DNA of 64,000 bases, taken from NCBI GenBank assembly GCA_043826455.1, contig JBDRQD010000002.1:26181-90180 (forward strand), in the 5' to 3' direction. The notes under the pieces are model-generated. The model did not search any database. It had not been told where the DNA came from and was given only the letters and a program-made list of their open reading frames with translations. The position numbers and the translations under genes were made by a program. Shown piece after piece: positions 1 to 64,000 of this stretch (positions within the stretch are counted from its first letter, which is position 1; every line of letters starts with the position of its first letter). Source of the DNA: Candidatus Bathyarchaeota archaeon (lineage in GTDB: Archaea > Thermoproteota > Bathyarchaeia > TCS64).

Positions 1-101
1 AGCATAACCGTTCCCTCGGGGCAGTAGAGCTGGCAGTTGCCGCAGCCCACGCACTTGTCGGGGTCGGCCTTGGGGGCGAAGGCCCTCACCATCTGGCTCA
101 T
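1..101 (-). CDS. 4Fe-4S ferredoxin / 2-oxoacid:ferredoxin oxidoreductase delta subunit (runs off window edge)
   Basis: Manual translation MSQMVRAFAPKADPDKCVGCGNCQLYCPEG: CxxCxxCxxxCP; ATG overlaps TGA of the gamma-subunit gene (ATGA). Confidence 0.85.
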   Translation of the reverse strand, partial: MSQMVRAFAPKADPDKCVGCGNCQLYCPEGTVM

Positions 102-655
102 CTGGACACCTCCACGGCGTCGTGGCCGCGCTTGCACGCCGCCACGTTCATCTCCCCCAGCCTTCCGGGGAACGCGTGCTTTATGGGTCCGGTGAGGCTC
201 TCCAGCTCCACCCACTCGGTGGCCTTGGCTATGGCGCCCAGCATGATGGTGTTGGTGATGGGTATGGCCCGGGCCCCGAAGAGCTCCGCGCTCATGGCCG
301 TGGCGTCCAGGGTGGCCACCTTCTTGAGCTTGACCCCCAGGTCTACCTCATTGGGCTTCCTGGGGTCGTTGAGCACCACCGTGCCCCCCTTCTTCAGGCC
401 CTGAGTGACGCCCCCCTGCTCCGTGAGGGCGGGATCCAGCACCACTAGGGCGTCCGGCTCGTAGATGCCGCATGTCCGTCTGATGGGCTTGTCGTCCAGG
501 CGGAGGAAAACGGTGACGTCTCCGCCTCGGCGCGCGCCCCCGTAGACAGGGATCTTCTGGGCGTACTTGCCCTCGCTGAAGGCCGCCTCTGCCAGTATGA
601 GGGCCCCCATGACGGCTCCCTGTCCACCCATTCCGTGGAACCTTATCTCGATCAT
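98..655 (-). CDS. 2-oxoacid:ferredoxin oxidoreductase gamma subunit
   Basis: MIEIRFHGMGGQG, YGGARRGG, NTIMLGA motifs; start trimmed to ATG 655. Confidence 0.92.
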   Translation of the reverse strand: MIEIRFHGMGGQGAVMGALILAEAAFSEGKYAQKIPVYGGARRGGDVTVFLRLDDKPIRRTCGIYEPDALVVLDPALTEQGGVTQGLKKGGTVVLNDPRKPNEVDLGVKLKKVATLDATAMSAELFGARAIPITNTIMLGAIAKATEWVELESLTGPIKHAFPGRLGEMNVAACKRGHDAVEVSR

Positions 656-828
656 CTCATCACGACAGAATTCAAGATCAGTATGTTTTCGGTTAGATAA
701 GACTTGCCCGGTCAAGCAGTCCCCGGCCGCGTTTCTACTCAATGGTTCAGCCGCCGCCTTGTTTTCTGTTTACCCGTCTGGGGGTCCCATCATTAACGTC
801 TTATAGACTCGCGGGTGAGTACAATCTG

Positions 829-1497
829 ATGGCTTTGTCAGGCGGGGTCTTGGCTGTGGTCTCTCACCCGGACGACGAGACCTTCGGGTGCGGAGGGACC
901 CTGGCCCTCCACGCGTCCATGGGCGTCCCAGTGAGCGTCCTTTGCCTATCCTGCAATCCACCGGGTAGACGTGGGGAGATCATGGGGGCAGCCGAGGAGC
1001 TGGGCGTCCCCGAGCCCGTGGTCCTCGATGACCTGAGCATCGCGCAGACCCCGGGCCTCATCAGGCGGGTGGCTGACCACATAGTGGCCGCTAAGCCCAA
1101 AGTTGTGTTGACTCACGTCCCCTTCGACTATCACCGTGAGCACAGGGCGACCTACGAGGTGGTGAAGGAGGCCGTGGAGTGGGCGGCCCACACCACTACC
1201 TACGATGAGCCCTGCTTGGTGGAGCGGCTTCTGCTGATGGAGGTGAACACGCTCATACCTAGCCCCCACGTACTGGTGGACGTGTCGGAGGCCATGGACG
1301 CGAAGAGGCGGGCCACCAAGCGGTACACGTCCCAGCTGGCCAAGTTCACATGGGGCTACTATGAGAGGTTCAACGAGAAGAAGGCCGAGCTCCGCGGCGT
1401 CCAGGGCGGCTGCTCCTACGCCGAGGCTTTCCAGGAGGAGCCCCTGGCCAGGAGCGGCCCCTTCTACCCGGTGAAGAGCGTCAGGAGCCTCCTCTGA
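829..1497 (+). CDS. bshB: PIG-L/LmbE family deacetylase, probable GlcNAc-malate deacetylase
   Basis: HPDDE and HxxH (HREH) motifs, YAEAF tail; lies in the bshC/bshA cluster; start trimmed to ATG 829. Confidence 0.75.
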   Translation: MALSGGVLAVVSHPDDETFGCGGTLALHASMGVPVSVLCLSCNPPGRRGEIMGAAEELGVPEPVVLDDLSIAQTPGLIRRVADHIVAAKPKVVLTHVPFDYHREHRATYEVVKEAVEWAAHTTTYDEPCLVERLLLMEVNTLIPSPHVLVDVSEAMDAKRRATKRYTSQLAKFTWGYYERFNEKKAELRGVQGGCSYAEAFQEEPLARSGPFYPVKSVRSLL

Positions 1498-1544
1498 GCC
1501 TCAAGGTTTAAACCGGCTCCGCGCCGTCTTTTCTGGGAGGAAAC

Positions 1545-2492
1545 TTGAATCTCTACGGGCTCAAGGTCATAGACTTCCACAGCCACTTCCCCGTCCAGAG
1601 GGGCGGCGGAGGGGGAGGCTACTGGCAGCGGGTGGTCGAGAAGTACGGGGAGGAGCGGGCCACCATCATCATCCAGAACAGCCGAAGGTACAGGGACGAC
1701 TGGAGGCGGATGTGGGGCTTCGAGGCTCCGGAGGAGGGGACCCACAGCGACGAGGAGCAGGCGGAGCGCTGGGTGGCTGACCTGGACGCCAAGGGCGTGG
1801 AGAGGGTGAACTTCGTCACCGGAGGCGGCAACGACAACCTGGTCAAGGTTGTGGCCATGCACCCCGACAGGTTCACTGGGTTCGCCCACCACGACCCCTT
1901 CAGCGAGGACGCGGCCGGTGAACTGGAGCGGGCCGTGAAGGATCTGGGCCTAAGAGGCTACAAGCTGATATCGTCGAGCCTGACTCAGCCGGTGGACGAC
2001 AAGTCGCTTTACCCCCTTTGGGAGGCGGCTGAGAGGCTGAAGGTGCCCGTGCTCATCCACTTCGGCGTCCTTGGGGGAGGAGGGGGCCCCTCCAGGGACC
2101 TGAGGAACATGGATCCGCTGACTCTGTGGGAGGTGGCCGCCAGTTTCCCGACGCTAAACTTCGTGGTACCCCACTTCGGGGCCTGTTACCTCCGGGAACT
2201 CCTTCAGCTGTGCTGGAGCTGCCCCAACGTGCTGATGGACACCTCGGGGAGCAACCAGTGGACCAGGTGGATGCCATACAGGCTGACCCTGGAGGACGTA
2301 TTCAGGAAGGCCATAGAGACGGTTGGCCCAGACAGGATCGTTTTCGGCACCGACTCCAGCTACTTCCCCAGGGGCTTTGCCCAGGAGTACCTGAGGGAGC
2401 AGCTGATGATATGCCGCAGCATCGGCCTGGAGCAGGGCACGGTTGAGAAGATATTCAGCGGGAACGCGGCCCGGCTGCTCAGGCTCTCTTGA
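1545..2492 (+). CDS. Amidohydrolase family protein (Amidohydro_2-like)
   Basis: DFHSH, PVLIHFG, VPHFG, FGTDS motifs. Confidence 0.88.
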   Translation: MNLYGLKVIDFHSHFPVQRGGGGGGYWQRVVEKYGEERATIIIQNSRRYRDDWRRMWGFEAPEEGTHSDEEQAERWVADLDAKGVERVNFVTGGGNDNLVKVVAMHPDRFTGFAHHDPFSEDAAGELERAVKDLGLRGYKLISSSLTQPVDDKSLYPLWEAAERLKVPVLIHFGVLGGGGGPSRDLRNMDPLTLWEVAASFPTLNFVVPHFGACYLRELLQLCWSCPNVLMDTSGSNQWTRWMPYRLTLEDVFRKAIETVGPDRIVFGTDSSYFPRGFAQEYLREQLMICRSIGLEQGTVEKIFSGNAARLLRLS

Positions 2493-2537
2493 AAGGTTTT
2501 TATGAGCTCCCTCTGATGTGCATCCTATAAGTGGGGC

Positions 2538-4262
2538 ATGCACTTGGAGAACACTGCGCCGGCGCACCTGATCTACAGCGACTACGTGGAGAAGGGATTG
2601 AGGGCGGAGCTGGCCCAGGCTCTTTGGGGGCAGATACCGTCCATCATGGGTGACGCCTACGAGGCATTACCCAGGATTCGCTCAAAGTACGAGGCCTCCG
2701 CGGAGATCGAGGGCTTCAAGAAGGCTCTGAAGAACGAGATGAGGTCCATGGGGCTCCTCACGGGCCGGGTGGAGGCGAGCATCGACCGCTTGGACCGTGG
2801 CGTCGTGGAGACGGGCCAGCAGCCCATGTGCTTGGGGGGTCCCAGCCTGATCCTGAACAAGTTGGCGTACGCCCACAGCCTATGCGGCATGGGGGACCAC
2901 GGCTACGTCCCCCTATTCTATAACGCCGACTATGACGGTGTACAGGCCGAGCTGCTGAACATCCGGCTGCCTAGTCCCTCCTCGCATGGTTTGCTGCTTT
3001 CTTACCCGTCTGAGCTGGGTGACGAGGGTGTGCCCATCCGCCTGCTCCATAACCCGTCTGAGGACTGGTTTAGAAAGACTGTTGAGAAGATCGAAGGCAA
3101 CGTCAAGGGGATCATGAAGGGGGTGAACCAGGATGATCAGGAGAGGGTGGCTCAGAGGCTGAGCCACGCCCTGACCATCATCAGGGGCGCCTACTTCAGC
3201 ACTGGCAATGTGTCGGACTGGGCCGCCAAGACCCTGGGGATCATCATCAATTTGGAGGCCGACATGGGTGTGCCCGTGGTCTCCCCCAGCAAACCTGAGC
3301 TCAGGCCCTTCTTCCAGGATGGGTACGAGTTCCTTCTCTCGGAGCCCACCCGCAGCCGCTTCGTGGAGGCATCCAACAGAGCCGCTGAGCTGGTGGAGGG
3401 TGCCGGGTACAGGGCGCAGATAGGGTTGCGGGGCCGGGACTACGTCCCCTTCTTCCTGGAATGTATGACGCCGGGCTGCAGGCGGAGCCGCGTCGAGCTG
3501 AAGTACGACGCTGGTGTGGTTAAGGGGAAGTGCCCCAAGTGTGGGGAGGAGTACGAGTTCAGCTTCAACCCTGGCAGCCCCGACCTCACCGACATCATCG
3601 ACTGGATATCACCTAGAGTGGACTCTAGGCAGATCATAGTGGACTCTGTAATGCCCGTGCTGGCCCACGTGGGGGGCCCCGGTGAGACCAGCTACTACGC
3701 TGAGGTGATCCCCGCGGCCAGCGAGCTGGGTGTACCGTTCCCTCAGTACCTGCGCTACACCAGGGTCTTCTATAACACGCCGTGGAACGAGGCCGCCGCT
3801 AAGGAGGTGGAGGCCCTGGGCCTCCCGATGATCCTTGGCGAGGCCCTCTTCGCCGCCCTCGGGAAGTGGGTTGAGGCGCGTAACTCAGAGAACGGGGCGG
3901 CGCTGGCTGAGGCTCACAGAGCCATCCGGGCTTCCATTGATGGGAGCTTCGGCGCCCTGGTGGGCGAGGCTGAGAGGCTTCAGGGGGAGATCGAGGGCAT
4001 CAAGGGTCAGCTGGGCTCCGTGAAGGAGCGGGGGCCCCTCATCAGGGAGATGAGGGAGAAGCAGGGTAGACTCGGAGCCCTCGACCAGTACCTGTCCTGG
4101 GCCTACGGCAGGTTCAGCCCTGAGCGGTTCGGCCAGGAGGTCAGCTGGCACTGGCTGGACCTGGCCACGGTCACAGGCTTGGGGGACCTCATGGGGGTCT
4201 TCGACCGAGTCTATAACAGGTGGACGCCCAACAGCTCCGTCTACTTCGCCAACACGGGCTAG
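2538..4262 (+). CDS. bshC: Bacillithiol synthase BshC-like cysteine-adding enzyme
   Basis: ETGQQP, PLFYNADYD, GGPGETSYYA motifs, C-terminal coiled coil and ERFGQE (QER-like) segment, 574 aa; next to bshA. Confidence 0.82.
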   Translation: MHLENTAPAHLIYSDYVEKGLRAELAQALWGQIPSIMGDAYEALPRIRSKYEASAEIEGFKKALKNEMRSMGLLTGRVEASIDRLDRGVVETGQQPMCLGGPSLILNKLAYAHSLCGMGDHGYVPLFYNADYDGVQAELLNIRLPSPSSHGLLLSYPSELGDEGVPIRLLHNPSEDWFRKTVEKIEGNVKGIMKGVNQDDQERVAQRLSHALTIIRGAYFSTGNVSDWAAKTLGIIINLEADMGVPVVSPSKPELRPFFQDGYEFLLSEPTRSRFVEASNRAAELVEGAGYRAQIGLRGRDYVPFFLECMTPGCRRSRVELKYDAGVVKGKCPKCGEEYEFSFNPGSPDLTDIIDWISPRVDSRQIIVDSVMPVLAHVGGPGETSYYAEVIPAASELGVPFPQYLRYTRVFYNTPWNEAAAKEVEALGLPMILGEALFAALGKWVEARNSENGAALAEAHRAIRASIDGSFGALVGEAERLQGEIEGIKGQLGSVKERGPLIREMREKQGRLGALDQYLSWAYGRFSPERFGQEVSWHWLDLATVTGLGDLMGVFDRVYNRWTPNSSVYFANTG

Positions 4263-4852
4263 TCCCCGTGCCGCTTCCTGAGGGGCGGGGAGAGCCTCAC
4301 CATGGTGAGCATTCGCTCGAATATGTCCACCCACTCGGCCATATCGGCCTCCAGGGCCCTCGGGCTGAGTACGCCCTGGGGCTGCCCTCGGCCTATCTCC
4401 CTGGACGCCTTGGCCCTGTAGACTGTGACTAGTCTGTCTCCGAAGCGGCCCACCTCCCAGAAGTCCTCTGTGAGGAAGATCACCATGGGCACTCTGAGGG
4501 CGCCGAGGATGCGCAGCTCGTCCTGAAGCTCCTCCGACGCCTCCCGGTCAATGACCCTGAGGTGGACCCTTTCACCGGCTGTGTCAGCCAGCTTATTGAG
4601 CATGGGGCCCTGCCTGGCGCAGTCGCCGCACCAGATGCCCCCGTACATGAGGACGTTGAGCTCCCTGTCCCAGCCCTGGAGCCGCTCCTCCTGATCCGGT
4701 GTGAGTTCGGGCAGTCGCTCCGCGTTCTCCCTCCACCTTGCGGCTTTCTCCTGGTCGGACTCGTCGATGAAATCGTCGTAGGGCTTGGCCATGTTGAAGT
4801 GGCGCTTCCAGAACTCTGCCCTCTTGTCGTAGTAGGTCGGATTCTCGGTCAC
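4259..4852 (-). CDS. Thioredoxin family protein (WCGDC, Thioredoxin_9-like)
   Basis: GIWCGDC motif, cis-Pro region RVPMV. Confidence 0.85.
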   Translation of the reverse strand: MTENPTYYDKRAEFWKRHFNMAKPYDDFIDESDQEKAARWRENAERLPELTPDQEERLQGWDRELNVLMYGGIWCGDCARQGPMLNKLADTAGERVHLRVIDREASEELQDELRILGALRVPMVIFLTEDFWEVGRFGDRLVTVYRAKASREIGRGQPQGVLSPRALEADMAEWVDIFERMLTMVRLSPPLRKRHGD

Positions 4853-4885
4853 ATCGAATTGGATTGAGGCCGCACCATATATTGG

Positions 4886-5992
4886 TTAGCCTGTGACCCG
4901 CCTGTAGACGTCCAGGTACTGCTGCACAACCTTCTCGGTGCTGTAGCGCTCCACCACGGTCTCCCGTGCCGCGGCCCCCATCCTCTTCAGCTTCTCCCTG
5001 TCGCCGTGGAGCTCAAGTATCTTCTCTGCTATGTCCTCCGGGTGCTTGAGGGGCACCAGGAACCCGTTGCGGCCGTCCTCTACGATCTCCGGTATGCCGC
5101 CCACGTTGGTGGCTACCACCGGGAGACCTGTGCTCATGGCCTCCAGGATGGTGAGTGGGGCGCTCTCCGTCTCGCTGGGCAGCACCAGGGTGTCAACGCA
5201 TCTGAGGAGGTCCGGGACGTCGCTCCTGTAGCCGGTTAGAACCACGTTGCGGCGGAGGTCCATCTTGTCGATGAGGCGCTCCACCCTGTGCCTCTCGGGG
5301 CCGTCCCCGATGAGCATCAGCTTGGCCTTGGGCGCCGTCTTGGTGACCATGCACATGGCGTAGACCAGGTCGTCCACCCTCTTCACGGGCCTGAAGTTGC
5401 TTACGTGGGCAACGACGATGTCCCGCTCAGGCTGCTCCATGAGCTCGCAGGGGGCCGGTGAGTAGACCTCTGTGTCCACGAAGTTAGGTATCACCTTGAT
5501 CGCGTTGTTGATCCCCAAGTTGTTCTTGGCCTCGTCGGCCATGAACCTGGAGACGGCTGTCACGGCGTCGGCCTGCTCCACGCTGAAGGTGTTCACAGGC
5601 TCGTAGCTTGGGTCGCTTCCCAAGATGGTGACATCGCTGCCGTGCAGCGTCACCACGTAGGGCTTCCCTGTGAGGCCCCTGCTCAGGTAGGCGGCGGTCG
5701 CGTGAGGGATGCTGTAGTGGACGTGGAGGAGGTCTAGGCCACGCTTCACGGTGACGCGGCTCATCTCGCTGCCCAGGGCGATGGTGTAGGGAGGGTACTT
5801 GAAGAGGGGGTACTCTAGGACGCTCACCAGGTGAACGTACACGTTCTCCGGGTCCACCCCCTGGATGGCCACAGGCCGCTCATATGTGATAAAGTGGGCC
5901 TCGTGGCCCCTCTTGGCGTACTCGACGCCCAGCCTTGTGGCCAGGATGCCGCTGCCCCCCACCGTGGGGTAACATGTTATGCCTATCCTCAA
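4886..5992 (-). CDS. bshA: N-acetyl-alpha-D-glucosaminyl L-malate synthase
   Basis: MRIGITCYPTVGGSG, YPLFKYPPY, HVHYSIPHA, TLHGSD, HVSNFRPVKR: near-diagnostic BshA signatures. Confidence 0.95.
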   Translation of the reverse strand: MRIGITCYPTVGGSGILATRLGVEYAKRGHEAHFITYERPVAIQGVDPENVYVHLVSVLEYPLFKYPPYTIALGSEMSRVTVKRGLDLLHVHYSIPHATAAYLSRGLTGKPYVVTLHGSDVTILGSDPSYEPVNTFSVEQADAVTAVSRFMADEAKNNLGINNAIKVIPNFVDTEVYSPAPCELMEQPERDIVVAHVSNFRPVKRVDDLVYAMCMVTKTAPKAKLMLIGDGPERHRVERLIDKMDLRRNVVLTGYRSDVPDLLRCVDTLVLPSETESAPLTILEAMSTGLPVVATNVGGIPEIVEDGRNGFLVPLKHPEDIAEKILELHGDREKLKRMGAAARETVVERYSTEKVVQQYLDVYRRVTG

Positions 5993-6050
5993 GACGGGTC
6001 ACCGTAATGCTATACTGACTAGAAAGAAAGGATGGGATAAAAAGGTGGGG

Positions 6051-6524
6051 TTAGGTGCCCTTCATGCGCTTCTCGACGCCCAGGATGGCGGCGATCTGGC
6101 CCTCGTGGTGGATGATCTCGCTGATGGCTAACATCAGGTACTTCTCCTTGGGCTGGACACCGTAGAACCAGTCCAGGGGCTCGGCCAGGTCCTTGTCCTT
6201 GAGCCTGTTGAGGGTCTTGATCAGGTTCTCCTTGCCGACCTTGATGTCCCCCATGATCTTGTCTAGGGAGTAGCTGGTGTTGCCCACGTAGTCCTTGGGC
6301 CACCCTTTGGGGGTGTAATCCTTGTCTCCCTTGACAATCTTGGGGATGAAGGCGTGGAGCTCGCTGGACAGGTGGGTCAGTATCCACCGTATGGTGTTGG
6401 CCTGGGGGCAGCTCTTCCAGTCAAGCTGCTCAGGCTTCAGGTCCTTTGTGGCTCGTTCTAGGCGTTCGAAGCCTAGCATCGCGAAGCCCTTCAAAGAGTC
6501 AGTCTTCTTGGTCATGTTAATCAC
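6051..6524 (-). CDS. DinB/YfiT superfamily protein (S-transferase-like)
   Basis: NTIRWILTHL and EIIHHEGQI motifs. Confidence 0.85.
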   Translation of the reverse strand: MINMTKKTDSLKGFAMLGFERLERATKDLKPEQLDWKSCPQANTIRWILTHLSSELHAFIPKIVKGDKDYTPKGWPKDYVGNTSYSLDKIMGDIKVGKENLIKTLNRLKDKDLAEPLDWFYGVQPKEKYLMLAISEIIHHEGQIAAILGVEKRMKGT

Positions 6525-6595
6525 GTTAAAACTGGGTACAACCTAGTTGGCTTGTACCGGTAATAATACTTTTGATCCGAAGAAAAAAAGGGGAT

Positions 6596-7075
6596 TTACT
6601 TGAGGAAGCCGGGGTCCTTCTCCTTGAGGCGCTTCACTGTGCCCCTGATGTAGGCGATCTGGCCCCTGTGATGGTACAGCTCACCTATGTAGGCGAATAT
6701 CCCCGTCTTCCGCTTCTGCTTGCCTCCCCAGAGGGGTATCTCCTCCTCCAGCTGCTCGTCCTTGAGCTTGGCGAGGCCCTCAACGGCGGCCTTCTTACCG
6801 GCCTTGATGTCCTTCATCAGCTTCTCCAGGCTGTAGGCCTGGTCGCGGTAGTCCTCTGGCCACCCCTTGGGGCTCCAGTTGGGGTCCGCCTTGACGATGC
6901 GGGGGATGCTCATGTTCACGATCCTGCTCAGGTGGTTCAGGTTCCACTGGATACTGTTGGACTCCGACGTGAGCTTGTATGTGAACTCCTTCTCGCCCAG
7001 GTTCTCGGCGTGCCTGTCCAGGCTGTCGATGACGTACCCGAGCTGCTCTGCAAGTATTGACGTTTTGTCTCCCAT
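6596..7075 (-). CDS. DinB/YfiT superfamily protein, paralogue of the adjacent gene
   Basis: NSIQWNLNHL, ELYHHRGQI; shares PKGWPxDY..YSLxK.M.DIK with 6051-6524. Confidence 0.85.
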   Translation of the reverse strand: MGDKTSILAEQLGYVIDSLDRHAENLGEKEFTYKLTSESNSIQWNLNHLSRIVNMSIPRIVKADPNWSPKGWPEDYRDQAYSLEKLMKDIKAGKKAAVEGLAKLKDEQLEEEIPLWGGKQKRKTGIFAYIGELYHHRGQIAYIRGTVKRLKEKDPGFLK

Positions 7076-7125
7076 AGAAACACCATGATCAGTGTTGAAC
7101 GGGCGCTTATAACGCGTTCCCCCAC

Positions 7126-7893
7126 CTACGCCTCTCTCATCTTCTCAACGAAGCCCACCAGGTACTCCACCGTCTTCTCGTAGAGCTGTCTCCCCTTCTC
7201 GGCTGAGCCCCGCGTAGGGTCACCCATGAAGCCGCTGGGCTCCACCTCCTCGGCCCAGTAGTAGACGCTCTGAGGGTGGCCGTCGAACACGTGGGTGCCG
7301 TAACTCCGGGTCTCCAAGCCCTCCAGCGGCTGGTTCAGAGGCTTGAGCTCGGCCCTGCTCATATCCACCAGCTCCGGGTGCAGGTGCAGCATCACCGATG
7401 TTACGGGCTCGCCGCCGTGCCCCATCCTGAGGCCTGGGCCCCAGAAGTCCTTGGGGGTCATCTGGGTGACGACGCCCCAGACGTGGATGACGGCGCACAG
7501 GGCCCCAGCCTCCTCCCTGAGCCTGTATGAGACCTCTCTGAGGGCGGGGAGGTTGTCGCCGCCGTGGGCGCTGAAGAAGATGATCTTCCTGAAGCCGCAT
7601 TTAGCTAGGCCCAGGCACGCCTCGTAGACGTACCGGCTCAGGGTCTCCATGCTCACAGTCATGGTGCCGGGGAAGTGCTTGTAGGGCTCGGAGACGCCGA
7701 AGGGGATCACCGGAGTGACGGGCACCCGGATCCTCTCCCCCACGTCCCTGGCCGCGGCCTCGGCCAGCAGGTAGCAGCAGCCCACCGGCTTGTGGGCTCC
7801 GTGAGGCTCCATGCTGCCCAGGGGCACTATGACGGTGTCGGCGGCCTCCTCCTCTATGGTGACCCAGCTCTTATGGTGCAGGTAGAATGACAA
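7126..7893 (-). CDS. Creatininase family protein (divergent metal site)
   Basis: PLGSMEPHG.H, FPGT, HGG, GDPT..SAEKG motifs. Confidence 0.85.
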   Translation of the reverse strand: MSFYLHHKSWVTIEEEAADTVIVPLGSMEPHGAHKPVGCCYLLAEAAARDVGERIRVPVTPVIPFGVSEPYKHFPGTMTVSMETLSRYVYEACLGLAKCGFRKIIFFSAHGGDNLPALREVSYRLREEAGALCAVIHVWGVVTQMTPKDFWGPGLRMGHGGEPVTSVMLHLHPELVDMSRAELKPLNQPLEGLETRSYGTHVFDGHPQSVYYWAEEVEPSGFMGDPTRGSAEKGRQLYEKTVEYLVGFVEKMREA

Positions 7894-7939
7894 TCTGATC
7901 GGTTGAGGGTCAGCGCCTCGGTTTAAAGAACTTGTGAGG

Positions 7940-8236
7940 CTACCGGAGCCGCCCGCCGCTCACCCTGTTGAAGAGCCTGATGAGGTTGCCGCTCCTAAGG
8001 AGCCTGTGGAACTGTTCGCCGCGCTCCGTCTTCTTGTAGTAGTAGTTGCGGCCTTCCCTGCGCTCCGCGAGCACCTTCTCCGGGAGCATGAAGTCCTCCA
8101 CCCACTTCTTGAACTGGGCATCATTACCCAGCACCTTTATGAGGTCCCACTTGGTGGCCTCGCCGCGCTCCTCCACTGTGTCCAGTAGCTCCAGCGCTAT
8201 GACGTCGGGGGTGCGGCGTACACTCAACCTGCTCAC
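7940..8236 (-). CDS. Small winged-helix DNA-binding protein
   Basis: RRTPD..ALELL start, wing YYYKKTERG typical of archaeal wHTH. Confidence 0.7.
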   Translation of the reverse strand: MSRLSVRRTPDVIALELLDTVEERGEATKWDLIKVLGNDAQFKKWVEDFMLPEKVLAERREGRNYYYKKTERGEQFHRLLRSGNLIRLFNRVSGGRLR

Positions 8237-8559
8237 TTTTTCAGCTTCTTGCGGAGATCGAAGAGCCTGCTGTACCTGCTCCTCAGCTCTATGTACTTGT
8301 GGATGTTGAAGAGTCCTACGATGAGGTTGGAGCCCGGCGCGATGATCATCGCCAGTATGAAGAGGGGGTCGTCGAGGTTACCGTAGCGGAGGCCGATGAA
8401 GAGGACGTACACGCCGAGAGCTATGACCAGGACCCCCGCGGCCCCCACGTAGGTGACGCCTGAGAGCAGGTCCCCTACTAGGGTCTCGGAGTCGTCTATT
8501 ATGCCATCGAGTATGGTGTTCCAGTTGACGAGCTCCTCGTCCACATCTTTCTTCGCCAT
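8233..8559 (-). CDS. Hypothetical two-TM membrane protein
   Basis: Two hydrophobic segments; stop overlaps next start (GTGA). Confidence 0.7.
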   Translation of the reverse strand: MAKKDVDEELVNWNTILDGIIDDSETLVGDLLSGVTYVGAAGVLVIALGVYVLFIGLRYGNLDDPLFILAMIIAPGSNLIVGLFNIHKYIELRSRYSRLFDLRKKLKK

Positions 8560-8641
8560 GTTTATCAGGGGTTCAGTGTCCGATGACGTTAAAACGGTTG
8601 TTCTGAAGACAGCGCCGTGTCTAGTTCCAGAAAAAGGGGGG

Positions 8642-9478
8642 TTAGGGCCTGATGGGCGCCTGCACCTCGGTCATGATCTCGTCAGGGGCCACCTTGTTGG
8701 GGTCGTTGAGGTACAGGTCCCTCATGGGGCCGGCGATCTCCAGGCTCTTCTCCGAGACGTAGCCGTGGAGCCTCTGGTACGCCTGCCCTATGGTCTCGTA
8801 GCTGCCTCTGTGGACGAGGCTCACCACCCTGCAGGGCTCCAGGTTCCTGACCTCCACGGCGGGGTCCTCCACCACCAGCTTCCCCGTGACGGGGACGGCC
8901 ACCTCTACGTCGGCGCCCTCCTCCTTGTACTCCTCGTCATGGTAGATGGTCATCACCGGGCCCACAATCTTCACGTAGTTTCGCTGGTTCTCGGGGGCGT
9001 ATAGCACCCTCATGAGGTCGCCTATCAGCCTCCCAATGGTCTCGTCGTAGCTGCCGGTCTCCCTCTTGCTGAGGACACGGAGCCCGGGGACGTCCTTCAC
9101 CACGGGGTCGGACATGGTCACTTTAAACATCTCCTCCTTCTGGTTTCCTCTGAGCAACGACACGACCCGCTGGAGCCTGGTGAGCTCCCTCTCGGCGTCA
9201 CCCAGGCGCAAGCTGAGGAGCTTATCCTGGGCGTCTCCGTCTCCCCTGTCCTCAGCCTCGAAGTATGCCGCCATCTCCTCGACGCTGAACCCCAGGTCGG
9301 ATAGCTGCCTGATCTTGACGCCCCTCTGAATCTGGGCGCCCGTGTAGTACCTGTAGCCCGTGAAGGGGTCCTTGGCGCCGGGCACCAGGAGCCCCTTGGC
9401 GTCGTAGTAGCGGAGGGCCTTCTGGCTGAGGCGGGTGACCACGCTGAACCTGCCGATGGATATCTGGTCGACCGTCAT
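8642..9478 (-). CDS. MerR family regulator with GyrI-like effector domain (BmrR-like)
   Basis: ISIGRFS..LSQKALRYYD..GYRYY; C-terminal H.GSYE..YLNDP..TEVQAP. Confidence 0.92.
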   Translation of the reverse strand: MTVDQISIGRFSVVTRLSQKALRYYDAKGLLVPGAKDPFTGYRYYTGAQIQRGVKIRQLSDLGFSVEEMAAYFEAEDRGDGDAQDKLLSLRLGDAERELTRLQRVVSLLRGNQKEEMFKVTMSDPVVKDVPGLRVLSKRETGSYDETIGRLIGDLMRVLYAPENQRNYVKIVGPVMTIYHDEEYKEEGADVEVAVPVTGKLVVEDPAVEVRNLEPCRVVSLVHRGSYETIGQAYQRLHGYVSEKSLEIAGPMRDLYLNDPNKVAPDEIMTEVQAPIRP

Positions 9479-9682
9479 CGCTCAACACTATTGACACGGC
9501 CCGGCTTCTAACGGCTTGGAGTCTGCCACAGGGTAGGGTTTGAGCAGCTGAGAGTTATCTGTTTGCCCCTTTGTCACCGAGACATTGTTCGGTTCAATGA
9601 GCGATGTGTGCGAAACATCATCGAGTATTATTAAAATATTTAAACGGCTGAGTTTCCTTAACCTTTAATTGGAGGCTCAACG

Positions 9683-10834
9683 TTGTTCAAGGCGCGTTTC
9701 TGGGTGAGGCTGTTGTTGGCGGTCTCCCTGTCATTAGCCGCCACGGCTCCAGCCGCCCTGTGCTCCTCTGGGCCGAGCTCACGGTACGGGTGCCGGTTGG
9801 TCTACGACTCTGTGAACGAGAGGCTCATGATGTTCGGAGGCACCTACGAGGGGACGTCGCCTCAGGTCTATGACGACACGTGGGCCTTCGACTGGGACAC
9901 CGAGTCGTGGAGGCTTCTGGAGGTTGAGCCCCACCCGCCACTGCGAATGGACTACGGAATTGTGTACGTCCCGGAGCTTGAGGGCTTCATCCTCTTCGGG
10001 GGGTGGAACAAGGGAGGTTGGCTGGGGGACACGTGGCTCTACGACTGCGCCTCCCAGACTTGGACTGAGCTTCACCCCGCCGCGGCGCCCGAGGCCAGGA
10101 CCAGCATGGGGTTCTGCTGCGACGAGGCGAATGGCGTCCTAGTGCTTTACGGTGGTTACACGGAAGCTCTACCCGACATGGGGGACACGTGGCTCTACGA
10201 CTACTCCACAAACACGTGGACGGAGGCCGCGCCGGAGGCCAGCCCACCGGCCCTGTACGGGTGCGAGATGATCTATGACCCATCCACCCAGGCCGTGCTC
10301 ATGTTCGGGGGCCACTACTACGAGAATGACAGGGACTTCTTCATAAGGAGCGTGTGGGAGTACGATGTGGCTGCTAACACGTGGACTGATCGGCAGACGC
10401 AGAGCGGACCCTCTGAGAGGTACTGGCAGAACACGGCGCATGATAGCCAGGACGGCACCGTGATAGTCTTCGGGGGGAGGCGCCTCGGGAGCCAGTACGA
10501 CGACACCTGGATATATAACCCAGGCGACGACAGCTGGACGAGGCTCGACGTGGCTCGCCGCCCCCAGGCCCGATTCCAGTCAGCCTTCGCCTACGACCCG
10601 GTGCGTAACGCGGCTGTGCTGTTCGGCGGCTTCACCTTCGAGAATCGTCAGAACTTCGGAGACACCTGGATACTTGACTTATCCCAGGAGAGCCCAGACT
10701 GGAGGCAGGTGGGCGAAGGGACACAGCCTGAGAGCGCACCTTCCTCGGGTATAGACGGCTTCCCCGCCGAGACCATCTTTCTGGGGATGCTTGCATTTCC
10801 TCTGCACGCTTACTTCAGGAGACGAATGTCATGA
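9683..10834 (+). CDS. Secreted Kelch-repeat beta-propeller with C-terminal anchor
   Basis: Signal peptide, six FGG..DTW.YD..W repeats, tail GIDGFP-hydrophobic-RRR. Confidence 0.9.
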   Translation: MFKARFWVRLLLAVSLSLAATAPAALCSSGPSSRYGCRLVYDSVNERLMMFGGTYEGTSPQVYDDTWAFDWDTESWRLLEVEPHPPLRMDYGIVYVPELEGFILFGGWNKGGWLGDTWLYDCASQTWTELHPAAAPEARTSMGFCCDEANGVLVLYGGYTEALPDMGDTWLYDYSTNTWTEAAPEASPPALYGCEMIYDPSTQAVLMFGGHYYENDRDFFIRSVWEYDVAANTWTDRQTQSGPSERYWQNTAHDSQDGTVIVFGGRRLGSQYDDTWIYNPGDDSWTRLDVARRPQARFQSAFAYDPVRNAAVLFGGFTFENRQNFGDTWILDLSQESPDWRQVGEGTQPESAPSSGIDGFPAETIFLGMLAFPLHAYFRRRMS

Positions 10835-12111
10835 AATCTGAGACCTCATCACTGTCTTTTAAAAAAAGTTTCATGCACGGTGCGCTTCTGCTTTGTATCA
10901 TCCTTCAAACATCAGCACAGCTGCCGTCAACGCTCGCAACAGACTCGAACCCCTCGGAGAGGTACGGTGCAGCCATGGCATACGACGAGGCGAACGGGAG
11001 GCTCATACTCTTCGGGGGCAGCGAATGGGACGACACCCCCACATTCTACGACGACACGTGGGCCTATAACTACAGCTCCAACGAGTGGGTGGAGCTAAGC
11101 CCCGCGGTTCGGCCTCCCCCCAGGTTCAACCCCGGGGTAGCGTACATCCCGGACAGGCAGGCCATCCTCATCTTCGGCGGGTACAAGCCCCCCGAGCGTA
11201 ACCTAGGCGATACCTGGCTGTTCGACGTGAAGACGGACACTTGGCGAGAGCTGGAGCCCTCGAACAGCCCCACGCCGCGGAGCAACGTGGGCATGGCATA
11301 CGACACCAAGAACGGGAAGGTGATCCTCTTCGGGGGCAGCAGCAACTCCGAGTATCCTACATCAGACACGTGGGCCTACGATTTCGAGGCGAACACCTGG
11401 ACGGAGATGCATCCGGCGGCCTTCCCCAAGCCCCAGTACGGCGTCGGTATGGTTTACGACTCCCTGAACGAGCGCATCCTGCTCCTGGAGGGCCACTGGG
11501 TAACCAGGGAGAGCGGCGCGGTGAGGGACGGCTACGACGGCGGACTCTATACGTACGACTATGCCGCAGACACCTGGACGAAGATAGAGTGCTCGACACC
11601 GCCCGGGCGGTACTGGTACTCGACCGCGTACGACAACGACCTTGGGCGGATGATAGTGTTCGGCGGCATCAGGTGGATCGGGGGATACGGGAACATGTAC
11701 GACGAGACATGGGTCTACGATTCTGAGACGAATACATGGTCCAAATCCATTGAGAAGGGTCCCGAGAAGAGGTACATATCGGGGATGGCCTACGACCAGG
11801 GCGGCGGGGTGACCGTGCTCTTCGGCGGCGCAGTTGTCGTAGGTGATGCGCCGGGGGGAGGCGACCTGCGGGAATACTACTCGGACACCTGGGCCCTCAA
11901 CGCCACACTCGGGTGGAGCAGGCTCCTCGAGTCCGCGGCCCCAGTTGAGCCGGCAGAGGCGGAGGAGCCCGAGGCGGACATGGGTATCCCGGCGTTCCCT
12001 GTTGCCTCGTTATCAATCGGCCTCGGCGTGGCGCTCCTGTACCTGAAATGGAAGAGGCTTTCAAAAGCCGCATGGGATGTCTCCCCCGGGGGAGACTCCC
12101 AGCATATATAG
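10831..12111 (+). CDS. Secreted Kelch-repeat beta-propeller with C-terminal anchor
   Basis: Signal-like N-terminus, Kelch repeats, acidic/Pro linker, GIPAFP-TM-KWKR tail. Confidence 0.9.
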   Translation: MKSETSSLSFKKSFMHGALLLCIILQTSAQLPSTLATDSNPSERYGAAMAYDEANGRLILFGGSEWDDTPTFYDDTWAYNYSSNEWVELSPAVRPPPRFNPGVAYIPDRQAILIFGGYKPPERNLGDTWLFDVKTDTWRELEPSNSPTPRSNVGMAYDTKNGKVILFGGSSNSEYPTSDTWAYDFEANTWTEMHPAAFPKPQYGVGMVYDSLNERILLLEGHWVTRESGAVRDGYDGGLYTYDYAADTWTKIECSTPPGRYWYSTAYDNDLGRMIVFGGIRWIGGYGNMYDETWVYDSETNTWSKSIEKGPEKRYISGMAYDQGGGVTVLFGGAVVVGDAPGGGDLREYYSDTWALNATLGWSRLLESAAPVEPAEAEEPEADMGIPAFPVASLSIGLGVALLYLKWKRLSKAAWDVSPGGDSQHI

Positions 12112-12137
12112 GGTCCCGCGGATTAACGTCTGTTGAG

Positions 12138-12746
12138 ATGAGTAAGCAGGACCTCCGGAAGGAGCTGAAGGAGTACTACACGGCTAAGAAGAAGCCCGAG
12201 CTGGTGGACGTTCCCGAGGGCGTGTTCCTAACCATTGTTGGGCAGGGAGACCCAAGCGGCGAGGAGTATATGCAGGCCATGATGGCATTGTACGGGGCCG
12301 CCTACACGCTGAAGTTCAGGCAGAAGGAGCAGGGCAGGGACTTCACGGTCATGGGCCTGGAGGGGCTCTGGTGGACCGACGACATGGTATTCGATCCGAC
12401 TGACCCGGAGAACAGGGCCAGGTGGCGGTGGAAGAGCATGATCAGGCAGCCCGGCTGGGTGACCCAGGCTATGTTGGATGAGGTGCTGCCCGAGCTCCGG
12501 GAGAAGAGGGGCGGCAAGGTGGACCAGGTCAAAGTGGAAAAGTTCCACGAAGGGCTGAGCGCTCAGGTGATGCACGTGGGGCCCTACAGCGAGGAGGGGC
12601 CCACTATAATGCTTCTCCACGGCTGGATTAAGGAGCAGGGCTTCAGGCTCCGTGGCCGCCACCACGAGATATACCTGAACGACCCCAGGCGCACCGCGCC
12701 GGAGAAGATCAAGACCATCCTTAGGCAGCCCGTGGAGAAGGCGTAG
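12138..12746 (+). CDS. GyrI-like small-molecule-binding protein
   Basis: LEGLWW, HVGPYSEE, HHEIYLNDPRR; start trimmed to ATG 12138. Confidence 0.88.
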   Translation: MSKQDLRKELKEYYTAKKKPELVDVPEGVFLTIVGQGDPSGEEYMQAMMALYGAAYTLKFRQKEQGRDFTVMGLEGLWWTDDMVFDPTDPENRARWRWKSMIRQPGWVTQAMLDEVLPELREKRGGKVDQVKVEKFHEGLSAQVMHVGPYSEEGPTIMLLHGWIKEQGFRLRGRHHEIYLNDPRRTAPEKIKTILRQPVEKA

Positions 12747-12787
12747 CACCAGGGTTCAAATACGGGGGCGCCGGTCATAGTGCCCTG

Positions 12788-13645
12788 TTGGACCCCACAT
12801 ATCTGACGCTGCTGCTGCCCATCGCCAGCCTCACATGCCTCAACATGGTGATCCGCCTCTCCGTGGGCAGATCAAAGACCAGGTGGGGCGTCATAGCGTT
12901 CAACTACATGACGGGCGCCATCATAAGCCTCGCCCTGGTTCTGAGCGGCGGCGGGTTCACGGCGAGCCCCTTCACGCTGGCCCTGGGCGTGGTAACTGGT
13001 GCCCTGTACACCTGCGGCATGTTCCTCAGCATGACCACCATGGGGCGGAGCGGGGCATCCATAGCGGCCTCCGTGTCCCAGCTCAGCGTCACCGTGCCTG
13101 TGGCCATGTCCGTGCTGGTCTACGGTGAGACCCTGAGGGGCCTGCAGCTCCTGGGGGTGGCCGTGGCGGTTGCTGCGCTACCCTTCCTGGCCTACAAGAA
13201 GAAGGGAGACCGGAACGGCCCGGTGGACAGCAGCCTAGTACCACTGATGGCTACCATGCTGGTGGTGCAGGGCTTCGCCCAGCTCAGCAGCAAGGCGTTG
13301 GTGGCCGGCGGCCTGGAGGCCGAGAGGAACATGTTCTTCCTAGCGGTTTTCACCTCGGCCACCCTGCTGGCGACGCCCCTCGCTTACAGGGTGAGGGACA
13401 AGGTGGTTTTCCCACGGGACGCGGGCTTCGGAGTCGGTCTGGGCGTGTTCAACATGCTCACCAACATGAGCATACTGCTGGCCCTGAGGAGCGTCCCGGC
13501 CAGCCTCTTCTTCCCGCTGAACGGCTCAGGTGGGCTTATGCTCACCACCTTCGCGGCGACGCTATTGTTCAGGGAGCGGATCAGCAGAGTGAACGCCATG
13601 GGGGTTGCCCTCACTCTGGCGGCCGTGGTCCTCATCAACCTGTGA
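12788..13645 (+). CDS. DMT/EamA family transporter
   Basis: About ten TM segments, GE and FRERI repeat ends. Confidence 0.85.
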   Translation: MDPTYLTLLLPIASLTCLNMVIRLSVGRSKTRWGVIAFNYMTGAIISLALVLSGGGFTASPFTLALGVVTGALYTCGMFLSMTTMGRSGASIAASVSQLSVTVPVAMSVLVYGETLRGLQLLGVAVAVAALPFLAYKKKGDRNGPVDSSLVPLMATMLVVQGFAQLSSKALVAGGLEAERNMFFLAVFTSATLLATPLAYRVRDKVVFPRDAGFGVGLGVFNMLTNMSILLALRSVPASLFFPLNGSGGLMLTTFAATLLFRERISRVNAMGVALTLAAVVLINL

Positions 13646-13686
13646 GCCGGGCAACCTGTTTATAGTCCCCAAGCCGTGGTTCAGCT

Positions 13687-14523
13687 ATGAGCATCCTCAG
13701 AGAGAAGACGCAGCGCCTCATAGAGGACACCGCGGAGGAGTACCCTGCAGTCATGGGGCTGCACTCCGTGAGCCTCACCGACCCTGACGACGAGCTGTCG
13801 CTGAACGCCGACGAGGTGTTCCCCACGGCCAGCATCATCAAGGTGCCCGTGCTCCTAGAGTTCTACAGGCAGGCCGAGGAGGGCGCCCTGGACCCGGGCG
13901 AGGTCAGAGCCCTCAAGGAGGAAGACAAGGTGGGGGGCAGTGGCGTCCTCCAGCATCTCACCGTCGGCTCCACCGTGCTGACGCTGGAGGACTACGCCCG
14001 GCTGATGATCAACCTGAGCGACAACACAGCCACCAACGTGGTCATCGACCAGGTGGGCCTGGACAACGTCAACGGGCTCCTCCAGGGCCTCGGCCTCGAC
14101 GCGACCAGGCTGGCGAGGAAGATGCAGGTCAAGGGCCTTGACCCTGACAGGGTGGAGAACCTGTCAACGCCCAGGGAGCTGACAGGGCTCATGGAGGCGA
14201 TCCACCGGGGCGAGGGCCTGAGCCCGGGCGTCTGCGAGAAGACGCTGGTCATCCTCAGTCTCCACAAGCCCGGGGTGATCAGGGACGCCGTGCAGAATGG
14301 GGTGGATGTGGCGGACAAGAGCGGGTGGATGGGTGGCGTGGAGTGCGACACAGGCATCGTCTACACGTCCAAGCCCTACGCGGTCACAGTCATGGCCAAG
14401 AACATCCCCGCCTGGGACTTGGGCGGCCTAGAGGCCAAGGAGGTCCTCAGGGAGCTGGTCTCAACTGTCCACGACTACTACCTGAACGTGGGGACGGCCA
14501 CCAGGCACGGCCGCAGGCGCTAG
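13687..14523 (+). CDS. Class A beta-lactamase-like serine hydrolase
   Basis: ASIIK (SxxK), SDN, DKSG motifs; no signal peptide. Confidence 0.9.
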   Translation: MSILREKTQRLIEDTAEEYPAVMGLHSVSLTDPDDELSLNADEVFPTASIIKVPVLLEFYRQAEEGALDPGEVRALKEEDKVGGSGVLQHLTVGSTVLTLEDYARLMINLSDNTATNVVIDQVGLDNVNGLLQGLGLDATRLARKMQVKGLDPDRVENLSTPRELTGLMEAIHRGEGLSPGVCEKTLVILSLHKPGVIRDAVQNGVDVADKSGWMGGVECDTGIVYTSKPYAVTVMAKNIPAWDLGGLEAKEVLRELVSTVHDYYLNVGTATRHGRRR

Positions 14524-14716
14524 AAGACTCAAACGTCTAAGGGGCCTCTTCCATTGGCTCTTCGGGCCCCGTTACCCAGTTTTCCTTCGTTTTATGGGCG
14601 GATGCAGCTAAAATGTGATTGAACCCAGTCAAGAAGTGGAACAGAGTACCAAAACCCGGATATTTAACCTCGTGTATAGGAGTCGATCAAGAGGAGTAGT
14701 TACACTTTGGAAGGCG

Positions 14717-16108
14717 ATGACGATGATGTTCAAGGAAAGAGTAGCGGAACTGGAGAACTACATCTTCAAGCGGATGGGCGACGCCGAGATAATAGGCCTC
14801 AGCATCGCCGCAGTGAAGGACGGCCAAGTAGCCTACAGTAACGGTTTCGGTTTCAGGGATTTTGATAAGGGCAGCAGCGCGAACCCGGAGACCACGTACT
14901 GCATAGGCAGCGTGACCAAGAGCTTCACGGCCCTGGCGGCGCTGCAGCTCCAGGAGAGGGGCCTCCTCAGCTTAGACGACCCCATAACCAGGTACGTAAA
15001 CTTCAAGGCCAAGCCCATGGGGGAGCCCATACGCGTGAAGCACCTCCTGAGCCACAGCAGCGGCCTCCCCTCACTGGGATACGCCGAGGCCACCCTGGGG
15101 GCGGTGACCGAGACCTATGACAGCTGGTTCCCCATAAGCAGCCCCAAGGACCTCCTGATCTTCATGAGCGGGGCCGACGAGTGGGCCCTGGCCAGACCGG
15201 GAGAACGCCACGCGTACCTGAACGAGGGCTACATCCTGCTGGGCAGCATAATCGAGGAGGCCTCGGGACGCGACTACGTGTCCTATGTGACTGAGAACAT
15301 CCTCCGCCCCCTGGGCATGGACAGGAGCACCTTCATGGAGGAGGACGTGAAGAGGGACAGGAACGTGGCCACCCCCTACGTCACCAACAAGGACGGCGTC
15401 AAGGTGGCCACCAGGTACCCCTACGGGCAGATGCTGGCCGACGGCGGCCTCATGAGCAACGCCGTGGATATGGCAAGGTTCACCGAGATGCTCCTTAACC
15501 TGGGTGAACTTGATGGCGTCCAGGTGGCGCGGCCCGATACAGTGCAGGCTATGATGGAGCCCAAGATACGCACGGTGGAGGAGCCTGTGCCGGGGGCGGG
15601 CCACCACAGCTACGGGTACGGGATGCGCATAAAGGAGGAGTTCCTAGGCCACAACCTGGTGTACCATAGCGGCAGCGTCTACGGTTCCAGCGCCTACATG
15701 TGCCTGGTGCCCGATGAGGACGTGGCCGTGGTCATACTGGCAAACGGAGGCTACTTCCTGGAGGACATGGGGGAGTACGCCATGGCCCTGCTACTCGGCA
15801 GGGAGCCCGGTGAGGTGCCCTACATGAAGAGGACTGGCGCCCTGGACAGGCTGACCGGCACCTACAGGACCTTCAAGGACACCTCCAGCTACGAGGTGAC
15901 CCGGAGCAGCGGCATCCTCCAGCTGGAGATGACGTGGGGCAGGAGAACCTACACGGTGCCCCTCATCCCTGTGGACCTTGAGGGGGAGCCCAAGCTGTTC
16001 AGGATGTGCGGGGTGGAGGCCACGACGCCGGTGGAGTTCTTCCAGAGGGGCGGCGCCACCTACATGGTGTACGACCGCACCATGGCCAAGAAGGCCAACG
16101 GCTGTTAG
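14717..16108 (+). CDS. Serine hydrolase, AmpC/CubicO (Pab87-like) D-peptidase family
   Basis: SVTK, LLSHSSG, YLN, HSG motifs plus C-terminal beta domain; start uncertain (14717-14726). Confidence 0.88.
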   Translation: MTMMFKERVAELENYIFKRMGDAEIIGLSIAAVKDGQVAYSNGFGFRDFDKGSSANPETTYCIGSVTKSFTALAALQLQERGLLSLDDPITRYVNFKAKPMGEPIRVKHLLSHSSGLPSLGYAEATLGAVTETYDSWFPISSPKDLLIFMSGADEWALARPGERHAYLNEGYILLGSIIEEASGRDYVSYVTENILRPLGMDRSTFMEEDVKRDRNVATPYVTNKDGVKVATRYPYGQMLADGGLMSNAVDMARFTEMLLNLGELDGVQVARPDTVQAMMEPKIRTVEEPVPGAGHHSYGYGMRIKEEFLGHNLVYHSGSVYGSSAYMCLVPDEDVAVVILANGGYFLEDMGEYAMALLLGREPGEVPYMKRTGALDRLTGTYRTFKDTSSYEVTRSSGILQLEMTWGRRTYTVPLIPVDLEGEPKLFRMCGVEATTPVEFFQRGGATYMVYDRTMAKKANGC

Positions 16109-16242
16109 CCTGCCCCATTTTAGCCCTTTTTCTAATCCCCGTCTTTCATCCAGTGAATAAGCGAAACGAGAAATCAACACGAGCCACGTGATGTGGAAAC
16201 TTAAAAATGCGCCCTGAACCCCTAAAGGTATCAGTGTTCTAA

Positions 16243-17346
16243 ATGGGCGCCACGAGGAAGAGTAGGGCACGGGACCTGGGCGTACCCTTCGACGGGGAGC
16301 CGGGTACCTTCAACGCCATAACCGACGTGAAGGGAGTTCTGGTCGGGCACTCGACCATCATCTCAGGGGAGGGTAAGATGGTGGTCGGCAAGGGCCCAGT
16401 GAGGACGGGCGTCACCGCGGTCCTGCCCCGCGGCAGGTGCTATGATCCAGTCTTCGCAGGCTGGTCGTGCCTCAACGGGAACGGTGAGATGACCGGCACC
16501 ACCTGGGTGGAGGAGTCCGGTTTCCTAGAGGGCCCCGTCATGATCACCAACACCCACAGCGTGGGGGTCGTCCACGACGCCGTCATCGAGTGGATGAACC
16601 AGAGGAAGGCGGAGAACCCCACCATAGGCGAGGTTCACTGGTCGCTGCCCGTGGTGGCTGAGACCTACGACGGGCGCCTCAACGACATCAACGGGTTCCA
16701 CGTGAAGAAGAAGCATGCCTTCCAGGCCCTTGAGTCGGCTGCCTCGGGCCCCGTCGAGGAGGGAAACGTGGGCGGAGGCACAGGGATGATATGCCACCAG
16801 TTCAAGGGCGGCATCGGCACGGCCTCGAGGCGGCTGAGTGAAGATGAGGGAGGGTACACGGTGGGCGTCCTGGTTCAGGCCAATTATGGGCTGAGGCCGC
16901 TCCTCACGGTGGCCGGCGTCCCTGTGGGCCGCGAGACACCGGACCTGATGCCCGCCATCAGTGGCGAGGGCGGCTCCATCATCGTGGTGGTGGCCACTGA
17001 CGCGCCCCTGCTGCCCCACCAGCTGAAGCGGCTGGCTAGGAGGGCGCCCCTCGGGATAGCCCGTGTGGGCGGCGTCGGCGGCGACAGCTCCGGGGACATC
17101 TTCATCGCCTTCTCCACGGCCAACCCCGGGGTTCACGGGAAGGGCAAGGTGTCTGAGCTCAGGATGCTGTCCAACGACCTCAACACTGGGCTGTTCCTGG
17201 CCACGGTCCAGGCCACGGAGGAGGCTATAGTCAACGCCCTGGTGGCCGCCGAGACCATGACAGGCGTCAACGGCAACACGGTCTACGCATTACCCCACGA
17301 CAGGCTGAAGGACGCCCTGAGGAAGTACAATCGGTTGGCCGAGTGA
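16243..17346 (+). CDS. dmpA: P1/S58 family L-aminopeptidase/D-amidase (DmpA-like)
   Basis: NAITDV.GV.VGH, PVVAETYDG.LND, G-S autocleavage site GGSIIVV, SGDIFIAFST. Confidence 0.92.
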   Translation: MGATRKSRARDLGVPFDGEPGTFNAITDVKGVLVGHSTIISGEGKMVVGKGPVRTGVTAVLPRGRCYDPVFAGWSCLNGNGEMTGTTWVEESGFLEGPVMITNTHSVGVVHDAVIEWMNQRKAENPTIGEVHWSLPVVAETYDGRLNDINGFHVKKKHAFQALESAASGPVEEGNVGGGTGMICHQFKGGIGTASRRLSEDEGGYTVGVLVQANYGLRPLLTVAGVPVGRETPDLMPAISGEGGSIIVVVATDAPLLPHQLKRLARRAPLGIARVGGVGGDSSGDIFIAFSTANPGVHGKGKVSELRMLSNDLNTGLFLATVQATEEAIVNALVAAETMTGVNGNTVYALPHDRLKDALRKYNRLAE

Positions 17347-17406
17347 ACCGCGCGAGCGCCGCTCGGCCAAGGAACCCCATCGGGCACTGGCCCCGACGCG
17401 GCTCAC
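17343..17406 (+). other. GC-rich branched stem-loop directly after dmpA
   Basis: GTGAACCGCG pairs with CGCGGCTCAC (9/10), enclosing CGAGC/GCTCG and TCGGG/CCCGA hairpins. Confidence 0.35.
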
Positions 17407-17489
17407 CAACATTCTACCTATGCACAATGCGTGTCGCCGGGAGCCGTGCACCGGGGACCACAACCAATATGGAGCCCCGCTTCCTGTGA

Positions 17490-18491
17490 GTGATCGAGAT
17501 GTCCACCGATCACATATGGGACAGGATCAAGGACAAGAGTAACGTCGTAGGCTACTCCAAGAGGCTGAGAAGACGCATAAGGGACGGCGTTGAGATGGAG
17601 GAGGAGGTCATAAGGGTCTACGTCTCCAGGAAGCTCCACGCCTCAGCCCTGGACCTAAAGGACCTTATACCCGGGGAGATCGACGGTGTCCCCACGGACG
17701 TAGTCGAGATAGGGGACATGAGAGCCCTGAACATCTACCCTATGGCCCACGTGACGAGGGTTCGCCCACTCGTCGCGGGGGTAAGCATAGGTAACTGGGC
17801 GATAACGGCGGGGACCTTGGGCTGGTTCTTCAGGGATGGTAGAGGAAGGGATATGCTGGGCAGCAATGCCCACGTCTTCGCAGAAGACCCCCTGAGCCAA
17901 TCGTCAGGCGAGACCCGCATAGTGCAGCCGGGCAGGGCAGACGGGGGCATAGTCCCTGAGGACATGGTGGGCACGTATAACTGGCACCAGCCCCTCGCCG
18001 GGAGCGGCTGCGCATTCTCCAACGCCATTGTGGGCCTGCTGAACGGCGCCAGCGCCCTCCTCGGTAGGAGAACCAGGTTCCATCTCAAACTTACCGACAG
18101 AGCCAGGATCGACTTCGCCGTCGCCGAGCCCACCGTCGATTACGAACTGAAGCTGCTAACAGCCGAGGAGTGGGACGACTTCGTGGGCCTCGGGTTCGCC
18201 GGGAGCTCACAGGCCAGCTTCTTCTGCAAAGCGGAGCACATAGAGGCGGCAGGCTGGAAACCCGTGGAGAAGACCATCCAGGCCGTGACCATCGGGGACA
18301 CCATTCACAAGATCGGGCGCACCTCCGAGTACACATCGGGCCAGATCCTGGACGACTCGGCCTACGGCAGGGTCAGCTACGGCGGCCTGAGCCTGGTGGA
18401 GTTTGACGACGTCATCCTTACGACCCCCATGTTGGAGGCGGGGGACAGCGGGGACTCGGCCTGGAAAACCATGATTAGGAATGCAGAATAA
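17490..18491 (+). CDS. Trypsin-like (Nal1-like S1) serine protease
   Basis: GTLG, SNAHV, IDFAV, GRTS..T.G, GDSG motifs; N-terminal prodomain with GVPTDVVE. Confidence 0.8.
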   Translation: MIEMSTDHIWDRIKDKSNVVGYSKRLRRRIRDGVEMEEEVIRVYVSRKLHASALDLKDLIPGEIDGVPTDVVEIGDMRALNIYPMAHVTRVRPLVAGVSIGNWAITAGTLGWFFRDGRGRDMLGSNAHVFAEDPLSQSSGETRIVQPGRADGGIVPEDMVGTYNWHQPLAGSGCAFSNAIVGLLNGASALLGRRTRFHLKLTDRARIDFAVAEPTVDYELKLLTAEEWDDFVGLGFAGSSQASFFCKAEHIEAAGWKPVEKTIQAVTIGDTIHKIGRTSEYTSGQILDDSAYGRVSYGGLSLVEFDDVILTTPMLEAGDSGDSAWKTMIRNAE

Positions 18492-18640
18492 GTGAGGCGG
18501 TTTTCTGACAGCGTCAAGTTGGGGAAAAATTAGGCAGACTAGTAATCAGCTATTTTATTAAAATTAAAATGGTTCAGCAAATGCGCCACGTAATATGGTT
18601 AATCTTATTTTACCACCAGAGGATAAGAAGATGATTCATC

Positions 18641-20296
18641 ATGTTTGACACCCATACAGTTGAGAGCATTGAAAGATTTGTATCAGCCGAAATCACCTGT
18701 AGAGGCCACCCCGGCTCAAGCCTATCAATTATTGTAGATGGAAAAGTAGCGTGGGCGAAGGGGTTTGGCTACGCCGAAGTTGAAAAAAAAGAACCAGCCA
18801 AACCCGAGACAGTGTATAGATGCGCGTCGGTCACCAAACCCGTCATCACTGTAGGTCTCCTCCAGCTCATGGAGAAGGATAAGTTTCATCTCGACGACGA
18901 AGCGAACAGCTACCTGGACGTAAAGATCCAGGACGTTAAAGGAGAAGAGCCGACTATACGGGACCTCCTCACCCATCGCAGCGGCATGCCCACACGGGTG
19001 CCACCAATATACATGTTTGACGAGGACCCCCTAACAATGCGAGGCTACATAGAGTCCGCCGCACGAGCTGTAAGGCCGAGGGGGGAAGCGTGGGCCTACT
19101 GTAACACTGCTTACATGATCGCCGGCTACATGATAGACCTCTTCTCCGGGAAGACCTACGACAAATACGTAACCGAAAACGTGCTCAGGCCGCTGGAAAT
19201 GAGAACAAGCGCCTTCACCCTGACCCCAGAGATCAGAGCAAAACTAACCCAAGGCTACAAACGGGCCGGAGGCCCCGATAAACCGCTGACACCTGTCACC
19301 CCCTACATACTAGGCACCATGCCTGAGGACCCAGCAGGGAGCCTCTACTCCACTGTACTCGATCTAGCAAACTTCGTCATAATGAACATGAATGGAGGCA
19401 CATACAAGGGCAGACGGATACTAAGAGAAGAGACCATTGAGGAGATGCACCGGCTACAGGCCCCCACGGGAAACTCTAGAAGCGGCATGGGCCTCACCTG
19501 GATCCACAGCATCCACGACGGCCACGTCATGCTTAACCACACAGGCGGGTTACCCGACTTCACCAACAACGTGTGCTTCTACCCGGAGGAGAAGGTGGGG
19601 GTGTGCTGGCTCAGCAACCTTCAGGACGGCTCGGGCTGGAGGCCGCCAGCCCCCACAGTACTCAGGATCGCCCACGGAGACAAGCCGGCTTTCGGTGCAG
19701 GTCTCCAGACAGTACCCGAGAACTGGGACAATATCTGCGGCCTTTACGGCGACGAGACGCATCAGTTGGCTTTGGCGGTTCGGAACGGGTACCTAACCCT
19801 TGACAACAATGTGGTGCTGGAGAGGGTGGATGATACCCGTTACCGGGCTCGGGGGCCTTCAAACGACGGTTATGAAGTAACCATGGAGTATGGGAAGGAT
19901 GGAAAGACCAAGAGCATAAGCTGGGGAACCACGTATCTCGCAAGATACCTCCCTGAGGCACCGGAGATCGATGCGGACCTCGAGCTGAAAGGCACCTGGA
20001 GAGGCGAGTACCATGACTCATCGGGGTTCCACACACTGGAACTTACAGTCCAGGATGAGGACCACGGCTCCATCCGGGATCCTCAAGGGGAGACCATGGT
20101 TCTTGAAAATTTCAAAACTGCCGCCGGCAAGGTAGCAGGAGGTTTCCGGTATCAATTGCCGAAGGAGTATGCGCGATGGGGAACCAGCGACTATGCAGAT
20201 GTAAGCCTAGAGTTACGGGCTGTTGGAGGGGAGCTCAGAGGGGTCCTACGGTCTCGCGGTGGAGCGACATTGGTAACGCTAAATAAAGTCTCATAA
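18641..20296 (+). CDS. Serine hydrolase, beta-lactamase/AmpC family with C-terminal extension
   Basis: SVTK, LLTHRSG, YCN, HTG motifs. Confidence 0.88.
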   Translation: MFDTHTVESIERFVSAEITCRGHPGSSLSIIVDGKVAWAKGFGYAEVEKKEPAKPETVYRCASVTKPVITVGLLQLMEKDKFHLDDEANSYLDVKIQDVKGEEPTIRDLLTHRSGMPTRVPPIYMFDEDPLTMRGYIESAARAVRPRGEAWAYCNTAYMIAGYMIDLFSGKTYDKYVTENVLRPLEMRTSAFTLTPEIRAKLTQGYKRAGGPDKPLTPVTPYILGTMPEDPAGSLYSTVLDLANFVIMNMNGGTYKGRRILREETIEEMHRLQAPTGNSRSGMGLTWIHSIHDGHVMLNHTGGLPDFTNNVCFYPEEKVGVCWLSNLQDGSGWRPPAPTVLRIAHGDKPAFGAGLQTVPENWDNICGLYGDETHQLALAVRNGYLTLDNNVVLERVDDTRYRARGPSNDGYEVTMEYGKDGKTKSISWGTTYLARYLPEAPEIDADLELKGTWRGEYHDSSGFHTLELTVQDEDHGSIRDPQGETMVLENFKTAAGKVAGGFRYQLPKEYARWGTSDYADVSLELRAVGGELRGVLRSRGGATLVTLNKVS

Positions 20297-20842
20297 AACG
20301 CTTCACTCGGTACAAAAGCAGATAATATCTGCTCTATTTTTAAAGCACACTTTCCCGGCTTCTACTGCCTACTCCATTTGTGCCCGTATCATAGTAACCT
20401 GTTTTCCGTAGCTATGCGATGATAAACATCCACACCACTCGTAGGCCGCCTTTCCTCATTAGTCATATTCACAGAAAACAAGCCAAACGAGATCTGTAGC
20501 CACTAAAACTGGAGGTACCCCATAGGAAGCCTTCAGGGAACTCTCTCGGCATACCCCTACGTAACTACTATTACAATAAACGGTTTCCATAACACTCACG
20601 CCTAAATCTACAAAAAATCAAACCCCATCAAACCGATCGATCTCACACTCTTCCACGCAGCCGTCAGGCACCCCCAAACAAACACCACCCCACGGCGGCC
20701 CCGCGACGGACACCGCCACCCACCGCCACCGCCAAAGAACCCCAAAAAAGCCTCCGAAACCGAAAAAACCCCTAAAACCCGGGAAACGCGATGGCGATGA
20801 TGGTACCCCCCCTCCCCCCCACGCACACACAACAAGAAAAGA

Positions 20843-20930
20843 TGGTGCGGAGGGTGGGATTCGAACCCACGAACTCCTAAGAGACAGGAGCCTCAGTCCT
20901 GCGCCTTTGACCAGGCTGGGCGACCTCCGC
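20843..20930 (-). tRNA. tRNA-Leu(GAG), CCA encoded
   Basis: GCGGAGG..CAGGA-CT-GAG-GC-TCCTG, long variable arm, GTGGGTTCGAATCCCAC, CCTCCGC-A-CCA. Confidence 0.96.
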
Positions 20931-20972
20931 CCGCACACCCATAAACCGGCGACACCGATTTATCTCTTTGGA

Positions 20973-21047
20973 TGGGGCCGCAGCGGGGAATCGAACCCCG
21001 TCCAAGGGATCCACAGTCCCGTATGCTGCCATTACACCACAGCGGCC
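20973..21047 (-). tRNA. tRNA-His(GTG) with encoded G-1 and CCA
   Basis: G-GCCGCTG..GGGA-CT-GTG-GA-TCCC..CGGGGTTCGATTCCCCG-CTGCGGC-C-CCA. Confidence 0.95.
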
Positions 21048-21092
21048 ACGCAAACAACAACAACCAGCCGACCAATTAAAAGGGTTTCGCGG

Positions 21093-21908
21093 CTAAATCC
21101 GCCCACTCACACACGCCACATACTTACCCGACTCCGTGACCCTGTAAAGGTTCTCCCTACCCCTACGCTCCTTCTCGATATATCCCGCCGTCTCCAGCTT
21201 ACCCGTCACCCCTTTGTTCAGCCGCATGAGCACCGTCATCTTCTCCTCCCTGCTCAGCTTCTCAGGGTCCTCCTCGGCGAAGCCCTCCACCCCCTCCCGG
21301 TAAAGGAGGCTCAGAATGTCCCCCGTCCTCATCTCGCCCCTGCTGAACAGCTCCACCAGCACCTTGACGCCTCGCTCATCCGGCAACTGAATCTTAAAGT
21401 TCTCGATGAAGTGGACCTGGGGAGTAGTCACAATGGCGTTGCCGTGGCTCATCTTCTCCTCCGGCGTCTGACTATACCTGTTACACCTCACATAATACAG
21501 CCTGGCGTCCTGCACCATGGCCGCCATGGCTGTGCCCACACTCACGAAGGGGCCCCCTGCCGACATGTTCACGAACACCGTGTTACCCCTCTCCTTCTCA
21601 GCCCTCACCACAGAGCTCACCCGCTTAATCACCTCCAACATGTCAAAGATGTTAGTCAGCACCGTCACCACCTCCAACCCCAGCCTACCCAGCCGCCTAC
21701 GAACCTCACCATGATAATAGACAAGGTCCCTGTTCACCCCCTCAAACCCCTCAGGCACCCAGGCCAACAGGTAAACCTTGTTAGCCTTGAACCCGTTCTC
21801 CACCTCAAAGACCCTCACAGCCCGGTCGATCTCATCCTCCAGGGGCACCACGTGGACGCTCTCCACGCCTCCGAACATGGCGTTCAGCCTCGGTAATGTA
21901 ATAGACAA
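21093..21908 (-). CDS. DUF6293/HFX_2341-like regulator (CARF-like Rossmann domain plus wHTH)
   Basis: VHVVPL..E.DR, VFVNMSAG, LYYV, C-terminal LE..GYIE..GRE..Y.VTESG. Confidence 0.8.
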   Translation of the reverse strand: MSITLPRLNAMFGGVESVHVVPLEDEIDRAVRVFEVENGFKANKVYLLAWVPEGFEGVNRDLVYYHGEVRRRLGRLGLEVVTVLTNIFDMLEVIKRVSSVVRAEKERGNTVFVNMSAGGPFVSVGTAMAAMVQDARLYYVRCNRYSQTPEEKMSHGNAIVTTPQVHFIENFKIQLPDERGVKVLVELFSRGEMRTGDILSLLYREGVEGFAEEDPEKLSREEKMTVLMRLNKGVTGKLETAGYIEKERRGRENLYRVTESGKYVACVSGRI

Positions 21909-21948
21909 CGTTAAACACGTTAAAGATGTTAAACCAAATAAGTTTAAC
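21908..21948. promoter_or_regulatory. 9-bp tandem repeat x3 plus inverted copy, putative operator
   Basis: ACGTTAAAC ACGTTAAAG ATGTTAAAC (21908-21934), then GTTTAAC (21942-21948), abutting the start of the DUF6293 gene. Confidence 0.55.
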
Positions 21949-22053
21949 TACCCGACCCGTCACAGAAAGTAGAACCAAGGCCCCGAATAAATCCAGCCAT
22001 TGGATTTCCTTCCGTAAACAAAACGGGGCCCGGTTCAAAAGGAGCTACACAGC

Positions 22054-23379
22054 ATGACGACGAGACTCAGGGGCATGACGGGCTTCACCGTCATATGGGC
22101 GGGCCAGTTCGTCAGCCTCCTAGGCACCAGCATGACCAACTTCGCGCTGACCATCTGGGCCTGGGAGCAGACCGGCCAGGCCACAGCCCTCGCCCTCATG
22201 CAGCTATTCTTCTTCGCACCCCAGATCCTCATGAGCCCCCTGGCCGGGGCCCTGGTGGACAGGTGGAGCCGCAAACGTGTGATGATTCTCAGCGACATCG
22301 GGGCCGGCCTCGGCACCGCAGCCATATTCCTCCTCATGAGCACAGACAGGCTGCAGCTCACCTACCTGTACGCCGTCTCGGCCTTCATGGGCGCCTTCCA
22401 GAGCTTCCAGTTCCCTGCCTACTCAGCTGCCGTCACCACCATGCTGGAGAAGGAGCAGTACGCCAGGGCCAGCGGAATGATCGCCCTGGCCCAGAGCGCC
22501 TCAGGCATCTTCGGGCCCGCCGCCGCAGGCGCCCTCATAGGCGTCATCGGGAAGACGGGGATCATCGCCTTCGACATCCTAAGCATCCTTGTGGCCATCT
22601 CGGCCCTCCTAGCGGTCCCCATCCCCCAACCGGCAGCCACGATGGCAGCCAAGAAGCCCAGCCTCCTCCAAGACAGCCTCTACGGCTTCAGGTACATAGC
22701 CGCCAGGCCCAGCCTCCTGGGGCTCCAGCTCATCTTCTTCATTATAAACTTCACAGGCAGCCTCTGCTTTCCCCTCATAGCACCCATGGTGCTCTCCAAG
22801 ACGGGTAACGACACAGTGGCCCTGGGGGCCGTTCAGTCCGCCTTTGGGGCCGGCGGCGTCGTCGGCGGCCTGCTCCTGAGCGCCTGGGGCGGCCCAAAGA
22901 AACGGGTGAACGGGGTGCTGCTGGGCATGTTCGGGAGCTACCTCCTAGGCTTCACGCTGATGGGCGTGGGCTCCGGGACCCTCATCTGGGCCACGGCGGC
23001 CTTCATCATCCTCTTCTTCAACCCTCTCATCAACGGCAGCAGCCAGGCCATCTGGCAGAGCAAGGTTCCCCCCGAGGTGCAGGGCAGGGTCTTCTCGGCC
23101 AGGGCCCTAATAGCCCAGATATCGGCCCCCATAGCCATGCTCATCACCGGGCCCCTCACCGATGGCGTCCTGACGCCAGCCATGATGCCCGGAGGCTCAC
23201 TGGCCCCGGCATTCGGGTGGCTCGTTGACACGGGCCCCGGCGCGGGCCCTGCCCTCCTCTTCCTAGTGATGGGCGTCCTGGGGAGCATCCTGTCACTCAC
23301 AGGATACATTTTCCCCCACATCAGGAACGTGGAGGATATCATACCCGACCACGACGCAGCCGCTGGACTAACTAATTAA
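22054..23379 (+). CDS. MFS transporter (DHA3/MefA-like)
   Basis: WAGQFVSLLG, GALVDRWSRK, QGRVFS; about 12 TM. Confidence 0.92.
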   Translation: MTTRLRGMTGFTVIWAGQFVSLLGTSMTNFALTIWAWEQTGQATALALMQLFFFAPQILMSPLAGALVDRWSRKRVMILSDIGAGLGTAAIFLLMSTDRLQLTYLYAVSAFMGAFQSFQFPAYSAAVTTMLEKEQYARASGMIALAQSASGIFGPAAAGALIGVIGKTGIIAFDILSILVAISALLAVPIPQPAATMAAKKPSLLQDSLYGFRYIAARPSLLGLQLIFFIINFTGSLCFPLIAPMVLSKTGNDTVALGAVQSAFGAGGVVGGLLLSAWGGPKKRVNGVLLGMFGSYLLGFTLMGVGSGTLIWATAAFIILFFNPLINGSSQAIWQSKVPPEVQGRVFSARALIAQISAPIAMLITGPLTDGVLTPAMMPGGSLAPAFGWLVDTGPGAGPALLFLVMGVLGSILSLTGYIFPHIRNVEDIIPDHDAAAGLTN

Positions 23380-23479
23380 TTCTATTGTAATCGAATTGTA
23401 TTCGTCTACCATAAAATATAAATACGGAATCAAACCCTATTTCGACCTGAATCAAATAGTATTCGCTTGACATCGAATA
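23379..23479. promoter_or_regulatory. Four TTCG-N8-CGAA-type operator sites flanking a TATA box
   Basis: Sites begin at 23380, 23401, 23441, 23462; TATAAATA at 23417-23424; last site is perfect TATTCG-N8-CGAATA. Confidence 0.65.
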
Positions 23480-23480
23480 G

Positions 23481-24200
23481 GTGATGGATGTGTCAGATAG
23501 GAACGAGAAGATGAAGGAGCTTCAGGACGAGATGAGGCTGCTAAAGGATCAGCTCTTGAGGATCAGTGAACGCCTTGAGGAGACCGCAGAGGAGGAGCCC
23601 ACCCAGTCGGAGGCCCCCAGCGTCGAGGCGGAGCCCGAGGAGGCCCCCCAGAGCGCAGAAACCCACGACGACGATGAAGAGGTCGACGCCGAAGAGGACG
23701 TAGGGGGATACTACTATGGGCCCAGGTACCGTAGGTACAGGAGACCCCCCAGGCCGCCGGCGCCCCAGTGGGGTGACCGCCTTGGGGACTACATCAGCGA
23801 GTTCGTGGACGACGTCATGGAGGGAGTCACGTCGGAACTGGAGAGGAGCCTCTTCACAGAGCAGGGCGACCGTGGAGAGCGGCCCACAGTCCTGACTGAC
23901 AGCGAGGTTACCAGGACGGCGGCGGTGATGAACGCCATGGCTAACGAGCACAGGATCAAGATATTGAAGGAGCTCACTTGGGGGGGCATGTACGCCGGGG
24001 ACTTCCAGGAACGCCTAAAGGAGATCAGCCCCAGCACCCTCAGCAGCCACCTGGACACCCTGCAGGACGCTGGCCTCGTAATCCAGGAGCGCCGCAGAGG
24101 CAGGTACCTCATAACCATGAACGGCAGGATAGCCATAAAGATGGCCGCCACCATAGCCAAGAGAGCCGATATGCGAGTCGAGCCGGAAGACCTGGACTAG
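23481..24200 (+). CDS. ArsR-type wHTH regulator with long acidic N-terminal region
   Basis: RIKILKEL..ISPSTLSSHLDTL..GLV..GRYLIT..G. Confidence 0.85.
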   Translation: MMDVSDRNEKMKELQDEMRLLKDQLLRISERLEETAEEEPTQSEAPSVEAEPEEAPQSAETHDDDEEVDAEEDVGGYYYGPRYRRYRRPPRPPAPQWGDRLGDYISEFVDDVMEGVTSELERSLFTEQGDRGERPTVLTDSEVTRTAAVMNAMANEHRIKILKELTWGGMYAGDFQERLKEISPSTLSSHLDTLQDAGLVIQERRRGRYLITMNGRIAIKMAATIAKRADMRVEPEDLD

Positions 24201-24281
24201 CACACAGAGTAGCGCACGGAACACCCGCCCACAGATTTGGGTGCAAACTTTTTTCCACCAACACAGGCATCATGTCACAGC

Positions 24282-25103
24282 ATGCCCACCACGCAGGTAA
24301 ACGACATCGAGGTCTACTACGAGACAAGGGGACACGGGAGCCCCCTGATGCTCATAAACGGCTGGGGCGGCAACCTGAACAGCTGGAGCACCAGGATGGT
24401 TGGCTTCCTCTCAGAGCGGCACTGCGTCATCATGATGGATAACAGGGGTACAGGCAGAAGCGGCAAACCCGATGCCCCCTACACCATGGACTTGATGGCC
24501 GCCGACACCGCCGGCCTCCTGGACGCATTAGGCGTGAAGCAGGCCCACGTCATGGGGTTCAGCATGGGCGGCATAGTGGCTCAGGCCCTCGCCCTGAACC
24601 ACCCGGGTAAGGTGAGGAGCCTGGTCCTGTGCGGCACCAACCCCGGAGGCATTCATCGCGTGTCATCCTCCATCCATGTCCAGACGGAGCTGGCCCTCAT
24701 CGCCAGCCCGCTGCCCGAGATGACTGAGCGGGACAGGACAGTGAAGCTGCTATACCTCCTCTACCCACGGGGCTACGTCGAGGAGAATCTGGAGAAGCTG
24801 ATACTGGACGAGACCTACAGCGACCACCCCACACCCGACTACGCACTAATGAGGCAGAGCCAGGCAATTGCCGGCTTCGACAGCTACGACCAGCTGCCCT
24901 CCATTAAAGCGCCGGCGCTTGTGGTCACAGGCGTAGACGATGTGCTTGTTCCGCCTAGGAACAGCGAGATACTGGCTGAGAGGATACCCGACGTCCGGCT
25001 CGTGAAGGTCCCGGGGGCGGGCCACGGCGTGCTGAAGCAGAAGACAGAGGAAGTTGTACCAGTCATACTGAGGTTCCTAGGGGAAGTCGATGAGAGGCTC
25101 TAG
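24282..25103 (+). CDS. Alpha/beta hydrolase
   Basis: DNRGTGRS, GFSMGG nucleophile elbow, D..VP, GH; start trimmed to ATG 24282. Confidence 0.92.
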   Translation: MPTTQVNDIEVYYETRGHGSPLMLINGWGGNLNSWSTRMVGFLSERHCVIMMDNRGTGRSGKPDAPYTMDLMAADTAGLLDALGVKQAHVMGFSMGGIVAQALALNHPGKVRSLVLCGTNPGGIHRVSSSIHVQTELALIASPLPEMTERDRTVKLLYLLYPRGYVEENLEKLILDETYSDHPTPDYALMRQSQAIAGFDSYDQLPSIKAPALVVTGVDDVLVPPRNSEILAERIPDVRLVKVPGAGHGVLKQKTEEVVPVILRFLGEVDERL

Positions 25104-25603
25104 CCCTCAGCCAGCTTCCTGAAGACCTCAGGGGTCATCCTGAAGGTGGTCCACTCGTCCATGGAGACCGCCCCCAAGCGGTAGTAGAACTGGCGGCTGG
25201 GCTCGTTCCAGTCCAGCACCGTCCACTCGACGCGGCCGCAGTCCCTCTCCACGGCTACCTGGCACAGCCGCTTCAGCAGCTCCGTCCCTATGCCGTTGCC
25301 CCTGAACTCCTCCGGGACGTAGATGTCCTCCAGCCACAGGGTGGGCCTGGACTCGAAGGTGCTGAAGGTGTAGTAGTAGAGGGCCACCCCCAGGTAGGGT
25401 GGGCCCACGTTGCCTGTGTTCTCCACCAGGAGGCAGTCGAATATCTTGTCCTCGCTAAACCCGTACCGCCTATACAGCTCGGGGGTCCCCTTGAACTCCA
25501 GCTTCTCGTATACGCTGAGCTGGTAGCAGAGGTCCATGATGACGGGGATGTCCCGCTCCTCCGCCACCCGTATCTTCCATCTTAAGCCAGGGATCTTAGG
25601 CAA
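25100..25603 (-). CDS. GNAT N-acetyltransferase (SSAT-like)
   Basis: LWLEDIYV..RG.GIG, WTVLDWNEP..FY. Confidence 0.92.
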   Translation of the reverse strand: MPKIPGLRWKIRVAEERDIPVIMDLCYQLSVYEKLEFKGTPELYRRYGFSEDKIFDCLLVENTGNVGPPYLGVALYYYTFSTFESRPTLWLEDIYVPEEFRGNGIGTELLKRLCQVAVERDCGRVEWTVLDWNEPSRQFYYRLGAVSMDEWTTFRMTPEVFRKLAEG

Positions 25604-25643
25604 ACCTTTTCACGGTATATCCGTGGGCCTGACCCTATTAACT

Positions 25644-26303
25644 TTAAGACCCGTTGAGGAACCGGGCCAGCTCGATGAGGCTCATGTGCCTGGAGTTACT
25701 GTCGTAGCCGCCCCGCCTCAGGAAGAACTGGACGCTGACGCCCACCATGAGAGCGGTGATCACCGTCCCCACGCCGACAGGGCCACCCAGCAGGTAGCCT
25801 AGAACCAGCACCGTCACCTCGATGGCGCCCCGCACCTGGGACACAGGCCGGTCCAGCTTGTGGACGAAGCCCAACATGAGGCCGTCCCTGGGACCCGCCC
25901 CTAGCTTTGGGCTCATGTACAGGTAGCTGCCTATGCCTATGGCCGCGATGCTGCCGAGAAGCAGGAGGTACTCACCTGGAAGGCTGTCGTATCTTGGCAC
26001 CAGGCCCCACTCCATGATGAGGTCGATGAAGAACCCTATGAAGTACATGTTCATCAGGGTGGCGAAGCCCGGGGCGAACCCCAGAACCCAGCCGATGACT
26101 AGAACCACCAAGCCCACCAGTTGGGAGACCTGACCTAGCGTGAGGGGCACGTGGTTAGCGATGCCCACCTGCAGCACGCCCCAAGGGCTCATGCCTAGGT
26201 GGGAGTACAGGTTCATCACCACCCCCACGGCGAAGAGGAAGAGGCCGATGAATAGGCTCGGAAGCTTAGCGAGGAAGCTTATCCAGTTATCCGTCCGCGA
26301 CAC
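25644..26303 (-). CDS. YczE/YyaS family membrane protein
   Basis: LGMSPW, LGAGPRDGL, GGPVGVGT motifs. Confidence 0.88.
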   Translation of the reverse strand: MSRTDNWISFLAKLPSLFIGLFLFAVGVVMNLYSHLGMSPWGVLQVGIANHVPLTLGQVSQLVGLVVLVIGWVLGFAPGFATLMNMYFIGFFIDLIMEWGLVPRYDSLPGEYLLLLGSIAAIGIGSYLYMSPKLGAGPRDGLMLGFVHKLDRPVSQVRGAIEVTVLVLGYLLGGPVGVGTVITALMVGVSVQFFLRRGGYDSNSRHMSLIELARFLNGS

Positions 26304-26315
26304 TGTCCGCTGCCC

Positions 26316-27353
26316 CTATCCTGGTATGAACTCCACCTTGCCCCCGGACCTGTCCAGGGCCACCCGGAAGGCCTCCTCCGCCTGTTCCAGGCTGAACCTG
26401 TGGGTGAGCACTTTCATGACGTCAACCCGGCCCCTTGATATGAGGTCGATGCTCTGGGGGAAGTTGGAGGGCTTGGCGTCGTAGGCGCCCGCGATGGTGA
26501 GCTCGCGGCGCACCACCCAGGTCATGTCTAGAGCCACGTCTTTCCCGAAGATGCCTACGACGGTGATGTGTCCCCTCTTCCTCACTATCTCCGTCGCCTG
26601 TCTCACCGCCTGAGGAGCGCCGACAGCCACGTAGGCCACATCGGCCCCCTCCCCACCTGAGAGCTCCATAACGCGGTCCAGAAGGCTCTCCTCCTCGATG
26701 TTCAAAGTCTCGAGGCCCAGCCTCTCGGCGATGCCAAAGCGGACAGAGTCCAAGCCCAGGCCCGTCACCAGGACCCTGGCGCCGCCCAGCCTGAAGAGCT
26801 GGGCGCTGAACAACCCTATGGGTCCGCAGCCCTGGACCACCACCAGGTCGCCGAACCTGAAGGGGGTGATGTCTCTGACGAAGTGGAGGGCGTTGCTGAG
26901 GGGCTCCACAAGGGCGGCCTCCTCGTAGCTCATAGTGTCGGGCACCCTGTGGAGAAGCGTGTGGGGTACCGCTATGTACTCTGCGAAGCCCCCGTCCGTG
27001 TGTATCCCGAAGAGGGTCGAGCCGTCGCACAGGTTGCTCATACCCGACTTGCAGAAGCCGCAGCCACCGCAGGCCTTCACGGACTCGGCGAGAACCCGGT
27101 CCCCCGGCTTGAAGCCCACCGTCTCAGGGCCCGCCTCGACTACTTCCCCTGAGAACTCGTGGCCCATTACCACGGGTAGCCTCATCTTACTGTAAGCGGG
27201 CGTGTAGTTGTAGATGCCCAGGTCGCTGCCGCAGATGGCCGCTGCCCTCACCTTGATTAGCACCTCGTCGCCCCTTATCGTGGGGGCAGGAATCTCCTTG
27301 ACCTCCACGCCGGGCCCGGGCCGCGTCTTCATCACTGCCTTCAAATGGTGCAC
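26316..27353 (-). CDS. Zn-dependent alcohol/polyol dehydrogenase
   Basis: ICGSD, GHEFSG, CGGCGFC..C, GCGPIG. Confidence 0.93.
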   Translation of the reverse strand: MHHLKAVMKTRPGPGVEVKEIPAPTIRGDEVLIKVRAAAICGSDLGIYNYTPAYSKMRLPVVMGHEFSGEVVEAGPETVGFKPGDRVLAESVKACGGCGFCKSGMSNLCDGSTLFGIHTDGGFAEYIAVPHTLLHRVPDTMSYEEAALVEPLSNALHFVRDITPFRFGDLVVVQGCGPIGLFSAQLFRLGGARVLVTGLGLDSVRFGIAERLGLETLNIEEESLLDRVMELSGGEGADVAYVAVGAPQAVRQATEIVRKRGHITVVGIFGKDVALDMTWVVRRELTIAGAYDAKPSNFPQSIDLISRGRVDVMKVLTHRFSLEQAEEAFRVALDRSGGKVEFIPG

Positions 27354-27450
27354 CGCAACCCATGTGCGCCAGGGAGTCTTAATGTTTTCCAGTGACTCAG
27401 AAGAGTGGCTCGTGAATCAGCTCTTAAACTGAGCCGCCCCTGATTAGAGG

Positions 27451-28062
27451 ATGGAGCTCACTTTCACCATCTGCTTGGCAGGGTTCATCCTCGTCCTGGT
27501 TCCCTACTTCCTCTCCCTGGAGCACTGGAGGCTGAGCCAATTATTCGGCGAGGAGAGGGGCGTCCTTGTGGGGGACACCCTCGGCGTGGTCTCGGGGTGG
27601 GGCTTCTTCGGGTTCTGGATCGGCTTGTGGGTCGCCCCTCAGGGGAGTCTACCTCTGGTGGGCTACACAGTGAGCGTCCTGGGCGCCGAATTGAGTGTAG
27701 CATACCTGCTGCTGACGCTGGTCTTCCTGGTTCTCGCCTTCTGGCTGGGACTGGGTGGCGTCCGCGAGCTGGGGCTCAAGGTCTCCGAGACCCACCGCCC
27801 CGTGAAGGTGATCTCCAGCGGAGTCTACGGCCTCGTAAGGCACCCACAGTACCTTGGAGGGGTCCTAGGCCACATGGGCGTGTCCCTGCTCCTCAGCTCA
27901 CGGGACTCGCTGCTTTTCACTCCTCTTGTGATCGGCGTGGTCTACTTGATCTGCTGGAAGGAGGAGGTGGAGCTGGTTAGGGTGTTCGGGGACGAGTACA
28001 GGGAGTACCAGAGGAGAACGCCCATGCTGATCCCTGGGCTCCGAAGACCGGACAGCCAATGA
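27451..28062 (+). CDS. Isoprenylcysteine carboxylmethyltransferase family membrane protein
   Basis: GVYGLVRHPQY, EE..L...FGDEY.EY..RTP. Confidence 0.88.
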   Translation: MELTFTICLAGFILVLVPYFLSLEHWRLSQLFGEERGVLVGDTLGVVSGWGFFGFWIGLWVAPQGSLPLVGYTVSVLGAELSVAYLLLTLVFLVLAFWLGLGGVRELGLKVSETHRPVKVISSGVYGLVRHPQYLGGVLGHMGVSLLLSSRDSLLFTPLVIGVVYLICWKEEVELVRVFGDEYREYQRRTPMLIPGLRRPDSQ

Positions 28063-28089
28063 TAAAAACCCTGAAGCCGATAATGACAC

Positions 28090-29034
28090 ATGTCTTCCCT
28101 TGACTTCGGGGTCCAGATAGAGCCCCAGTACGGGTTCACCTATACCCAGATAAAGGAGGTAGCTCAGGCCGCTGAGCGCCTCGGCTATGAGTCCATCTGG
28201 GTCAGCGACCACTTCTTCATGACGCCAGACACCGTGGACACCAACTGCCTGGAGTGCTATACCGTGCTCACAGCCCTCGCCCGGGACACCCGGAGGCTCA
28301 GGCTGGGCGCCATGGTGGCCTCTCAGAGCTACCGGAACCCGGCGCTCCTGGCCAAGATGGCCGCGTCCCTGGACCACATCAGCGGGGGCCGCCTATACTT
28401 CGGCGTGGGCGCCGGATGGAAGGAGGCGGAGTACAGAGCCTACGGCTACCCCTTCCCGGGGCCGGGTGTGAGGATCAGGCAGCTGGACGAAGCCATCGAG
28501 GTGTGCAGACGCATGTGGACCAATGACAGGGCAAGCTTCGAGGGAAAATACTACACAGTCAGGGACGCCCTGTCAGCCCCCAAGCCCGTCCAGAGGCCGC
28601 TGCCCGTGTGGGTGGGGGGCACAGGCACCCAGACGCTGCGCGTCGCTGCTAAACACGCCGACGCCGTCAACTTCGCTTGGAGCCAGCCGCCGGCATTCTT
28701 CGGCGAGCGCCTCAAGGTGCTGGAACGCCACTGCAAGAAGATCGGCCGAGACCCCGCGGAGATTCGTAAATCAGCTGGGCTGATGGTGGTTATGGACGAG
28801 ACCTCGGAGGGCGTGGAAGCCCGGCTGGAGGCATTGAGAAGGCGCAGAGATGCCGAGTACATGAGGTACCTGAGCAGGCAGCCCCCTAACGTCACGGTGA
28901 CACCCGACGCCCTTGCCGAGCTGCTTGGGGAGTACGCCGCGCTGGGTGTGGGCCATTTCATACTGCGCTGGCACTACGGCGACGAGTTGAGGTCACTGAA
29001 GCTGTTCGCGGACAAGGTGATGAGGAAGCTTTAG
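28090..29034 (+). CDS. LLM-class (probably F420-dependent) oxidoreductase
   Basis: WVSDHF, YRNPALLAKMAASLDHISGGR, PKPVQ..VWVGG. Confidence 0.92.
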   Translation: MSSLDFGVQIEPQYGFTYTQIKEVAQAAERLGYESIWVSDHFFMTPDTVDTNCLECYTVLTALARDTRRLRLGAMVASQSYRNPALLAKMAASLDHISGGRLYFGVGAGWKEAEYRAYGYPFPGPGVRIRQLDEAIEVCRRMWTNDRASFEGKYYTVRDALSAPKPVQRPLPVWVGGTGTQTLRVAAKHADAVNFAWSQPPAFFGERLKVLERHCKKIGRDPAEIRKSAGLMVVMDETSEGVEARLEALRRRRDAEYMRYLSRQPPNVTVTPDALAELLGEYAALGVGHFILRWHYGDELRSLKLFADKVMRKL

Positions 29035-29081
29035 CCGGGCCTGGCAAAGGTGATATTTCCCCCAGGCGGCATGATACGCTG

Positions 29082-30341
29082 ATGACGTTGAACGCCGTGG
29101 AGAGACGAGTCCTCGACTCACTTGACCTTGACGACATGATCCGTTTCATCGGGGAGCTGGTGGCCATCCCCAGCTACGGGGGCAGGGAGACACGGGCCCA
29201 GAGGCACATGGCAGAGAAGCTGGGGAGCCTGGGCTTCGACGTGGACGCCTGGATGATAGACTTCTCGGAGCTGCGAAGGCACCCCGACTTCAGCATGAGC
29301 ATCCCCCGGGACGAAGGGATGGGCGTCGTGGGCACCTTGGGCGGCGACGAGAGGAGCCTCATCCTCTGCGGCCACATCGACACCGTGGACCCCGGCGACC
29401 CAGCTAACTGGGCCACGGACCCCATGAAGGCCACCATGAAGGACGGGAAACTCTATGGGCGAGGCGTCTGCGACATGAAGGGTGGACTCTCAGCAGCCCT
29501 ATACGCGGTGAAGGCCATCACGGACGCCGGCGTCAAGCTCAAGGGCAAGCTGATCTATGAGAGCTGCATAGGCGAGGAGGACGGAGGCTGCGGCGCCCTG
29601 GCCACGTGCCTCCGCGGCTACAGGGCGGACTCCGGCGTGATCATGGAGCCCAGCGAGGTCAAGGTGGCCCCCGAGGTGGCTGGGGCCATGAGTTTCAGGG
29701 CCACCGTCCCCGGCAGAAGCGTCCACGCCTGCGTCAGGGAGGAGGGCGTCAGCGCCATAGAGAAGTTCGTCACAGTCTTCAACGGCCTCAAGGAGCTGGA
29801 GGCTGACCGGAACAGGCGGGTATCCAACCCACTGTACAAGCGCTACAAGACGCCCTACGCACTCAGCATAGGCACAGTCCACGGCGGTCAGTGGCCCGGC
29901 ACAGTGCCCGAGAAGGTGACCTTCGAGGGCCGCCTCGGCGTAGCCGTCGGGGAGACTCAGCATCATGCCAGAGCCGAGCTGGAGAAGAAGGTAGGTGAGA
30001 TCGCTGACGGGGACCCGTGGCTCAGAGACCACAGGCCGACGGTGGAGTGGTCCGGTTACAGTTTCGCCCCCAGCAGGGTGCCCCTGGACCACCCCATAGT
30101 GAAGACGCTGGCCGCCGGCTACAGGGACGCCACAGGCTCGGAGCCGGTGTATGAGGGCATGACTTACGCCTCCGATGCGAGGCTCCTCATCAACGTGGGG
30201 GGGACTCCCACGGCAGTGTTCGGGCCCGGCGATGTCCGGGCCGCCCATGGAGCAAACGAGCACGTGTCCCTGGCGGAGCTGGAGACCACGGCCCGGACCT
30301 TGGCCCTAACGGTTCTCAGGTTCCTGGGATACGAGGGTTAG
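29082..30341 (+). CDS. M20 ArgE/DapE family deacylase
   Basis: GHIDTV, GRGVCDMKGG, EEDGG, EP, AH..NE. Confidence 0.92.
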   Translation: MTLNAVERRVLDSLDLDDMIRFIGELVAIPSYGGRETRAQRHMAEKLGSLGFDVDAWMIDFSELRRHPDFSMSIPRDEGMGVVGTLGGDERSLILCGHIDTVDPGDPANWATDPMKATMKDGKLYGRGVCDMKGGLSAALYAVKAITDAGVKLKGKLIYESCIGEEDGGCGALATCLRGYRADSGVIMEPSEVKVAPEVAGAMSFRATVPGRSVHACVREEGVSAIEKFVTVFNGLKELEADRNRRVSNPLYKRYKTPYALSIGTVHGGQWPGTVPEKVTFEGRLGVAVGETQHHARAELEKKVGEIADGDPWLRDHRPTVEWSGYSFAPSRVPLDHPIVKTLAAGYRDATGSEPVYEGMTYASDARLLINVGGTPTAVFGPGDVRAAHGANEHVSLAELETTARTLALTVLRFLGYEG

Positions 30342-30538
30342 AGGTCCGGTGGCCCTACTCGCACCCGGTCCAGGGCCTCTTCCCCGCTGTACTTTAACCC
30401 GAAGACTGAGCACAGGAGCCACGTCACTCCTGCGGACTCGACATTATCCGCCAGCGTCCTCAGCTCTTTCCTGTCGTCCGGCCACTCCTGCCCGTAGCAG
30501 ACATTGAAAGGCGCTCTAGTACTACTTTTCAGCTCAAT
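30338..30538 (-). pseudogene. C-terminal remnant of an LLM-class oxidoreductase
   Basis: Manual translation ..PFNVCYG..ESAGVTWLL..ALDRVRVGPPDL*, in-frame TGA upstream and no start. Confidence 0.5.
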
Positions 30539-30575
30539 TCATAACTTAAATACCGTCCCGGTCAAGGCTTATGGG

Positions 30576-31682
30576 TTGAACACCGTCGGCCTCATAGTCA
30601 ACCCAGTCGCCGGGATAGGCGGAGCCGTGGGCCTCAAGGGCAGCGACGGCGAGGAGACCCAGCGCAGGGCGCGGGAATTAGGCGCAGTGCCCCCCGCCCC
30701 TAGGAGAGCCACAGCAGCCCTCAGGGCCCTCAAGGCGGCGGTGCCGGAGGTAAAGGTCGTCACCTACCCTGGGTCTATGGGTGAGGACCCATGCAGGGAG
30801 GCCGGTATCGAGCCGGTGGTCCTGGGCGAAGTAGGGGGCGTCACGACTGCTGAGGACACCGTGAGGGCGGCTCTTGACCTCCGGGAGGCGGGTGTTGATC
30901 TCATCCTTTTCGTGGGTGGAGACGGCACAGCCAGGGACATCCACCTGGCCGTGGACTCCAGGATACCCGTTCTTGGTGTGCCCTCGGGCGTAAAGATACA
31001 CTCGGGGGTGTTCGCTGTTAACCCCGGATCGGCGGGCAGCCTCGCGGCCCTCTACCTCCGGGGTGACGCGCCTCTGAGGGATGCCGAGGTCATGGATATA
31101 GATGAGGAGGCCTTCAGGCGTAACCAGCTGTCGGCCAGCCTCTACGGCTATATGAGGGCACCATACTCGCCGCGGCACCTGCAGAGCAGCAAGGAGGGGG
31201 CCGGCCACCAGGAGGAGTACACGTTGGAGGCCATCGCCGCGGATGTGGTGGAGCACATGGAGCCTGAGGTTCTGTATATTCTGGGGCCGGGCTCAACCAC
31301 GGTGCCCATAGCCGTGAAGCTGGGCCTTGATAAGACGCTCCTTGGCGTGGACGCGGTCCTTGACGGTGAGCTGGTGGCGAGCGACGCATCGGAGGAGACC
31401 CTCCTGGGGCTCCTGGAGGGGCGAAGAGGCGCCGTGGTCCTATCCGTGATCGGGGGCCAGGGCTTCATACTGGGCAGGGGCAACCAGCAAATAAGCCCTA
31501 GGGTCATCCGTCAGGTGGGCAAGGAGAACATTATTATTGTGGCTACACCTGAGAAGCTGGCCTCGCTCAGGGGCCAGCCTCTGAGGGTGGACACCGGAGA
31601 CCCGGGCCTGGACGAGGAGCTGAAGGGCTACTACAGGGTGGTGACGGGGTACGGCAGGAGAACCATCATCAGAGTCGTTTAG
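30576..31682 (+). CDS. ATP-NAD kinase family protein
   Basis: NPVAGIGG.VGLKGSDG, GGDGTARD, GVKIHSGVF, GQGFILGRGNQQ; start trimmed to TTG 30576. Confidence 0.88.
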   Translation: MNTVGLIVNPVAGIGGAVGLKGSDGEETQRRARELGAVPPAPRRATAALRALKAAVPEVKVVTYPGSMGEDPCREAGIEPVVLGEVGGVTTAEDTVRAALDLREAGVDLILFVGGDGTARDIHLAVDSRIPVLGVPSGVKIHSGVFAVNPGSAGSLAALYLRGDAPLRDAEVMDIDEEAFRRNQLSASLYGYMRAPYSPRHLQSSKEGAGHQEEYTLEAIAADVVEHMEPEVLYILGPGSTTVPIAVKLGLDKTLLGVDAVLDGELVASDASEETLLGLLEGRRGAVVLSVIGGQGFILGRGNQQISPRVIRQVGKENIIIVATPEKLASLRGQPLRVDTGDPGLDEELKGYYRVVTGYGRRTIIRVV

Positions 31683-32412
31683 GCTAGGCGGCCCCCTCGA
31701 GGAACTAACAGAGGGCTACAAGGCCTCCAGGCACCCCTACAATGAGACTGGTGCCGAGATATACAGGCTCACCCACCCGGAGAAGCCGAGCCTATACCTT
31801 AAGGTCTACAGGAACACAGGGTTCAGGCTGAGGCGGGAGTACGATATCCTCAAGTGGATCGGGGTCAGGCTGCCCACCCCCGAGCCTCTCTTCTACATGT
31901 TCTCGGAGGGCGTGGAGTACCAGCTGACAAGTGAGGTGCCCGGTACCCCCGCCCATCAGGTGCAGCCCGAGGAGCGGGAGAACGCTGTACGGGTCCTGGC
32001 CTTCACCCTCAAATGTATTCACGAGCTGGACACAGACGCCTGCCCCTACACTAACACCATTAAAGACCGTGTCATAGTCCTCAAGTCGGCGCTAAATCAG
32101 AGGGACGGGACGAAGCTGGACGAGCTCATGGAGCACGCCCCGGCTGAGACGCTGGTCTTCACCCACGGCGACTACTGTCTCCCCAACGTGATCACCCTGG
32201 GTCCCCGCCTCAGCGGCGTAATAGACTGGGACCACGCCGGCCTGGCGGACCCATACGTGGACCTGGCTTCCTGCCTCTGGAGCCTCAAATACAACTACGG
32301 GGAGCGGGACTCCAAGGATATGTGGATACCCCTCTTCCTGGAGGTCTACGGCCTGGACGCTCTGGACGACGAGAAGCTGGGATTCTACTCGGAGCTCATG
32401 GCGCTGGAGTAG
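31681..32412 (+). CDS. Aminoglycoside 3'-phosphotransferase-like kinase, start codon unresolved
   Basis: HGDYCLPN and IDW motifs; APH-like N-lobe (TGAEIYRL..LYLK..REYDILKW) lies in frame upstream of ATG 31897. Confidence 0.75.
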   Translation, partial: RLGGPLEELTEGYKASRHPYNETGAEIYRLTHPEKPSLYLKVYRNTGFRLRREYDILKWIGVRLPTPEPLFYMFSEGVEYQLTSEVPGTPAHQVQPEERENAVRVLAFTLKCIHELDTDACPYTNTIKDRVIVLKSALNQRDGTKLDELMEHAPAETLVFTHGDYCLPNVITLGPRLSGVIDWDHAGLADPYVDLASCLWSLKYNYGERDSKDMWIPLFLEVYGLDALDDEKLGFYSELMALE

Positions 32413-33219
32413 CTATCTGGGCTTGTAGGGGCCCAGGTACTCCTCCTGGAGGATGTTTCCGCCGTCGATGACTATCTCGCTGCCGGTCAGGTAACTGGAC
32501 TCGTCCGAGGCCAGGAAGAGGACCAGGTTGCCCACGTCTTCAGGGCTGCCCTGCCGCCCCACCGGTATCTTGTAGCCGAACTCCCGCATCTTCTCATCGG
32601 CGTCCTCGTCGCCGCTGCTGCCTCTGAGGCCGAAGGCGCCTGGACTGTGGATGTAGCCGGGAAGGATGGTGTTCACGTTGATGCCGCTCTGAGCTGTCTC
32701 CAGGGCCAGGGTCTTGGTGAAGCCTACGACCGCCGCCTTGGTGGCACCGTAGGCCGTCTGGCCTCCGCCGGGGGAGCCCACCATGGGGCCCGTGACGCTG
32801 CTCATGTTGATGATCTTGCCGTACCTGCGCTCCATCATGCCGGGGAGCACGGCCTTGGCGCACCTGAACATGCCGAACACGTTGATCTCGAACATCCTGT
32901 GGAGGAACTCCTCATCCATCTCCACGAGCCTCCGCCGAGGGTAGATGCCAGCGTTGTTCACCAGGATGTCCACCCTGCCGTGTCTTCTTTCGATGTCCGC
33001 CATGACCTCAGCCACCTGATCGGGGTCGGTGACGTCCATGATCATGCTCTCAGCCTTGTAGCCCTCGGAGGCTATCGTCTTGGCCGTCTCCTCCACCTTC
33101 GAGGAAACATCTGTCAGTACCACGGTTGCCCCGTTCCTAGCCAGCACCCGGCTTATGCCGGCGCCGATGCCCTGCATGGCGCCGGTCACCACAGCCACTT
33201 TACCCTCAAGCCTCACCAC
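32413..33219 (-). CDS. SDR oxidoreductase (UcpA/FabG-like)
   Basis: TGAMQGIG, NNAG, YGATK. Confidence 0.93.
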   Translation of the reverse strand: MVRLEGKVAVVTGAMQGIGAGISRVLARNGATVVLTDVSSKVEETAKTIASEGYKAESMIMDVTDPDQVAEVMADIERRHGRVDILVNNAGIYPRRRLVEMDEEFLHRMFEINVFGMFRCAKAVLPGMMERRYGKIINMSSVTGPMVGSPGGGQTAYGATKAAVVGFTKTLALETAQSGINVNTILPGYIHSPGAFGLRGSSGDEDADEKMREFGYKIPVGRQGSPEDVGNLVLFLASDESSYLTGSEIVIDGGNILQEEYLGPYKPR

Positions 33220-34751
33220 TTCTCACCTCTCTTCCTCTTGTAGGCCCTCCAGCTCATGGCCCACCTCTCCGGGTCATCGAAGCCACCGTCCAGAGTCACG
33301 TGGTTGCTGCTCCTGTGGGGGGCCGTCTTAACCAGCTCAGGGTCCGAATAAGCCTCCTCGATAACTGTCCTCAGGGCCTCAACCCAGTAGTCTATGTCCG
33401 CCTTGCTGTAGGTCTCGCAAGGCTCAGGGGTGAAGGGCTCAGGCACCAGCCACGGGTGGTGGCTGGTGAACATGCTCTGCACTCCGTAGTCGATGAGCCT
33501 GTTGTTGACCTCGTGGACGCCGACGCCCGTCTCCTCCTTCAGCCTCTCAAGGCTCCACCTGGCCTGGTCGAGCCGCCTGCCGCCGAAGGGCAGCGTCACG
33601 CCTCTGATCTTCTTCACCTTCTCCACCAGGTACTGGTTGTTGATCATGCTCACCTCGGCGGCCTCCCTGATGCCCTCGGCGCCCATGGCAATGCACCAGG
33701 CGTAGCTGCGCACCACTGCCTGGAGGTTGCCCATGAAGTCCCTGACCCGGCCAATGCTGTGGGGCCTATCGTAGTCCAGACGGTAGAGGCCGTCCCTCTT
33801 CACTATGACGGGCACTGGCAGATAGGGTTCCAGCTCCTCGGTGACGCCTACTGCGGCTGAGCCTGGGCCGCTGCTGCCGTGGGGGCTGCTGAAGGTCTTG
33901 TGGAGGTTGAAGAAGCACAGGTCGAACCCGGCCTCACGGGCTCTGGTCACCCCCATGATGGCGTTGGCGTTGGCCTGGTCGTAGGAGCAGAGGCCCCCAG
34001 CCTCATGGATTATGCTGGTCCACTCATCGATCTCCTTGTTGAATATGCCCGTGTCCTCGGGGTTTGTGATGAAGCAGCCAGCCGTCCTAGGGCTGACGGC
34101 CTCCTTAAGGGCCTCCGTGTCGGGGAGCCCGGTCTCCGGGTTAGGGTACAGGGTTATCACCTTGTAGCCGGCCGTGGCCGGGCACGCGGCGTCGCATGGG
34201 TGGCTGAAGATGGTGGTTATAACCTCGTCCCTCCAGGGCTCGTCGTTCGTCTGGTGGTACTTTCTCATGATCAACGCGTTGTTGTAGGCCCCGGCTGACC
34301 CCCCGGGGGGCTGGAAGCTGAAGGCGTCCATGCCGCTGATCTCCCTGAGGAAGACATCGCCGAACTCGTACACCACCTGAAGTAATCCCTGGATGGTCTC
34401 CTCAGGCTGCTCCGGGTGAACCTCCGCGATCATGCCGACCAGGTCCTCGTTCACCTTGGGGCTGTACTTCATGGTGCATGTGCCCACCCCCAGGTCTATG
34501 TCCAGCTCCATGCCCAGCGTCATCTGGCTGAGCCTGAGGTAGTGGCGCAGCACCTGAGCCTGACTGATCTCAGGCAGCCCAGGCTTCTCTCTCCTCCTCA
34601 TAGAGGCCGGCACCAGCTTTGAGGCGTCCCCCACCTTGGCCTTGATCTTGTTCTCGGCCCTGGGTGGTATGAAGCCTCTTTCACCGGGGCTGCTCAGCTC
34701 GTGGACTATGGGCTCATTCCACCTGGCCGCGTGATACTCTCTCACCTTCAT
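33213..34751 (-). CDS. gcvPB: Glycine dehydrogenase P-protein subunit 2
   Basis: GTCTMKYSPK, TNPEDTG, NLHKTF..PHG (PLP lysine). Confidence 0.9.
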   Translation of the reverse strand: MKVREYHAARWNEPIVHELSSPGERGFIPPRAENKIKAKVGDASKLVPASMRRREKPGLPEISQAQVLRHYLRLSQMTLGMELDIDLGVGTCTMKYSPKVNEDLVGMIAEVHPEQPEETIQGLLQVVYEFGDVFLREISGMDAFSFQPPGGSAGAYNNALIMRKYHQTNDEPWRDEVITTIFSHPCDAACPATAGYKVITLYPNPETGLPDTEALKEAVSPRTAGCFITNPEDTGIFNKEIDEWTSIIHEAGGLCSYDQANANAIMGVTRAREAGFDLCFFNLHKTFSSPHGSSGPGSAAVGVTEELEPYLPVPVIVKRDGLYRLDYDRPHSIGRVRDFMGNLQAVVRSYAWCIAMGAEGIREAAEVSMINNQYLVEKVKKIRGVTLPFGGRRLDQARWSLERLKEETGVGVHEVNNRLIDYGVQSMFTSHHPWLVPEPFTPEPCETYSKADIDYWVEALRTVIEEAYSDPELVKTAPHRSSNHVTLDGGFDDPERWAMSWRAYKRKRGEKW

Positions 34752-36145
34752 GCCAGCGCCTCCTTCATTGCATGCTCCAGAGCCTCTATCTGCTCCAGGG
34801 TGTGGACCTCCGTTACGCAGTAGAGGGCCGACTCCCCGAGAGCCGGGAACTCCTTCGACAGGTCCTTCCCTCCGAGTATCCTGCGCCTCAGCAGCGCCTT
34901 GTTCACCTCTCTGACGGTTTTACCTGTGAAACTGACAGGGAACTCCTTGAAGAAGCCCATGTAGGGTACCTGTATGCCTTCCAGCTCGCCCAGAAGCCCC
35001 GCTGTGTAGTGGCTCTTCTGAAGGATGGTCTCCCCCACCTCCCCGATGCCCTCGGGACCCAGCAGACTCATGTAAACCGCAGCTACTATCCCCCAGAGGG
35101 CCGTGGTGGTGCCCACCCAGTCCTTGGCGTTCTCCCGGGCCACGTAGCTGGTGCGCTCGTAGAGGGCCTGCCCGAACCCGTACTCCCCCGGGACGACGGT
35201 TTCGGTGATGCTCACCAGCCTCAGGGGGTACTCGGCCACGTACCTCTCCTCGTCCCTGCTGGCTATGAAGCCGCATGAGCCGCCCCCAGCGTACATGTGG
35301 ACGCCCAGGGACTGGGCCTCTCCGCAGGCTATGTCCACGCCGTAGTCGCTGGGCGGGGCCAGGACCCCCAGGCTTATGGGGTCCACCCCGCAGACGCTCT
35401 CCGCCCCAACGCTATGGGCCAGGGCGCTTATCTCTTCTCCCTCAGCCTCTATGACTCCTAGGTAGTTGGGGTTCTCGAAGTAGACGCAGGCCACGTCCTC
35501 ACCCAGCTTGGACTCCAGGTCGCCGAGGTCCACTGTACCGGTTTCGAGGTACATATCCACGGGGACCACATCTATGCCGGCGCCTTCCTGGGCCGAGCCG
35601 CAGAAGTTGGTGATGACGCTGAGCCTGGAGGGGCTCACGTTCCCTGGTACCAGTATCTTCCTTCGCCCTGTGAGCCTGGATGCCATCCTGACGCTGTTGC
35701 CGGCGGCCGCCGCCCAGTCGTAGGTGGGGATGCCGGTCACCTCCATGCCCAGGAGCTCGCAGATGAGGCTCTGGAACTCGAAGTTGGCCTGGAACCTGCC
35801 CAGGTCGCTGTGGCTGCCACCAGCGTAGGCTGTGAGGAACTCGCTTCGGCCGGCTATCACCTCGCAGACCTTGGGGACGTAGTGCCTCCAGCAACCTGCG
35901 CCCAGGAAGCTGATGTACTCGGCCGCAGTCACGTTCCTGCTGAGGATGGACTCAACGTGGCGTCTGAGCTCCAGCTCCCCTGGAAGGGGCTCAGGCAGCC
36001 TCAGCTGCCTCTCCATGAGCAGCCTGTCGGGTATCATCTCCCTGTAAAGCTCGTCGGCGTCTCTAGCCCCCACGGCTCTAAGCATCTCCCGTTTGACCTC
36101 AGGCACGGAGTTGGGTATGTAGGGGTGGGGTGCGCCTTTGACCAT
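34748..36145 (-). CDS. gcvPA: Glycine dehydrogenase P-protein subunit 1
   Basis: HPYIPN, FLGAG, SEFLTAY, FEFQSLI.EL, PNYLG. Confidence 0.9.
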   Translation of the reverse strand: MVKGAPHPYIPNSVPEVKREMLRAVGARDADELYREMIPDRLLMERQLRLPEPLPGELELRRHVESILSRNVTAAEYISFLGAGCWRHYVPKVCEVIAGRSEFLTAYAGGSHSDLGRFQANFEFQSLICELLGMEVTGIPTYDWAAAAGNSVRMASRLTGRRKILVPGNVSPSRLSVITNFCGSAQEGAGIDVVPVDMYLETGTVDLGDLESKLGEDVACVYFENPNYLGVIEAEGEEISALAHSVGAESVCGVDPISLGVLAPPSDYGVDIACGEAQSLGVHMYAGGGSCGFIASRDEERYVAEYPLRLVSITETVVPGEYGFGQALYERTSYVARENAKDWVGTTTALWGIVAAVYMSLLGPEGIGEVGETILQKSHYTAGLLGELEGIQVPYMGFFKEFPVSFTGKTVREVNKALLRRRILGGKDLSKEFPALGESALYCVTEVHTLEQIEALEHAMKEALA

Positions 36146-36527
36146 GATTTCACCTAGCCCATAGACGGTGGGCTCTGTGTTTAACGGTTTCCAGTGAAAG
36201 CAAAAGTAAGAGGTTTTCGATTAACCGTGTTTTCTAGGGCTCCGAAGTCAAGGACGAGGAGGCACCTCACTGAAGGAAAAGTATGAAGCTATAGATGGAA
36301 ATTTTTTTCGCCTTATACCATCTAGGACGGTATAAGCCACATCTCAGGGACTTCACGCCAGCACTATAGCCCCAGAGGGGGGTAGAGCGAGATAGACTGG
36401 AAACGGACGCCCCACACCAAAAGGAGCCACAGAACCGGTCCGACGGCGCATGAATCTATGCAAAAGCGCTGTTCATACCATACAAAAATACGGCACATTC
36501 ATCACATCAAGCACAGGGCAACGATGG

Positions 36528-36681
36528 TTGATATGCAAAAAAAGTAGGAGGTATCATCTAATGGCGAATATTCCTATCATTCAGGATCACCCGCACATCG
36601 ACGAGACGCCTGAGCACCCCAGGTAAATTGACGCGAAAAAGGTAGGAGGGATATCATATAATAGCGCATATTTTTATTATT
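36528..36681 (+). repeat. Imperfect ~54-bp direct repeat, 100-bp period
   Basis: TTGA..AAAAA.GTAGGAGG..TATCAT.TAAT.GCG.ATATT..TAT.ATT at 36528 and 36628. Confidence 0.7.
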
Positions 36682-36867
36682 AGACAGATTACTTGCCCAA
36701 AGTCGAAGACTACAGCACATTAAAAAGATAGTCAAAAGCCTCGTAAGTGTCTCCAAAAACTTGTGGCAGCGATAGAGCCTGGGCATAGCGCCTTAAACGC
36801 TTCATCCCCCCTGCACAAACTTTAATCACTTAAGCCCCGTGAGGTATCTTTAACTGGTGGAGGCTTA

Positions 36868-38136
36868 GTGGAGGAGACCCCCAAGAGGACGCTGATTCCC
36901 CGCAACGTGCTCGTCCTAACCATGAGCAGAGCCATCTGGAGCATGAGCGACACCAACATAGATAACTTCATCAGCAGCTACATGCTCGCCCTGGGGGCCA
37001 GCGTCCCCACCATCGGCCTCATCAACGCCCTGGGCAGCTTCGGCGCCATGCTCCTCTACCCCATAGGCGGCTACATAGCGGACAAGAGCGGCCGGGTCCG
37101 CCTCGTCTCATACTCCACCATCCTCTACGTGTCCAGCTTCCTCGTCTTCCTGTTCGCCCCAGGCTGGGAGTGGGCCGCCTTCGCCATGATCTACCAGCAG
37201 ATGGTCCTCTTCTACGTGCCCGCCATGAACGCGGTGATGGCTGACAGCATCCCCGTGGGCGAACGGGGGAGACTATACGCCTTCAACTTCGCCCTACCCA
37301 ACATCATCAGGATCATAGCCCCCTACATAGCGGGCCTCTTCATAGCCAGGTTCGAGCTCATCCCGGCAATGCGCATAGGGTTCACCTTCAGCTTCATCAC
37401 AGGCCTGGTGGTGGCCGCCCTCCGCCTCTTCTTCCTGAAGGAGACCCTCCCTAAAATGGAGACCATGGACTGGAACCCGCTGCGCCTCTTCGTGAACGCC
37501 TACAGGGACATGGTGGTGACGTTGAGGTGGGTCTGGGACAACATACGGACCTACGCAGCCTTGAGCATGACACTGTCCTTCCTCAGCAGCATGATTCTGC
37601 CCTTCTGGATAATATACGCGGCCTTGGAGATAGGGCTAGAACCCTACCAGTGGGGGGTGATCCTCCTATGGAGCGGCGTAGCCAGGGCCGTCCTGAGCCT
37701 GTTCATCGGGGAGATAGTGGACAGGTTGGGCCCCCGAAGGTGTTTCCTGGCCGGCTTCCTCCTGTCCATCCCGTGCATGTTCCTGTTCACCTTAGCCTCA
37801 GGGTTCTGGGACTTGCTGGCCATCTACACGGTCATAGTGCTGGCGTCCGTCCTCATGTGGATCGCGTCCCAGGTGTACCTGGCTGACAGCATCCCAAAGG
37901 AGATCAGGGGCAGGACAATGGCGGGGCTGGGGAGTGGCATAACCTTGGGCGTGGCTGGGATCGGGTTCCCCAGTGGGTTCCTAATATTCCTCCCCAAGAC
38001 CCTGGGCAGCTTGGCTGGGGGATACATATACCATCTGAGGCCCGTTCTGCCCTGGGCCATCCAGTCAGTTTTCCTGTTGGTGGGCCTCATTTACACATGG
38101 TTTATGCTATTCGACCCTAAGAAGCCCCAGGAATAA
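36868..38136 (+). CDS. MFS transporter
   Basis: GGYIADKSGR, GEIVDRLGPRR; about 12 TM. Confidence 0.9.
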   Translation: MEETPKRTLIPRNVLVLTMSRAIWSMSDTNIDNFISSYMLALGASVPTIGLINALGSFGAMLLYPIGGYIADKSGRVRLVSYSTILYVSSFLVFLFAPGWEWAAFAMIYQQMVLFYVPAMNAVMADSIPVGERGRLYAFNFALPNIIRIIAPYIAGLFIARFELIPAMRIGFTFSFITGLVVAALRLFFLKETLPKMETMDWNPLRLFVNAYRDMVVTLRWVWDNIRTYAALSMTLSFLSSMILPFWIIYAALEIGLEPYQWGVILLWSGVARAVLSLFIGEIVDRLGPRRCFLAGFLLSIPCMFLFTLASGFWDLLAIYTVIVLASVLMWIASQVYLADSIPKEIRGRTMAGLGSGITLGVAGIGFPSGFLIFLPKTLGSLAGGYIYHLRPVLPWAIQSVFLLVGLIYTWFMLFDPKKPQE

Positions 38137-38199
38137 CCCATATATCGGGGGCATGTGTAGCCGTTCACGGGTTTCTCCCCCGGTGACCATCGGAGGCGT

Positions 38200-38514
38200 A
38201 TGAGGGTGATAGTGATAAACTACTTCGACTGGTCGGGTACAAGGGACGGGCTGATGCGATGGGTGGAATCAGTGAGGTCTGAGTGCGAGAAGAACAACGT
38301 GGGCTTCAAGGGCCTCTACGGGCCCAGCCAGGTCAAGTTCAACTGGTGCCTAATCCACGAGGTGGACGGCCAGGAGCAGTACCACAGGACGTGGAGAGGG
38401 CTGACCATCCCCACTGAGGTGACTCACCAGGTCATCCACTACTTCTGGCCTGACACATCCTTCGCCCGCGACCTCCCCAAGTACCCGCCCACCCACTTCT
38501 TCGACGTGGCCTAG
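38200..38514 (+). CDS. Hypothetical protein
   Basis: GGAGG upstream, host-like codon usage, 104 aa. Confidence 0.7.
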   Translation: MRVIVINYFDWSGTRDGLMRWVESVRSECEKNNVGFKGLYGPSQVKFNWCLIHEVDGQEQYHRTWRGLTIPTEVTHQVIHYFWPDTSFARDLPKYPPTHFFDVA

Positions 38515-38609
38515 ACCACTAGGTCCCCTTCTTTTGGCCTAGTAACAAGTTGTGACTACAGCTTGAGACTTCCACAGGTGAGTCTCCTTTAAAAAAGGAG
38601 GCGAATCCA

Positions 38610-39371
38610 TTGCCCTTGATGAACATGGATTACACGAAGCTACCTGTCACGGTCATCAGGGGCTCTGGGCGCGTCACGGTGCCCGGGCTCGGTGAAGTGA
38701 AGGCCTCGGGCCGCGCCGAGATCGGCCCTGACAGGGTTCATACCGGGGGCAGCTGCGTACTCCCCGGAGGAATAAAGGTCCGAGACCTGGACTCCAGTGG
38801 TTCACTTACCATCGAGGGGGACGCCGAAGCCGATACCATGTCTTTCAGTGGCTCCGCCAGCGTCCACGGCAGCCTCAAGTTTACCCAGCTATCCAAGTCG
38901 GGGAGCCTGAGGGTTGAGGGGGACGCCGATGGGGAAACCATGGAGGTCTCAGGCTCCACCACGGTGGAGGGCAGGGTGAAGGTTAGGGACCTCTACTCCT
39001 CCGGCAGCATCTCAGCCGAGAAGGGTATCGAGTCAGACGGCCACGTGAAGGTGAAGGGATGCATGAGGGCAGGCGGCGTCAAGGCGGGGAGGTTCGAGCT
39101 CATCATGAGCAACTCTGTGAGCAGGATCAGTGGGGGCGTTGAGGCGGACTTTATTCGGGTGGAGCCCAAGGGGTGGGGTGACGAAGGCGAGCTCATCACC
39201 GACTGGGTGAAGGGCGGGGAGGTCTACCTGGAGAACGTTGAGTGCGACACCGTCTCAGGAGACACAGTGTACATCGGTGACGGGTGCAGAGTCAACGGCA
39301 AGGTGACTTACACTCGTGATGTTCGCGTCAGCCCGAACGCGTTCCTGAGGGAGCAGCCCCAGAAAGCCTAA
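38610..39371 (+). CDS. Bactofilin-like / polymer-forming beta-helical protein
   Basis: Repeated SGS..V.G units, C-terminal G..VYIG.GC.V.GKV.Y. Confidence 0.75.
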   Translation: MPLMNMDYTKLPVTVIRGSGRVTVPGLGEVKASGRAEIGPDRVHTGGSCVLPGGIKVRDLDSSGSLTIEGDAEADTMSFSGSASVHGSLKFTQLSKSGSLRVEGDADGETMEVSGSTTVEGRVKVRDLYSSGSISAEKGIESDGHVKVKGCMRAGGVKAGRFELIMSNSVSRISGGVEADFIRVEPKGWGDEGELITDWVKGGEVYLENVECDTVSGDTVYIGDGCRVNGKVTYTRDVRVSPNAFLREQPQKA

Positions 39372-39407
39372 CCAGGTTAAGGAGAGGAGCAGGCGACGGC
39401 TGAGCAG

Positions 39408-40664
39408 ATGAAGGTCGAGAACGAGAAGGGTCCGGGGATTCTGGGCCGCATCCGCTCCGAGTTCAGCTTCATCGAGGGCAACTTCCTGGTCATGGTGGTG
39501 AGCTGGCTGGTCCTGGACTTTTTCGTGGAGCTCCCGGGCACATACTACGCCCTCTACGTGGAGGCTCTGGGGGGTACCGCCGCCATCATCGGCCTCATAG
39601 GGGCCGCCCAGTTGGTGGCCAGCGCCGTGGTCCAGATACCTGGAGGCTACCTGGCAGACAAGTACGGCAGGAAGTGGCTCATATGCACCATGACCTTCGT
39701 GGCGGCCCTTGCGAGGGTCTTCTACGTTGTGGCCCCCACCTGGGAGTGGATAATGGTGGGCGCGGTCATAAGCGGCTTCGTGGCAATCTACCAGCCGGCC
39801 CTCAACGCCATAGTGGCCGACTCCCTACCCAAAGAAAAACGGGGCATGGGTTTCAGCATCATCAACCTCATCGCCAGCGTCTCCACGACGCCTGCGCCTC
39901 TCCTGGCGGGGTATCTGCTATCATTATACGGGCTTGTGCCCAGCCAGAGGCTCATCTACAAGCTGGTGATAGCCGGATTCATGGTGGCCGCTGTGCTGAG
40001 GCTCAGGCTCAAGGAGACCGTGGCGAACCCAGCCAAGATCAGCGCCGGCGAGCTGCTGCGGGAATACCCGGCCAGCCTCCGGGAGAGCATAAACGTGTGG
40101 AGGCTGGTGCCCGCCTCTGCCTTCGTCCTGTTCCTAGTAAACGTGGCTACGAACTTCATGACGGGGCTGTTCACCCCCATACTCACCCTCTACATGATAA
40201 AGGACCTGGGCATCAGCGAGATCAGCTTCAGCTACATCATGACGGCCCTGCCCGTGTCCATGATAATCCTGGCCCTGCCCGCCGGGAAGCTGCTGGACGT
40301 GGTGGGCAAGAAGAAGCCAATCATGGCAGCATTCGCCCTGTGGCCCGTCGCCATAGCCCTCCTGGTGTACGGGGACTTCTACAGGCTCCTGGCCGCCATG
40401 GTGCTGGTGGGGCTCATCATGGTCATGGCAAACAGCGCCATAGGGGCTCTTACGGCGGACCTGGTGCCCAGCGAGCACAGGGGCAAGGTGAACGGCTCCA
40501 AAGGCTTCTTCGGCCTCCTGGCGGCCTCAGCCGGGAACCTGTTGAGTGGCTGGATGTACGACAACGTGAGCCACCAGCTCCCCTTCCTCATCCAGATAGG
40601 GCTGGCGGTTGTACCCTTCCTTATGGTGTGGTTCTGGGTGGAGGAGCCGGCCCACGTAGAGTAG
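39408..40664 (+). CDS. MFS transporter
   Basis: GGYLADKYGRK, GKLLDVVGKK; same subfamily as 36868-38136. Confidence 0.9.
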   Translation: MKVENEKGPGILGRIRSEFSFIEGNFLVMVVSWLVLDFFVELPGTYYALYVEALGGTAAIIGLIGAAQLVASAVVQIPGGYLADKYGRKWLICTMTFVAALARVFYVVAPTWEWIMVGAVISGFVAIYQPALNAIVADSLPKEKRGMGFSIINLIASVSTTPAPLLAGYLLSLYGLVPSQRLIYKLVIAGFMVAAVLRLRLKETVANPAKISAGELLREYPASLRESINVWRLVPASAFVLFLVNVATNFMTGLFTPILTLYMIKDLGISEISFSYIMTALPVSMIILALPAGKLLDVVGKKKPIMAAFALWPVAIALLVYGDFYRLLAAMVLVGLIMVMANSAIGALTADLVPSEHRGKVNGSKGFFGLLAASAGNLLSGWMYDNVSHQLPFLIQIGLAVVPFLMVWFWVEEPAHVE

Positions 40665-40669
40665 AGCCT

Positions 40670-41341
40670 CTACACCATGCCCTTTTTCTTCAGGTAGCCT
40701 GGTAGCTCGGCAACGCTCTTGAGTATGGTGTCGGGGTCCGCGGCGCTTAGCCTCTGAATGCTCTGGGTTCCCGTGAGCACCCCTATGGTGTGGGCGCCGG
40801 CGTTGCGGCCCTCCTCGATGCCTATCGCAGTGTCATCCACCTTGATCACTTCCTTGGGGTCTTTCACGCCGTGCTGCTTCATTGCGTACAGGATCATGGC
40901 GGGGTCAGGCCTGCTGGCCCCCACAATCTCACTACAAACCCAGCCATCTACTAGGCCCCTGCTCCGCCAGCCCAGGCGGTCCACTATGGCCTCCGCCACC
41001 TCGGCGGGGAACCCTGAGCCTGTGACCACCTTGACTCCCCTTTCTTTCAGGAACTTGAAGGCCTCAGAAACGCCCTTTATTTCCTTCACCTTCCCCGTGT
41101 TCTCGTTGAGGGCTTTCAGGAAGTCGCCGTATATGGCCTCGGCTTTGTCACCGCCCAGCTCACTGATGACCGTCCACTTATCTCGGCCCCTCTGCTCGTT
41201 GAGCACCTCCATGGGCACCGAGACGCCGTGCGCCTTGAAGGCGTCGTCGTAGCACTTCAGCACCAGGGGTACGCCGTCCACCAGGTCGTCCACCGTGGTG
41301 CCGGCCATGTCGAAGACCCCCAACCTGATTTTCTTGACCAT
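40670..41341 (-). CDS. HAD hydrolase, phosphonatase (PhnX)-like
   Basis: FDMAGTTVD, RPDPAMI, KVDDT..GIEEG.NAG. Confidence 0.85.
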   Translation of the reverse strand: MVKKIRLGVFDMAGTTVDDLVDGVPLVLKCYDDAFKAHGVSVPMEVLNEQRGRDKWTVISELGGDKAEAIYGDFLKALNENTGKVKEIKGVSEAFKFLKERGVKVVTGSGFPAEVAEAIVDRLGWRSRGLVDGWVCSEIVGASRPDPAMILYAMKQHGVKDPKEVIKVDDTAIGIEEGRNAGAHTIGVLTGTQSIQRLSAADPDTILKSVAELPGYLKKKGMV

Positions 41342-41857
41342 CTAGACTTCCTCCACTATCTCCTCTATGGGCTTCCTCTTAGTGTTGGCGGTGAAGCCCT
41401 GCTTGTCAGGGTAGCCGAGGGGGGTGACAGCCACCACATGCTGATCCTCAGGAAGTCCCAAGACCTCCTTGACCTTACCGTTGTCGAAGTCGCCGATCCA
41501 GCAGGTGCCCAGACCCTCGGCCCGAGCCGCCAGCACCAGGTGGGTGAAGGCGATGCTCACGTCCAATATGAAGCTCATCTCCCCCATGTAGCCGCCCCTG
41601 TTGAAGTGTATATCCCAGCCCACGGCCACGATGACCACCGGAGCCTGGGCTATCCAGGTCTGGCCTCCGCAAGCCTCAGCCACCCTCCGCCGCTTCTCCT
41701 CGTACTTGACCACGTAGAACTTCCACATCTGCCTGTTACTACCGCTGGGGGCCACCCTGGCCGCCTCTAGAACCCGCTCCAAGGAAGTCTGGGGCACAGT
41801 GTCGGCCTTGTAGCTCCTTATGCTCCTCCGGGTCCTGACAACCTCGTAGAACTCCAT
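41342..41857 (-). CDS. Nitroreductase family protein
   Basis: RRSIRSY, APSGSN.Q.W, GLGTCWIG, LGYP. Confidence 0.93.
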   Translation of the reverse strand: MEFYEVVRTRRSIRSYKADTVPQTSLERVLEAARVAPSGSNRQMWKFYVVKYEEKRRRVAEACGGQTWIAQAPVVIVAVGWDIHFNRGGYMGEMSFILDVSIAFTHLVLAARAEGLGTCWIGDFDNGKVKEVLGLPEDQHVVAVTPLGYPDKQGFTANTKRKPIEEIVEEV

Positions 41858-41957
41858 AGCAGGGACATAGTGATTCAGGCTGTATTTAGACCCATATGCG
41901 GTGAAACGCTCCCAGATACTGCTATAAGGTATGTGGTGAGGTTACGATCGTGGTACC

Positions 41958-42983
41958 ATGGATTATTTTGAGTCACTGAAGAAGTACACTGAGCTGGCTG
42001 GCCCCATCGGCTACGAGAACAGGGTCCAGGAGATGTTCATGGGGGACATAGAGCCCTACGCCGAGGATGTCATGCAGACTAACGTGGGTAACGTCATCGC
42101 CCACATCGGCGGAGAAGGCAGGAAGGTGGTGGCCTTCGGCCACGCAGACGAGCTAGCCTACTACGTCCTCAGCGTCACCGACGACGGGTTCCTCCACATC
42201 AGCCGCGGTCGGGCGGACAAGCTTAGCTACCCCTACACCCTGGTGGGCCAGAAGGCCCTAGTCCTGGGCGACAGTGGTGACGTCCGAGGCGCCTTCGTTA
42301 GCGCCACCGGTCACATCTTGGGACCCCAGGACCGGGACAAGCCCCTGGAGCCGTGGGGGGTGCTGGTGGACATCGGCGTTGACAACAAGGAGGACGTGGA
42401 GAAGATGGGGGTCCACGTGGGGTCCCCCATTATCTGGAACCCGGAGACGGAGAGAGTCGGCGACAAGGTGTTCGGTAAGGCCATGGACGACAGGTTCACC
42501 CATCCAGTCATGATCGAGCTGGCGAAGCGTCTGCAGGGTAAGGACCTGAACTGTGACCTCTACATAGCCTCCACCGTTCAGGAGGAGATAGGGTCCAAGG
42601 GGGCCCTGGACCTGGCCCGCCACGGCTTCGACGTGAGCCTAGCCCTGGACATCGGTATCGCCGGCGACTATCCGACGCTGCCCAAGGACAGGATGCCCAT
42701 AAGGCTTGGCGCCGGCCCCGTCATAGTGTACAGGGACGCGTCCATAGTCTACAACGTGGACATCATCAAGGAGCTCCGGGAAGCCGCGGAGAGGAACGGC
42801 GTCCCCTACCAGCACGGCATCTTTGAGCACTACGGCAGCGACAGCGCCAACATGGTGGCGGGTGGCGCGAGGCCCAACCTCCTCTGCGTGCCCTGCAGGT
42901 ACAGCCACAGCCCGGTGGAGATGATCCATTTGGGGGATGTGGAGAACCTGGTCAAGCTACTGACCCACTACGTGACAGCGTAA
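41958..42983 (+). CDS. M42 (TET-like) aminopeptidase
   Basis: GHADE, KAMDDR, VQEEIG, D, RYSHSPVE. Confidence 0.9.
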   Translation: MDYFESLKKYTELAGPIGYENRVQEMFMGDIEPYAEDVMQTNVGNVIAHIGGEGRKVVAFGHADELAYYVLSVTDDGFLHISRGRADKLSYPYTLVGQKALVLGDSGDVRGAFVSATGHILGPQDRDKPLEPWGVLVDIGVDNKEDVEKMGVHVGSPIIWNPETERVGDKVFGKAMDDRFTHPVMIELAKRLQGKDLNCDLYIASTVQEEIGSKGALDLARHGFDVSLALDIGIAGDYPTLPKDRMPIRLGAGPVIVYRDASIVYNVDIIKELREAAERNGVPYQHGIFEHYGSDSANMVAGGARPNLLCVPCRYSHSPVEMIHLGDVENLVKLLTHYVTA

Positions 42984-43016
42984 CCTCTATCTTCACTTCT
43001 CCCATATTCTATTGCC

Positions 43017-44027
43017 GTGAAGCAGAGAGAGTTCCTGGCACCCGTTCTCATAGTGATGATCCTTGGTGCGTGGGCCCTGTTCACCTATTGGCCTGAGCAG
43101 CCAGCCCAGCAGCCTGAATCAACGATCACAGGTGAACAATGGTCCCCAGTCACCGGCTTCAAGGAGGTAAACCCCTACCCCCTCTACGTGGCCACCTACG
43201 TCGCCGACTACAGACTCGACGAGTACATCAGAACGGGCAGTTACTCGGCTTCCATGATCCGGGGCTCACCTGGCTGCACCTGCTTCTACGCCTCAGGCAG
43301 TAAGCTGTACGGCAGGAACTTTGACTTCCCCGCAAACCCGGCTCTACTCCTCTTCACCCAACCAGGTGACGGGTACGCCAGCGTCTCCATGGTGGACCTG
43401 GGCTACTTCGGGTACAGTCTGGGCAACCTGCCGGACGGCGGCAGCCTGGAGAGCCTGGTCACGGCTCCTTACATGCCCTTCGACGGGATGAACGAGGCCG
43501 GCCTCGTTGTGGCCATGGCGGCCATATCCCACGCTGAGCCGCCGAGAGACCCAGGGAAGGTAACGCTCGACGAGATAGGGGTCATACGGCTGCTGCTGGA
43601 CAGGGCCGCCACCGTGGAGGAAGCGCTGGGGCTCCTGGGCGAGTACAACGTGCAGATGGTGGACCCCCCCATCCACTACCTGGTGGCCGACAAGACGGGG
43701 GAGTCAGCTCTCATAGAGTTCCTAGGCGGCGAGATGCGGGTCATCAGGAGATCAGGGTTCCAGGTAATGACCAACTTCCTGGTCACGGAGACTGACATGG
43801 CCGGAGGAACACCGTGCAGCAGGTATAACCTCGTCCACCGGAGCCTCTCCGAGGCGCAAGGCACGGTGACCCTCGAAGGGACCTTGGAGCTGCTTCAGGG
43901 CGCATCCCAGGACAGCACCATATGGTCCACAGTGTATGATCCTGTGAAGCTGGAGATCCACGTAGCCATGGGGCGAGGGTACAGCTGCGTCCACACCTTC
44001 AGGCTGAACTCAACGGAGCCCCGATGA
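43017..44027 (+). CDS. Membrane-anchored Ntn hydrolase (choloylglycine hydrolase/C45-like)
   Basis: N-terminal TM, GCTCF nucleophile, GRNFD, DGMNEAGL, TNF, T.WS.VYD. Confidence 0.85.
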   Translation: MKQREFLAPVLIVMILGAWALFTYWPEQPAQQPESTITGEQWSPVTGFKEVNPYPLYVATYVADYRLDEYIRTGSYSASMIRGSPGCTCFYASGSKLYGRNFDFPANPALLLFTQPGDGYASVSMVDLGYFGYSLGNLPDGGSLESLVTAPYMPFDGMNEAGLVVAMAAISHAEPPRDPGKVTLDEIGVIRLLLDRAATVEEALGLLGEYNVQMVDPPIHYLVADKTGESALIEFLGGEMRVIRRSGFQVMTNFLVTETDMAGGTPCSRYNLVHRSLSEAQGTVTLEGTLELLQGASQDSTIWSTVYDPVKLEIHVAMGRGYSCVHTFRLNSTEPR

Positions 44028-44035
44028 AGCACTCG

Positions 44036-44719
44036 CTACGAGTTCAGCGCGTAGTCCAGGGCGGCCTCCACGTGGATGTCCACTGTGTCCAGCAGCGGCA
44101 GACGGCTGTCGCCCGTTCTCAGCAGCAGGGGCAGCTCCGTGCACCCCAGGATCACGCCGTCCACGGGGTAAGCCTCCATGATGTCCAGGAGCCTTCTCCG
44201 GGTCTCATCCCTGTGAACCCCCACCACAAGCTCCTTGAACACTATGCGGTCCACCTCGTCCTGCTCCTGCTCCGTGGGCGTCACTACATGAATGCCGTGC
44301 CTCCGACCCGCCTCCTGGTAGAAGGCGCTCCGCATGGTGAACTTGATGCCTAGAAGGAGAAGCCGCCTGAGGCCCAGGCCGCTCGCCTTCCGCAGCGTCG
44401 CCTCGGCTATGCTCAGCACGGGGACCTTGGCCTGCTGTGACACCTGCATGTGGACGGCGTGGGGCGAGTTGGCGGCCATCACTATGAACTCGGCTCCGGC
44501 CGCTTCAAGGCCTCTCACCCCCTGCATTATGTAGCCTATGTAGGCGTCCATGTCTGTGTTCTCGTGGTCGGTGAACCGCTGGAAGTCCAGGCTGTAGACC
44601 ACCACCTCAGGGTAATGGTAGTCGCACCGTCTGGCGTAGTACTTCTCATGGATTAGGCTGTAGTACTTAGCTGTGGACTCGTGGCTTATGCCGCCTAGGA
44701 CGCCTATCCTCTTAGCCAT
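44036..44719 (-). CDS. Aspartate/glutamate racemase family protein (single Cys)
   Basis: IGVLGG, AANSPH, LGCTELP. Confidence 0.9.
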   Translation of the reverse strand: MAKRIGVLGGISHESTAKYYSLIHEKYYARRCDYHYPEVVVYSLDFQRFTDHENTDMDAYIGYIMQGVRGLEAAGAEFIVMAANSPHAVHMQVSQQAKVPVLSIAEATLRKASGLGLRRLLLLGIKFTMRSAFYQEAGRRHGIHVVTPTEQEQDEVDRIVFKELVVGVHRDETRRRLLDIMEAYPVDGVILGCTELPLLLRTGDSRLPLLDTVDIHVEAALDYALNS

Positions 44720-44750
44720 GGGTACCGTATGGGCGCCCGGTGTTAAGTCA

Positions 44751-46022
44751 CTAACGGGTGTCGAAGAACGCGGAGTACATCTTCCCTATGACCTCACCTT
44801 CGGGGGTCATGACCCCTATCACCAGCCGCAGGGTCTCGAACCTGGGGCCCGTGAGCCTTAGGGTGTCCCACCGGGACTCTTTGAAGGCTAGGTTGAAGGA
44901 GGCGCTCTGGGCCTCAGCCCTTATGAAGCCGCCCTGGTCCTCCAGGGCCACCCAGACCCTGTAGCCCTGAGCCGGCAGCCGACCCTCGTTGGTGGACTTT
45001 ACCTGCATGGTCACCTTCTCGTTTCTCCGGGTGGCTGACCAGCCCTGGTAGATGTAGGGTGTCACTCCCACGGGGAACACCTCCGCGGCCTCGTAGCTGA
45101 ACCCCGCTGGGACCTTGCCTATGTCCCAGCCACCGGTCGTGGTCTCCAGGTAGTAGTAGGTCACGTTGTTCACGGTCCAGTGGACCCCCGTGGCGTTCAC
45201 CTCCAGCCCCACGGCCATGTGGTTGGGCAGCAGAAGCAGGGACACGTTGTAGCCCATGGACTCCAGGAGGCTGGCCATGAGTATGCTGGTGTCCTCGCAG
45301 TCGCCTCCCCCGTCCACCAGGGTCTCCGCAGGGAACTTGGGGTACTCCCCCTGGCCCACGGAGGCGGGGTCCGAGACGTACTCCATGCTCTGGACAAAGG
45401 ATATCATCAGCCTGAGCCGCTCCTCGTCATTAAGCCCCTCCTCCACCTGGATGACGGCAAACTCCCTAACAAGGACCGCCACGTAGGCGTCGTCGTAGGG
45501 GTGGAGGACGTAGCCCCTGTAGTCCGTGGTGGTGAACCGTTCCTTGCCACTGTAATAGCTGTACAGGGCCTCTGGCACCTTGACGGTGACGGTCCGCTCC
45601 ACGCCCTCCCAGGTCCACGTGTACGTCTTCTCTATTACAGGTATTGAGTCTGGGGAAAAACCGAGCCCCCCGAACGCGGCCTCATAGTCGCTCAGCAGGG
45701 ACTCGTACTCGGATGTAAGCTGCTGGTACTGGTCCCGCAGCGTTCCGTGCTCACCCACAAGCGTCTCATAGTCCTCGGACAGGCTGTCATACTCGCCTTG
45801 GAGCGTGTGAAGCTGCTGCAGCAGCTCCTCATGCTCGTCCGTTAACGTGTTGAACTCAGCGTTTAGGGCCGCGAGGTTCGCCTGGAGGCCGTCCACGGTG
45901 CTCTGCAGTCCCTCTATCTGGGGCGTGAGCACCGTGTAGATGTATGCGAACCCTGCGCCCCCGCCGAGGATGACGCCTATGAGTAAGGCTCCTAGTGTCT
46001 TCGCGCTCAAGACAGGCTTCAA
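44751..46022 (-). CDS. Membrane-anchored coiled-coil plus transglutaminase-like protein
   Basis: TM, heptad repeats, GDCED / HMAVG / YLETT triad region. Confidence 0.85.
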   Translation of the reverse strand: MKPVLSAKTLGALLIGVILGGGAGFAYIYTVLTPQIEGLQSTVDGLQANLAALNAEFNTLTDEHEELLQQLHTLQGEYDSLSEDYETLVGEHGTLRDQYQQLTSEYESLLSDYEAAFGGLGFSPDSIPVIEKTYTWTWEGVERTVTVKVPEALYSYYSGKERFTTTDYRGYVLHPYDDAYVAVLVREFAVIQVEEGLNDEERLRLMISFVQSMEYVSDPASVGQGEYPKFPAETLVDGGGDCEDTSILMASLLESMGYNVSLLLLPNHMAVGLEVNATGVHWTVNNVTYYYLETTTGGWDIGKVPAGFSYEAAEVFPVGVTPYIYQGWSATRRNEKVTMQVKSTNEGRLPAQGYRVWVALEDQGGFIRAEAQSASFNLAFKESRWDTLRLTGPRFETLRLVIGVMTPEGEVIGKMYSAFFDTR

Positions 46023-46070
46023 GGCGTCGGACCACTATAAAGGAATATGCAAGGCTGGTATGGAGCCCAG

Positions 46071-46592
46071 CTACATGCCCACGCCGGGTGTCCTGTACCG
46101 TTTCTCCCACTCGGCCCTCATGACGATGTCCCGGGGGTCCCTGAGGTGGTCGCTGCACACCACGCCGTCCAGGTGGTCGATCTCGTGCTGCAGCAGCTCG
46201 CTCATCCCGTCCCGGAACTCTTCCACGTGCTCGCCGCCCAGCTCATCAAGGAAGCGTACCCTGATGGCCTTGCTGCGGGGTATCTTGACGAAGAAGGCCG
46301 CCTCCAGGCTGAAGCAGCTGTCCCACACCTCGAAGGTCTCGGCACTAATCCACTCCACCACCGGGTTCACCAGGTAGAAGCTCCTCTCAGGCATCTGGAC
46401 ATAGACGACGCGCCTCCTGTACCCGATCTGGGGCGCAGCTATGCCACGGCCCATGCCATAGGTCTCCTGATGCCTTGTTAGGGTGTCCTTAAGGTCCAGG
46501 AGGATGGGTCTCAGCTCGTCGAGGTCCTCCACGGGCTCGGACCTCTCCCTCAGCCTCGGGTCGCCCAGGAGGACGGTGTCTCTCACCACCAT
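46071..46592 (-). CDS. def: Peptide deformylase family protein
   Basis: GIAAPQIG, DSCFS (EGCLS variant), QHEIDHLDG. Confidence 0.88.
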   Translation of the reverse strand: MVVRDTVLLGDPRLRERSEPVEDLDELRPILLDLKDTLTRHQETYGMGRGIAAPQIGYRRRVVYVQMPERSFYLVNPVVEWISAETFEVWDSCFSLEAAFFVKIPRSKAIRVRFLDELGGEHVEEFRDGMSELLQHEIDHLDGVVCSDHLRDPRDIVMRAEWEKRYRTPGVGM

Positions 46593-46670
46593 GGGTGACA
46601 GGAGGCTATCAAGCCTTATAACCTGTGCCCGGTGGGGAACGCATAAAACGTGAGAAGCAACGACATAACC

Positions 46671-47483
46671 ATGGACCCTGTGCCTTTCTACCAGGTGGAC
46701 GCCTTCACGGACAAGCCCTTCAGGGGAAACCCTGCGGCCATCTGCCTCATGAGCACCCGGCTTGAAGACAGCCTGTGCCTGGACATCGCAGCCGAGATGA
46801 ACCTGAGCGAGACAGCCTTCGCCGAGGAGGAGTCCGAGGGAGTCTACAGGCTCAGGTGGTTCACCCCCCGGCGCGAGGTGCCCCTATGCGGCCACGCCAC
46901 CCTGGCCTGCGCCCACGTAGTCTTCACTGAGCTAGGCTACCGGGGCCCCGCTATAACTTTCAAGACCCTATCGGGGGAGCTCTACGCCTACAGGGACCCT
47001 GGCGGCGTCCTCATGGACTTCCCCCGGAACGACCCTGAGCCCGTGGAGCCTATACCTGGCATACTGGCGGGGCTGGGAGTGGAGAGACCTCTTGATTTCC
47101 AGTACAGCTACTCTAACCAGAAGCTGGTGGTGGAGGTGGAGGACGAAGAGGCTGTCAAGGCTGTGTCCCCCGACTTCCGCAGCCTCCTCTCTGTGGAGAA
47201 CACCCTTGGGTGGAGGGGCGTCGTAGTGACCTCCAGGTCCAGGGACTACGACTTCGTCTCCAGGTACTTCGCTCCCTGGATGGGTGTGGACGAGGACCCC
47301 GTCACTGGCTCAGCCCACACGGTTCTGGCTCCATACTGGGCGGCGAAGCTGGGTAGAACAAGCCTGAGGGCTTACCAGGCGTCGAGAAGAGGAGGTAGCC
47401 TGCGCCTGGAGCTCGGTGATCGGGTGAAGATGGTTGGTGGCTGCGTCACCGTCGTGCGGGGCTTCCTCGAATTCAGCTCTTAA
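46671..47483 (+). CDS. PhzF family epimerase
   Basis: QVDAFT..GNPA, NLSETAF, EVPLCGHATL, EDPVTGSAH. Confidence 0.93.
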   Translation: MDPVPFYQVDAFTDKPFRGNPAAICLMSTRLEDSLCLDIAAEMNLSETAFAEEESEGVYRLRWFTPRREVPLCGHATLACAHVVFTELGYRGPAITFKTLSGELYAYRDPGGVLMDFPRNDPEPVEPIPGILAGLGVERPLDFQYSYSNQKLVVEVEDEEAVKAVSPDFRSLLSVENTLGWRGVVVTSRSRDYDFVSRYFAPWMGVDEDPVTGSAHTVLAPYWAAKLGRTSLRAYQASRRGGSLRLELGDRVKMVGGCVTVVRGFLEFSS

Positions 47484-48051
47484 CCAGCTTTATGCCTGTC
47501 TTGGCCGCCGAGGCGACGACACAGAAGCCCAGAACCACGAGGCTGAGGCCTGACAGGAACCTCAGCTCCCCCGCAAGGGGCAGCTTCATGCCCATAAGGG
47601 TACGGTACTCTCTGAAGATGTAGTCCAGGGTCATGTAAAACCCGTTCATGAGGCAGGCCCCGGCCAAGACCAGCAGGGTGATTCCCCACATCCGCTTCTC
47701 CGAGGAAAGATCCAATCCAAGAGACGTAGCGGCCTGGGCCTGAATGGCCGCTGGCGGCTTATCCTCCTCCTCGAAGGCGTAGGGTGTCTCCTCAGGCGCC
47801 GCCTCCTTCACTTTTCTGCGGGGGATCTTGCTCTTCAACCCCTTTAGGGCGCCCAGGTTGACGCCTCTGAGGGCCCCCAGGAGGCTTCTACGGGGCTTGG
47901 CCTCCGGCTCCTCATAGTCGTAAGGGTAATCATCATCCGGCTGAGCTTCCACTCTCGGGGGTCTGGGCCGGCTTACGCTCTTGTTCATGTACACTATCAT
48001 GAGGGCCGTCCACAGGGGGATCAGTCCGCCGACTAGAAGCACCCAGTTCAA
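47473..48051 (-). CDS. Hypothetical membrane protein
   Basis: Three TM segments with a Pro/charged linker. Confidence 0.65.
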   Translation of the reverse strand: MNWVLLVGGLIPLWTALMIVYMNKSVSRPRPPRVEAQPDDDYPYDYEEPEAKPRRSLLGALRGVNLGALKGLKSKIPRRKVKEAAPEETPYAFEEEDKPPAAIQAQAATSLGLDLSSEKRMWGITLLVLAGACLMNGFYMTLDYIFREYRTLMGMKLPLAGELRFLSGLSLVVLGFCVVASAAKTGIKLVKS

Positions 48052-48291
48052 GTCTACCAGACGAGAAGTGGTGGGGGTTGTTTAAACCCTATATGGAACC
48101 ATGTTAGGGATTCGGTTTCAATGAACCTGGTTTATTGGTCTAGTAGGCTGAAGTGTCCTATAATGCCCGTTTTTCCTCTACCGTAACATATTATAGACGT
48201 TCACGGGAAATCGCCCCGGTCTCCCCGAATATTATCCGCGTTTTGAAAGAATTGTCGGAATACATTCGAAGGATTTATATGCGTCAATGCG

Positions 48292-48534
48292 ATGTATTCT
48301 CCCGCAAAACTGGAATTAACTGAAATGTTTTTGCACAATATCAATGCCTCTGTGAGGCATTTTGTGGTGTTCACCTTACCTTTCTACCTTTTCCTGTTCC
48401 TCAACAACGAGATGAATGAGAGGGTCGCCCCCCATCTGACCCGAACCAACTTTGAGCTGGCAGCCATCAGCTTGGCCCTGGGCCTATTCATGGCCTTCAT
48501 ATATAGGCTACCCACAAAGGTGAACTATAGGTAG
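48292..48534 (+). CDS. Small hypothetical membrane protein
   Basis: Two hydrophobic segments, 9 bp before the antiporter; start may be ATG 48324. Confidence 0.45.
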   Translation: MYSPAKLELTEMFLHNINASVRHFVVFTLPFYLFLFLNNEMNERVAPHLTRTNFELAAISLALGLFMAFIYRLPTKVNYR

Positions 48535-48543
48535 AGTGGTCTG

Positions 48544-49836
48544 ATGCACTCCGAGAACCTCATTATTCTTGTATGCGTTACTCTGCTCATCAGCTACCTG
48601 AGCTCCCTCATCTACTCGAAAACTAGGGTGCCTGATATACTGCTTCTCATGGGGTTTGGGTTGCTGGTGGGCCCCGTCTTCCAGCTATTCGACAAGGAGT
48701 TGTTCCTCGAACTGGCCCCAATGATGAGCATCCTGGCCCTGAGTATCATACTTTTTGAGGCGGGTATCAACGTGGACATCACCATGTTGCTGGATTATCT
48801 GGGAAAGTCCCTGCTGTTGTCGTCGTTCTCTCTAATTTCAGTCATCATCGTCATGGGTTTGATACTTAACAGTCTGCTTCCCCAGGATTTCACCTTGCTG
48901 CAGGCCATGCTCCTGGGCGCCATGGTGGGTGGTACCAGCACCGTGTCCACCTTCGGCATCCTCTCAGGCCTCCAGAAATCTGTGAAGGACATAGGGACTA
49001 CTAGGGTTCTACTTACCATGGAGTCAATCGTCTCGGACCCTCTCTGTATCATAGCTTCCATAACGATCATCAAGATGATTATGCTCCCGAACGTGTCCCT
49101 GATGGACGGCGTCAGAGACATTTTCGGCACCTTCACTCTCTCGTCGGCCTTCGGCCTCGCCGTTGGCCTGGTTTGGGCCAGGGTGCTGAACAGGCTCCGG
49201 AACCAGCCCTTCACTTACATGATCACCCTGGCCGTCCTGCTGCCAACCTACATAATGAGTGAGCACTGGGTAGGGGAGGGGGGAGGAGCCATGACGGCGC
49301 TAGCCTTCGGGCTGGCTATAACTAACTACCGGTTCATCATGGAGAGATTGGGCTCAGACTCCAAGGTGATGGTGGATAAGCAGAGGCTACGGGAGTTTCA
49401 CGAGGAGATCACCTTCTTCATCAAGAGCTTCTTCTTCGTGTACATCGGCCTAGTAGTGTCGCTAAGCCTGAAGTACAGCTTCATAGGTTTCGGGCTTACC
49501 CTGATGCTGATGATCATAAGGTACGGTGTGGTTCATCTCCTGAGCAAACCCATGGCTTTCACAAACACGGAGAAGGTGCTATCTCAGTTCGTTTACACCT
49601 CCGGTCTCCCCGCTTTCGTCATGTCTCAGCTGCCCATGATCTATGACCCTGCGGGTAGATACTTCGTCAACAGCTCTATCTACCCCGACCTCTGTATGCC
49701 CATAGTACTAGGTACCGTCATATACGGGGCCTTAGTGGCGCCGGCGGCCATGAAACAGAGCGTCGATGAGATACGAAAGAAGGCTAAGGAACTGCTGGCT
49801 GAGGAGGAAGTTGCTTCTCCCGCCAATACACAGTAA
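48544..49836 (+). CDS. CPA1 cation:proton antiporter (NhaP-like)
   Basis: IILFEAG, ESIVSDP, FFFVYIG; about 12-13 TM. Confidence 0.9.
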   Translation: MHSENLIILVCVTLLISYLSSLIYSKTRVPDILLLMGFGLLVGPVFQLFDKELFLELAPMMSILALSIILFEAGINVDITMLLDYLGKSLLLSSFSLISVIIVMGLILNSLLPQDFTLLQAMLLGAMVGGTSTVSTFGILSGLQKSVKDIGTTRVLLTMESIVSDPLCIIASITIIKMIMLPNVSLMDGVRDIFGTFTLSSAFGLAVGLVWARVLNRLRNQPFTYMITLAVLLPTYIMSEHWVGEGGGAMTALAFGLAITNYRFIMERLGSDSKVMVDKQRLREFHEEITFFIKSFFFVYIGLVVSLSLKYSFIGFGLTLMLMIIRYGVVHLLSKPMAFTNTEKVLSQFVYTSGLPAFVMSQLPMIYDPAGRYFVNSSIYPDLCMPIVLGTVIYGALVAPAAMKQSVDEIRKKAKELLAEEEVASPANTQ

Positions 49837-49868
49837 ATTTCAATATTTTGTAGAGTAATCCAAGTGCA

Positions 49869-50413
49869 ATGACTTTGCGGCTGCTGTTTCTCCGCCACTT
49901 CGATACAAGCATCCACCCATATAGGCCGGCATCCCAGTGGATCCTAAGCGACGTGGGTTTGAACCGGTCTAAAGCCCTCGTTGAGAGCTGGAGGACACCC
50001 CTGAACGGAGTCTGGTCGAGCCCAGAGCCAAAAGCTTCCACGACTGCGGAGGCCCTTAGCGTGAGGCTTGGGGTGCATCTGTCCATCGACCCAAGGCTTA
50101 GAGAAGTGGATAGAGGCGGCTCAGGCTTAAATAAGGACTATGCCGTGGCCCTGGAGCTGTACCTGGGGAGGCTCCCGACGCTCCGCAGTGGGAACCTGTA
50201 GGCAGCGTCAGAGAGAGGACCAGAACATTCCTGGAATCACTAAAAAGGGCCAGCGGAAACCACCTCGTGGTTACTCACGGCCTCTACATGGCCATAACCC
50301 TCTCAGACTAATTCGATATGGATCGGTTCACTTTCTGGCAGAGCCTAGGCTTTGGGCAACTCATTGAGGCTGATTATACTGATCTGCTCGACTCCTTGAA
50401 GGTTTCAGGCTGA
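49869..50413 (+). pseudogene. Histidine phosphatase family pseudogene
   Basis: FLRH, SSP..KA..TA, LRE in one frame; frame change near 50168 continues WEPVGSVRER..LVVTHG, with internal TAA at 50309-50311 and final TGA at 50413. Confidence 0.8.
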
Positions 50414-50428
50414 AGTCGGCCCAGTGAC

Positions 50429-51688
50429 TCAACGAGCCAGCGTGCCCAGCACATCGAACTGCATCTCCCGGGGCTCGCCCAGCAGCTTGACCCTCTCTGA
50501 CAGCTCAGGGCTACTCTGAACCTCCTGGGCGAGGCTCTCACTGACCCAGATATACTCCAGCTCCTGGGTGTTCCTTACCCGGACCACCCGCGCCTTCACG
50601 GGGTCCACGGGACCGCATATCCTGATGGCTGTGGCTATGGCGTCCCTATCGCTGGGCAGGAAGGGAGGAATCTTTCCCGTCTCCCCGCTGCCCTGTGTAA
50701 GGCAGTTCACGTAGGTCTGGTTGTGATCGATCTTGTTGGCGGCCCGGGTGGTGGTGATGTCCGCCAGCCCTATACCTATGGCGTTGCCGTGGGTCTCCTC
50801 GGAGAGGTCCTGGACGACGATCTTGCCCACTTTAGTGGCCTGGGGGTCGTGCTCCCCGGGCATCCAGAACCGGCCCGTCACGTTGGTGTCCATGCCGACG
50901 CCGCTGATGTTCTTACCTATCTCCTCTACGATGAGCACATCGATCTCCTTGAAGGGTATCCGGGGAAGCATCTCCTTCGCCGTCTCCAGGAGTCTCTTCT
51001 CCTCCTTCATGAACTCCTCCGGGTCCAGGGCCTTCACAAGGGCCGTCTCGTGGTAGGCGTTCTCAAGGACAGCCAGGCCCATCACCACATTAGTCTTCTC
51101 GATGATGAGCCTCCCCGCCTCGGGCATGATCCTGTGGTACCCGTCGTACTTGTGCCAGTGGATCATCTCGGCCCCCTTCTGCTTCCCCAGGCCTATGGCC
51201 AGCATCTTCAGGAGGCCGCTCTCTATCTCCCCTTTGAAGTCTGTGTGGGGCTTCACCCTGCCCACCACGAAGATGCCGTCCGCCTGCAGCGTGTACCGGT
51301 CCAGGTAGACGGTGACGCCTCCATCCAGCTCCCCCACGGGGTCCACCTCCATGCTGGACAGAATGGGCGCCCCCACCCTCTCCTCGGTGATCCCCAGGCT
51401 CCTGAGGGCCTCCACCTGGCCCTCGGGGGTGGCTCCGCCGTGGCTCCCCATGGCCGGCACAAGGAAGGGTTCACCTCCAGCCTTCCTGATCTCTTCTACG
51501 ACGGCGGCCAGTATGTCGGCGATGTTGGCTATGCCTCTGCTGCCCGCGGTGACGGCTATCCTGTTGCCCTTCCTGATCTTCCTGTTCAGGCCCTTCCTCT
51601 TCAGCTCCTCACGTATCGCCGCCTTAACGTCGGGTACCTTGGGGTGGTTGAATACCTGCCTGGCCTGCACCATCCTTGGGAAACTCAT
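50429..51688 (-). CDS. LarA-like (DUF2088) racemase/epimerase family protein
   Basis: TAGSRGI, PAMGSHGGAT, RVKPHT, ESGLLKM..IGLGK, GKNISG.GMD. Confidence 0.8.
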   Translation of the reverse strand: MSFPRMVQARQVFNHPKVPDVKAAIREELKRKGLNRKIRKGNRIAVTAGSRGIANIADILAAVVEEIRKAGGEPFLVPAMGSHGGATPEGQVEALRSLGITEERVGAPILSSMEVDPVGELDGGVTVYLDRYTLQADGIFVVGRVKPHTDFKGEIESGLLKMLAIGLGKQKGAEMIHWHKYDGYHRIMPEAGRLIIEKTNVVMGLAVLENAYHETALVKALDPEEFMKEEKRLLETAKEMLPRIPFKEIDVLIVEEIGKNISGVGMDTNVTGRFWMPGEHDPQATKVGKIVVQDLSEETHGNAIGIGLADITTTRAANKIDHNQTYVNCLTQGSGETGKIPPFLPSDRDAIATAIRICGPVDPVKARVVRVRNTQELEYIWVSESLAQEVQSSPELSERVKLLGEPREMQFDVLGTLAR

Positions 51689-51698
51689 GGGTCGCTCA

Positions 51699-52757
51699 TC
51701 ACCTCATACGTTTATGGGGTTTGAAGTTTTTCCGTGCGCGGGCCATCTGGATGGCCACCTGTATGGCTTCCTTGAGGCTCTGGGGGTTGGCTGTGCCGTC
51801 CCTTCTCCCGGCCTTGCCATAAGCGGTGCCGTGGTCAACGCTGGTCCTGATGAAGGGGAGGCCGATGGTCATGTTGACGCCCCCCATGTCGCCCCAAGCC
51901 CCCGCCGCCTCGTCCCACCTGAACCCGGCCAGCTTCACGGGTATGTGGCCCTGGTCGTGGTACATGGCCACCACCACGTCGTAGAGGCCGCCCAGGGCCT
52001 TCCCGAAAACAGTGTCTGGTGGGACGGGCCCATCCACGTTGAGGCCTCTCATCTTTATCTCCGCTATCGCGGGCTCGATCTTTGTCCTCTCCTCGTCGCC
52101 GAAGAGGCCGCCGTCGCTGCTGTGGGGGTTCAGCCCGGCCACGGCGATCCTGGGGGCCTCTATGCCCAACTTCCGGGCCGCGTCGTAGGCAACCTCAATG
52201 GTGGCAATGATCCTCTCCTTGGTCACCCTCTCGGGCACCAGCCTCAGGGGTATGTGGGTGGTGACGTGGACCACCCTCAGGTTACCGCATATGAGCATCA
52301 TGGCGTAGTTCTCGGTGCCCGCCTTCTCGGCAAGGAGCTCCGTGTGACCCGGGTAGCTGTAGCCTCCCATGTGCATGGCTTCCTTGTTAAGAGGCGCCGT
52401 CACCATGGCGTCCACCTCCCCCGCCAGGGCCATGTCCGTGGCCCTGAGCACGTACTCCACGGACGCCTTGCCGGCCATGGCCTGGGGTACACCCATGACC
52501 AGCCTATCCGGGTCGATGTTCTCCAAGTCCAGCAGGTCGATGGCTCCGTGAGTGTAGCGGCCTTCACCAAGCTCCTTGATGGCGTTGATGGATAGCTTGG
52601 CCCGGGCCACATCCAGGCCCATCCGCATGGCTGAGCCGTCCCCGACCACCACTGGCCTGCACGTCTCATAGATCTCTGAATCGCTCAGCGCCTTGGCTAT
52701 GATCTCGGGGCCGATGCCGGCCGGGTCCCCCATGGTTATCGCTATCAGCGGCCTCAT
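51699..52757 (-). CDS. pdxA: PdxA family dehydrogenase (PdxA2, 4-phosphothreonate type by context)
   Basis: TMGDPAGIGPE, GHTE, GLNPH, MYHDQGHIP.K, RTSVDHGTA. Confidence 0.92.
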   Translation of the reverse strand: MRPLIAITMGDPAGIGPEIIAKALSDSEIYETCRPVVVGDGSAMRMGLDVARAKLSINAIKELGEGRYTHGAIDLLDLENIDPDRLVMGVPQAMAGKASVEYVLRATDMALAGEVDAMVTAPLNKEAMHMGGYSYPGHTELLAEKAGTENYAMMLICGNLRVVHVTTHIPLRLVPERVTKERIIATIEVAYDAARKLGIEAPRIAVAGLNPHSSDGGLFGDEERTKIEPAIAEIKMRGLNVDGPVPPDTVFGKALGGLYDVVVAMYHDQGHIPVKLAGFRWDEAAGAWGDMGGVNMTIGLPFIRTSVDHGTAYGKAGRRDGTANPQSLKEAIQVAIQMARARKNFKPHKRMR

Positions 52758-53977
52758 GCACTCACCCTCTTCAGGTACTTCGCCGCCTCTATGAGGGCGT
52801 CACCTGAGCCGAAGCCCCCGGCCTTGGTCACCGCCCTCACCCCGTTGGAGAGAGCTAGGACGGGTACTCCGGGCTGGACTTCTCCTGTGATCTCCATGCT
52901 CTCGACTCCCAGTCCTCTGCACACGGCCAGGGCCGTGGCGCCTCCTGTGAGAACAATCCCTGATACTTGGTGTCTCTTCAGCAGTTTTACTGTAATCTCC
53001 GATAATGCGTCCACCACCATCCTCTCGACCTCAGCCTCCTTCAAGCCCAGGCGCAGGCCCAGCCTCCTCGTCTCATCCACCTGGCTCGAGTCTGGGGCCG
53101 ACACCAGCGCAACGTGCATCCCGGAGGATAAAGCACTGTCAGCCCTCCTCAGAGCCTCCTCCGCGGCTTCTCCTCCCCTCAACAAGCTGATGGTGTCCAA
53201 GTTCACCTGCGAGACCCCGAGGCGATCTACGAGGCTCACCACCTGCGCCCTGGATGATGAGCGGACGCTTCCACACACCGTGACTGTGGGCTCAGGGGCT
53301 CTGAGGCCCAGGCCCTCGGGTAGCTCCGAGGCCAGGCCGGCTGAGCCGCAGAAGACCTTCACGGGGAGCCCGGCGGCGGCCAGGAGGTCCCTCTCGGCCT
53401 CGGCGTCCAGGACCACCACGCTGACGCCCTCGTCTATCAGAGCCTGAAACTCTCCGCGGAGAGCATCACGGCTTCTAACGGTCGGGAGAGCTATGTGCGC
53501 CGCCTTTCTGCCTGTCTGGGCGCCTATGATCTCGGGTACATAGGAGCTGCGGACAGCCACCTCGGACGCGTACTCCGTCTCGTTGAGGGGGACGCCGTTC
53601 ACATAGACGCTGCCACCAAGGGTCACCCTCCCGTTAGGCGGGTACGCAGGAGCCACCACAGCCACCGTGTTGCCTGTGGCCTCCATGACGGCGTCCAGCT
53701 CGGCCCCCACGTTGCCCCTCAACGTGGAGTCCACCTTCTTGTAGAACACGTCGCACAGGCCGGCCAGGGCCTCCGAGGCCTCCACCACCTTCCGGCGAGC
53801 CTCCTCCGGCCCGTCGCCCCGGGAGTCGGTGTTAACAACTATGACGTCCGCGGACCCCTGAAGGCTCCCCAGCCTATCCGGGGCCGGCGCCACCTCCACA
53901 CTGAGCCCCCACGCCTTGAACTGGACCCCCGTGTCCAGGGCGCCAGTAAGGTCGTCGGCCACCACGGCGATCCTCAA
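52754..53977 (-). CDS. Four-carbon acid sugar kinase (DUF1537, DtnK/DenK-like)
   Basis: ADDLTGA.D, KKVDSTLRGN, GSAGLA, TGG.TA, TKAGGFG. Confidence 0.93.
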   Translation of the reverse strand: MRIAVVADDLTGALDTGVQFKAWGLSVEVAPAPDRLGSLQGSADVIVVNTDSRGDGPEEARRKVVEASEALAGLCDVFYKKVDSTLRGNVGAELDAVMEATGNTVAVVAPAYPPNGRVTLGGSVYVNGVPLNETEYASEVAVRSSYVPEIIGAQTGRKAAHIALPTVRSRDALRGEFQALIDEGVSVVVLDAEAERDLLAAAGLPVKVFCGSAGLASELPEGLGLRAPEPTVTVCGSVRSSSRAQVVSLVDRLGVSQVNLDTISLLRGGEAAEEALRRADSALSSGMHVALVSAPDSSQVDETRRLGLRLGLKEAEVERMVVDALSEITVKLLKRHQVSGIVLTGGATALAVCRGLGVESMEITGEVQPGVPVLALSNGVRAVTKAGGFGSGDALIEAAKYLKRVSA

Positions 53978-54307
53978 ACCGTCTCAGGATTCTACACGAC
54001 ACCCCCCCGTTTAACAGCTTTCATCAGCCGACGATGAAGGAGCAGCGCACATACGCGTGATGACGGTCACTCAGACCCACCATCTGGAAACTCTAACACT
54101 ATATCAAACACATGCGAAGCCCACCCAAAACTAAAGAACATTATAAAATAGCTAAATGCAACCCGAAAAAATATCACATTCTTCCACGCAGCTGCCATCA
54201 CCCCCCATATTCGCTAAATTCCCAGCCACTAGGTACAACCCTGGAACCCCAAAAAAGGGAAAAACAAGCCGCCTGCAAAGACGGCCCCATGAACAGCTAA
54301 CCCCCCA

Positions 54308-54565
54308 CTACTTCTTACTGCTAAGGTAAGCGGCTATTGGGAGTATCACACACATGAAGAACGCCGAGGATACCGTAGTCCCGGCCTCGACGCCCCACGT
54401 GGGTATAACCACAAACTCGTTGACGGCGACCGCCAACACGGCCAGGGCGATGACCACGGGCGCAGCCCTATGCATCCCCAATCCGCCTCTCCTCACATGC
54501 GCGACGTAGGCGGCGCCCATCAACGCCACCGCGACACCGATTGCCCCTATTATCCAGACACTCAC
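54308..54565 (-). CDS. Small three-TM membrane protein
   Basis: Hydrophobic; GTG overlaps stop of the Xre gene. Confidence 0.65.
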
Positions 54566-54774
54566 TCTTTCTCACCTCCCTCGTCGTCCCACAGAAAAAG
54601 CTCGTCGATGGTGGCGCCCAGAGCCACGGCCACGTCGTGAGCCAGCTTCAGAGACGGGTTGTACTTGCCCGCCTCCAGGTAGACTATGGTCTCCCGCCTT
54701 ACCTTAACCCTCTTGGCCAGGTCCGCCTGAGTCATGTCGTGGCGGGCCCTCAGCTCCTTTATCCTGTTTCTCAT
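54562..54774 (-). CDS. Xre family HTH regulator
   Basis: [31 protein letters not shown]; start trimmed to ATG 54774. Confidence 0.92.
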
Positions 54775-54784
54775 GAGGCCACCC

Positions 54785-55120
54785 CTAAGTGGCTTCCTTG
54801 CGGTTGAAGTATGTGTAAAGGACGATGTAGCCAACGCTCATGAGGATGACCGCCGAGTTGATGACGGGCATAGAGCCCATCTCCTCCAGTCCCTGGAACT
54901 CTATGCGGTACATGTTGTAGAAGTTGAGGAGTATAAGGTACCATGTCCCCAGGTTGAAGGCAACCATCGCGGCCTTGCCCTGTATCCTTACGGTTCTCTC
55001 GTCCTGGAGAGGGAACCCGCTCCTCCTCTCCTTGATGGTTCTCCACAGCGAGTACGCCCCTATCGTCACTATTAGGAGCGCTACAATGGGTATCGCCGTT
55101 ATCCAGATGGTTTCAGCCAT
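54785..55120 (-). CDS. DUF2178-like membrane protein
   Basis: TM-DERT..I..KA-TM-TM pattern; adjacent to Xre gene. Confidence 0.75.
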
Positions 55121-55135
55121 TCCACTTCTCTCCTA

Positions 55136-55195
55136 TGTTATCAATATCCCACATTTTGTGGTGTATTTCTAACATTGTGTTAGATTAACATAACA
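55136..55195. promoter_or_regulatory. Three 18-bp TGTTA-N8-TAACA-type operators at 21-bp period
   Basis: 55136 TGTTA-N8-CCACA, 55157 TGTGG-N8-TAACA, 55178 TGTTA-N8-TAACA; minus-strand TTAAATA at 55201-55207. Confidence 0.7.
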
Positions 55196-55265
55196 TGATC
55201 TATTTAAGGATATTGGAAAAACGACAAGCGCCCTCAAACAGAGATGGGTCACAGAAGGCTAGGCT

Positions 55266-55382
55266 CTACTCTCCGGGAGGCGCCGCGACCTCACTGTGCT
55301 CCTTCTTGATGGTCACCTTGCCGCGTTTCAGCTTCCTCTTCTTAAATGAAGGGAAGAGGCCCTCATCCTTCTTATCAGACAA
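55266..55382 (-). CDS. Candidate Pup/UBact-like small protein modifier, 38 aa, C-terminal Gly-Glu
   Basis: Manual translation MSDKKDEGLFPSFKKRKLKRGKVTIKKEHSEVAAPPGE*; TTG start, GGGAGGT 6 nt upstream, 2 bp after the ligase-family gene. Confidence 0.72.
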   Translation of the reverse strand: MSDKKDEGLFPSFKKRKLKRGKVTIKKEHSEVAAPPGE

Positions 55383-55384
55383 TT

Positions 55385-56962
55385 CTAGACCTCCCTGTCA
55401 CGCCTCTCGTGGTCGTCCACAGGCTTGAACACTAGGTGGCCCCCAGTCCTGTTAAGCTTGTCTAGTGCGGCCGTGAACTCCATGAAGGTCCCAGCCGCTT
55501 CCTCAAGAGCGTCTCCACACATCTGCTTGTTGAAGATGAAAGGCTCGTCCAGGCGTATGGTGGCATTGTGGAAGTTTATCCTCTCCCACTCCACGGAGCT
55601 CAACATGCCGGGAAACTCCCTGGCCACCAGGCACCTGATGTACTCCCTGGTGCCCTCGGGGCCGCTCATCGTGGCGCGGGTCACCTTCTCGGGAAGGCTG
55701 TCCCAGTCCTCCCACGGGGCAGCGTCCCTGGCGAAGGCCAGCGAGTCATCGAGGCTGAAGGTCGTCTGGGTGTCCTCGGGGGCCTCGCCCAGGTACTGGA
55801 GGACTTCCCCGTCGAGGAGGGTGTACTGGTTGCAGATGCCTACGCCCTCCTCAAGGGCTCCAGAGTACTCCTCGATGAGGGCCTTCTTAGTAACCCAGTC
55901 GATGCCGTCGATGAAGTACTCCAGCCGGCGCTCCCCCAGGCCGTCTACCGTGGCCTGGATGAGGTTGAAGGCAGCCCTGTCAGCCTCATTGGGTGCTTCT
56001 TCGTCCATCATCTCCTCGATCCCGGCCAAGTAGAAGCCCTCAAGGATGTCGGCCAGGGCGTCACCGTGTCCGCCGCCCTCCAGGCGGACCTTCCAGTTGC
56101 ACTCCTCTGTGTCCACGGTCAGCTCCTTCATGGCGGCCACAGGGTCCGCCAGCCTCGGGGGGCTACCGTAGTAGCCTTTCTCGTAGGCCGTCATCACAAG
56201 GGTCTCCAGGCAGTCCCTGAGGTATACCTGGTAGGGGCTCCTGAGGCCCTCCCAGTTGATGTCGTGAAGCCTCCAATACTTCTCAGGGTCGGCGTGGGGG
56301 TCATCCCTCTGGTTGAGGATGCCCCTGGCGTCCACCGTGTCGTTGGACGACAGCCGCTTCACGAAGGCAGCCCTGGGGCTGATGACATAGCGTAGGCCTT
56401 CTCCCTTCATCACTTTCCCCGGTCGCGGAAGTGAACCGTCGCCTTTGCAAGGAACGTAGTCGCCGCCGCCGGTGAGAGGTATGCGGGCTACCATGAAGGG
56501 CGCCAGGGCTTTCTCAAGCCTGTCCCAGACCTGGGGGTTGCAGACCCTGCGGCTCATGAGTATGCTGGAGTGGGTCGAGTAGGAGACCGCCCTCCACTCC
56601 CCGTCTGCTCTGATGTTAGAGACGTTGTTCTTGTAGGCGTTCACGCCCCGGAAGTAGCTCTGGAGGCCCCTGGCCGCGTAGAAGCCGAAGAGCTCGGCCA
56701 CCTTGTCGTAGACCACGGCCTCCATAGGTGTGTTGTAGCTGGGGGAGGACAGCTCCAGGTGGCTCATGTCGTCGTAGACCCTGAAGCTGTTGTAGGCCAG
56801 GTAGTCCAGGCGGGGCTCCTCCACCCTTATGGAGGTCACGTACCCGGCCCGTCTCAGCTCCTCTATGGCCATCCCCACCAGGTGCACCAGGGAGCCGTGG
56901 GGGAGCTGGGGCCTGGTGTTCATGGCCAGCTCGTGTTCTACTCCCCGAATCTTGCTCTCCAT
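55385..56962 (-). CDS. Pup ligase/deamidase (PafA/Dop) family protein, paralogue 2
   Basis: GVEHE, VYDDMSHLELSSP, DKVAE, YKNNV, RGILNQRDDPHAD..Y.RLH, IDWVTKK; start trimmed to ATG 56962. Confidence 0.85.
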   Translation of the reverse strand: MESKIRGVEHELAMNTRPQLPHGSLVHLVGMAIEELRRAGYVTSIRVEEPRLDYLAYNSFRVYDDMSHLELSSPSYNTPMEAVVYDKVAELFGFYAARGLQSYFRGVNAYKNNVSNIRADGEWRAVSYSTHSSILMSRRVCNPQVWDRLEKALAPFMVARIPLTGGGDYVPCKGDGSLPRPGKVMKGEGLRYVISPRAAFVKRLSSNDTVDARGILNQRDDPHADPEKYWRLHDINWEGLRSPYQVYLRDCLETLVMTAYEKGYYGSPPRLADPVAAMKELTVDTEECNWKVRLEGGGHGDALADILEGFYLAGIEEMMDEEAPNEADRAAFNLIQATVDGLGERRLEYFIDGIDWVTKKALIEEYSGALEEGVGICNQYTLLDGEVLQYLGEAPEDTQTTFSLDDSLAFARDAAPWEDWDSLPEKVTRATMSGPEGTREYIRCLVAREFPGMLSSVEWERINFHNATIRLDEPFIFNKQMCGDALEEAAGTFMEFTAALDKLNRTGGHLVFKPVDDHERRDREV

Positions 56963-57053
56963 CAACCTCGTGTCCTCGAAACTGGGCGAATGGCTTCCAT
57001 GGGGTGATACAGTCTTTAACACTTACTACTGGCGAAATCATGCTTCAAGCCGG

Positions 57054-58430
57054 TCAGAGCTTGGCCTCTATCTCCGCTATCTTCCTCTCAATCTCTTGGC
57101 TTGTCCAGCCCCCCAGGGAGTTGAACTCGAAGGCGGGGTAATGTATCTCCGGCCTCAGCTTCAAGTGGGACCAGCTTATGGTCTTGACGTTGTCCCTGAG
57201 CCGCTCAGCCAGGGCCACCCTGAGCCTGCCTCTGCTCTCAAAGGGCGGCTCATTAAAAGCCCTCTCCACGTCGTCCTCGGACACCACAGTCTTCAGTCCG
57301 CGCCTCTCCACCAGCTCCTCGTAGAGGGGGTCCGTGACCGCCGTGTATTGAAACAGGGCAGCCTCCTTGGCGGCTTCAGGCCCCAGGCCCTCCTCCAGTT
57401 CGAACTCGTCCAGGCCCTCCTCGGCAAGCCTCTTCTTGATGACCCACTCGACGGAAGTGTCCAGGCTCTCTATATGGCCCTCGTCCAGCTTTCCCAGGAC
57501 CCACTTGAACATCCGCAGCGCCTCAAGGTCGTGGTCCCCCGGCTCGGCCTCCGAGAACACCTTCTCGACGGCGTCCAGATAATACGTGTTCAGGTAGTCC
57601 ACAGCCTTCATTCTTCCCCCGTCGGCCAGCGGGACCTCCCAGTCTCCCCGGAGGTTCATGGACATTACCTTGTTGGACTCGATGGGGTCCAGTACTTCGG
57701 GCACATGGGTGAGGTGCCCGGCCTCCAGCGCCTTGAGGACGTAGCCCGTGACGCTGTGCTTGAGGAACGTGGTGAGCTCCGACCTGGCCCCCTCTCCGTT
57801 AACTATATGCGCCCTCACATAGCCGTCCCCGGCGTGGGGCTCGTCCCGGGTGCTGACGATGGGGTAGTCGGTGCTCACCTCGCTGTAAACCTTCTTGGGG
57901 AAGATGACCCTGGGGCTCATCATATAGACTCCGTCCATGATCCCACCTGCTCCGCAGAAGACCTGCCTGAGGATCAGGTACGGCACCAGCAGGCTCTGTC
58001 CCTTGAGGTAGCTGCTCCTCTCCACCAGGTAGTTCTCGTGGCTTCCCACCGTAGTGTACCGCCGCTCACCCTTGGGGTCGGCGGCGATGTTAGTCTTGTA
58101 CAGGTGCACCAGCTGCCCCTTCTCCTCCTCGTGGGCCCACGAGGCCAGCCGGGCGTAGGCCTCACACGCCTTGTCGTAGGCCACCAGCTCCAGCGGGTTC
58201 CTGCACTCAGGGGTGCAGGCCTCGAAGAGGTTGGAGTGGACGTAGCAGAGGCCGCCGTTTCGTAGGAACGCCCTGGGCACGCCGTCGTCGGGCTTGAACA
58301 CGTATGCCCCCTTCCTCCCCAGGGCCTCGAAGAGCTCCACGGGCCGTGAGCCCGAGGCGTACTCCTGCTCGGCGCCCTGCCACAAGTCCAGAGACAATGG
58401 TACCCTGAATCTGGGCCCCGGATGCCTCAT
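57054..58430 (-). CDS. Pup ligase/deamidase (PafA/Dop) family protein, paralogue 1
   Basis: GAEQEY, FLRNGG, E..TPEC, DKACE, GSHENYL, RQVFCGAG, PIVSTRDEPHA, EWVIKK, PP..SRG.LR; start may be TTG 58397. Confidence 0.92.
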   Translation of the reverse strand: MRHPGPRFRVPLSLDLWQGAEQEYASGSRPVELFEALGRKGAYVFKPDDGVPRAFLRNGGLCYVHSNLFEACTPECRNPLELVAYDKACEAYARLASWAHEEEKGQLVHLYKTNIAADPKGERRYTTVGSHENYLVERSSYLKGQSLLVPYLILRQVFCGAGGIMDGVYMMSPRVIFPKKVYSEVSTDYPIVSTRDEPHAGDGYVRAHIVNGEGARSELTTFLKHSVTGYVLKALEAGHLTHVPEVLDPIESNKVMSMNLRGDWEVPLADGGRMKAVDYLNTYYLDAVEKVFSEAEPGDHDLEALRMFKWVLGKLDEGHIESLDTSVEWVIKKRLAEEGLDEFELEEGLGPEAAKEAALFQYTAVTDPLYEELVERRGLKTVVSEDDVERAFNEPPFESRGRLRVALAERLRDNVKTISWSHLKLRPEIHYPAFEFNSLGGWTSQEIERKIAEIEAKL

Positions 58431-58496
58431 ATAATTTGCGATCCGGGCGGTACGAGCCGTTAAATAATTACGGTAAATACATACAACTGTGGTTTT

Positions 58497-60206
58497 ATGG
58501 CGGGAAAGGTGCCGGACGAGCTCTTCGCGGACCTGGTCCTAGTGAACGGGAAGATCGTCACAGTGGACAAGTACGACACCATAGCGGAGGCCGTCGCGTG
58601 TAAGGGAGAGAAGATCATCAAGGTAGGCTCCACCGGTGAGGTGCGGGCCTACGCAGGCAAGCACACCAAGGTCATCGATCTTGGGGGGAAGCTGGTCACC
58701 CCGGGGTTCGTGGACACCCACGCCCACTTCAGCCACGGAGGCAGACGCGTCAGGACCGTTGACCTCCGCTACGTGCGGAGCATGGACGCCCTCATAGAGG
58801 AGCTGAGGAAGAAGGCCGAGGCTACGCCCGCGGGCCGATGGGTACAGGGCTACGGGTACAACGAGTCCAAGCTGAAGGAGAAGAGGTTCCCCAACAGGTA
58901 CGACCTGGACAAGGCGTCCACGGATCACCCCATCTCGGTGACACGGCAGGGGGGCCACGACGGGATGAGGGTCAACAGCCTGGCCCTGGAGCTGGCCGGC
59001 ATATCCAAGGACACCCCGGACCCGGAGCCCCCGTCCCTCATCGAGCGTGACCCAGAGACCGGGGAGCCCCTGGGCAACCTCCGGGAGGAGGCCGAGAAGC
59101 CGGTCCAGGACCTCATGGCCAAGGAGCCCCCCGTCACACGGGAGGAGATGAAGGAGGGTATACGGGACACCATCCGGCTGTTCCTGTCCTGGGGCATCAC
59201 CAGCCTCCAGGAGCCCGGCGCCCCCATGGACTTTTTACCCATTTACCAGGAGATGCTTAATGACGGCGAGTTCCCCATAAGGAACAGCTTCCTGATAGCG
59301 GCTCCCGCCATGGGGCGATCGTACTACCGGAACGAGAGGTACCAGCTAGCCGTGGACATCAGCGTGGAGGCTGGGTACATGACCCACTTCGGCGACAGCC
59401 ACCTCAAGTTCGCGGGCATCAAGCTTGGCCACGACGGCAGCATGAGCGCCGGCAACTGCGCCGTCTACGAGCCCTACCTCAACTACCCCACCCCGGACAA
59501 CTATGGCGTCGTCCACGGGTACACCAACGAGGAGCTGACCGACGGCAGGGCCCTCGCCGAGTTCGCCCCCCTGGTGGTGAAGCTACACGACGCGGGGATG
59601 AGGTGCGGCATAGGAGCCATCGGCGACAGGGGCATCGACTTCTTCCTGGACGCCATCGAGACGGCCCACAGCAAGAGCCCCAGGAAGGACGCCAGGCACA
59701 GCCTGGAGCACTGCAGCCTCCCTACGAAGAAGGGCCTGGAAAGGATGAAGCGGATGGACGTGACCAGCTCGACCTCAGTGGGCTTCGGCTGGGAGCTGGG
59801 GGACCAGCACAGAAGCTTCATGGGGATGGAGAGAATGAAGCGGTACATGCCCATGAGGAGCTTCAAGGAGATGGGCATAGTGGCCAGCGGCAACGCGGAC
59901 TGGCCCGTGTGCAGCGCTAATGTCGTGGAGGGCATCCACGTCTGCGTAAACAGGACCAGTGAGACGGGCCAGGACCTGAGCAGGAGCCAGGCCATAAGTG
60001 TAATGGACGCCATAAGGGTGTACACCTGGAACGGGGCGTACATCACCTTTGAGGAGGACATCAAGGGCAGCATCGAGCCCGGGAAGCTGGCCGACATGGT
60101 GGTTCTGGACACTGACATCCTTACTTGTCCCCCCGGGGACATAGTGAAGGCCAAGGCGCTCACCACCATCGTGGATGGCAGGGTGGTCTACCAGAGAGAT
60201 GGGTAG
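58497..60206 (+). CDS. Amidohydrolase_3 (YtcJ-like) protein
   Basis: PGFVDTHAH, NSLAL..AGI, KL..DGS, EH, KGSIEPGKLAD. Confidence 0.92.
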   Translation: MAGKVPDELFADLVLVNGKIVTVDKYDTIAEAVACKGEKIIKVGSTGEVRAYAGKHTKVIDLGGKLVTPGFVDTHAHFSHGGRRVRTVDLRYVRSMDALIEELRKKAEATPAGRWVQGYGYNESKLKEKRFPNRYDLDKASTDHPISVTRQGGHDGMRVNSLALELAGISKDTPDPEPPSLIERDPETGEPLGNLREEAEKPVQDLMAKEPPVTREEMKEGIRDTIRLFLSWGITSLQEPGAPMDFLPIYQEMLNDGEFPIRNSFLIAAPAMGRSYYRNERYQLAVDISVEAGYMTHFGDSHLKFAGIKLGHDGSMSAGNCAVYEPYLNYPTPDNYGVVHGYTNEELTDGRALAEFAPLVVKLHDAGMRCGIGAIGDRGIDFFLDAIETAHSKSPRKDARHSLEHCSLPTKKGLERMKRMDVTSSTSVGFGWELGDQHRSFMGMERMKRYMPMRSFKEMGIVASGNADWPVCSANVVEGIHVCVNRTSETGQDLSRSQAISVMDAIRVYTWNGAYITFEEDIKGSIEPGKLADMVVLDTDILTCPPGDIVKAKALTTIVDGRVVYQRDG

Positions 60207-60336
60207 CAGCGGCCGCGCGATAAAAAGGTGGAACGAGGCCGTTTGGAAAGGTTATTGGTTAGAGGTGGTGGGGCCGGAAGGATACACTTATTTAAGATGG
60301 CTTATTTCGCCTTTTAAGGGACTTATTTTGAGGTGT

Positions 60337-60687
60337 TTAAAAACTGCCTGCAGCTTTTCTTGTTTCCTTGGGGAACTCTTCAAGTAGCTTCGCAATGAAG
60401 CGTGATGCAAGATGTTCTTTGAGCTGCGTTTCGCTATATCTATGGTGGTATACACGGTGGTGGCCTCCCTTCCCCGTTCTCTCCTCGTAGTCCAGTATAC
60501 CGTTGTCCACCATGGCGTTGAGGCTATTGATGACACTGGCCCGGCTGATCAAGCCCTCAAGCTGCTCATTGGCATTCAGCCACACCTCTTTGCTCTTCGC
60601 GCCTTCCGGGACGGTCCACAGATAATTTAAAGCAAGTACTTGGTAGGGCTTGAAGAACATCTCGTAGCCTTGCTTCGACAGATCCAT
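60337..60687 (-). CDS. BlaI/MecI/CopY-like winged-helix regulator
   Basis: LNYLW, ISRASVINSLNAMVD.GIL, GKGG..RVY. Confidence 0.75.
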   Translation of the reverse strand: MDLSKQGYEMFFKPYQVLALNYLWTVPEGAKSKEVWLNANEQLEGLISRASVINSLNAMVDNGILDYEERTGKGGHHRVYHHRYSETQLKEHLASRFIAKLLEEFPKETRKAAGSF

Positions 60688-61076
60688 TTGGATAGAAAAG
60701 GCACGAGTCTAGATTGGAGTCCACTCGTCTACGCTTAAGTTAACTATCTCAGGTTAGATGTGAAGTTCGAACCCCACCCTCAGTGGAGATATCTCCCGCT
60801 GATTTCCCCTTTTTCATTTTGTCGTTTAAGGGTAGGCTTTTTGCCTGTGTTATGTATCAAAATGATATCAACTGAACCAACAAGTTACTAAGGCTCTCGA
60901 TCCGTGTCCTACAGGGTAGAGAGTTCAAGGCTCACCCAAACTCGTTGAAGAATAAGATCTACGGGCCATAGATAGAAAATTAAGCTATTTATCATATTTA
61001 TAGTAGGAAAATGATTGTTTTCTAAGCTCTTGTTGAGGGAAAGTGTGAAGAAAAATAAAACCAAGCTAACTGAAGC

Positions 61077-61292
61077 TTATACTTCTTCTCTCTCAAGACT
61101 GAGAAGGTGTTGATAGGCATCTCTGTTTCTCTCAAATCGTTTCATTAATTGTGCCCATTCATAGTCGCTGCTCTTTGTTCGAATTTGCCTTAATGATTCA
61201 CGGATACAGTCGAGATGCTCCATGTGCACATCTACAAACCGTTTATCCACTATCATCTTACAGCACTTGCAGACTTTTAATGTATCTGTCAT
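61077..61292 (-). CDS. Small hypothetical protein, possible Zn finger
   Basis: CxxC..HxxH..C pattern, 71 aa, in AT-rich region. Confidence 0.45.
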   Translation of the reverse strand: MTDTLKVCKCCKMIVDKRFVDVHMEHLDCIRESLRQIRTKSSDYEWAQLMKRFERNRDAYQHLLSLEREEV

Positions 61293-61557
61293 CGACTAGT
61301 GGATAAATTATAATAGACATAAATATTTTAATAATTATTTGTATGAACATTATTTACATCTATTTAATTTCCTAAAGTCATAGTGATATATAGGATAGGT
61401 CTTTAATTAAGAGTCAGATATAATACTAAGGACTAGCATTTAATGTCTAATATTTACACTGTATAAAAGAGAAATCACGTTTAATATAGATTATCGTAAT
61501 TGCCGAATTCATTCTATACGTGTCATACGGTATATTCATGCATAGCTAATTAAAGAT

Positions 61558-62301
61558 CTACATTAAAGTAACGTAGGATATCTGCCTAGACCGACCATCC
61601 ACATCGACCAAATCGTTCTTCTTCAAGAGGCCTAACAGCTTTTCGTTAGGAGCTTCAATAACAACATGTTCTCGGCCTTCAAGAAAATCGTATAACATAA
61701 TGGTTCCATATCCCTTGTTTCTATACTGAGGCGCGACGAATATTTGCCTAAGACAATGGAAAGACCCCTTCTCAAATATCTGTTGACTATTGGCTAGATA
61801 ATACCCTACAGCCTCCCCTTCAACCCACAATATTTTCCCATCCTGTAGTCTTGAGCTTAGCCACGCTCCTCCTTCCTCGTTGGCGCACGTCTTAAAGTAG
61901 ATGACAGCGAATAGGTCCTGCCTGTCATTGACCTTCAAGAGACCTTCTTTTCGCTCATTAAACAGTGCCTCTCGGCTCGATATCCACCGTCTTGTAAGTT
62001 TGACTGCAATTATTTTTTTACAAAAAGGACAAACGAGTTGTTGAATCTTGTACCGACTCATTATATTCCCAGAAGAGCAAGTTACGTCTTCACCGCAGTC
62101 TGGACAAACAATTGTCTGTACACGTTGTGTAATCCACGGCAACTTGGAGTCATCTTCGCCAAAGTCGTGACCACAGTAGTAGCAAATAAAACGATCAATC
62201 CCATCAACTCCTTCTGTTTTTACTAAGTATTCGTGTTTTTTTCTGCATTTTGGACATATTAGTAGTGGGAGGCGGGATCGTTTGAACTTAAGTGGGGACA
62301 T
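61558..62301 (-). CDS. Double zinc-ribbon plus GNAT acetyltransferase
   Basis: CPKC, CYYC, CPDC, CPFC then LRQIFVAPQYRNKGYG. Confidence 0.75.
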   Translation of the reverse strand: MSPLKFKRSRLPLLICPKCRKKHEYLVKTEGVDGIDRFICYYCGHDFGEDDSKLPWITQRVQTIVCPDCGEDVTCSSGNIMSRYKIQQLVCPFCKKIIAVKLTRRWISSREALFNERKEGLLKVNDRQDLFAVIYFKTCANEEGGAWLSSRLQDGKILWVEGEAVGYYLANSQQIFEKGSFHCLRQIFVAPQYRNKGYGTIMLYDFLEGREHVVIEAPNEKLLGLLKKNDLVDVDGRSRQISYVTLM

Positions 62302-62346
62302 ACTACATAAATATGGTCTATTGAGAGTGAAAAAATATTGTGGGGG

Positions 62347-62739
62347 CTAGGTTTCTAGTTTAGAGTAATATTTCGTTAGGACTCTGTCTGCTCTCTCTTT
62401 GGAGACGGTTCTGAAGGCCTCGTCGATGCTTTTCCTTGTGTGGAGGATGTTGACTAGCTCCTTTTTTGAAGAGACGACATTGCTCCATGAAGACTCAGGG
62501 TTCTTGAGTTTGCCTGTTCTTTTAGCTAGACGGATATATGATCTCTTTATCTCCTTTCCTAGGAGCGGTGATGTGAGGGCTTGGCTTAAGGTAAGGTTGT
62601 TCTTACGCATAGCTTCGGTAGCTGTTTCCAGGGCGGCGAGAACTGCTAGAGGTTTCTCACCTGCATATCTGTATGGGGCTCTGTTGGCGAGCTCGTCGAT
62701 GAAGAGTTCGATGATGTCAAGCTCTTGTTTTTCGACCAT
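62347..62739 (-). CDS. Hypothetical protein
   Basis: 130-aa ORF co-oriented with the GNAT gene, 45-bp gap. Confidence 0.6.
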   Translation of the reverse strand: MVEKQELDIIELFIDELANRAPYRYAGEKPLAVLAALETATEAMRKNNLTLSQALTSPLLGKEIKRSYIRLAKRTGKLKNPESSWSNVVSSKKELVNILHTRKSIDEAFRTVSKERADRVLTKYYSKLET

Positions 62740-62848
62740 GACACTATATAATTATTATCTGCTTATGAAATTAAATTGATTGGCGGATTGTCTTCTAAGG
62801 CGTAAATTTTTAGAGTATGTTCAGTCAAGGCTCCAAGCAATAGTCATA

Positions 62849-62963
62849 TTTTCTATTTTCGATCATAATACCCCGTAAAATGGTGTATTGTGACCAGAAA
62901 CAGAAATAATTATTAGCCGATGCGAAGATACTACCCCCTAGAAAGGGGTATAATGATCAAAAT
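62849..62963. promoter_or_regulatory. Two inverted repeats with 7-bp spacers upstream of abiEi
   Basis: Arms 62849-62874 / 62882-62907 (19/26 complementary); second TACCCC-N7-GGGGTA whose right arm 62945-62963 complements the first left arm at 16/19. Confidence 0.65.
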
Positions 62964-63765
62964 GAGTAACATCGAAAGCACCTACACGTGGCTGCTCCAG
63001 CAAAACACAGCTACAATCCAGGAAATCACAGAGCAATACAGGGAGCACAATGAGGCAGCCACAGCGAAATACGTCTACGACAAAGTGATCACTCCAATGA
63101 TCAGGCAGGGCAGAGCCCAGCGCATCCGCCGTGGCCTCTACACGGCGGTCGACCCCTTGACAGGGAAACCGGCTGCCGACTCCATAATAGTAGCCAGCAA
63201 ACTCAGGCCTGAGTACTACCTGGGTTACCACACCGCTCTAACCCTTCACGGGGCAGCATACAGCGCCTCCACGCAGACCCAGGTATGTGTTAAGCCCCGT
63301 GACAACTTCAGGGAGTTCAACATCGGCGGCAACACGATAAAACCGGTATACACAAGCGACACAGAGACCAGTATCCAGGCTCTCCGCTACCGTGGATACA
63401 GCGTCAGGGTCTGCGGCAAGGAGAGGCTCCTCATAGAGTGTCTCGACAAGCCCAAACATGTTGGGGGGTGGGAGCAGACTCTGAAGAGCTTGGAAACCTT
63501 GGGTGGCGTCGAGTACCAGCAGATACCGGGGCTGCTAAGGATGATCGGTAACCAGAAGCAGACACGCGTCACGGGCTATGTACTGGAGCTGCTTAGGCAG
63601 CACAGCGTCTACCACCGCCACCTCCCCGAGGACACACTGAATGCGCTTGAGGGCATGGTGGAGGGGCCGCCCACGTACCTGGTCAGGGGCGTCCCCGGGC
63701 CGCTGGACAGGCGGTGGAGGCTGTACATCCCTGAGTACTTCGCAGGCCTTCTCCGAGGAATCTGA
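62953..63765 (+). CDS. abiEi: Type IV TA antitoxin AbiEi family
   Basis: N-terminal wHTH RIRRGLY, YLGYHTAL..HG, ERLLIECLD.P...GG; start ATG 62953 or 62962. Confidence 0.88.
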   Translation: MIKMSNIESTYTWLLQQNTATIQEITEQYREHNEAATAKYVYDKVITPMIRQGRAQRIRRGLYTAVDPLTGKPAADSIIVASKLRPEYYLGYHTALTLHGAAYSASTQTQVCVKPRDNFREFNIGGNTIKPVYTSDTETSIQALRYRGYSVRVCGKERLLIECLDKPKHVGGWEQTLKSLETLGGVEYQQIPGLLRMIGNQKQTRVTGYVLELLRQHSVYHRHLPEDTLNALEGMVEGPPTYLVRGVPGPLDRRWRLYIPEYFAGLLRGI

Positions 63766-63766
63766 C

Positions 63767-64000
63767 GTGATAGGCTACGACATAAGGGAGCTCCAGTCAA
63801 GGTACCCCTACAGCCCAGCGGTGCTGGAGAAGGTGTGCCGTATAAGCGACTTTATGGCTCAGGTTTCAGTTATTCCGTTCCTAAGGGAGCACCTGTCCCT
63901 TTACGGTGGGACCGCCCTCAACTTCGTCCACCTCAGGCCGCCCCGGCGCTTCAGCGTTGACATAGACTTCAACTACCGGCACATGGGCGAGTCACGGGAC
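63767..64000 (+). CDS. abiEii: AbiEii/AbiGii nucleotidyltransferase toxin (runs off window edge)
   Basis: Manual translation ..VLEKV..LYGGTALN..RFSVDIDFNY; GTG 1 bp after abiEi stop. Confidence 0.9.
   Translation, partial: MIGYDIRELQSRYPYSPAVLEKVCRISDFMAQVSVIPFLREHLSLYGGTALNFVHLRPPRRFSVDIDFNYRHMGESRD

Follow-up and report, generated by a model that had tools for sequence, protein, structure and literature searches.

A conserved gene cluster in Bathyarchaeia that probably encodes an archaeal pathway for a bacillithiol-type thiol

Bacillithiol (BSH) is a protective sugar-cysteine thiol that, according to a review (Rawat & Maupin-Furlow 2020, PMC7278568), has so far been measured only in bacteria and detected in no archaeon. 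The review lists 39 InterPro hits in archaea for each of the two families BshA and BshC, most of them Asgard, suggests that BSH synthesis by archaea is possible, and describes the low-molecular-weight thiols buffering redox stress in most uncultured archaea as unknown. Canonical BshC was first identified through its co-occurrence with bshA, and its reaction has never been reconstituted in vitro (PMC5790435). In the literature that pairs bacillithiol with Bathyarchae or Asgard, archaeal bsh genes appear to be discussed only in PMC7278568, and NCBI already names archaeal proteins, Asgard ones included, BshA or BshC. The novelty of the locus described here is modest, and it overturns nothing, the genes having been annotated earlier and being in print. 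The sequence-only reading of this DNA presented BSH as a thiol not commonly recognized in archaea; the earlier annotation and the review make this less novel than it supposed.

The window, a 64,000-nucleotide stretch of a contig from a Bathyarchaeota genome, carries seven genes between positions 829 and 7075. Three genes on the plus strand (PIG-L deacetylase, Amidohydro_2, and BshC-like protein, in that order) converge on four on the minus strand (Thioredoxin_9 with WCGDC, BshA, and two DinB_2 proteins). The features are as follows.

829..1497, plus strand: PIG-L/LmbE-family deacetylase (PF02585, 64.4 bits), a BshB-like candidate for GlcNAc-malate deacetylation
1545..2492, plus strand: Amidohydro_2 protein with a COG2159-type metal hydrolase/decarboxylase fold (PF04909, 156 bits)
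2538..4262, plus strand: archaeal-type BshC-like protein of 574 aa, candidate cysteine-adding enzyme (PF10079, TIGR03998, predicted fold)
3462..3542, plus strand: four-cysteine zinc-ribbon-like motif within the BshC-like protein, Cys309/Cys314/Cys332/Cys335 (conservation)
4259..4852, minus strand: Thioredoxin_9 with WCGDC (Cys75/Cys78), candidate thiol-disulfide oxidoreductase (PF14595, 67.7 bits)
4886..5992, minus strand: BshA (TIGR03999, 413.5 bits)
6051..6524, minus strand: DinB_2 superfamily protein, candidate thiol S-transferase (PF12867, 46.1 bits)
6596..7075, minus strand: second DinB_2 superfamily protein, candidate thiol S-transferase (PF12867, 41.7 bits)

The deacetylase, BshC-like protein, WCGDC thioredoxin, BshA, and both DinB proteins named in the sequence-only reading are all present where it placed them. 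The Amidohydro_2 gene (1545-2492, plus strand), a conserved cluster member between the PIG-L and BshC-like genes, was absent from that reading.

The grouping of these seven genes is not due to chance. Loci of other species in the same genus keep all seven in identical order in 9 of 10 cases, with the tenth interrupted by a contig end, while identity of the BshC-like protein across the loci keeping this order ranges from 52 to 79%. Among 33 public loci with enough flanking sequence, BshA adjoins the BshC-like gene (within 6 kb) in every one and PIG-L does so in 31; the respective counts are 23/23 and 21/23 for Bathyarchaeia and 10/10 for both genes in Asgard archaea. The trio of BshA, PIG-L, and BshC-like genes is clustered also in Thor-, Prometheo-, and Heimdallarchaeota, with a gene order that differs between Bathyarchaeia and Asgard. 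The proposed gene set is thus real and clustered, as the 9 of 10 same-genus loci and the constant proximity of BshA to the BshC-like gene attest.

The firmest assignment is that of BshA. The protein exceeds the cut-off of the NCBI equivalog TIGR03999 (413.5 against 273.7 bits), with residues 1-366 aligned to profile positions 1-373 of 375, and it is the only one of six GT4 matches in the genome to do so. Over its full length it also matches solved structures at 318 bits (2JJM, Bacillus anthracis), 285.6 bits (5D00, Bacillus subtilis), and 259 bits (6N1X/6D9T), confirming the identity first proposed for it. We regard it as a bona fide BshA, from whose sequence the use of UDP-GlcNAc and L-malate is predicted.

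The BshC-like protein at 2538-4262 presents a more complex picture. It scores 51.4 bits against the BshC equivalog TIGR03998, whose cut-off is 265.8, and a six-frame search of the genome with this model returned the window gene as its sole match (39.8 bits), with no second, canonical BshC elsewhere. That cut-off is strict, since control searches gave matches in four named genomes and only two exceeded it; each of the 38 family members sampled, whether canonical or archaeal, matches the model at E ≤ 0.001. With PF10079 the protein scores 48.9 bits (cut-off 27), although the alignment covers residues 209-402 only, and PF10079 is the precomputed Pfam domain on all 120 listed homologues. An AlphaFold2 model (pLDDT 88.1, pTM 0.89) has as its top Foldseek match B. 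subtilis BshC, 4WBD (E 6.6e-17, TM 0.66/0.70, 14% identity), over its whole length (589 columns); the next match, class I LysRS, reaches a TM of 0.33. The model thus gives the protein a predicted BshC fold from end to end, with a Rossmann-like domain and a C-terminal helical part, and the GQQ...GGP...NK and GPGE..Y motifs are common to it and canonical BshC. Similarity of fold does not fix the chemistry, since the reaction has never been reproduced in vitro for canonical BshC either (PMC5790435). The assignment rests on PF10079, the predicted fold, and linkage to bshA, the same co-localization by which canonical BshC was first recognized and which holds here in 33 of 33 loci.

A distinguishing element of the archaeal proteins is a set of four cysteines, Cys309/Cys314/Cys332/Cys335, invariant in 26/26 Bathyarchaeia homologues. 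The C-C...CxxC pattern occurs in 73 of 74 full-length BshC-like homologues from Bathyarchaeia and Asgard loci; of the 10 canonical BshC sequences sampled, 9 are without it. The AlphaFold2 model has short beta strands at 305-342, and the motif may bind a metal, presumably zinc. In the BshC tree a long, supported branch (98) sets the archaeal clade off from the canonical one.

The deacetylase is placed by its scores in the PIG-L family only (PF02585, cut-off 28.2), because it falls below the cut-offs of both the BshB1 equivalog TIGR04001 (74.6 against 182.5 bits) and the BshB2 model (61.1 against 195.25 bits). It aligns end to end with the solved BshB1 6P2T (E 5.4e-10) and about equally well with the archaeal diacetylchitobiose deacetylase 8BGN. 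The window protein contains SHPDDE and DYHREH, instances of HPDD (near the N-terminus) and DxHxxH, which we take to be the PIG-L metal-binding motifs; by regular expression, HPDD is present in 62/63 and DxHxxH in 43/63 PIG-L homologues of related loci. The profile searches proposed in the sequence-only reading therefore give a divided answer: BshA passes, while the other two core enzymes are below their cut-offs. That reading named failure against BshC profiles as grounds for abandoning it, and this has come about by half, as the BshC-like protein lies under its equivalog cut-off by a wide margin and the deacetylase under that of BshB1. A PIG-L deacetylase is present as it claimed, without BshB1 membership, and a BshC-like protein is supported by domain, fold, and linkage, without the equivalog.

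Of the accessory genes, Amidohydro_2 is a conserved cluster member specific to Bathyarchaeia, where it adjoins the BshC-like gene in 17/23 loci with enough flank, compared with 0/10 in Asgard archaea; as it is absent from the latter, it stands outside the common core. No NCBIfam family matched it, protein atlas clusters place it with generic Amidohydro_2 only, and its closest solved relative is the uncharacterized BB4693 (3IRS, E 4.3e-12); it could act as a conjugate amidase or aglycone modifier. The Thioredoxin_9 gene, whose 3' end runs 4 bases into the BshC-like gene, is found in 7/23 Bathyarchaeia and 0/10 Asgard loci with flank. Its product has the hypothetical protein PA1234 (1Z6N) as closest solved relative, and the CxxC is kept in 20/20 homologues (19 WCGDC, 1 WCPDC). 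In 19/23 Bathyarchaeia loci the cluster has a DinB gene as a neighbor. Both DinB_2 proteins pass the PF12867 cut-off of 24.8 bits, which establishes superfamily membership only, and score below the 170-bit cut-off of the mycothiol transferase model NF047843 (29.7 bits for 6051..6524 and 41.3 for the other). The protein at 6596..7075 is slightly above the cut-off of PF04978 MST (28.2 against 27 bits), and its closest solved relatives, matched over the N-terminal half only, are 8F5V (E 1e-5) and the mycothiol-S-transferase 8FX9 (E 2e-5). A role as thiol S-transferases is suggested by these similarities, YfiT/BstA-type transferases being, we assume, linked to DinB_2. Searches of the genome for the known redox partners gave no match at E ≤ 0.01 for bacilliredoxins BrxA/B (PF06491) or BrxC/YtxJ (TIGR04019) and none over the cut-off for YpdA/Bdr (TIGR04018; best of 7 matches, 52.1 against 339.9 bits). 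The redoxin of the cluster belongs to Thioredoxin_9 (PF14595), a family distinct from the bacilliredoxins.

The cluster is native to an archaeal lineage, identified as Bathyarchaeia by the titles of its close homologues, closed chromosomes among them. The genome, 97.7% complete, has a sole SSU rRNA that scores 1491.8 bits with the archaeal model compared with 1113.5 for the bacterial one. That the contig is instead a bacterial contaminant carrying an ordinary bacterial bsh locus is barely credible. The contamination estimate of the bin is 7.2%, the 90 kb of contig examined contain no informational marker genes, and, among the best 80 of the 137 confirmed matches that a scan of a genome collection with a 10-row BshC-like alignment returned, three short contigs bearing copies of 65-92% identity have bacterial titles. 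These bacteria-titled contigs, however, measure only 2.0-8.0 kb, and 51 of 55 close loci within the same best 80 are titled Bathyarchaeota or Bathyarchaeia. The tetranucleotide make-up of the contig falls within the main cluster of the genome (distance 0.0066; the rRNA contig has 0.0068), the BshC-like gene is present in 59/70 further genomes from this archaeal family, single-contig genomes included, and close homologues lie on two closed chromosomes titled Bathyarchaeota, CP070784.1 and CP070640.1. The next clade outward is Asgard, with one Thorarchaeota locus having Ras-family GTPase and TFIIB genes nearby. Contamination was rejected on these grounds, and the archaeal origin assumed in the sequence-only reading is borne out.

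Within the class, the BshC-like gene was found in 0/230 genomes from other families. The BshC tree groups Bathyarchaeia with sequences from Thor- and Ranarchaeia, and so does the BshA tree, which came from a quick search with no outgroup, with 26 rows lacking names, and with bacterial rows limited to those near a Heimdall BshA. Because the placement is the same, the bsh genes appear to travel together. The congruent trees and the patchy distribution, in one Bathyarchaeia family and in Asgard, point to a redox system that moved as a block between phyla of archaea.

Regarding occurrence in sequencing runs, one groundwater run contains the whole stretch, of which it may be the source, and all others small shares. 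Four RNA libraries yielded contigs, 88-99% alike, that cover parts of the stretch, mostly 4161-7040; these speak neither for nor against transcription because they are assembled from relatives and the libraries may contain DNA, and gaps in their cover carry no meaning either.

[quoted passage not shown] In such a pathway, BshA would join the GlcNAc of UDP-GlcNAc to L-malate, the PIG-L enzyme would remove the acetyl group to give GlcN-malate, and the archaeal-type BshC-like enzyme would add cysteine to the free amine, yielding bacillithiol or a near relative. The two DinB_2 proteins could then conjugate the thiol to electrophiles, and the WCGDC Thioredoxin_9 might reduce mixed disulfides, replacing the bacilliredoxins absent from the genome. 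In favor are the BshA equivalog, the BshC fold, the full-length PIG-L match, linkage in two archaeal groups, and DinB_2 adjacency; against it are a BshC-like protein and a deacetylase outside the NCBI trusted families, the low identity to 4WBD, the ambiguity of PIG-L with diacetylchitobiose deacetylase, and YpdA/Bdr, YtxJ, and BrxA/B not being found in a nearly complete genome. The proposal that this organism makes and uses bacillithiol or a variant thus keeps its gene set, its BshA, and its archaeal host, and is weakened by the profile cut-offs and the redox partners.

A related thiol built on the same scaffold of sugar, deacetylation, and amino acid addition, with an altered aglycone, amino acid, or later modification, is unlikely. 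Amidohydro_2, lying between the deacetylase and BshC-like genes in most Bathyarchaeia loci, could change the malyl moiety, or a different donor could serve the divergent BshC-like enzyme, with its long branch and its own cysteine motif; two of three core enzymes are far below equivalog cut-offs, and natural BSH derivatives exist in bacteria, such as N-methyl-BSH (PMC12719100). Yet BshA, which selects the aglycone, scores above the cut-off of the L-malate synthase equivalog in Bathyarchaeia and Thorarchaeota alike, Asgard loci do without Amidohydro_2, and the motifs common with canonical BshC are retained. Distinctly improbable is that there is no thiol pathway at all and that the GT4, PIG-L, and BshC-like enzymes work on some different compound with GlcNAc in it, for example a compatible solute, a glycolipid anchor, or sugars derived from chitin, with DinB and Trx as unrelated neighbors. 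The resemblance of PIG-L to diacetylchitobiose deacetylase, BshC chemistry still unproven in bacteria as well (PMC5790435), and the undetected redox partners would accord with this. It is opposed by a BshA over a curated cut-off that the other five GT4 genes do not reach, by the linkage of the trio across two archaeal phyla despite rearrangement, and by the repeated recruitment of thiol-related DinB_2 and CxxC genes to the cluster.

For testing whether archaea make bacillithiol, the cluster supplies a defined set of genes that can be cloned and that comes from archaea abundant in sediment and groundwater. The archaeal BshC clade, which combines the predicted fold of B. subtilis BshC, at 14% identity, with a new cysteine module, gives separate access to an enzyme not yet reconstituted. 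Only tentatively, one may go further: a single family of Bathyarchaeia, together with several lineages of Asgard, might own an anciently diverged BshC with a zinc-ribbon-like module that, along with Amidohydro_2, Thioredoxin_9, and DinB in Bathyarchaeia, serves a thiol other than plain bacillithiol or a different route of cysteine activation. If so, the archaeal variant could reveal the co-substrate or partner missing from attempts at canonical BshC.

Compared with the bacterial BshA/BshB1(B2)/BshC pathway of B. subtilis, B. anthracis, Staphylococcus aureus, and Deinococcus, the cluster has matching kinds of enzyme for the three steps, which follow one another in the same logic. BshA belongs fully to its family, the BshC fold, with its Rossmann-like domain and long helical part, and the GQQ/GPGE motifs are common to both, the deacetylase is of PIG-L type with the metal motif, and DinB_2 genes accompany the archaeal cluster as BstA/YfiT-type transferases do the bacterial pathway. 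The archaeal BshC-like protein differs in its low identity to 4WBD, its equivalog score, and its four-cysteine motif, the BshB-like protein is below cut-off, BrxA/B, YtxJ, and YpdA were not found in the genome, and the Amidohydro_2 and Thioredoxin_9 genes are extra. All genes described here lie in one convergent cluster, whereas B. subtilis bshC is apart from bshA-bshB1 (PMC5790435).

In Thor-, Prometheo-, and Heimdallarchaeota the operons encode BshC-like proteins that share their archaeal clade and their cysteine motif with that of the window; identity to the window is 33-37% for BshC-like (among the best 80 of 137 matches) and 43-47% for BshA. Scores of a Thorarchaeota locus are near-identical to those of the window: 370.7 bits for BshA, also over the TIGR03999 cut-off, 74.5 for PIG-L, and 56.3 for BshC-like. 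The three genes are adjacent in 10/10 Asgard loci with flank, but PIG-L is divergent from bshA-bshC, and Amidohydro_2, Trx_9, and DinB, queried with the window proteins, lie beside the trio in 0/10. With the mycothiol pathway of Actinomycetota (MshA/MshB/MshC) the cluster has a chemical logic in common, a GT4 enzyme, a PIG-L deacetylase, and cysteine addition, and the mycothiol S-transferase 8FX9 is the closest solved relative of the DinB proteins. Scores for MshA (78.3 against 462.5), MshB (26.6 against 224.35), and MST (41.3 against 170) are nevertheless all far below cut-offs, and whereas MshC is CysRS-like, the candidate cysteine-adding enzyme here has the predicted fold of BshC.

The gene cluster is real, archaeal and conserved. 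Two convergent gene rows, three on the plus and four on the minus strand, fill window positions 829-7075, confirming the thiol gene cluster noticed in the sequence-only reading. The gene coordinates of that reading are exact and all the genes it named are present, though the Amidohydro_2 gene was passed over.

829-1497, plus strand, PIG-L deacetylase, assigned by domain and motifs
1545-2492, plus strand, Amidohydro_2 protein
2538-4262, plus strand, BshC-like protein of 574 residues
4259-4852, minus strand, Thioredoxin_9 protein with WCGDC
4886-5992, minus strand, BshA, assigned by equivalog
6051-6524, minus strand, first DinB_2 protein
6596-7075, minus strand, second DinB_2 protein

The end of the Thioredoxin_9 gene and the BshC-like gene share a 4-base overlap. 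The cluster is preceded by the gene for a gamma subunit of pyruvate:ferredoxin oxidoreductase (98-742), whose partner subunits are encoded farther upstream on the same contig. It is followed by a gene of the creatininase family and one for a MerR/GyrI-like regulator. The latter, with MerR-HTH and GyrI-like parts (8642-9478, minus strand), also occurs near the cluster in 4 of the 23 Bathyarchaeia loci that have flank, and could exert electrophile- or drug-responsive control of the cluster. Two tandem Kelch-repeat beta-propeller genes follow (9683-10834 and 10831-12111, both plus strand, with a 4-base overlap), having hydrophobic stretches at the N- and C-terminal ends; the first also adjoins the cluster in one closely related locus.

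By sequence, the BshA assignment is unambiguous. The protein scores 413.5 bits against the equivalog cut-off of 273.7, which no other of the six GT4 matches in the genome exceeds, and it aligns over its full length with the solved Bacillus anthracis BshA (318 bits). The other two core enzymes, PIG-L and BshC-like, fall outside the curated families. The PIG-L protein carries HPDD and DxHxxH motifs, reaches only 74.6 bits on the BshB1 model (cut-off, 182.5), and is about equally similar to a solved BshB1 (6P2T) and to an archaeal diacetylchitobiose deacetylase. A BshC profile had been suggested as a check on 2538-4262, and there the protein failed, with 51.4 bits against the 265.8 of TIGR03998, the equivalog model for BshC. 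It passed Pfam PF10079 (48.9 versus 27), with only residues 209-402 aligned, and its structure was therefore predicted, from an alignment of 26 homologues (pLDDT 88.1, pTM 0.89). The top Foldseek match, over the whole length, is 4WBD, the solved Bacillus subtilis BshC (E 6.6e-17, TM 0.66/0.70, 14% identity); the runner-up is class I LysRS, with a TM of 0.33. At the sequence level, too, the family profile picks up 4WBD (E 4.7e-5); the match runs in three collinear segments, which take in the GQQ...GP and GPGE..Y motifs. The BshC-like protein is genuinely, though very remotely, related to BshC.

What sets this protein and its relatives apart is a four-cysteine motif. Cys309, Cys314, Cys332 and Cys335 are invariant across the 26 close homologues. 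When 1.84 billion representatives were searched exhaustively, 287 relatives emerged at E <= 0.001, from which 38 family members were sampled, 28 of them the nearest full-length relatives and 10 canonical type; all 38 match TIGR03998. Cys309 and Cys332 are kept in all 28 nearest relatives and Cys335 in 27, with all four present in many, and 9 of the 10 canonical-type proteins are without them. The C-C...CxxC pattern recurs in 73 of 74 full-length matches in related loci. As the model has short strands at 305-342, a putative zinc ribbon is the natural reading of the motif, and as four cysteines would fill all coordination sites, the module is taken to be structural rather than substrate binding. 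A quick-search tree of 63 rows, with 18 canonical rows as its root, sets the 45 motif-bearing rows apart on a supported branch (98, starred). All 13 Bathyarchaeia rows fall into a single clade (100, starred), nested in a radiation that is otherwise Asgard; its closest neighbours in this quick search are rows from Thor- and Ranarchaeia (92, not starred).

The genome (2.95 Mb in 81 contigs) is 97.7% complete with 7.2% contamination, and its single SSU rRNA reaches 1491.8 bits with the archaeal model and 1113.5 with the bacterial one. Contigs C5, C17, C25, C27, C30-C32, C40, C43, C44, C61 and C69 deviate most from the genome mean in tetranucleotide make-up and are lower in G+C (0.50-0.55); they may account for the contamination estimate or represent genomic islands. 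The window's contig does not belong to this set; no informational markers were found in the 90 kb of it examined, and its tetranucleotide make-up places it in the main cluster of the genome. Close BshC-like homologues bear the NCBI name 'Candidatus Bathyarchaeota archaeon'. A scan with each species represented by one genome was read for the best 80 of its 137 matches; among these, 55 loci are 46-92% identical, and their titles are Bathyarchaeota or Bathyarchaeia for 51 (including the chromosomes CP070784.1 and CP070640.1), 'uncultured archaeon' for 1 and bacteria for 3. These three, from bins with Krumholzibacteriaceae and Desulfaltia titles, are short contigs (2.0-8.0 kb); they carry cluster copies that are 65-92% identical, with the gene order of Bathyarchaeia, and are probably mis-binned archaeal contigs. 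Composition, homologue names and locus titles tie the window's contig to an archaeon, bearing out the archaeal origin first proposed for the cluster.

The best reading of the cluster is the bacterial bacillithiol scheme, in which BshA would form GlcNAc-malate, the PIG-L protein would remove its acetyl group, and the BshC-like enzyme would add cysteine. The chemistry of canonical BshC is described as itself unresolved (PMC5790435). The DinB_2 proteins, which among solved structures come closest to a mycothiol S-transferase, are candidate thiol S-transferases, and the Thioredoxin_9 protein, its CxxC retained in 20 of 20 homologues, is a candidate redoxin; orthologues of BrxA/B, YtxJ and YpdA were not found in the genome. 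With an Amidohydro_2 gene between the deacetylase and BshC-like genes, the product may be a modified one. The bacillithiol interpretation is partly supported: it stands as to a real and conserved archaeal cluster and is weakened by two of three core enzymes lying outside curated families; from the genes, a bacillithiol-type product is likely.

Rawat and Maupin-Furlow (2020; PMC7278568) count 39 archaeal InterPro matches for BshA and as many for BshC, most of them from Asgard archaea, and propose that bacillithiol may be produced by archaea. NCBI records of Bathyarchaeota and Asgard archaea label these proteins BshA and BshC. Our full-text literature search found nothing linking bacillithiol biosynthesis to Bathyarchaeia, the terms co-occurring only incidentally in the matching text of PMC8261052, and the literature searched yielded nothing on the cysteine motif of archaeal BshC or the accessory genes.

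Other features of the window are set down here. Two adjacent genes of the Pup-ligase family, known chiefly for its part in the Pup-proteasome system of actinobacteria, lie on this archaeal contig (PF03136; 55385-57022 and 57054-58430, both minus strand; 163.7 and 239.1 bits), as does a gene for a peptide deformylase (46071-46592, minus strand; 116.3 bits to PF01327). Positions 13687-20296 hold a block of beta-lactamase-fold and peptidase genes, made up of a class A-like protein, a Pab87-type protein that carries octamerisation domain PF13969, a peptidase S58 and a further PF00144 protein; the block suggests that peptides or D-amino acids are scavenged. Positions 60001-64000, where G+C drops from about 0.61 to 0.43-0.50 and an AbiEi-like antitoxin-domain ORF occurs (62920-63765), may be a mobile island.

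With the window protein as query, matches came from 21 of the genus's 24 other genomes and from 0 of 16 in other families. A profile search for the BshC-like gene in 301 genomes of the class matched 59 of 70 others of the family, spread over 9 of 12 sampled genera, and 0 of 230 from 33 other families, many of these genomes being incomplete. Of 10 loci from the same genus, 9 carry all seven genes in the window order; the remaining one stops at a contig edge. CP070640.1, a closed 1.5-Mb chromosome, holds two BshC-like/BshA pairs, one with no PIG-L detected within the locus.

Beyond the Bathyarchaeia, the best 80 of 137 matches include 24 further loci at 33-37% identity (Thorarchaeota 18, Promethearchaeota 3, Heimdallarchaeota 1, 'archaeon' 2). 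Of 10 distant clusters looked up, 5 have named members, all Asgard (Heimdall, Ranarchaeia, Hodarchaeales/Thor and Harpocratesius), and a Ras-family GTPase and TFIIB lie near the locus on a Thorarchaeota chromosome. Linkage was counted in the 33 of 79 loci, from those best 80 matches, in which the BshC-like gene has 3 kb or more of sequence ahead of it and 4.5 kb or more behind. BshA is beside it in 23/23 Bathyarchaeia and 10/10 Asgard loci, and PIG-L in 21/23 and 10/10; the accessory genes are beside it in Bathyarchaeia (DinB 19/23, Amidohydro_2 17/23, Thioredoxin_9 7/23) and, with the window's proteins as queries, in 0/10 Asgard loci each. In an unrooted quick-search BshA tree (51 rows, 26 unnamed, with bacteria sampled only near a Heimdall query), Bathyarchaeia (11 rows; 99, starred) group with rows from Thor/Prometheo and from Ranarchaeia (19 rows; 95, starred), apart from a Heimdall group and a Gemmatimonadetes-containing group. 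This repeats the BshC grouping, and bshA and the BshC-like gene thus seem, from their sequences, to have travelled jointly between Asgard archaea and one Bathyarchaeia family, with no direction implied. The Asgard operon differs in gene order, with PIG-L divergent from bshA-bshC, and the Thor proteins score nearly like those of the window (BshA 370.7, PIG-L 74.5 and BshC-like 56.3 bits).

Follow-up and report, generated by a model that had tools for sequence, protein, structure and literature searches.

A putative Pup-like conjugation operon with a very small peptide tag in Bathyarchaeia

We identified two paralogous genes of the Pup-ligase family (A and B) and an adjoining gene whose 38-residue peptide product ends in Gly-Glu in a 64-kb stretch of DNA from a bathyarchaeial genome, hereafter the window. 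On balance of the sequence evidence, the three genes are likely to be an operon encoding a Pup-like conjugation system whose tag is new and very small. The trio is conserved, its peptide alternates between Glu and Gln at the C-terminus, A and B have the family signature and A the modelled fold of PafA and Dop, and a structural model supports an interface between the peptide and B.

Organization of the locus and its host

All three genes lie on the minus strand and run in one direction, A first, then B, then the 38-codon peptide ORF. The initial annotation had described tandem PafA/Dop-family enzymes followed by a tiny ORF ending in GE; the coordinates were checked and agree, as do the PF03136 matches and the conservation reported below. 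Gene A (57054..58430, minus strand; PF03136, E = 1.2e-70), the candidate ligase, encodes 458 aa from ATG 58430, with a probable true start by homology at TTG 58397, common to its relatives, that yields 447 aa. Gene B (55385..57022, minus strand; PF03136, E = 9.4e-48), the candidate deamidase or tag remover, has a longest ORF of 545 aa from GTG 57022 and a probable true start by homology at ATG 56962 (525 aa). The gene of the candidate tag (55266..55382, minus strand) has 38 codons from a TTG that follows the B stop codon after a gap of 2 nt, and its product, MSDKKDEGLFPSFKKRKLKRGKVTIKKEHSEVAAPPGE, ends in ...EVAAPPGE. Reading of the sequence further revealed a GGAGG ribosome-binding site of the peptide gene that lies within gene B's final stretch and precedes the TTG by 7 nt (55390..55394, minus strand), a TTTTT run 45 nt past the peptide stop codon (55217..55221, minus strand) that is a possible archaeal terminator of an A-B-peptide operon, and, as a possible TATA-like promoter element, the AT-rich TAATTATTTA (58461..58470, minus strand) within the divergent intergenic region of 66 nt. 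No RNA sequencing runs holding the stretch were found, and three metatranscriptome runs from one study contained next to none of its sequence words, which is no evidence either way.

On the other side of the intergenic region, an Amidohydro_3 gene is divergently transcribed (58497..60206, plus strand; PF07969, E = 7e-91). It is directly upstream of A in 10 of the 11 window-clade loci that have upstream DNA (74-88% identity) and is a conserved neighbour in the window's Bathyarchaeia clade, but is missing from distant clades. Elsewhere the neighbours are an epimerase and a 2-oxoacid:ferredoxin oxidoreductase, the operon of the latter lying beside the trio in the Methanomethylicia and distant Bathyarchaeia loci examined. 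A fixed pathway partner of the trio is ruled out, because the neighbours differ between clades.

The host genome is a metagenome bin with an estimated contamination of 7.21%. It is archaeal (Bathyarchaeia), with Ribosomal_S8e and four archaeal-type proteasome subunit genes. Contig C2 is typical of the genome in composition (tetranucleotide rank 20 of 59), and the GC3 values of A (0.856) and B (0.850) are like those of neighbouring genes, so that both the archaeal host and the host-like codon style noted at the outset hold. Bacteria-like genes, for example those for BshA and peptide deformylase, also occur in the window. HMM profiles detected no Mpa/ARC or 20S proteasome genes within the 64 kb, in agreement with the first reading of the locus; the four proteasome-family matches and two Cdc48-like double-AAA genes of the genome are on other contigs.

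Family and fold of A and B

A and B are the sole two PF03136 matches in the genome and score 239.1 and 163.7 bits, respectively, against a gathering cut-off of 25 bits, which bears out the family assignment. The AlphaFold model of A (pLDDT 91.1, pTM 0.92) retrieved Dop (4b0r, TMq 0.83) and PafA from the PafA-Pup complex (4bjr_B, TMq 0.82) with Foldseek, followed by GCS2/YbdK at 0.48. B was folded only within the complex model described below, where the non-partner chains have a pLDDT of 91.

Both proteins fall far short of the equivalog cut-offs, A with 173.8 and B with 93.0 bits against 551.3 for PafA (TIGR03686), and A with 191.6 and B with 137.9 bits against 492.3 for Dop (TIGR03688); the scores of B lean to Dop (137.9 vs 93.0 bits). 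A quick tree was built without outgroup and with 15 canonical PafA/Dop references, all of one bacterial phylum; a branch with an SH-aLRT of 99 separates these references from A and B together. The grouping of B with Dop was rejected (delta lnL 76.35, AU p 0.000257) in a test that covered this grouping only, the group having been chosen after the tree was seen though the hypothesis was earlier. Orthology of A to PafA was rejected by the tree, and A is also below the PafA equivalog cut-off. The phylogeny places A and B in a separate clade with its own duplication, so they are not orthologues of PafA and Dop; of the initial designation as PafA/Dop-family enzymes, family membership is retained and orthology is not. 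Because A and B form a clade apart from PafA and Dop, roles are not transferable by orthology, and the ligase and de-conjugase assignments rest on motifs instead.

Active-site motifs and a probable division of labour

The GhExE motif of core strand 1 and the other family motifs are used as defined in the accessible sections of PMC2588565. GhExE is GAEQE in A and GVEHE in B and is kept in all A and B sequences compared. In the ...hPE...TPE... stretch, which we infer to correspond to strands 2/3, A has both acidic residues (LFEACTPE); B keeps the first Glu (HLE), and all 15 B sequences carry Ser, Val, Ala or Leu instead of the 'TPE' Glu. The [HQ]x[NH] motif of strand 4, a phosphate/metal contact, is HEN in the window A and HES in distant A sequences; it is lost in the window B (HSS), other B sequences having HHS, HAS, HGS, HGC or HGN. 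At [QH]x4D of strand 6, A reads HIVNGE and B HDINWE, both with E for the D of the canonical references (HVIVGD); the first position is H in both paralogues and Q in distant A sequences. No hydrophobic insert was apparent by eye in the alignments of A and B.

The Asp of the catalytic loop (Y-x-D) has been suggested to serve as catalytic base or nucleophile in PafA/Dop (PMC3511204, in the part accessible). In B it is Asp65, invariant in 17 of 17 sequences and kept in 15 of 15 in the motif comparison. In A of the window clade it is His (7/7), and A of other clades has Asp. Between GhExE and the catalytic loop, PafA references have a spacer of 33-49 residues and Dop references one of 68-77; the spacer measures 34-52 residues in A, with a PafA-like 34 in the window, and 66-70 residues in B of most clades, with 46 in the window clade. 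On these motifs, A is probably a ligase and B probably a deamidase or tag remover. Given His in place of the catalytic Asp, window-clade A may work differently or be inactive, and B may not use nucleotide as Dop does, because two conserved acidic/polar motif residues are gone.

The peptide gene and its conservation

The peptide gene is present in one copy in the genome. It adjoins the enzyme pair in all 19 loci titled as archaeal that have readable DNA after B. The phylum scan adds 13 other genomes, 12 with the gene in this place and one whose locus is cut by a contig edge; a conserved small ORF ending in G[EQ] beside the orthologues, as anticipated from the window, is thus found. On a single-contig Bathyarchaeota chromosome (L059) no peptide was found, but the locus is uninformative on this point, the last part of B and the DNA beyond it being lost in a 200-N gap. 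Among relatives, the start is preceded by GGAGG or GAGGTG 6-10 nt upstream. The archaeal peptides are basic and 27-41 aa long. Residues H29, A34, P35 and G37 of the peptide are invariant. All 120 relatives listed end in [AS][PQ]PG[EQ], 69 of them in Q and 51 in E.

Pooled within each of three groups, the peptide gene has a pN/pS of 0.19, 0.10 and 0.25, its synonymous sites being close to saturated. Purifying selection together with the ribosome-binding site marks the ORF as coding and not a chance ORF. These data bear on the explanation of the locus as an artefact, that is, a small ORF formed by chance or a bacterial contaminant contig in an archaeal bin, for which the contamination of the bin and the bacteria-like genes of the window could be adduced. 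This explanation is barely credible and was rejected on the tested evidence: beyond the coding signal, the trio is also present in further archaeal genomes, contaminated at 1-2%, and on contigs as long as 650,731 bp, the 2,302,760-bp contig of L059 carries A and part of B along with archaeal-type proteasome genes, the composition of C2 is typical, and the GC3 of A and B matches that of host genes.

A C-terminal G[EQ] is the signature of Pup-type tags, and described Pups are 50-90 aa long (accessible sections of PMC2588565). The peptide has both this terminus and a gene beside a PafA-family gene, by which Pup is recognized; the archaeal peptides (27-41 aa) are shorter than any Pup described, the 38 aa of the window being about half the size of Pup. 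None of nine peptides matched PF05639 (Pup) at E <= 10, with Pup-like proteins of canonical loci as positive controls at 2.5e-20 and 3.4e-21, and hhalign of the peptide against seven Pup-like proteins gave a probability of 0.1%. Likewise, none of the nine matched PF20513 (UBact) at E <= 10, a bacterial control protein giving a weak match of 0.016. HMM and hhalign comparisons rule out that the peptide is Pup or UBact by sequence. The Pup/UBact-like layout seen in the initial annotation is one of gene arrangement and does not extend to the peptide sequence.

Modelled complex of B and the peptide

We modelled B as the only enzyme chain, with ATP, Mg and the peptide. The ipSAE between B and the peptide was 0.83, 0.82 and 0.83, and the best of three controls reached 0.01; 116 of 157 solved complexes and 2 of 215 mismatched pairs attain the ipSAE mark. 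The runs share at least 82% of their contacts, with a partner pLDDT of 70-72. Peptide residues 32-37 are predicted to contact B residues 13, 110, 115, 126 and 128 of the beta-sheet cradle, and the modelled interface takes in E11 and D65-H68 of B. The invariant H29 of the peptide is modelled against B residues 375, 378, 379 and 382, in a region with an invariant N378 flanked by the nearly invariant C377 and Q379. The model suggests that the peptide sits in the groove of B with its tail at the active site, a pass to which solved Dop-Pup and PafA-Pup structures may have contributed.

Such a model speaks for binding and not for turnover, and each paralogue has one non-canonical catalytic feature. 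Both points would suit a peptide that is no substrate at all and instead regulates or inhibits A and B as a ligand, or assembles with them, the enzymes acting on another carboxylate such as free glutamate or the C-terminus of another protein. We consider this distinctly improbable: the strict G-[EQ] end in 120 of 120 relatives listed and its E/Q alternation are what a gamma-carboxyl/gamma-amide substrate predicts and a mere ligand does not, and the model puts the tail at the active-site strands and catalytic loop.

Distribution and cellular role

The module was first noted as a system in an archaeon. This is correct, but it is not archaea-only, as there is also a bacterial version in Thermodesulfobacteriota-labelled genomes, from which the 20S proteasome is missing. 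The bacterial relatives of A and B have a homologous peptide gene (...VHEEIIAPPGQ), there upstream of A, and the linkage of the peptide with A and B, traced by homology, spans domains. Even inside a genus the module is patchy (11/31), and it is therefore dispensable. A role in degradation has no support, because an adjacent Mpa-like unfoldase is lacking and the bacterial hosts have no 20S proteasome.

The same absence of an adjacent unfoldase or proteasome gene and the same proteasome-less bacteria would also be expected if the peptide were a carrier or precursor, the gamma-carboxylate of its terminal Glu being ligated to a small-molecule amine in a LysW-like manner or used for a peptide-derived metabolite, with B freeing or processing the product. 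LysW serves the biosynthesis of lysine and arginine as the carrier of aminoadipate or glutamate. The chemistry would be identical, an ATP-dependent gamma-glutamyl amide on a small ribosomal Glu-ended peptide, and a protein as acceptor is itself our deduction. The neighbours are metabolic (Amidohydro_3 in 10/11 loci; the 2-oxoacid:ferredoxin oxidoreductase operon), but they differ by clade, so that no fixed pathway travels with the trio. The ligases of LysW-type systems are moreover ATP-grasp enzymes, of which Pfam showed none among the neighbouring genes. The family of A and B is the one known to ligate a peptide to protein lysines, and the Gln-ended pro-form and second paralogue mirror the logic of Pup, Dop and PafA. 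From the accessible part of PMC3511204 come one argument on each side, a cited proposal that Pup evolved from ribosomally made peptide metabolites and the open active-site cradle of the fold, which takes diverse protein substrates. We judge a carrier or precursor function unlikely.

Proposed mechanism and implications

Under the preferred reading of a conjugation system, the 38-residue basic peptide would be ribosomally made and bind in the substrate groove of the PafA/Dop fold, its invariant ...H-x4-A-P-P-G-E tail reaching the active site. A, with its PafA-like architecture and its kept ATP, Mg and phosphate-handling motifs, would be the ligase; it would use ATP to activate the terminal Glu at its gamma-carboxylate, which it would then couple to an amine, likeliest the epsilon-amino group of protein lysines. 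B would be the hydrolase, in keeping with its Dop-leaning HMM scores and insertion pattern, its kept catalytic Asp and its degenerate metal/phosphate motif, and would deamidate Gln-ended precursors, the majority form in relatives, and/or take the tag off. We infer both which paralogue ligates and the protein-lysine acceptor. Tagged proteins could be subject to regulation, or could be delivered to the Cdc48 and 20S proteasome encoded elsewhere in the genome.

A broader proposition, for and against which we see the case as evenly balanced, is that of a third kind of Pup-type tagging, present in members of at least two archaeal classes (Bathyarchaeia and Methanomethylicia) and in a small number of proteasome-less bacteria. 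Here a deep branch of the Pup-ligase family, with a duplication of its own, would place a basic 'mini-tag' of 27-41 residues ending in APPG-E/Q on protein lysines. Tagged proteins would not depend on an Mpa-type unfoldase, their fate being regulatory or running via Cdc48 and 20S. If true, archaea would have a second, chemically different protein-tagging route, and the G-E/Q "glutamyl handle" would be paired with at least three unrelated tag families, namely Pup, UBact and the peptide described here. A minimal tag of about 30 residues would possibly be useful as a ligation tool, and the place of origin of the PafA/Dop family and of its duplication would become an open question again.

An archaeal Pup-like system with such a candidate new kind of tag looks apparently undescribed. 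Our literature search returned no paper tying Pup, PafA or pupylation to Bathyarchaeia, Methanomethylicia or other archaea, though UBact 2017 and Iyer 2009 could list related sequences. The accessible passages of the papers searched regard pupylation as invented by bacteria and name only SAMP and ubiquitin-type tags for archaea; archaeal SAMP, Urm1 and ubiquitin-like tagging is mentioned in PMC3511204. The accessible text of PMC7203096, the sole co-occurrence, holds no passage linking pupylation with archaea.

Comparison with known systems

The locus resembles the Pup-PafA-Dop system of Actinobacteria in having two paralogous enzymes of the same family and fold beside a small protein that is probably disordered and has Gly-Glu or Gly-Gln at its end, in the position of the small gene directly behind the more Dop-like paralogue, and in the peptide's modelled position, lying in an enzyme groove and reaching the active site with its C-terminus. 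It differs in that A and B are far below both equivalog cut-offs and form a separate clade with an independent duplication, and in that the tag is unrelated in sequence, basic instead of acidic, and 38 aa long as against 61-82 aa in the reference loci. Canonical loci have pup_AAA beside Dop, whereas the locus here is without Mpa or proteasome genes; window-clade A has His for Asp, B is without the 'TPE' Glu and HxN, and the host is archaeal.

The UBact systems of Gram-negative bacteria, reportedly described by Lehmann et al. in 2017, are said to carry Mpa and proteasome genes in their loci. Like the peptide described here, UBact is a non-actinobacterial, Pup-analogous small protein that ends in E or Q and adjoins PafA/Dop homologues; unlike it, the peptide has no PF20513 match at E <= 10 and the window locus is without Mpa/proteasome genes. 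Proteasome-less Pup/Pup-ligase loci of Plesiocystis and Rhodopirellula encode tags that are Pup orthologues of 50-90 aa and ligases with four transmembrane segments (accessible sections of PMC2588565). The archaeal loci share with these bacterial ones a Pup-ligase pair and a G[EQ] tag unlinked to proteasome genes, suggesting non-degradative use, and differ from them in the tag family and in the lack of a hydrophobic insert apparent by eye in the alignments of A and B.

LysW/ArgW carrier proteins carry metabolites; with LysX-type ATP-grasp ligases, the gamma-carboxylate of their C-terminal Glu is joined to an amine via ATP, with later release by a hydrolase. The peptide is likewise a small ribosomal protein with a C-terminal Glu for which this chemistry is proposed, but the ligase fold is another, and no ATP-grasp ligase is near the trio. 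SAMP, Urm1 and ubiquitin-like archaeal tags have a beta-grasp fold and undergo E1-like adenylating activation at a C-terminal Gly-Gly. The proposed system would share with them the covalent modification of lysine by a small protein in archaea, with unrelated chemistry and unrelated enzymes.

A candidate tagging locus in a bathyarchaeal genome

The window carries, in the same direction on the minus strand, two genes of the Pup-ligase family followed by a very small third gene. The two enzyme genes, A (57054-58430; 458-aa ORF), the candidate ligase, and B (55385-57022; longest ORF 545 aa), the candidate deamidase or tag remover, match Pfam Pup_ligase PF03136 with E-values of 1.2e-70 and 9.4e-48, respectively, which confirms the pair of Pup ligase/deamidase-family enzymes proposed in the initial annotation; no other PF03136 genes were found in this genome. 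Probable starts are TTG at 58397 for A, matching the start codon of close relatives, and ATG at 56962 for B, matching the Met that close relatives use. The small ORF (55266-55382, 38 codons) begins with a TTG 2 nt past the stop codon of B and encodes a peptide, the candidate tag, with the C-terminal end ...KKEHSEVAAPPGE. GGAGG is located 7 nt upstream of this TTG, and a TTTTT run 45 nt downstream of the stop codon.

Ribosomal_S8e is encoded in the genome, as are four proteasome-family proteins of archaeal type, and the locus has its titled relatives in Bathyarchaeia. Composition of the contig is ordinary for its genome (tetranucleotide rank 20/59), and the GC3 of A (0.856) and B (0.850) is the same as that of neighbouring genes. 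The description of the trio as host-like, archaeal and without adjacent Mpa or proteasome genes therefore holds: Ribosomal_S8e, the proteasome genes and two Cdc48-like double-AAA genes all sit on other contigs. No gene of the genome scored above the cut-off for PAN.

Conservation of the peptide gene

With each species represented by a single genome, scanning yielded 28 loci, and a homologous ORF immediately follows B in all 19 archaeal loci with readable post-B DNA. Seven loci fall outside these 19, namely three in which B runs off the contig, one with only 13 nt after B, one with a 200-N gap and two without B. Of 401 genomes scanned across the phylum, 14 contained PF03136; setting aside the genome of the window, 12 of these have the peptide gene, and in the one remaining the contig ends inside B. 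A small ORF ending in G[EQ] beside orthologous enzymes, as anticipated in the initial annotation, was thus found in both surveys. Across loci the start codons (TTG, ATG or GTG) align at one position, and every one has GGAGG or GAGGTG ahead of it. Pooled pN/pS came to 0.19 across five Bathyarchaeia genes of 38 aa, to 0.10 across six genes of 32 aa and to 0.25 across four of 31 aa; pS rose as high as about 0.9. When 5.8 billion proteins were searched with a profile of the peptide, 135 matched at E <= 1. All 120 matches listed end in [AS][PQ]PG[EQ] (Q in 69, E in 51), and none of these has a Pfam domain or any name except 'hypothetical protein'. The small ORF, single copy in the window's genome, is a real gene that is linked to the enzyme pair.

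Peptide sequence and modelled binding

Two blocks are conserved in this basic peptide, one near the N-terminus (L-[FP]-PSFK+K) and one at the C-terminus (K-K-E-H-x-E-V-x-A-P-P-G-[EQ]); H29, A34, P35 and G37 are invariant. Sequence homology to Pup (PF05639) or UBact (PF20513) was rejected, as none of nine peptides matched either family at E <= 10; there was also no relevant NCBIfam match. The small proteins of canonical loci, which served as positive control, matched Pup at 2.5e-20 and 3.4e-21, and profile-profile comparison of the peptide with seven Pup-like proteins of such loci gave a probability of 0.1%.

We modelled the peptide (24-row alignment) in complex with B (525 aa, 17-row alignment), ATP and Mg. 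The ipSAE values were 0.83, 0.82 and 0.83, compared with 0.01 for the best of three controls; solved complexes reach the mark for this score in 116 of 157 cases and mismatched pairs in 2 of 215, counts that are only rough here because our own alignments were supplied and a ligand was included. At least 82% of contacts agree between runs, with a partner pLDDT of 70-72. In the model, the peptide contacts B through its residues 10-20 and 23-38. Of these, 32-37 lie on B residues 13, 110, 115, 126 and 128, E11 and D65-H68 also belong to the interface, and H29 contacts B residues 375, 378, 379 and 382 beside the conserved C377-N378-Q379. Since Dop-Pup and PafA-Pup complexes are already solved, the model is read as a likeness to them and not as proof that this copy binds.

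Relationship of A and B to PafA and Dop

The assignment of A and B to PafA and Dop did not hold as a statement of orthology. Both score far below the NCBIfam equivalog cut-offs (Dop 492.3, PafA 551.3 bits), with 191.6 bits for Dop and 173.8 for PafA in the case of A, and 137.9 and 93.0 bits in the case of B. Dop was also the best PDB sequence match of both paralogues (A, 1.2e-36 versus 1.2e-26 for PafA; B, 1.9e-24 versus 3.6e-10), and the AlphaFold model of A (pLDDT 91.1) is as close to PafA (TMq 0.82) as it is to Dop (TMq 0.83). Canonical references were taken from a bacterial phylum that includes one related genome; 10 of its 401 scanned genomes contained PF03136, nine of them with canonical-type genes. 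These genes reach the NCBIfam cut-offs for Dop (587.8, 548.1 bits) or PafA (557.3 bits) or come close to them, and their loci adjoin pup_AAA (Mpa) and Pup-like small proteins. A tree of 46 sequences (quick search, LG+C20, SH-aLRT), computed with references from one phylum and no outgroup and containing several long branches, separated A and B, including their bacterial counterparts, from all 15 canonical PafA/Dop references with a branch support of 99; support was 99 for the A clade and 100 for the B clade. Grouping B with Dop cost 76.35 lnL units and was rejected (AU p = 0.000257), the group having been named after the tree was seen. On this evidence, A and B make up a separate PF03136-family lineage with a duplication of its own.

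Active-site motifs were defined after the excerpted text of Iyer et al. 2008 (PMC2588565); for what the catalytic Asp does, that of PMC3511204 was followed. GhExE in strand 1 is present in canonical references, A and B. The spacer from GhExE to the catalytic loop measures 33-49 in PafA and 68-77 in Dop; it is 34 in A and 46 in B of the window clade (the Bathyarchaeia clade to which the window belongs), and 44-52 in A and 66-70 in B elsewhere. The Asp of the Y-x-D catalytic loop found in the references is kept in B (15/15) and in A of other clades, with His in its place in A of 7/7 window-clade loci. The Glu of 'TPE', present in the references, is kept in A and lost in B (15/15). The strand-4 motif reads HEN (one HES) in the references, HEN or HES in A, and HSS, HHS, HAS, HGS, HGC or HGN in B, and the strand-6 motif [QH]x4D is Hx4D in the references, [HQ]x4E in A and Hx4E in B. 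From these motifs we read A as a putative ligase that uses ATP, its base being unusual in the window clade, and B as a putative paralogue of hydrolase type whose metal/phosphate site is reduced.

Distribution and genomic context

The module is scattered among Bathyarchaeia (20 of 401 sampled genomes). Not counting the window's genome, it was found in 16/70 genomes of the window's family, 11/31 of its genus and 5/5 of a sister genus, and once each in three further families. It also occurs in 12 of 32 genomes of one family of another class, titled counterparts of these loci being Methanomethylicia. One record labelled Patescibacteria group bacterium (L061) encodes A, B and peptide that are 61-63% identical to those of the window; its label is probably wrong, because its genome has five archaeal-type proteasome family matches. 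Two bacterial loci labelled Thermodesulfobacteriota (L078:3421-3750 and L079:3416-3748) contain A-like and B-like genes (34-40% identity) with a homologous peptide gene upstream of A (...RKLKKVHEEIIAPPGQ; called database forms of 48-64 aa, ending APPGQ). No 20S proteasome was found in these two genomes; the only Proteasome-family match, weaker and probably HslV (E = 1.6e-26), is in one of them. Two Pfam-less genes (383 aa, about 140 aa) precede the bacterial module, and TctC/TctB genes follow it.

No partner gene common to all clades was found among annotated neighbours. An Amidohydro_3 gene (569 aa, 58497-60206, plus strand) adjoins A divergently, an arrangement kept in 10 of 11 window-clade loci with upstream DNA; at 74-88% identity it is conserved more than A, and its product possibly takes part in the candidate system, for example as an amidase. 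Where neighbours were annotated in Methanomethylicia and in distant Bathyarchaeia, they comprise an NAD-epimerase gene and an operon for 2-oxoacid:ferredoxin oxidoreductase, which in L029 and L077, both distant Bathyarchaeia loci, is convergent with the trio. The trio is followed by a conserved protein of 95-99 aa, with EEKYEPPP at its end, in 10/10 Methanomethylicia-type loci with enough downstream DNA (L031:7834-8133, L033:4080-4367, L041:4998-5285; equivalents in L030, L032, L035, L036, L038, L039 and L042), with only a weak Molydop_binding-like barrel match in two of three tested; the oxidoreductase operon comes after its gene in Pfam-annotated L031 and L041.

Several other features of the window were recorded. 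Directly downstream of the trio (54562-55120, minus strand) lie two overlapping features, an HTH_3 (XRE-type) regulator and a DUF2178-like membrane protein whose match is weak (E = 0.00035, under the Pfam cut-off) and which was not found beside the trio in any relative. At 742-5992 the window holds genes for thiol biosynthesis of the bacillithiol type, here in an archaeal genome, with BshA at 413.5 bits (cut-off 273.7) and BshB-like and BshC-like genes each under its cut-off. A peptide deformylase gene (46071-46592, minus strand; E = 1.7e-25, under the subfamily cut-off) is likewise present, and in the relative L063 such a gene directly follows the trio. The low-GC stretch at 60300-64000 (0.43-0.50 versus 0.60 for the window) encodes a zinc-ribbon and GNAT-domain protein (61558-62301), an AbiEi-like antitoxin-domain protein (62920-63765) and several family-less ORFs, and may be an acquired island.

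Comparison with known tagging systems

The observation itself is borne out, and its interpretation as a Pup-like ligase/de-conjugase/modifier module is supported as far as sequence computation reaches. Nothing on archaeal pupylation was found in the literature searched, which did not cover the UBact paper (Lehmann et al. 2017). In the excerpted text of Iyer et al. 2008 (PMC2588565), Pup orthologues from actinobacteria and a few other bacterial lineages are 50-90 aa long and end in G[EQ], some of their loci are unlinked to proteasome genes, and no archaeal Pup or PafA is reported; in reviews searched by term, PMC3511204 included, archaea come up for proteasomes or SAMPs only. The trio is best filed as a candidate Pup-type conjugation system with a new tag family and a new enzyme clade in a new domain of life.

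Follow-up and report, generated by a model that had tools for sequence, protein, structure and literature searches.

A very short archaeal gene beside two Pup_ligase-family enzymes encodes a candidate Pup-like tag

Protein tags known from archaea are the ubiquitin-fold SAMPs, Urm1 and the Caldiarchaeum ubiquitin; to our knowledge, GS-fold ligases that work with a disordered tag are not known from this domain. UBact is a Pup-analogous small protein encoded beside PafA/Dop homologues, which ends in Ser/Thr-Gly-Glu/Gln and has basic residues near its end. In 2017, Lehmann and colleagues reportedly found it in Nitrospirota, Verrucomicrobiota and other Gram-negative bacteria, and we know of reports from bacteria only. 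A different use of a C-terminal Glu is seen in LysW and related amino-group carrier proteins, which work with LysX/ArgX and in which the Glu side chain is ligated to an amine in an ATP-dependent manner. As for pupylation itself, excerpts of a 2020 survey of the enzyme family list bacterial phyla only and never use the word archaea (PMC7947786), and an excerpt of a 2025 study terms pupylation a 'unique bacterial' pathway (PMC12053664). Our search of openly accessible literature found no archaeal Pup-like system, and pupylation described from bacteria only.

The window, a 64,000-nucleotide stretch of a Candidatus Bathyarchaeota archaeon genome, contains a 38-codon frame directly downstream of two tandem genes of the Pup_ligase family (PF03136), which we call A and B. 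These two lie on the same strand and are the only PF03136 genes in the 2.95-Mb genome; the gap between the second of them, B, and the small gene is 2 nt. The features of the locus are as follows.

55217..55221, minus strand: run of five T, about 45 nt past the stop of the small gene; possible archaeal terminator and operon end
55266..55382 (stop included), minus strand: 38-codon candidate tag gene, C-terminus ...EHSEVAAPPGE (from translation and alignment)
55385..57022, minus strand: enzyme B, Pup_ligase family, with all canonical active-site motifs (PF03136, 9.4e-48)
55389..55395, minus strand: Shine-Dalgarno-like GGGAGGT, 6 nt 5' of the TTG and inside the 3' end of B
57054..58430, minus strand: enzyme A, Pup_ligase-family paralogue whose catalytic position is altered (PF03136, 1.2e-70)
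58497..60206, plus strand: Amidohydro_3 gene, divergent neighbour of A (PF07969, 7e-91); membership in the system uncertain

Oligo-T terminators of the kind suggested by the first feature are known in archaea.

Translated from 55382 to 55266 on the minus strand, the peptide reads (M/L)SDKKDEGLFPSFKKRKLKRGKVTIKKEHSEVAAPPGE* (38 aa), with its TTG start at 55382-55380. A first-pass annotation had described a 38-aa frame with a GGGAGGT Shine-Dalgarno sequence and a TTG start, leaving the strand unnamed; we find the same frame, on the minus strand. It had also called the peptide basic, with nine Lys and two Arg, which agrees with the composition (9 Lys, 2 Arg, 2 Asp, 4 Glu; calculated pI 9.9). The peptide is short and Lys-rich and probably disordered. 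Relatives have GGAGG or GAGGTG at the equivalent place and an aligned ATG, GTG or TTG start, and in 9 of 15 loci the start of the small gene overlaps the stop of B by 1 or 4 nt. The tag gene is shorter than the usual gene-calling lengths. Three metatranscriptome runs from the same study contained next to no sequence words from positions 55200-58450 of the window.

Conservation establishes that this 38-codon ORF is a genuine gene. Behind the orthologous enzyme gene, the same small frame is present at all 14 genome-collection loci that have downstream DNA and in 12/12 assessable genomes, drawn from 13 other PF03136-bearing Thermoproteota genomes. Among metagenome loci, counted only if they had at least 250 nt downstream, 66 of 69 have an ORF with the tail motif after B; of the 9,719 remaining stop-to-stop frames of at least 25 codons in these loci, not one ends in this motif. 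The three loci without the small ORF are two B-type genes in a different context (L063 and L101) and one full operon that lacks it (L093). The lineages that carry the gene are Bathyarchaeia, Methanomethylicia and Methanospirareceae/Alkanophagales-type archaea, and the order A-B-small gene is retained in Bathyarchaeia and Methanomethylicia even where identity of B falls to 35-38%. When we searched 1.84 billion representative proteins with a profile of the peptide, only six matched (32-47 aa), all aligning through the final residue and ending in G[EQ].

Every copy ends in the tail [AS][PTS][PSA]G[EQ]. An alignment of 15 peptides has 11 invariant columns, among them P11, S12, F13, K14, K27, H29, A34, P35, P36 and G37, and its last residue is E or Q throughout. 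Across 51 distinct tails, 41 end in E and 10 in Q; Gly is penultimate in 51/51, preceded by P, S or A and never by G. At the nucleotide level, mean pN is 0.11 versus a mean pS of 0.71 (15 distinct 90-nt cores), and median dN/dS, a comparison that the first-pass annotation had proposed making across relatives, is 0.064 in 42 unsaturated pairs. As judged from these substitution patterns, purifying selection acts strongly on the small ORF and on the G[EQ] at its end. The annotation had held that a frame or terminal Gly-Glu lacking conservation would speak against a modifier; we found the opposite, conservation in three archaeal lineages. Its remark that a terminal Glu needs no deamidation fits the copy in the window and fails for the family, which as a whole needs a deamidase because 10 of the 51 distinct relatives end in Gln.

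Enzyme B, 545 aa long when counted from the first GTG, with relatives pointing to a start about 20 codons further in, scores 163.7 bits on PF03136 against a gathering cut-off of 25, and its closest solved relative is Dop (1.9e-24). Residues E29, E31, R81, Y83, D85, H88, E90, H151, T229, R233, R239 and H243 are invariant among 58 homologues. B keeps the catalytic Asp that corresponds to Dop D94 / PafA D64, together with the Arg-x-Tyr ahead of it: R81, Y83 and D85 are found in 101/101 sequences, and Arg and Asp occupy the Dop R90/D94 positions in all 101 B sequences that span the motif. The aligned counterparts of T229 and R233 are Dop T217 and PafA R201, which, according to an excerpt of a study of these enzymes, hold the last residue of Pup (PMC8599861). 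Source records call both archaeal enzymes 'PafA2 family protein'.

Enzyme A is 27.6% identical to B. It scores 239.1 bits on PF03136 (same cut-off of 25), and Dop is again the closest solved relative (1.2e-36). A total of 1,473 proteins match it, and the best 120 of these 1,473 are nearly all labelled as archaeal or unlabelled. Its motif in the window is GGLCYVHSNLFE, in which His replaces the catalytic Asp and Leu the nucleotide-binding Arg; this Leu and His pair is found in 25/25 sequences of the window's clade. The catalytic-Asp position accordingly holds His in 25/25 sequences of that clade, Cys in 31/31 ANME-1-like sequences and Asp in 20/20 Methanomethylicia and G240-type sequences. The Arg that pairs with the C-terminus of Pup in PafA and Dop is missing from A in all clades. 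Because A lacks the catalytic Asp, the nucleotide-binding Arg and the Pup-pairing Arg, a division of labour between two enzymes in the style of PafA and Dop is uncertain here.

On the equivalog models, A scores 173.8 for PafA (TIGR03686; cut-off 551.3) and 191.6 for Dop (TIGR03688; cut-off 492.3), and B scores 93 and 137.9 bits, again below both cut-offs; as a control, the genuine enzymes of Nonomuraea reach 751 (PafA) and 786 (Dop). In an IQ-TREE tree that has three bacterial rows and long branches, PafA plus Dop separate from A plus B at 100/100, and all A sequences fall into one clade and all B sequences into another. Since A and B branch together outside PafA plus Dop, neither would be the orthologue of PafA or of Dop, and we rejected the assignment of A as PafA and B as Dop. 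The A/B duplication therefore appears to be separate from the PafA/Dop duplication, as far as a tree with three bacterial rows indicates. The Dop-loop, given in an excerpt of PMC8599861 as 40-65 residues ahead of strand beta-2, is absent from A and B of the window, and in Methanomethylicia and G240 enzyme B carries about 20 inserted residues in its place. On the Tsukamurella contig, dop is cut by the contig and no pup is present.

Co-folding of B with the peptide gave ipSAE values of 0.59, 0.71 and 0.71; the median of 0.71 compares with 0.01 for the best control and may owe something to likeness with the solved PafA-Pup and Dop-Pup complexes. The ipSAE mark that we used is reached by 116 of 157 solved complexes versus 2 of 215 mismatched pairs. 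The runs have at least 96% of contacts in common, and partner pLDDT is at least 68. On the B side the predicted interface comprises E31, residues 85-88 (with catalytic Asp85), H151 and T229, and on the peptide side residues 8-20 and 23-38, with the tail touching the catalytic motifs. The controlled co-fold, a check that the first-pass annotation had suggested for each enzyme, yields for B a model in which the C-terminus of the peptide would enter the active site of the adjacent enzyme.

The surroundings of the system vary. In the window's clade, the Amidohydro_3 gene lies divergently beside A in 19 of 23 loci with upstream DNA (64-94% identity), and it was not found beside the system in Methanomethylicia or ANME-1-like loci. 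ANME-1-like operons instead begin with a coiled-coil/OB/AAA ATPase (PAN/Mpa-like), followed by A, B and the tag, in 33/33 loci with enough upstream DNA. We found no AAA or unfoldase gene adjoining the system in the genome of the window; the ANME-type ATPase, used as a query, retrieved only two Cdc48-like genes, located elsewhere, and the proteasome genes are on other contigs. We therefore rejected a proteasome link in this genome, in which a degradation role is unsupported, and gene order supports a link to an unfoldase and the proteasome in the ANME-1-like clade only. Pfam annotation of the genes around the system in 13 loci, spread over three clades, yielded no conserved exporter, leader protease or further tailoring gene. 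Neighbouring genes are wholly different between clades, which argues that no biosynthetic pathway travels with it.

The peptide is most likely the substrate of the two upstream Pup_ligase-family enzymes, acting as a candidate Pup-like tag. We lean towards a reading in which the terminal Glu of this small basic peptide is activated and coupled to lysines, which would make the system a hitherto undescribed counterpart, in archaea, of bacterial pupylation; we hold this to be fairly probable. The first-pass annotation had likewise proposed a candidate modifier for the neighbouring enzymes, a proposal supported by conservation, selection and the co-fold with B; its conjugation, like the chemistry, the lysine acceptor, the roles of the paralogues and the fate of tagged proteins, is what we infer. 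The peptide would dock in the groove of B, where the invariant His29 and the PSFK motif would rest on the surface of the enzyme and the C-terminal Pro-Pro-Gly-Glu would extend to the ATP/Mg site. ATP would then phosphorylate the side-chain carboxylate of the terminal Glu, and the epsilon-amine of a lysine in a target protein would attack the acyl-phosphate; an isopeptide bond would result, as in the reaction of PafA with Pup. Gln-ending tags of relatives would be deamidated first, as by Dop with Pup, and paralogue A could be a deamidase/deconjugase or a regulatory partner.

It could also be that the enzymes act on the peptide without using it as a protein tag, either by joining its terminal Glu to a lysine within the same peptide, which makes a macrolactam or RiPP-like product, or by loading it as a carrier or scaffold for small amines, as with LysW. 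A 38-residue peptide with nine Lys, of which K14 and K27 never vary, would suit such chemistry, and GS-fold carboxylate-amine ligases act on small amines too, as summarised in the family survey cited above (PMC7947786). The missing unfoldase and proteasome neighbours in the window's genome and the conserved amidohydrolase beside A in its clade point the same way. We nevertheless think this unlikely. The genes that a RiPP would call for (exporter, leader protease, further tailoring enzymes) are not conserved nearby in three clades, and the complete change of neighbours between clades leaves no biosynthetic pathway that accompanies the system; the first-pass annotation's alternative of a RiPP or self-cyclising product is weakened by the same gene context and is about as unlikely. 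The PAN/Mpa-like unfoldase that heads the ANME-1-like version fits protein tagging, and the alternation of Glu and Gln together with paired paralogues matches the logic of Pup.

That the peptide only binds B non-covalently, whether as a regulator, as a pseudo-substrate or as a factor in assembly, with no ligation ever taking place, seems to us quite improbable. A co-fold does speak for binding rather than for chemistry, and the peptide is much shorter than Pup, yet the invariant terminal G[EQ], the feature that bears the chemistry in Pup, would be superfluous for mere binding, and B retains all its catalytic motifs in 101/101 sequences. The interchange of Gln and Glu at the last residue likewise implies side-chain chemistry. 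Still less credible, to the point of being hardly worth entertaining, is the notion that the ORF arose by chance or is just the 3' untranslated part of the B transcript. It is very short and begins with TTG; against this stand conservation at the protein level across lineages in which B is just 35-40% identical, the low pN relative to pS, a ribosome-binding site followed by a start codon that can be ATG, GTG or TTG, and a motif found in none of the background frames. A read-through or frameshift extension of B is excluded because the phase of the small frame relative to B differs between loci, and the small gene has its own ribosome-binding site.

Returning to the tag reading, it is tempting to go further and speculate that this is an archaeal pupylation-type system that arose or diverged independently of the bacterial PafA/Dop pair, with new, very short polybasic tags and a second enzyme in which the otherwise obligatory catalytic Asp has given way to His or Cys. 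In Bathyarchaeia such a system would operate with no unfoldase of its own, and the tag may then serve a purpose other than targeting for degradation. We regard this bolder version as rather unlikely. The exchange of Asp for His in the genome of the window, or for Cys in ANME-1-like archaea, would imply new chemistry for A, which might be covalent acyl-enzyme transfer (through a thioester or acyl-imidazole) or an ATP-independent isopeptidase.

If the tag reading is true, archaeal proteostasis gains a second, unrelated tagging chemistry, and the question of where pupylation originated is affected by a conserved tag gene that accompanies PafA/Dop-type enzymes in three or more lineages of archaea. 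The very small natural tags (27-47 aa) and their matching ligases could serve proximity-labelling tools of the PUP-IT type, and the Asp, His and Cys variants of A would amount to a natural experiment on how this enzyme family uses its catalytic Asp.

Like actinobacterial pupylation, the archaeal system has two paralogous GS-fold enzymes and a small protein whose gene comes immediately behind one of the Pup_ligase family. The last residue of that protein is Glu or Gln with a Gly ahead of it, alternating between the two (41 and 10 of 51) as in Pup, and in the predicted docking its C-terminus would lie by the ExE, R-x-Y-x-D and His motifs, as for Pup. The ANME-1-like operon, with its ATPase gene in first place like bacterial mpa/arc, also resembles the bacterial order mpa-dop-pup. 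The differences are equally plain. Archaeal tags have 27-47 aa in most clades, whereas Pup has about 64-69; the peptide is basic (pI 9.9), whereas Nonomuraea Pup is acidic (4.2); and the archaeal tail [AS][PTS][PSA]G[EQ] has one Gly, unlike the GG[EQ] of Pup. Unlike PafA and Dop, the archaeal enzymes score far below the equivalog cut-offs of 551 and 492, and the catalytic-Asp position of paralogue A is occupied by His, Cys or Asp, depending on the clade. The system also sits in an archaeal host, and in the genome of the window neither an unfoldase nor a proteasome gene is linked to it. Searches of Pfam and NCBIfam at E values up to 10 gave no match to any family, Pup (TIGR03687 / PF05639) included, for the peptide of the window or six relatives, while Nonomuraea Pup, our positive control, matches the Pup model at 8.9e-21. 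An hhalign comparison of the 15-peptide alignment with real Pup returned a probability of 0.1%. The first-pass description of a modifier candidate unlike Pup is borne out in this respect.

The archaeal tails ...ATSGE and ...APSGE are reminiscent of the Ser/Thr-Gly-Glu/Gln end reported for UBact. Like LysW, the peptide is a small archaeal protein whose C-terminal Glu is the site of ligation, here a predicted one. Unlike LysW, whose partner is an ATP-grasp enzyme, it is paired with a GS-fold Pup_ligase, and the acidic character, zinc ribbon and lysine/arginine biosynthesis cluster that mark LysW are not seen here.

The 38-codon minus-strand frame that lies downstream of the two tandem Pup_ligase-family genes, A and B (B being the nearer), is a real gene by several independent counts. 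As the first-pass annotation proposed in calling it a candidate modifier, its product very probably serves the adjacent enzymes as a substrate, judging from conservation, genomic context and a predicted co-fold. Direct translation reproduced exactly the peptide, the Shine-Dalgarno-like GGGAGGT and the TTG start that had been read. The features concerned are:

58497-60206, plus strand: Amidohydro_3 gene, divergent from A
58430..57054, minus strand: gene A, Pup_ligase (PF03136, 1.2e-70), 458 aa
57022..55385, minus strand: gene B, Pup_ligase (PF03136, 9.4e-48), 545 aa from the first GTG
6 nt 5' of the TTG, within the 3' end of gene B, minus strand: Shine-Dalgarno-like GGGAGGT, read from the sequence
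55382..55266, minus strand: tag gene, TTG-SDKKDEGLFPSFKKRKLKRGKVTIKKEHSEVAAPPGE-stop by direct translation
about 45 nt 3' of the tag stop, minus strand: run of five Ts, read from the sequence, which may mark the end of the operon
next downstream of the tag: a small membrane protein, an HTH_3 regulator and an 85-aa ORF

The tag gene starts 2 nt after the TAG stop of B, and its peptide is basic and Lys-rich as claimed (9 Lys, 2 Arg, 6 acidic residues; pI 9.9).

In our genome collection, relatives of B occur at 18 loci, and all 14 of those with downstream DNA carry a small frame at the same place. Eleven are of the window's own Bathyarchaeia type (B 63-76% identical), with the tag consensus M[ST][DE]KK..LFPSFKKRKLKR.K..IKKEH.EVVAPPG[EQ]; the other three are of the Methanomethylicia type, where B is just 35-38% identical and the tag reads MSEI.LPSFKRK...DKKLKKEHSEV[VI]APPGE. 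A 15-row peptide alignment (A1) is invariant at M1, P11, S12, F13, K14, K27, H29, A34, P35, P36 and G37, and its last residue is E or Q. The start codon varies between ATG, GTG and TTG at the aligned position, always with a GGAGG- or GAGGTG-like site 5' of it. At 9 of 15 loci the tag start overlaps the stop of B by 1 or 4 nt, and at the remainder it lies 2-6 nt beyond; because the phase relative to B therefore differs between loci, a read-through tail of B is ruled out. The proposed comparison of dN/dS across relatives points to strong constraint: mean pN was 0.11 vs a pS of 0.71 in 15 distinct 90-nt tag cores, with a median dN/dS of 0.064 (42 unsaturated pairs), and although picking the cores by motif lowers dN somewhat, the ORF is found in every assessable locus of the clade.

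Wider sampling gave the same picture. PF03136 is present in 14 of 401 Thermoproteota genomes sampled (the window's own included), and the tag ORF was found in all 12 of the 13 others that have DNA 3' of B, among them a 27-aa variant ending ...EIHSEVVAPSGE. Of 80 metagenome loci, 69 have at least 250 nt 3' of B, and in 66 of these a frame within reach of the end of B has the tail [AS][PTS][PSA]G[EQ]; this tail occurs in none of the 9,719 other frames of at least 25 codons in the same loci. The first-pass annotation had staked its proposal on conservation of the ORF and its terminal GE, and both hold across these sets, with Gln as the alternative last residue: the 51 distinct tails divide into 41 with a final Glu and 10 with a final Gln, the latter being nine Bathyarchaeia-type APPGQ tails and a single ATSGQ. 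At one locus, L093, the operon is otherwise complete but no tag could be recognised within 600 nt. Among 1.84 billion representative proteins, the A1 profile had only six matches at E <=0.001, each of 32-47 aa, aligned through the last residue and ending in APPGE, APSGE or SSPGQ; no fused or longer forms appeared in that search.

The first reading had also called the peptide unlike Pup, and this is borne out: by sequence, length, charge and GG motif it is outside the Pup family. The window peptide and six relatives matched no Pfam or NCBIfam family at E <=10, and hhalign gave A1 a probability of 0.1% against Nonomuraea gerenzanensis Pup, a genuine Pup that matched TIGR03687 at 8.9e-21 as a control.

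Co-folding, another of the proposed checks, paired B (58-row alignment, A3) with the peptide (A1). The ipSAE was 0.59, 0.71 and 0.71 (median 0.71) vs 0.01 for the best of three controls; 116 of 157 solved complexes reach the mark of the co-folding tool, as do 2 of 215 mismatched pairs. At least 96% of contacts were common to the runs, with partner pLDDT of at least 68. In the model, peptide residues 8-20 and 23-38 contact a surface of B that includes E31, 85-88, 146-149, H151, 229-230 and the conserved segment 395-402, on which the invariant His29 of the peptide packs. The prediction, which may draw in part on the PafA-Pup and Dop-Pup structures already solved, supports binding of the peptide to B in the manner of Pup.

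A and B are the only PF03136 genes in the genome (2.95 Mb, 81 contigs). The closest public genomes are labelled Bathyarchaeia or Bathyarchaeota, which makes the host an uncultured archaeon. Some close relatives of A and B (in DATLAV010000181.1, L008; P0224; P0165) are source-labelled 'Patescibacteria group bacterium' or 'Promethearchaeota archaeon', although their sequences fall within the Bathyarchaeia clade; binning, not transfer, is the probable origin of these labels. Both enzymes score far under the PafA and Dop equivalog cut-offs. Their best solved structures are Dop (A 1.2e-36, B 1.9e-24), with weaker matches to PafA (A 1.2e-26, B 3.6e-10). A maximum-likelihood tree (27 rows, 445 columns) splits PafA+Dop from A+B (100/100), and each of the two archaeal paralogues is a single clade. 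As far as this tree goes, with long branches and three bacterial rows (Nonomuraea PafA, Nonomuraea Dop and a partial Tsukamurella Dop), the A/B duplication would be separate from that of PafA and Dop, so that the roles of A and B are not readable from orthology.

By motif comparison, B retains the ExE strand, R81-x-Y83-x-D85, H88/E90, H151, T229, R233 and RDDPH. R81, Y83 and D85 correspond to R90, Y92 and D94 of Dop, in which R90 holds the nucleotide and D94 activates the hydrolytic water (PMC8599861); the Arg/Asp pair is present in all 101 distinct B sequences covering the motif. T229 and R233 align with Dop T217 and PafA R201, which hold the last residue of Pup (PMC8599861). In A, the catalytic-Asp position is His in 25/25 window-clade sequences, where the nucleotide-binding Arg is also gone, Asp in 20/20 Methanomethylicia and G240-type sequences, and Cys in 31/31 ANME-1-like sequences; the Arg that pairs with the tag C-terminus has given way to an aromatic residue in every clade. 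Since each of Asp, His and Cys is of a catalytic type, A has the look of a working enzyme of divergent chemistry, not of a dead one. We lean slightly towards a division in which B would activate and ligate the tag and A would serve as deamidase/deconjugase or regulator. Against this, B is more Dop-like than PafA-like by score (in the ANME type too), it adjoins the tag as dop adjoins pup, and in two clades it has a short insert at the place of the Dop loop.

The metagenome loci include a third, more distant, ANME-1-like clade, with B 58-86% identical to proteins source-labelled Methanospirareceae, Alkanophagales or Methanomicrobia. Its tag is related (...SIMERLKKREKKEKAA.LVSKLKGKKK.NKKIMPYEIYAT[SA]G[EQ]) and possibly has an acidic N-terminal extension, for a total of about 75 aa: at L056, L058, L078 and L080 the frame is open upstream into a strongly acidic, Glu-rich stretch, in which an ATG would give about 74-83 aa with an acidic N-terminus and a basic C-terminus. 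The operon is headed by a gene for a 490-545-aa ATPase, found at 33/33 loci having DNA upstream of A; A itself is present in 38/39. This ATPase matches the proteasome-activating nucleotidase and Pup-system ATPase families best, each under cut-off; read from the sequence, its N-terminal part would be a heptad-like helix, then a Pro-Pro and an OB-like segment ahead of the AAA domain. L063 and L101 in this group have solitary B-type genes without A, tag or ATPase, that of L063 (1978-4822) lying directly 3' of a YcaO cyclodehydratase gene and 5' of deoxyhypusine synthase; these may be paralogues with another role.

In the window's genome (estimated contamination 7.2%), the system has no unfoldase gene linked to it. 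A query with the ANME-type ATPase found only two Cdc48-like genes, both elsewhere, and no PAN-like single-AAA gene. Four proteasome-subunit genes lie on other contigs; one of the two Cdc48-like genes, a double-AAA gene, is about 2 kb from a proteasome-subunit gene (C35:4453-5856 and C35:7728-8279).

Amidohydro_3 is at the same place in 19/23 window-clade loci, with 64-94% identity, often above that of A, and beside the system in none of the other clades examined; at L124 it abuts B with no A in between. The linkage may be inherited synteny or a clade-specific helper. With some tags ending in Gln and A altered, Amidohydro_3 could conceivably act as a deamidase, as a lead only. A 572-aa ORF without Pfam or NCBIfam match lies between A and B at two Bathyarchaeia loci (L020; L022:2165-3883), and a 35%-identical homologue is elsewhere in the window's genome (C15:273694-275157). 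At the Methanomethylicales locus L019, a TnpB-like gene (OrfB_IS605 + Cas12f1-like TNB; 2451-3554, minus strand) takes A's place upstream of B; A and B of this genome (G224) are on separate contigs, the tag remaining with B. The HTH_3 regulator and DUF2178-like membrane protein just 3' of the tag (54562-54834, minus strand) and an AbiEi-antitoxin-like gene near the window end (62920-63765, plus strand) showed no link to the system at other loci.

The source databases already call these enzymes 'proteasome accessory factor PafA2 family protein'. Within the open literature searched, no account of a Pup-like system in archaea turned up; subscription journals, the UBact paper and supplements lay outside the search. 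In the parts consulted, a phylogenetic survey (PMC7947786) covers bacterial phyla only, without the word archaea, and a 2025 minireview (PMC12288473) names archaea once, for their proteasomes only.

The Bathyarchaeia version of the system thus comprises a 38-aa tag ending in E or Q, an A with His for Asp and a linked amidohydrolase, with no unfoldase. Most likely, the peptide is an archaeal protein tag, Pup-like but from a new sequence family. With Pup it has in common only the terminal G[EQ], small size and genomic partner, and its Glu/Gln ending alternates as in PupE vs PupQ. The candidate extended tag of the ANME-1-like clade is nearer to Pup in length, and the gene order there resembles bacterial mpa-dop-pup; this order is our main ground for taking the whole family to be protein tags and not metabolite precursors.
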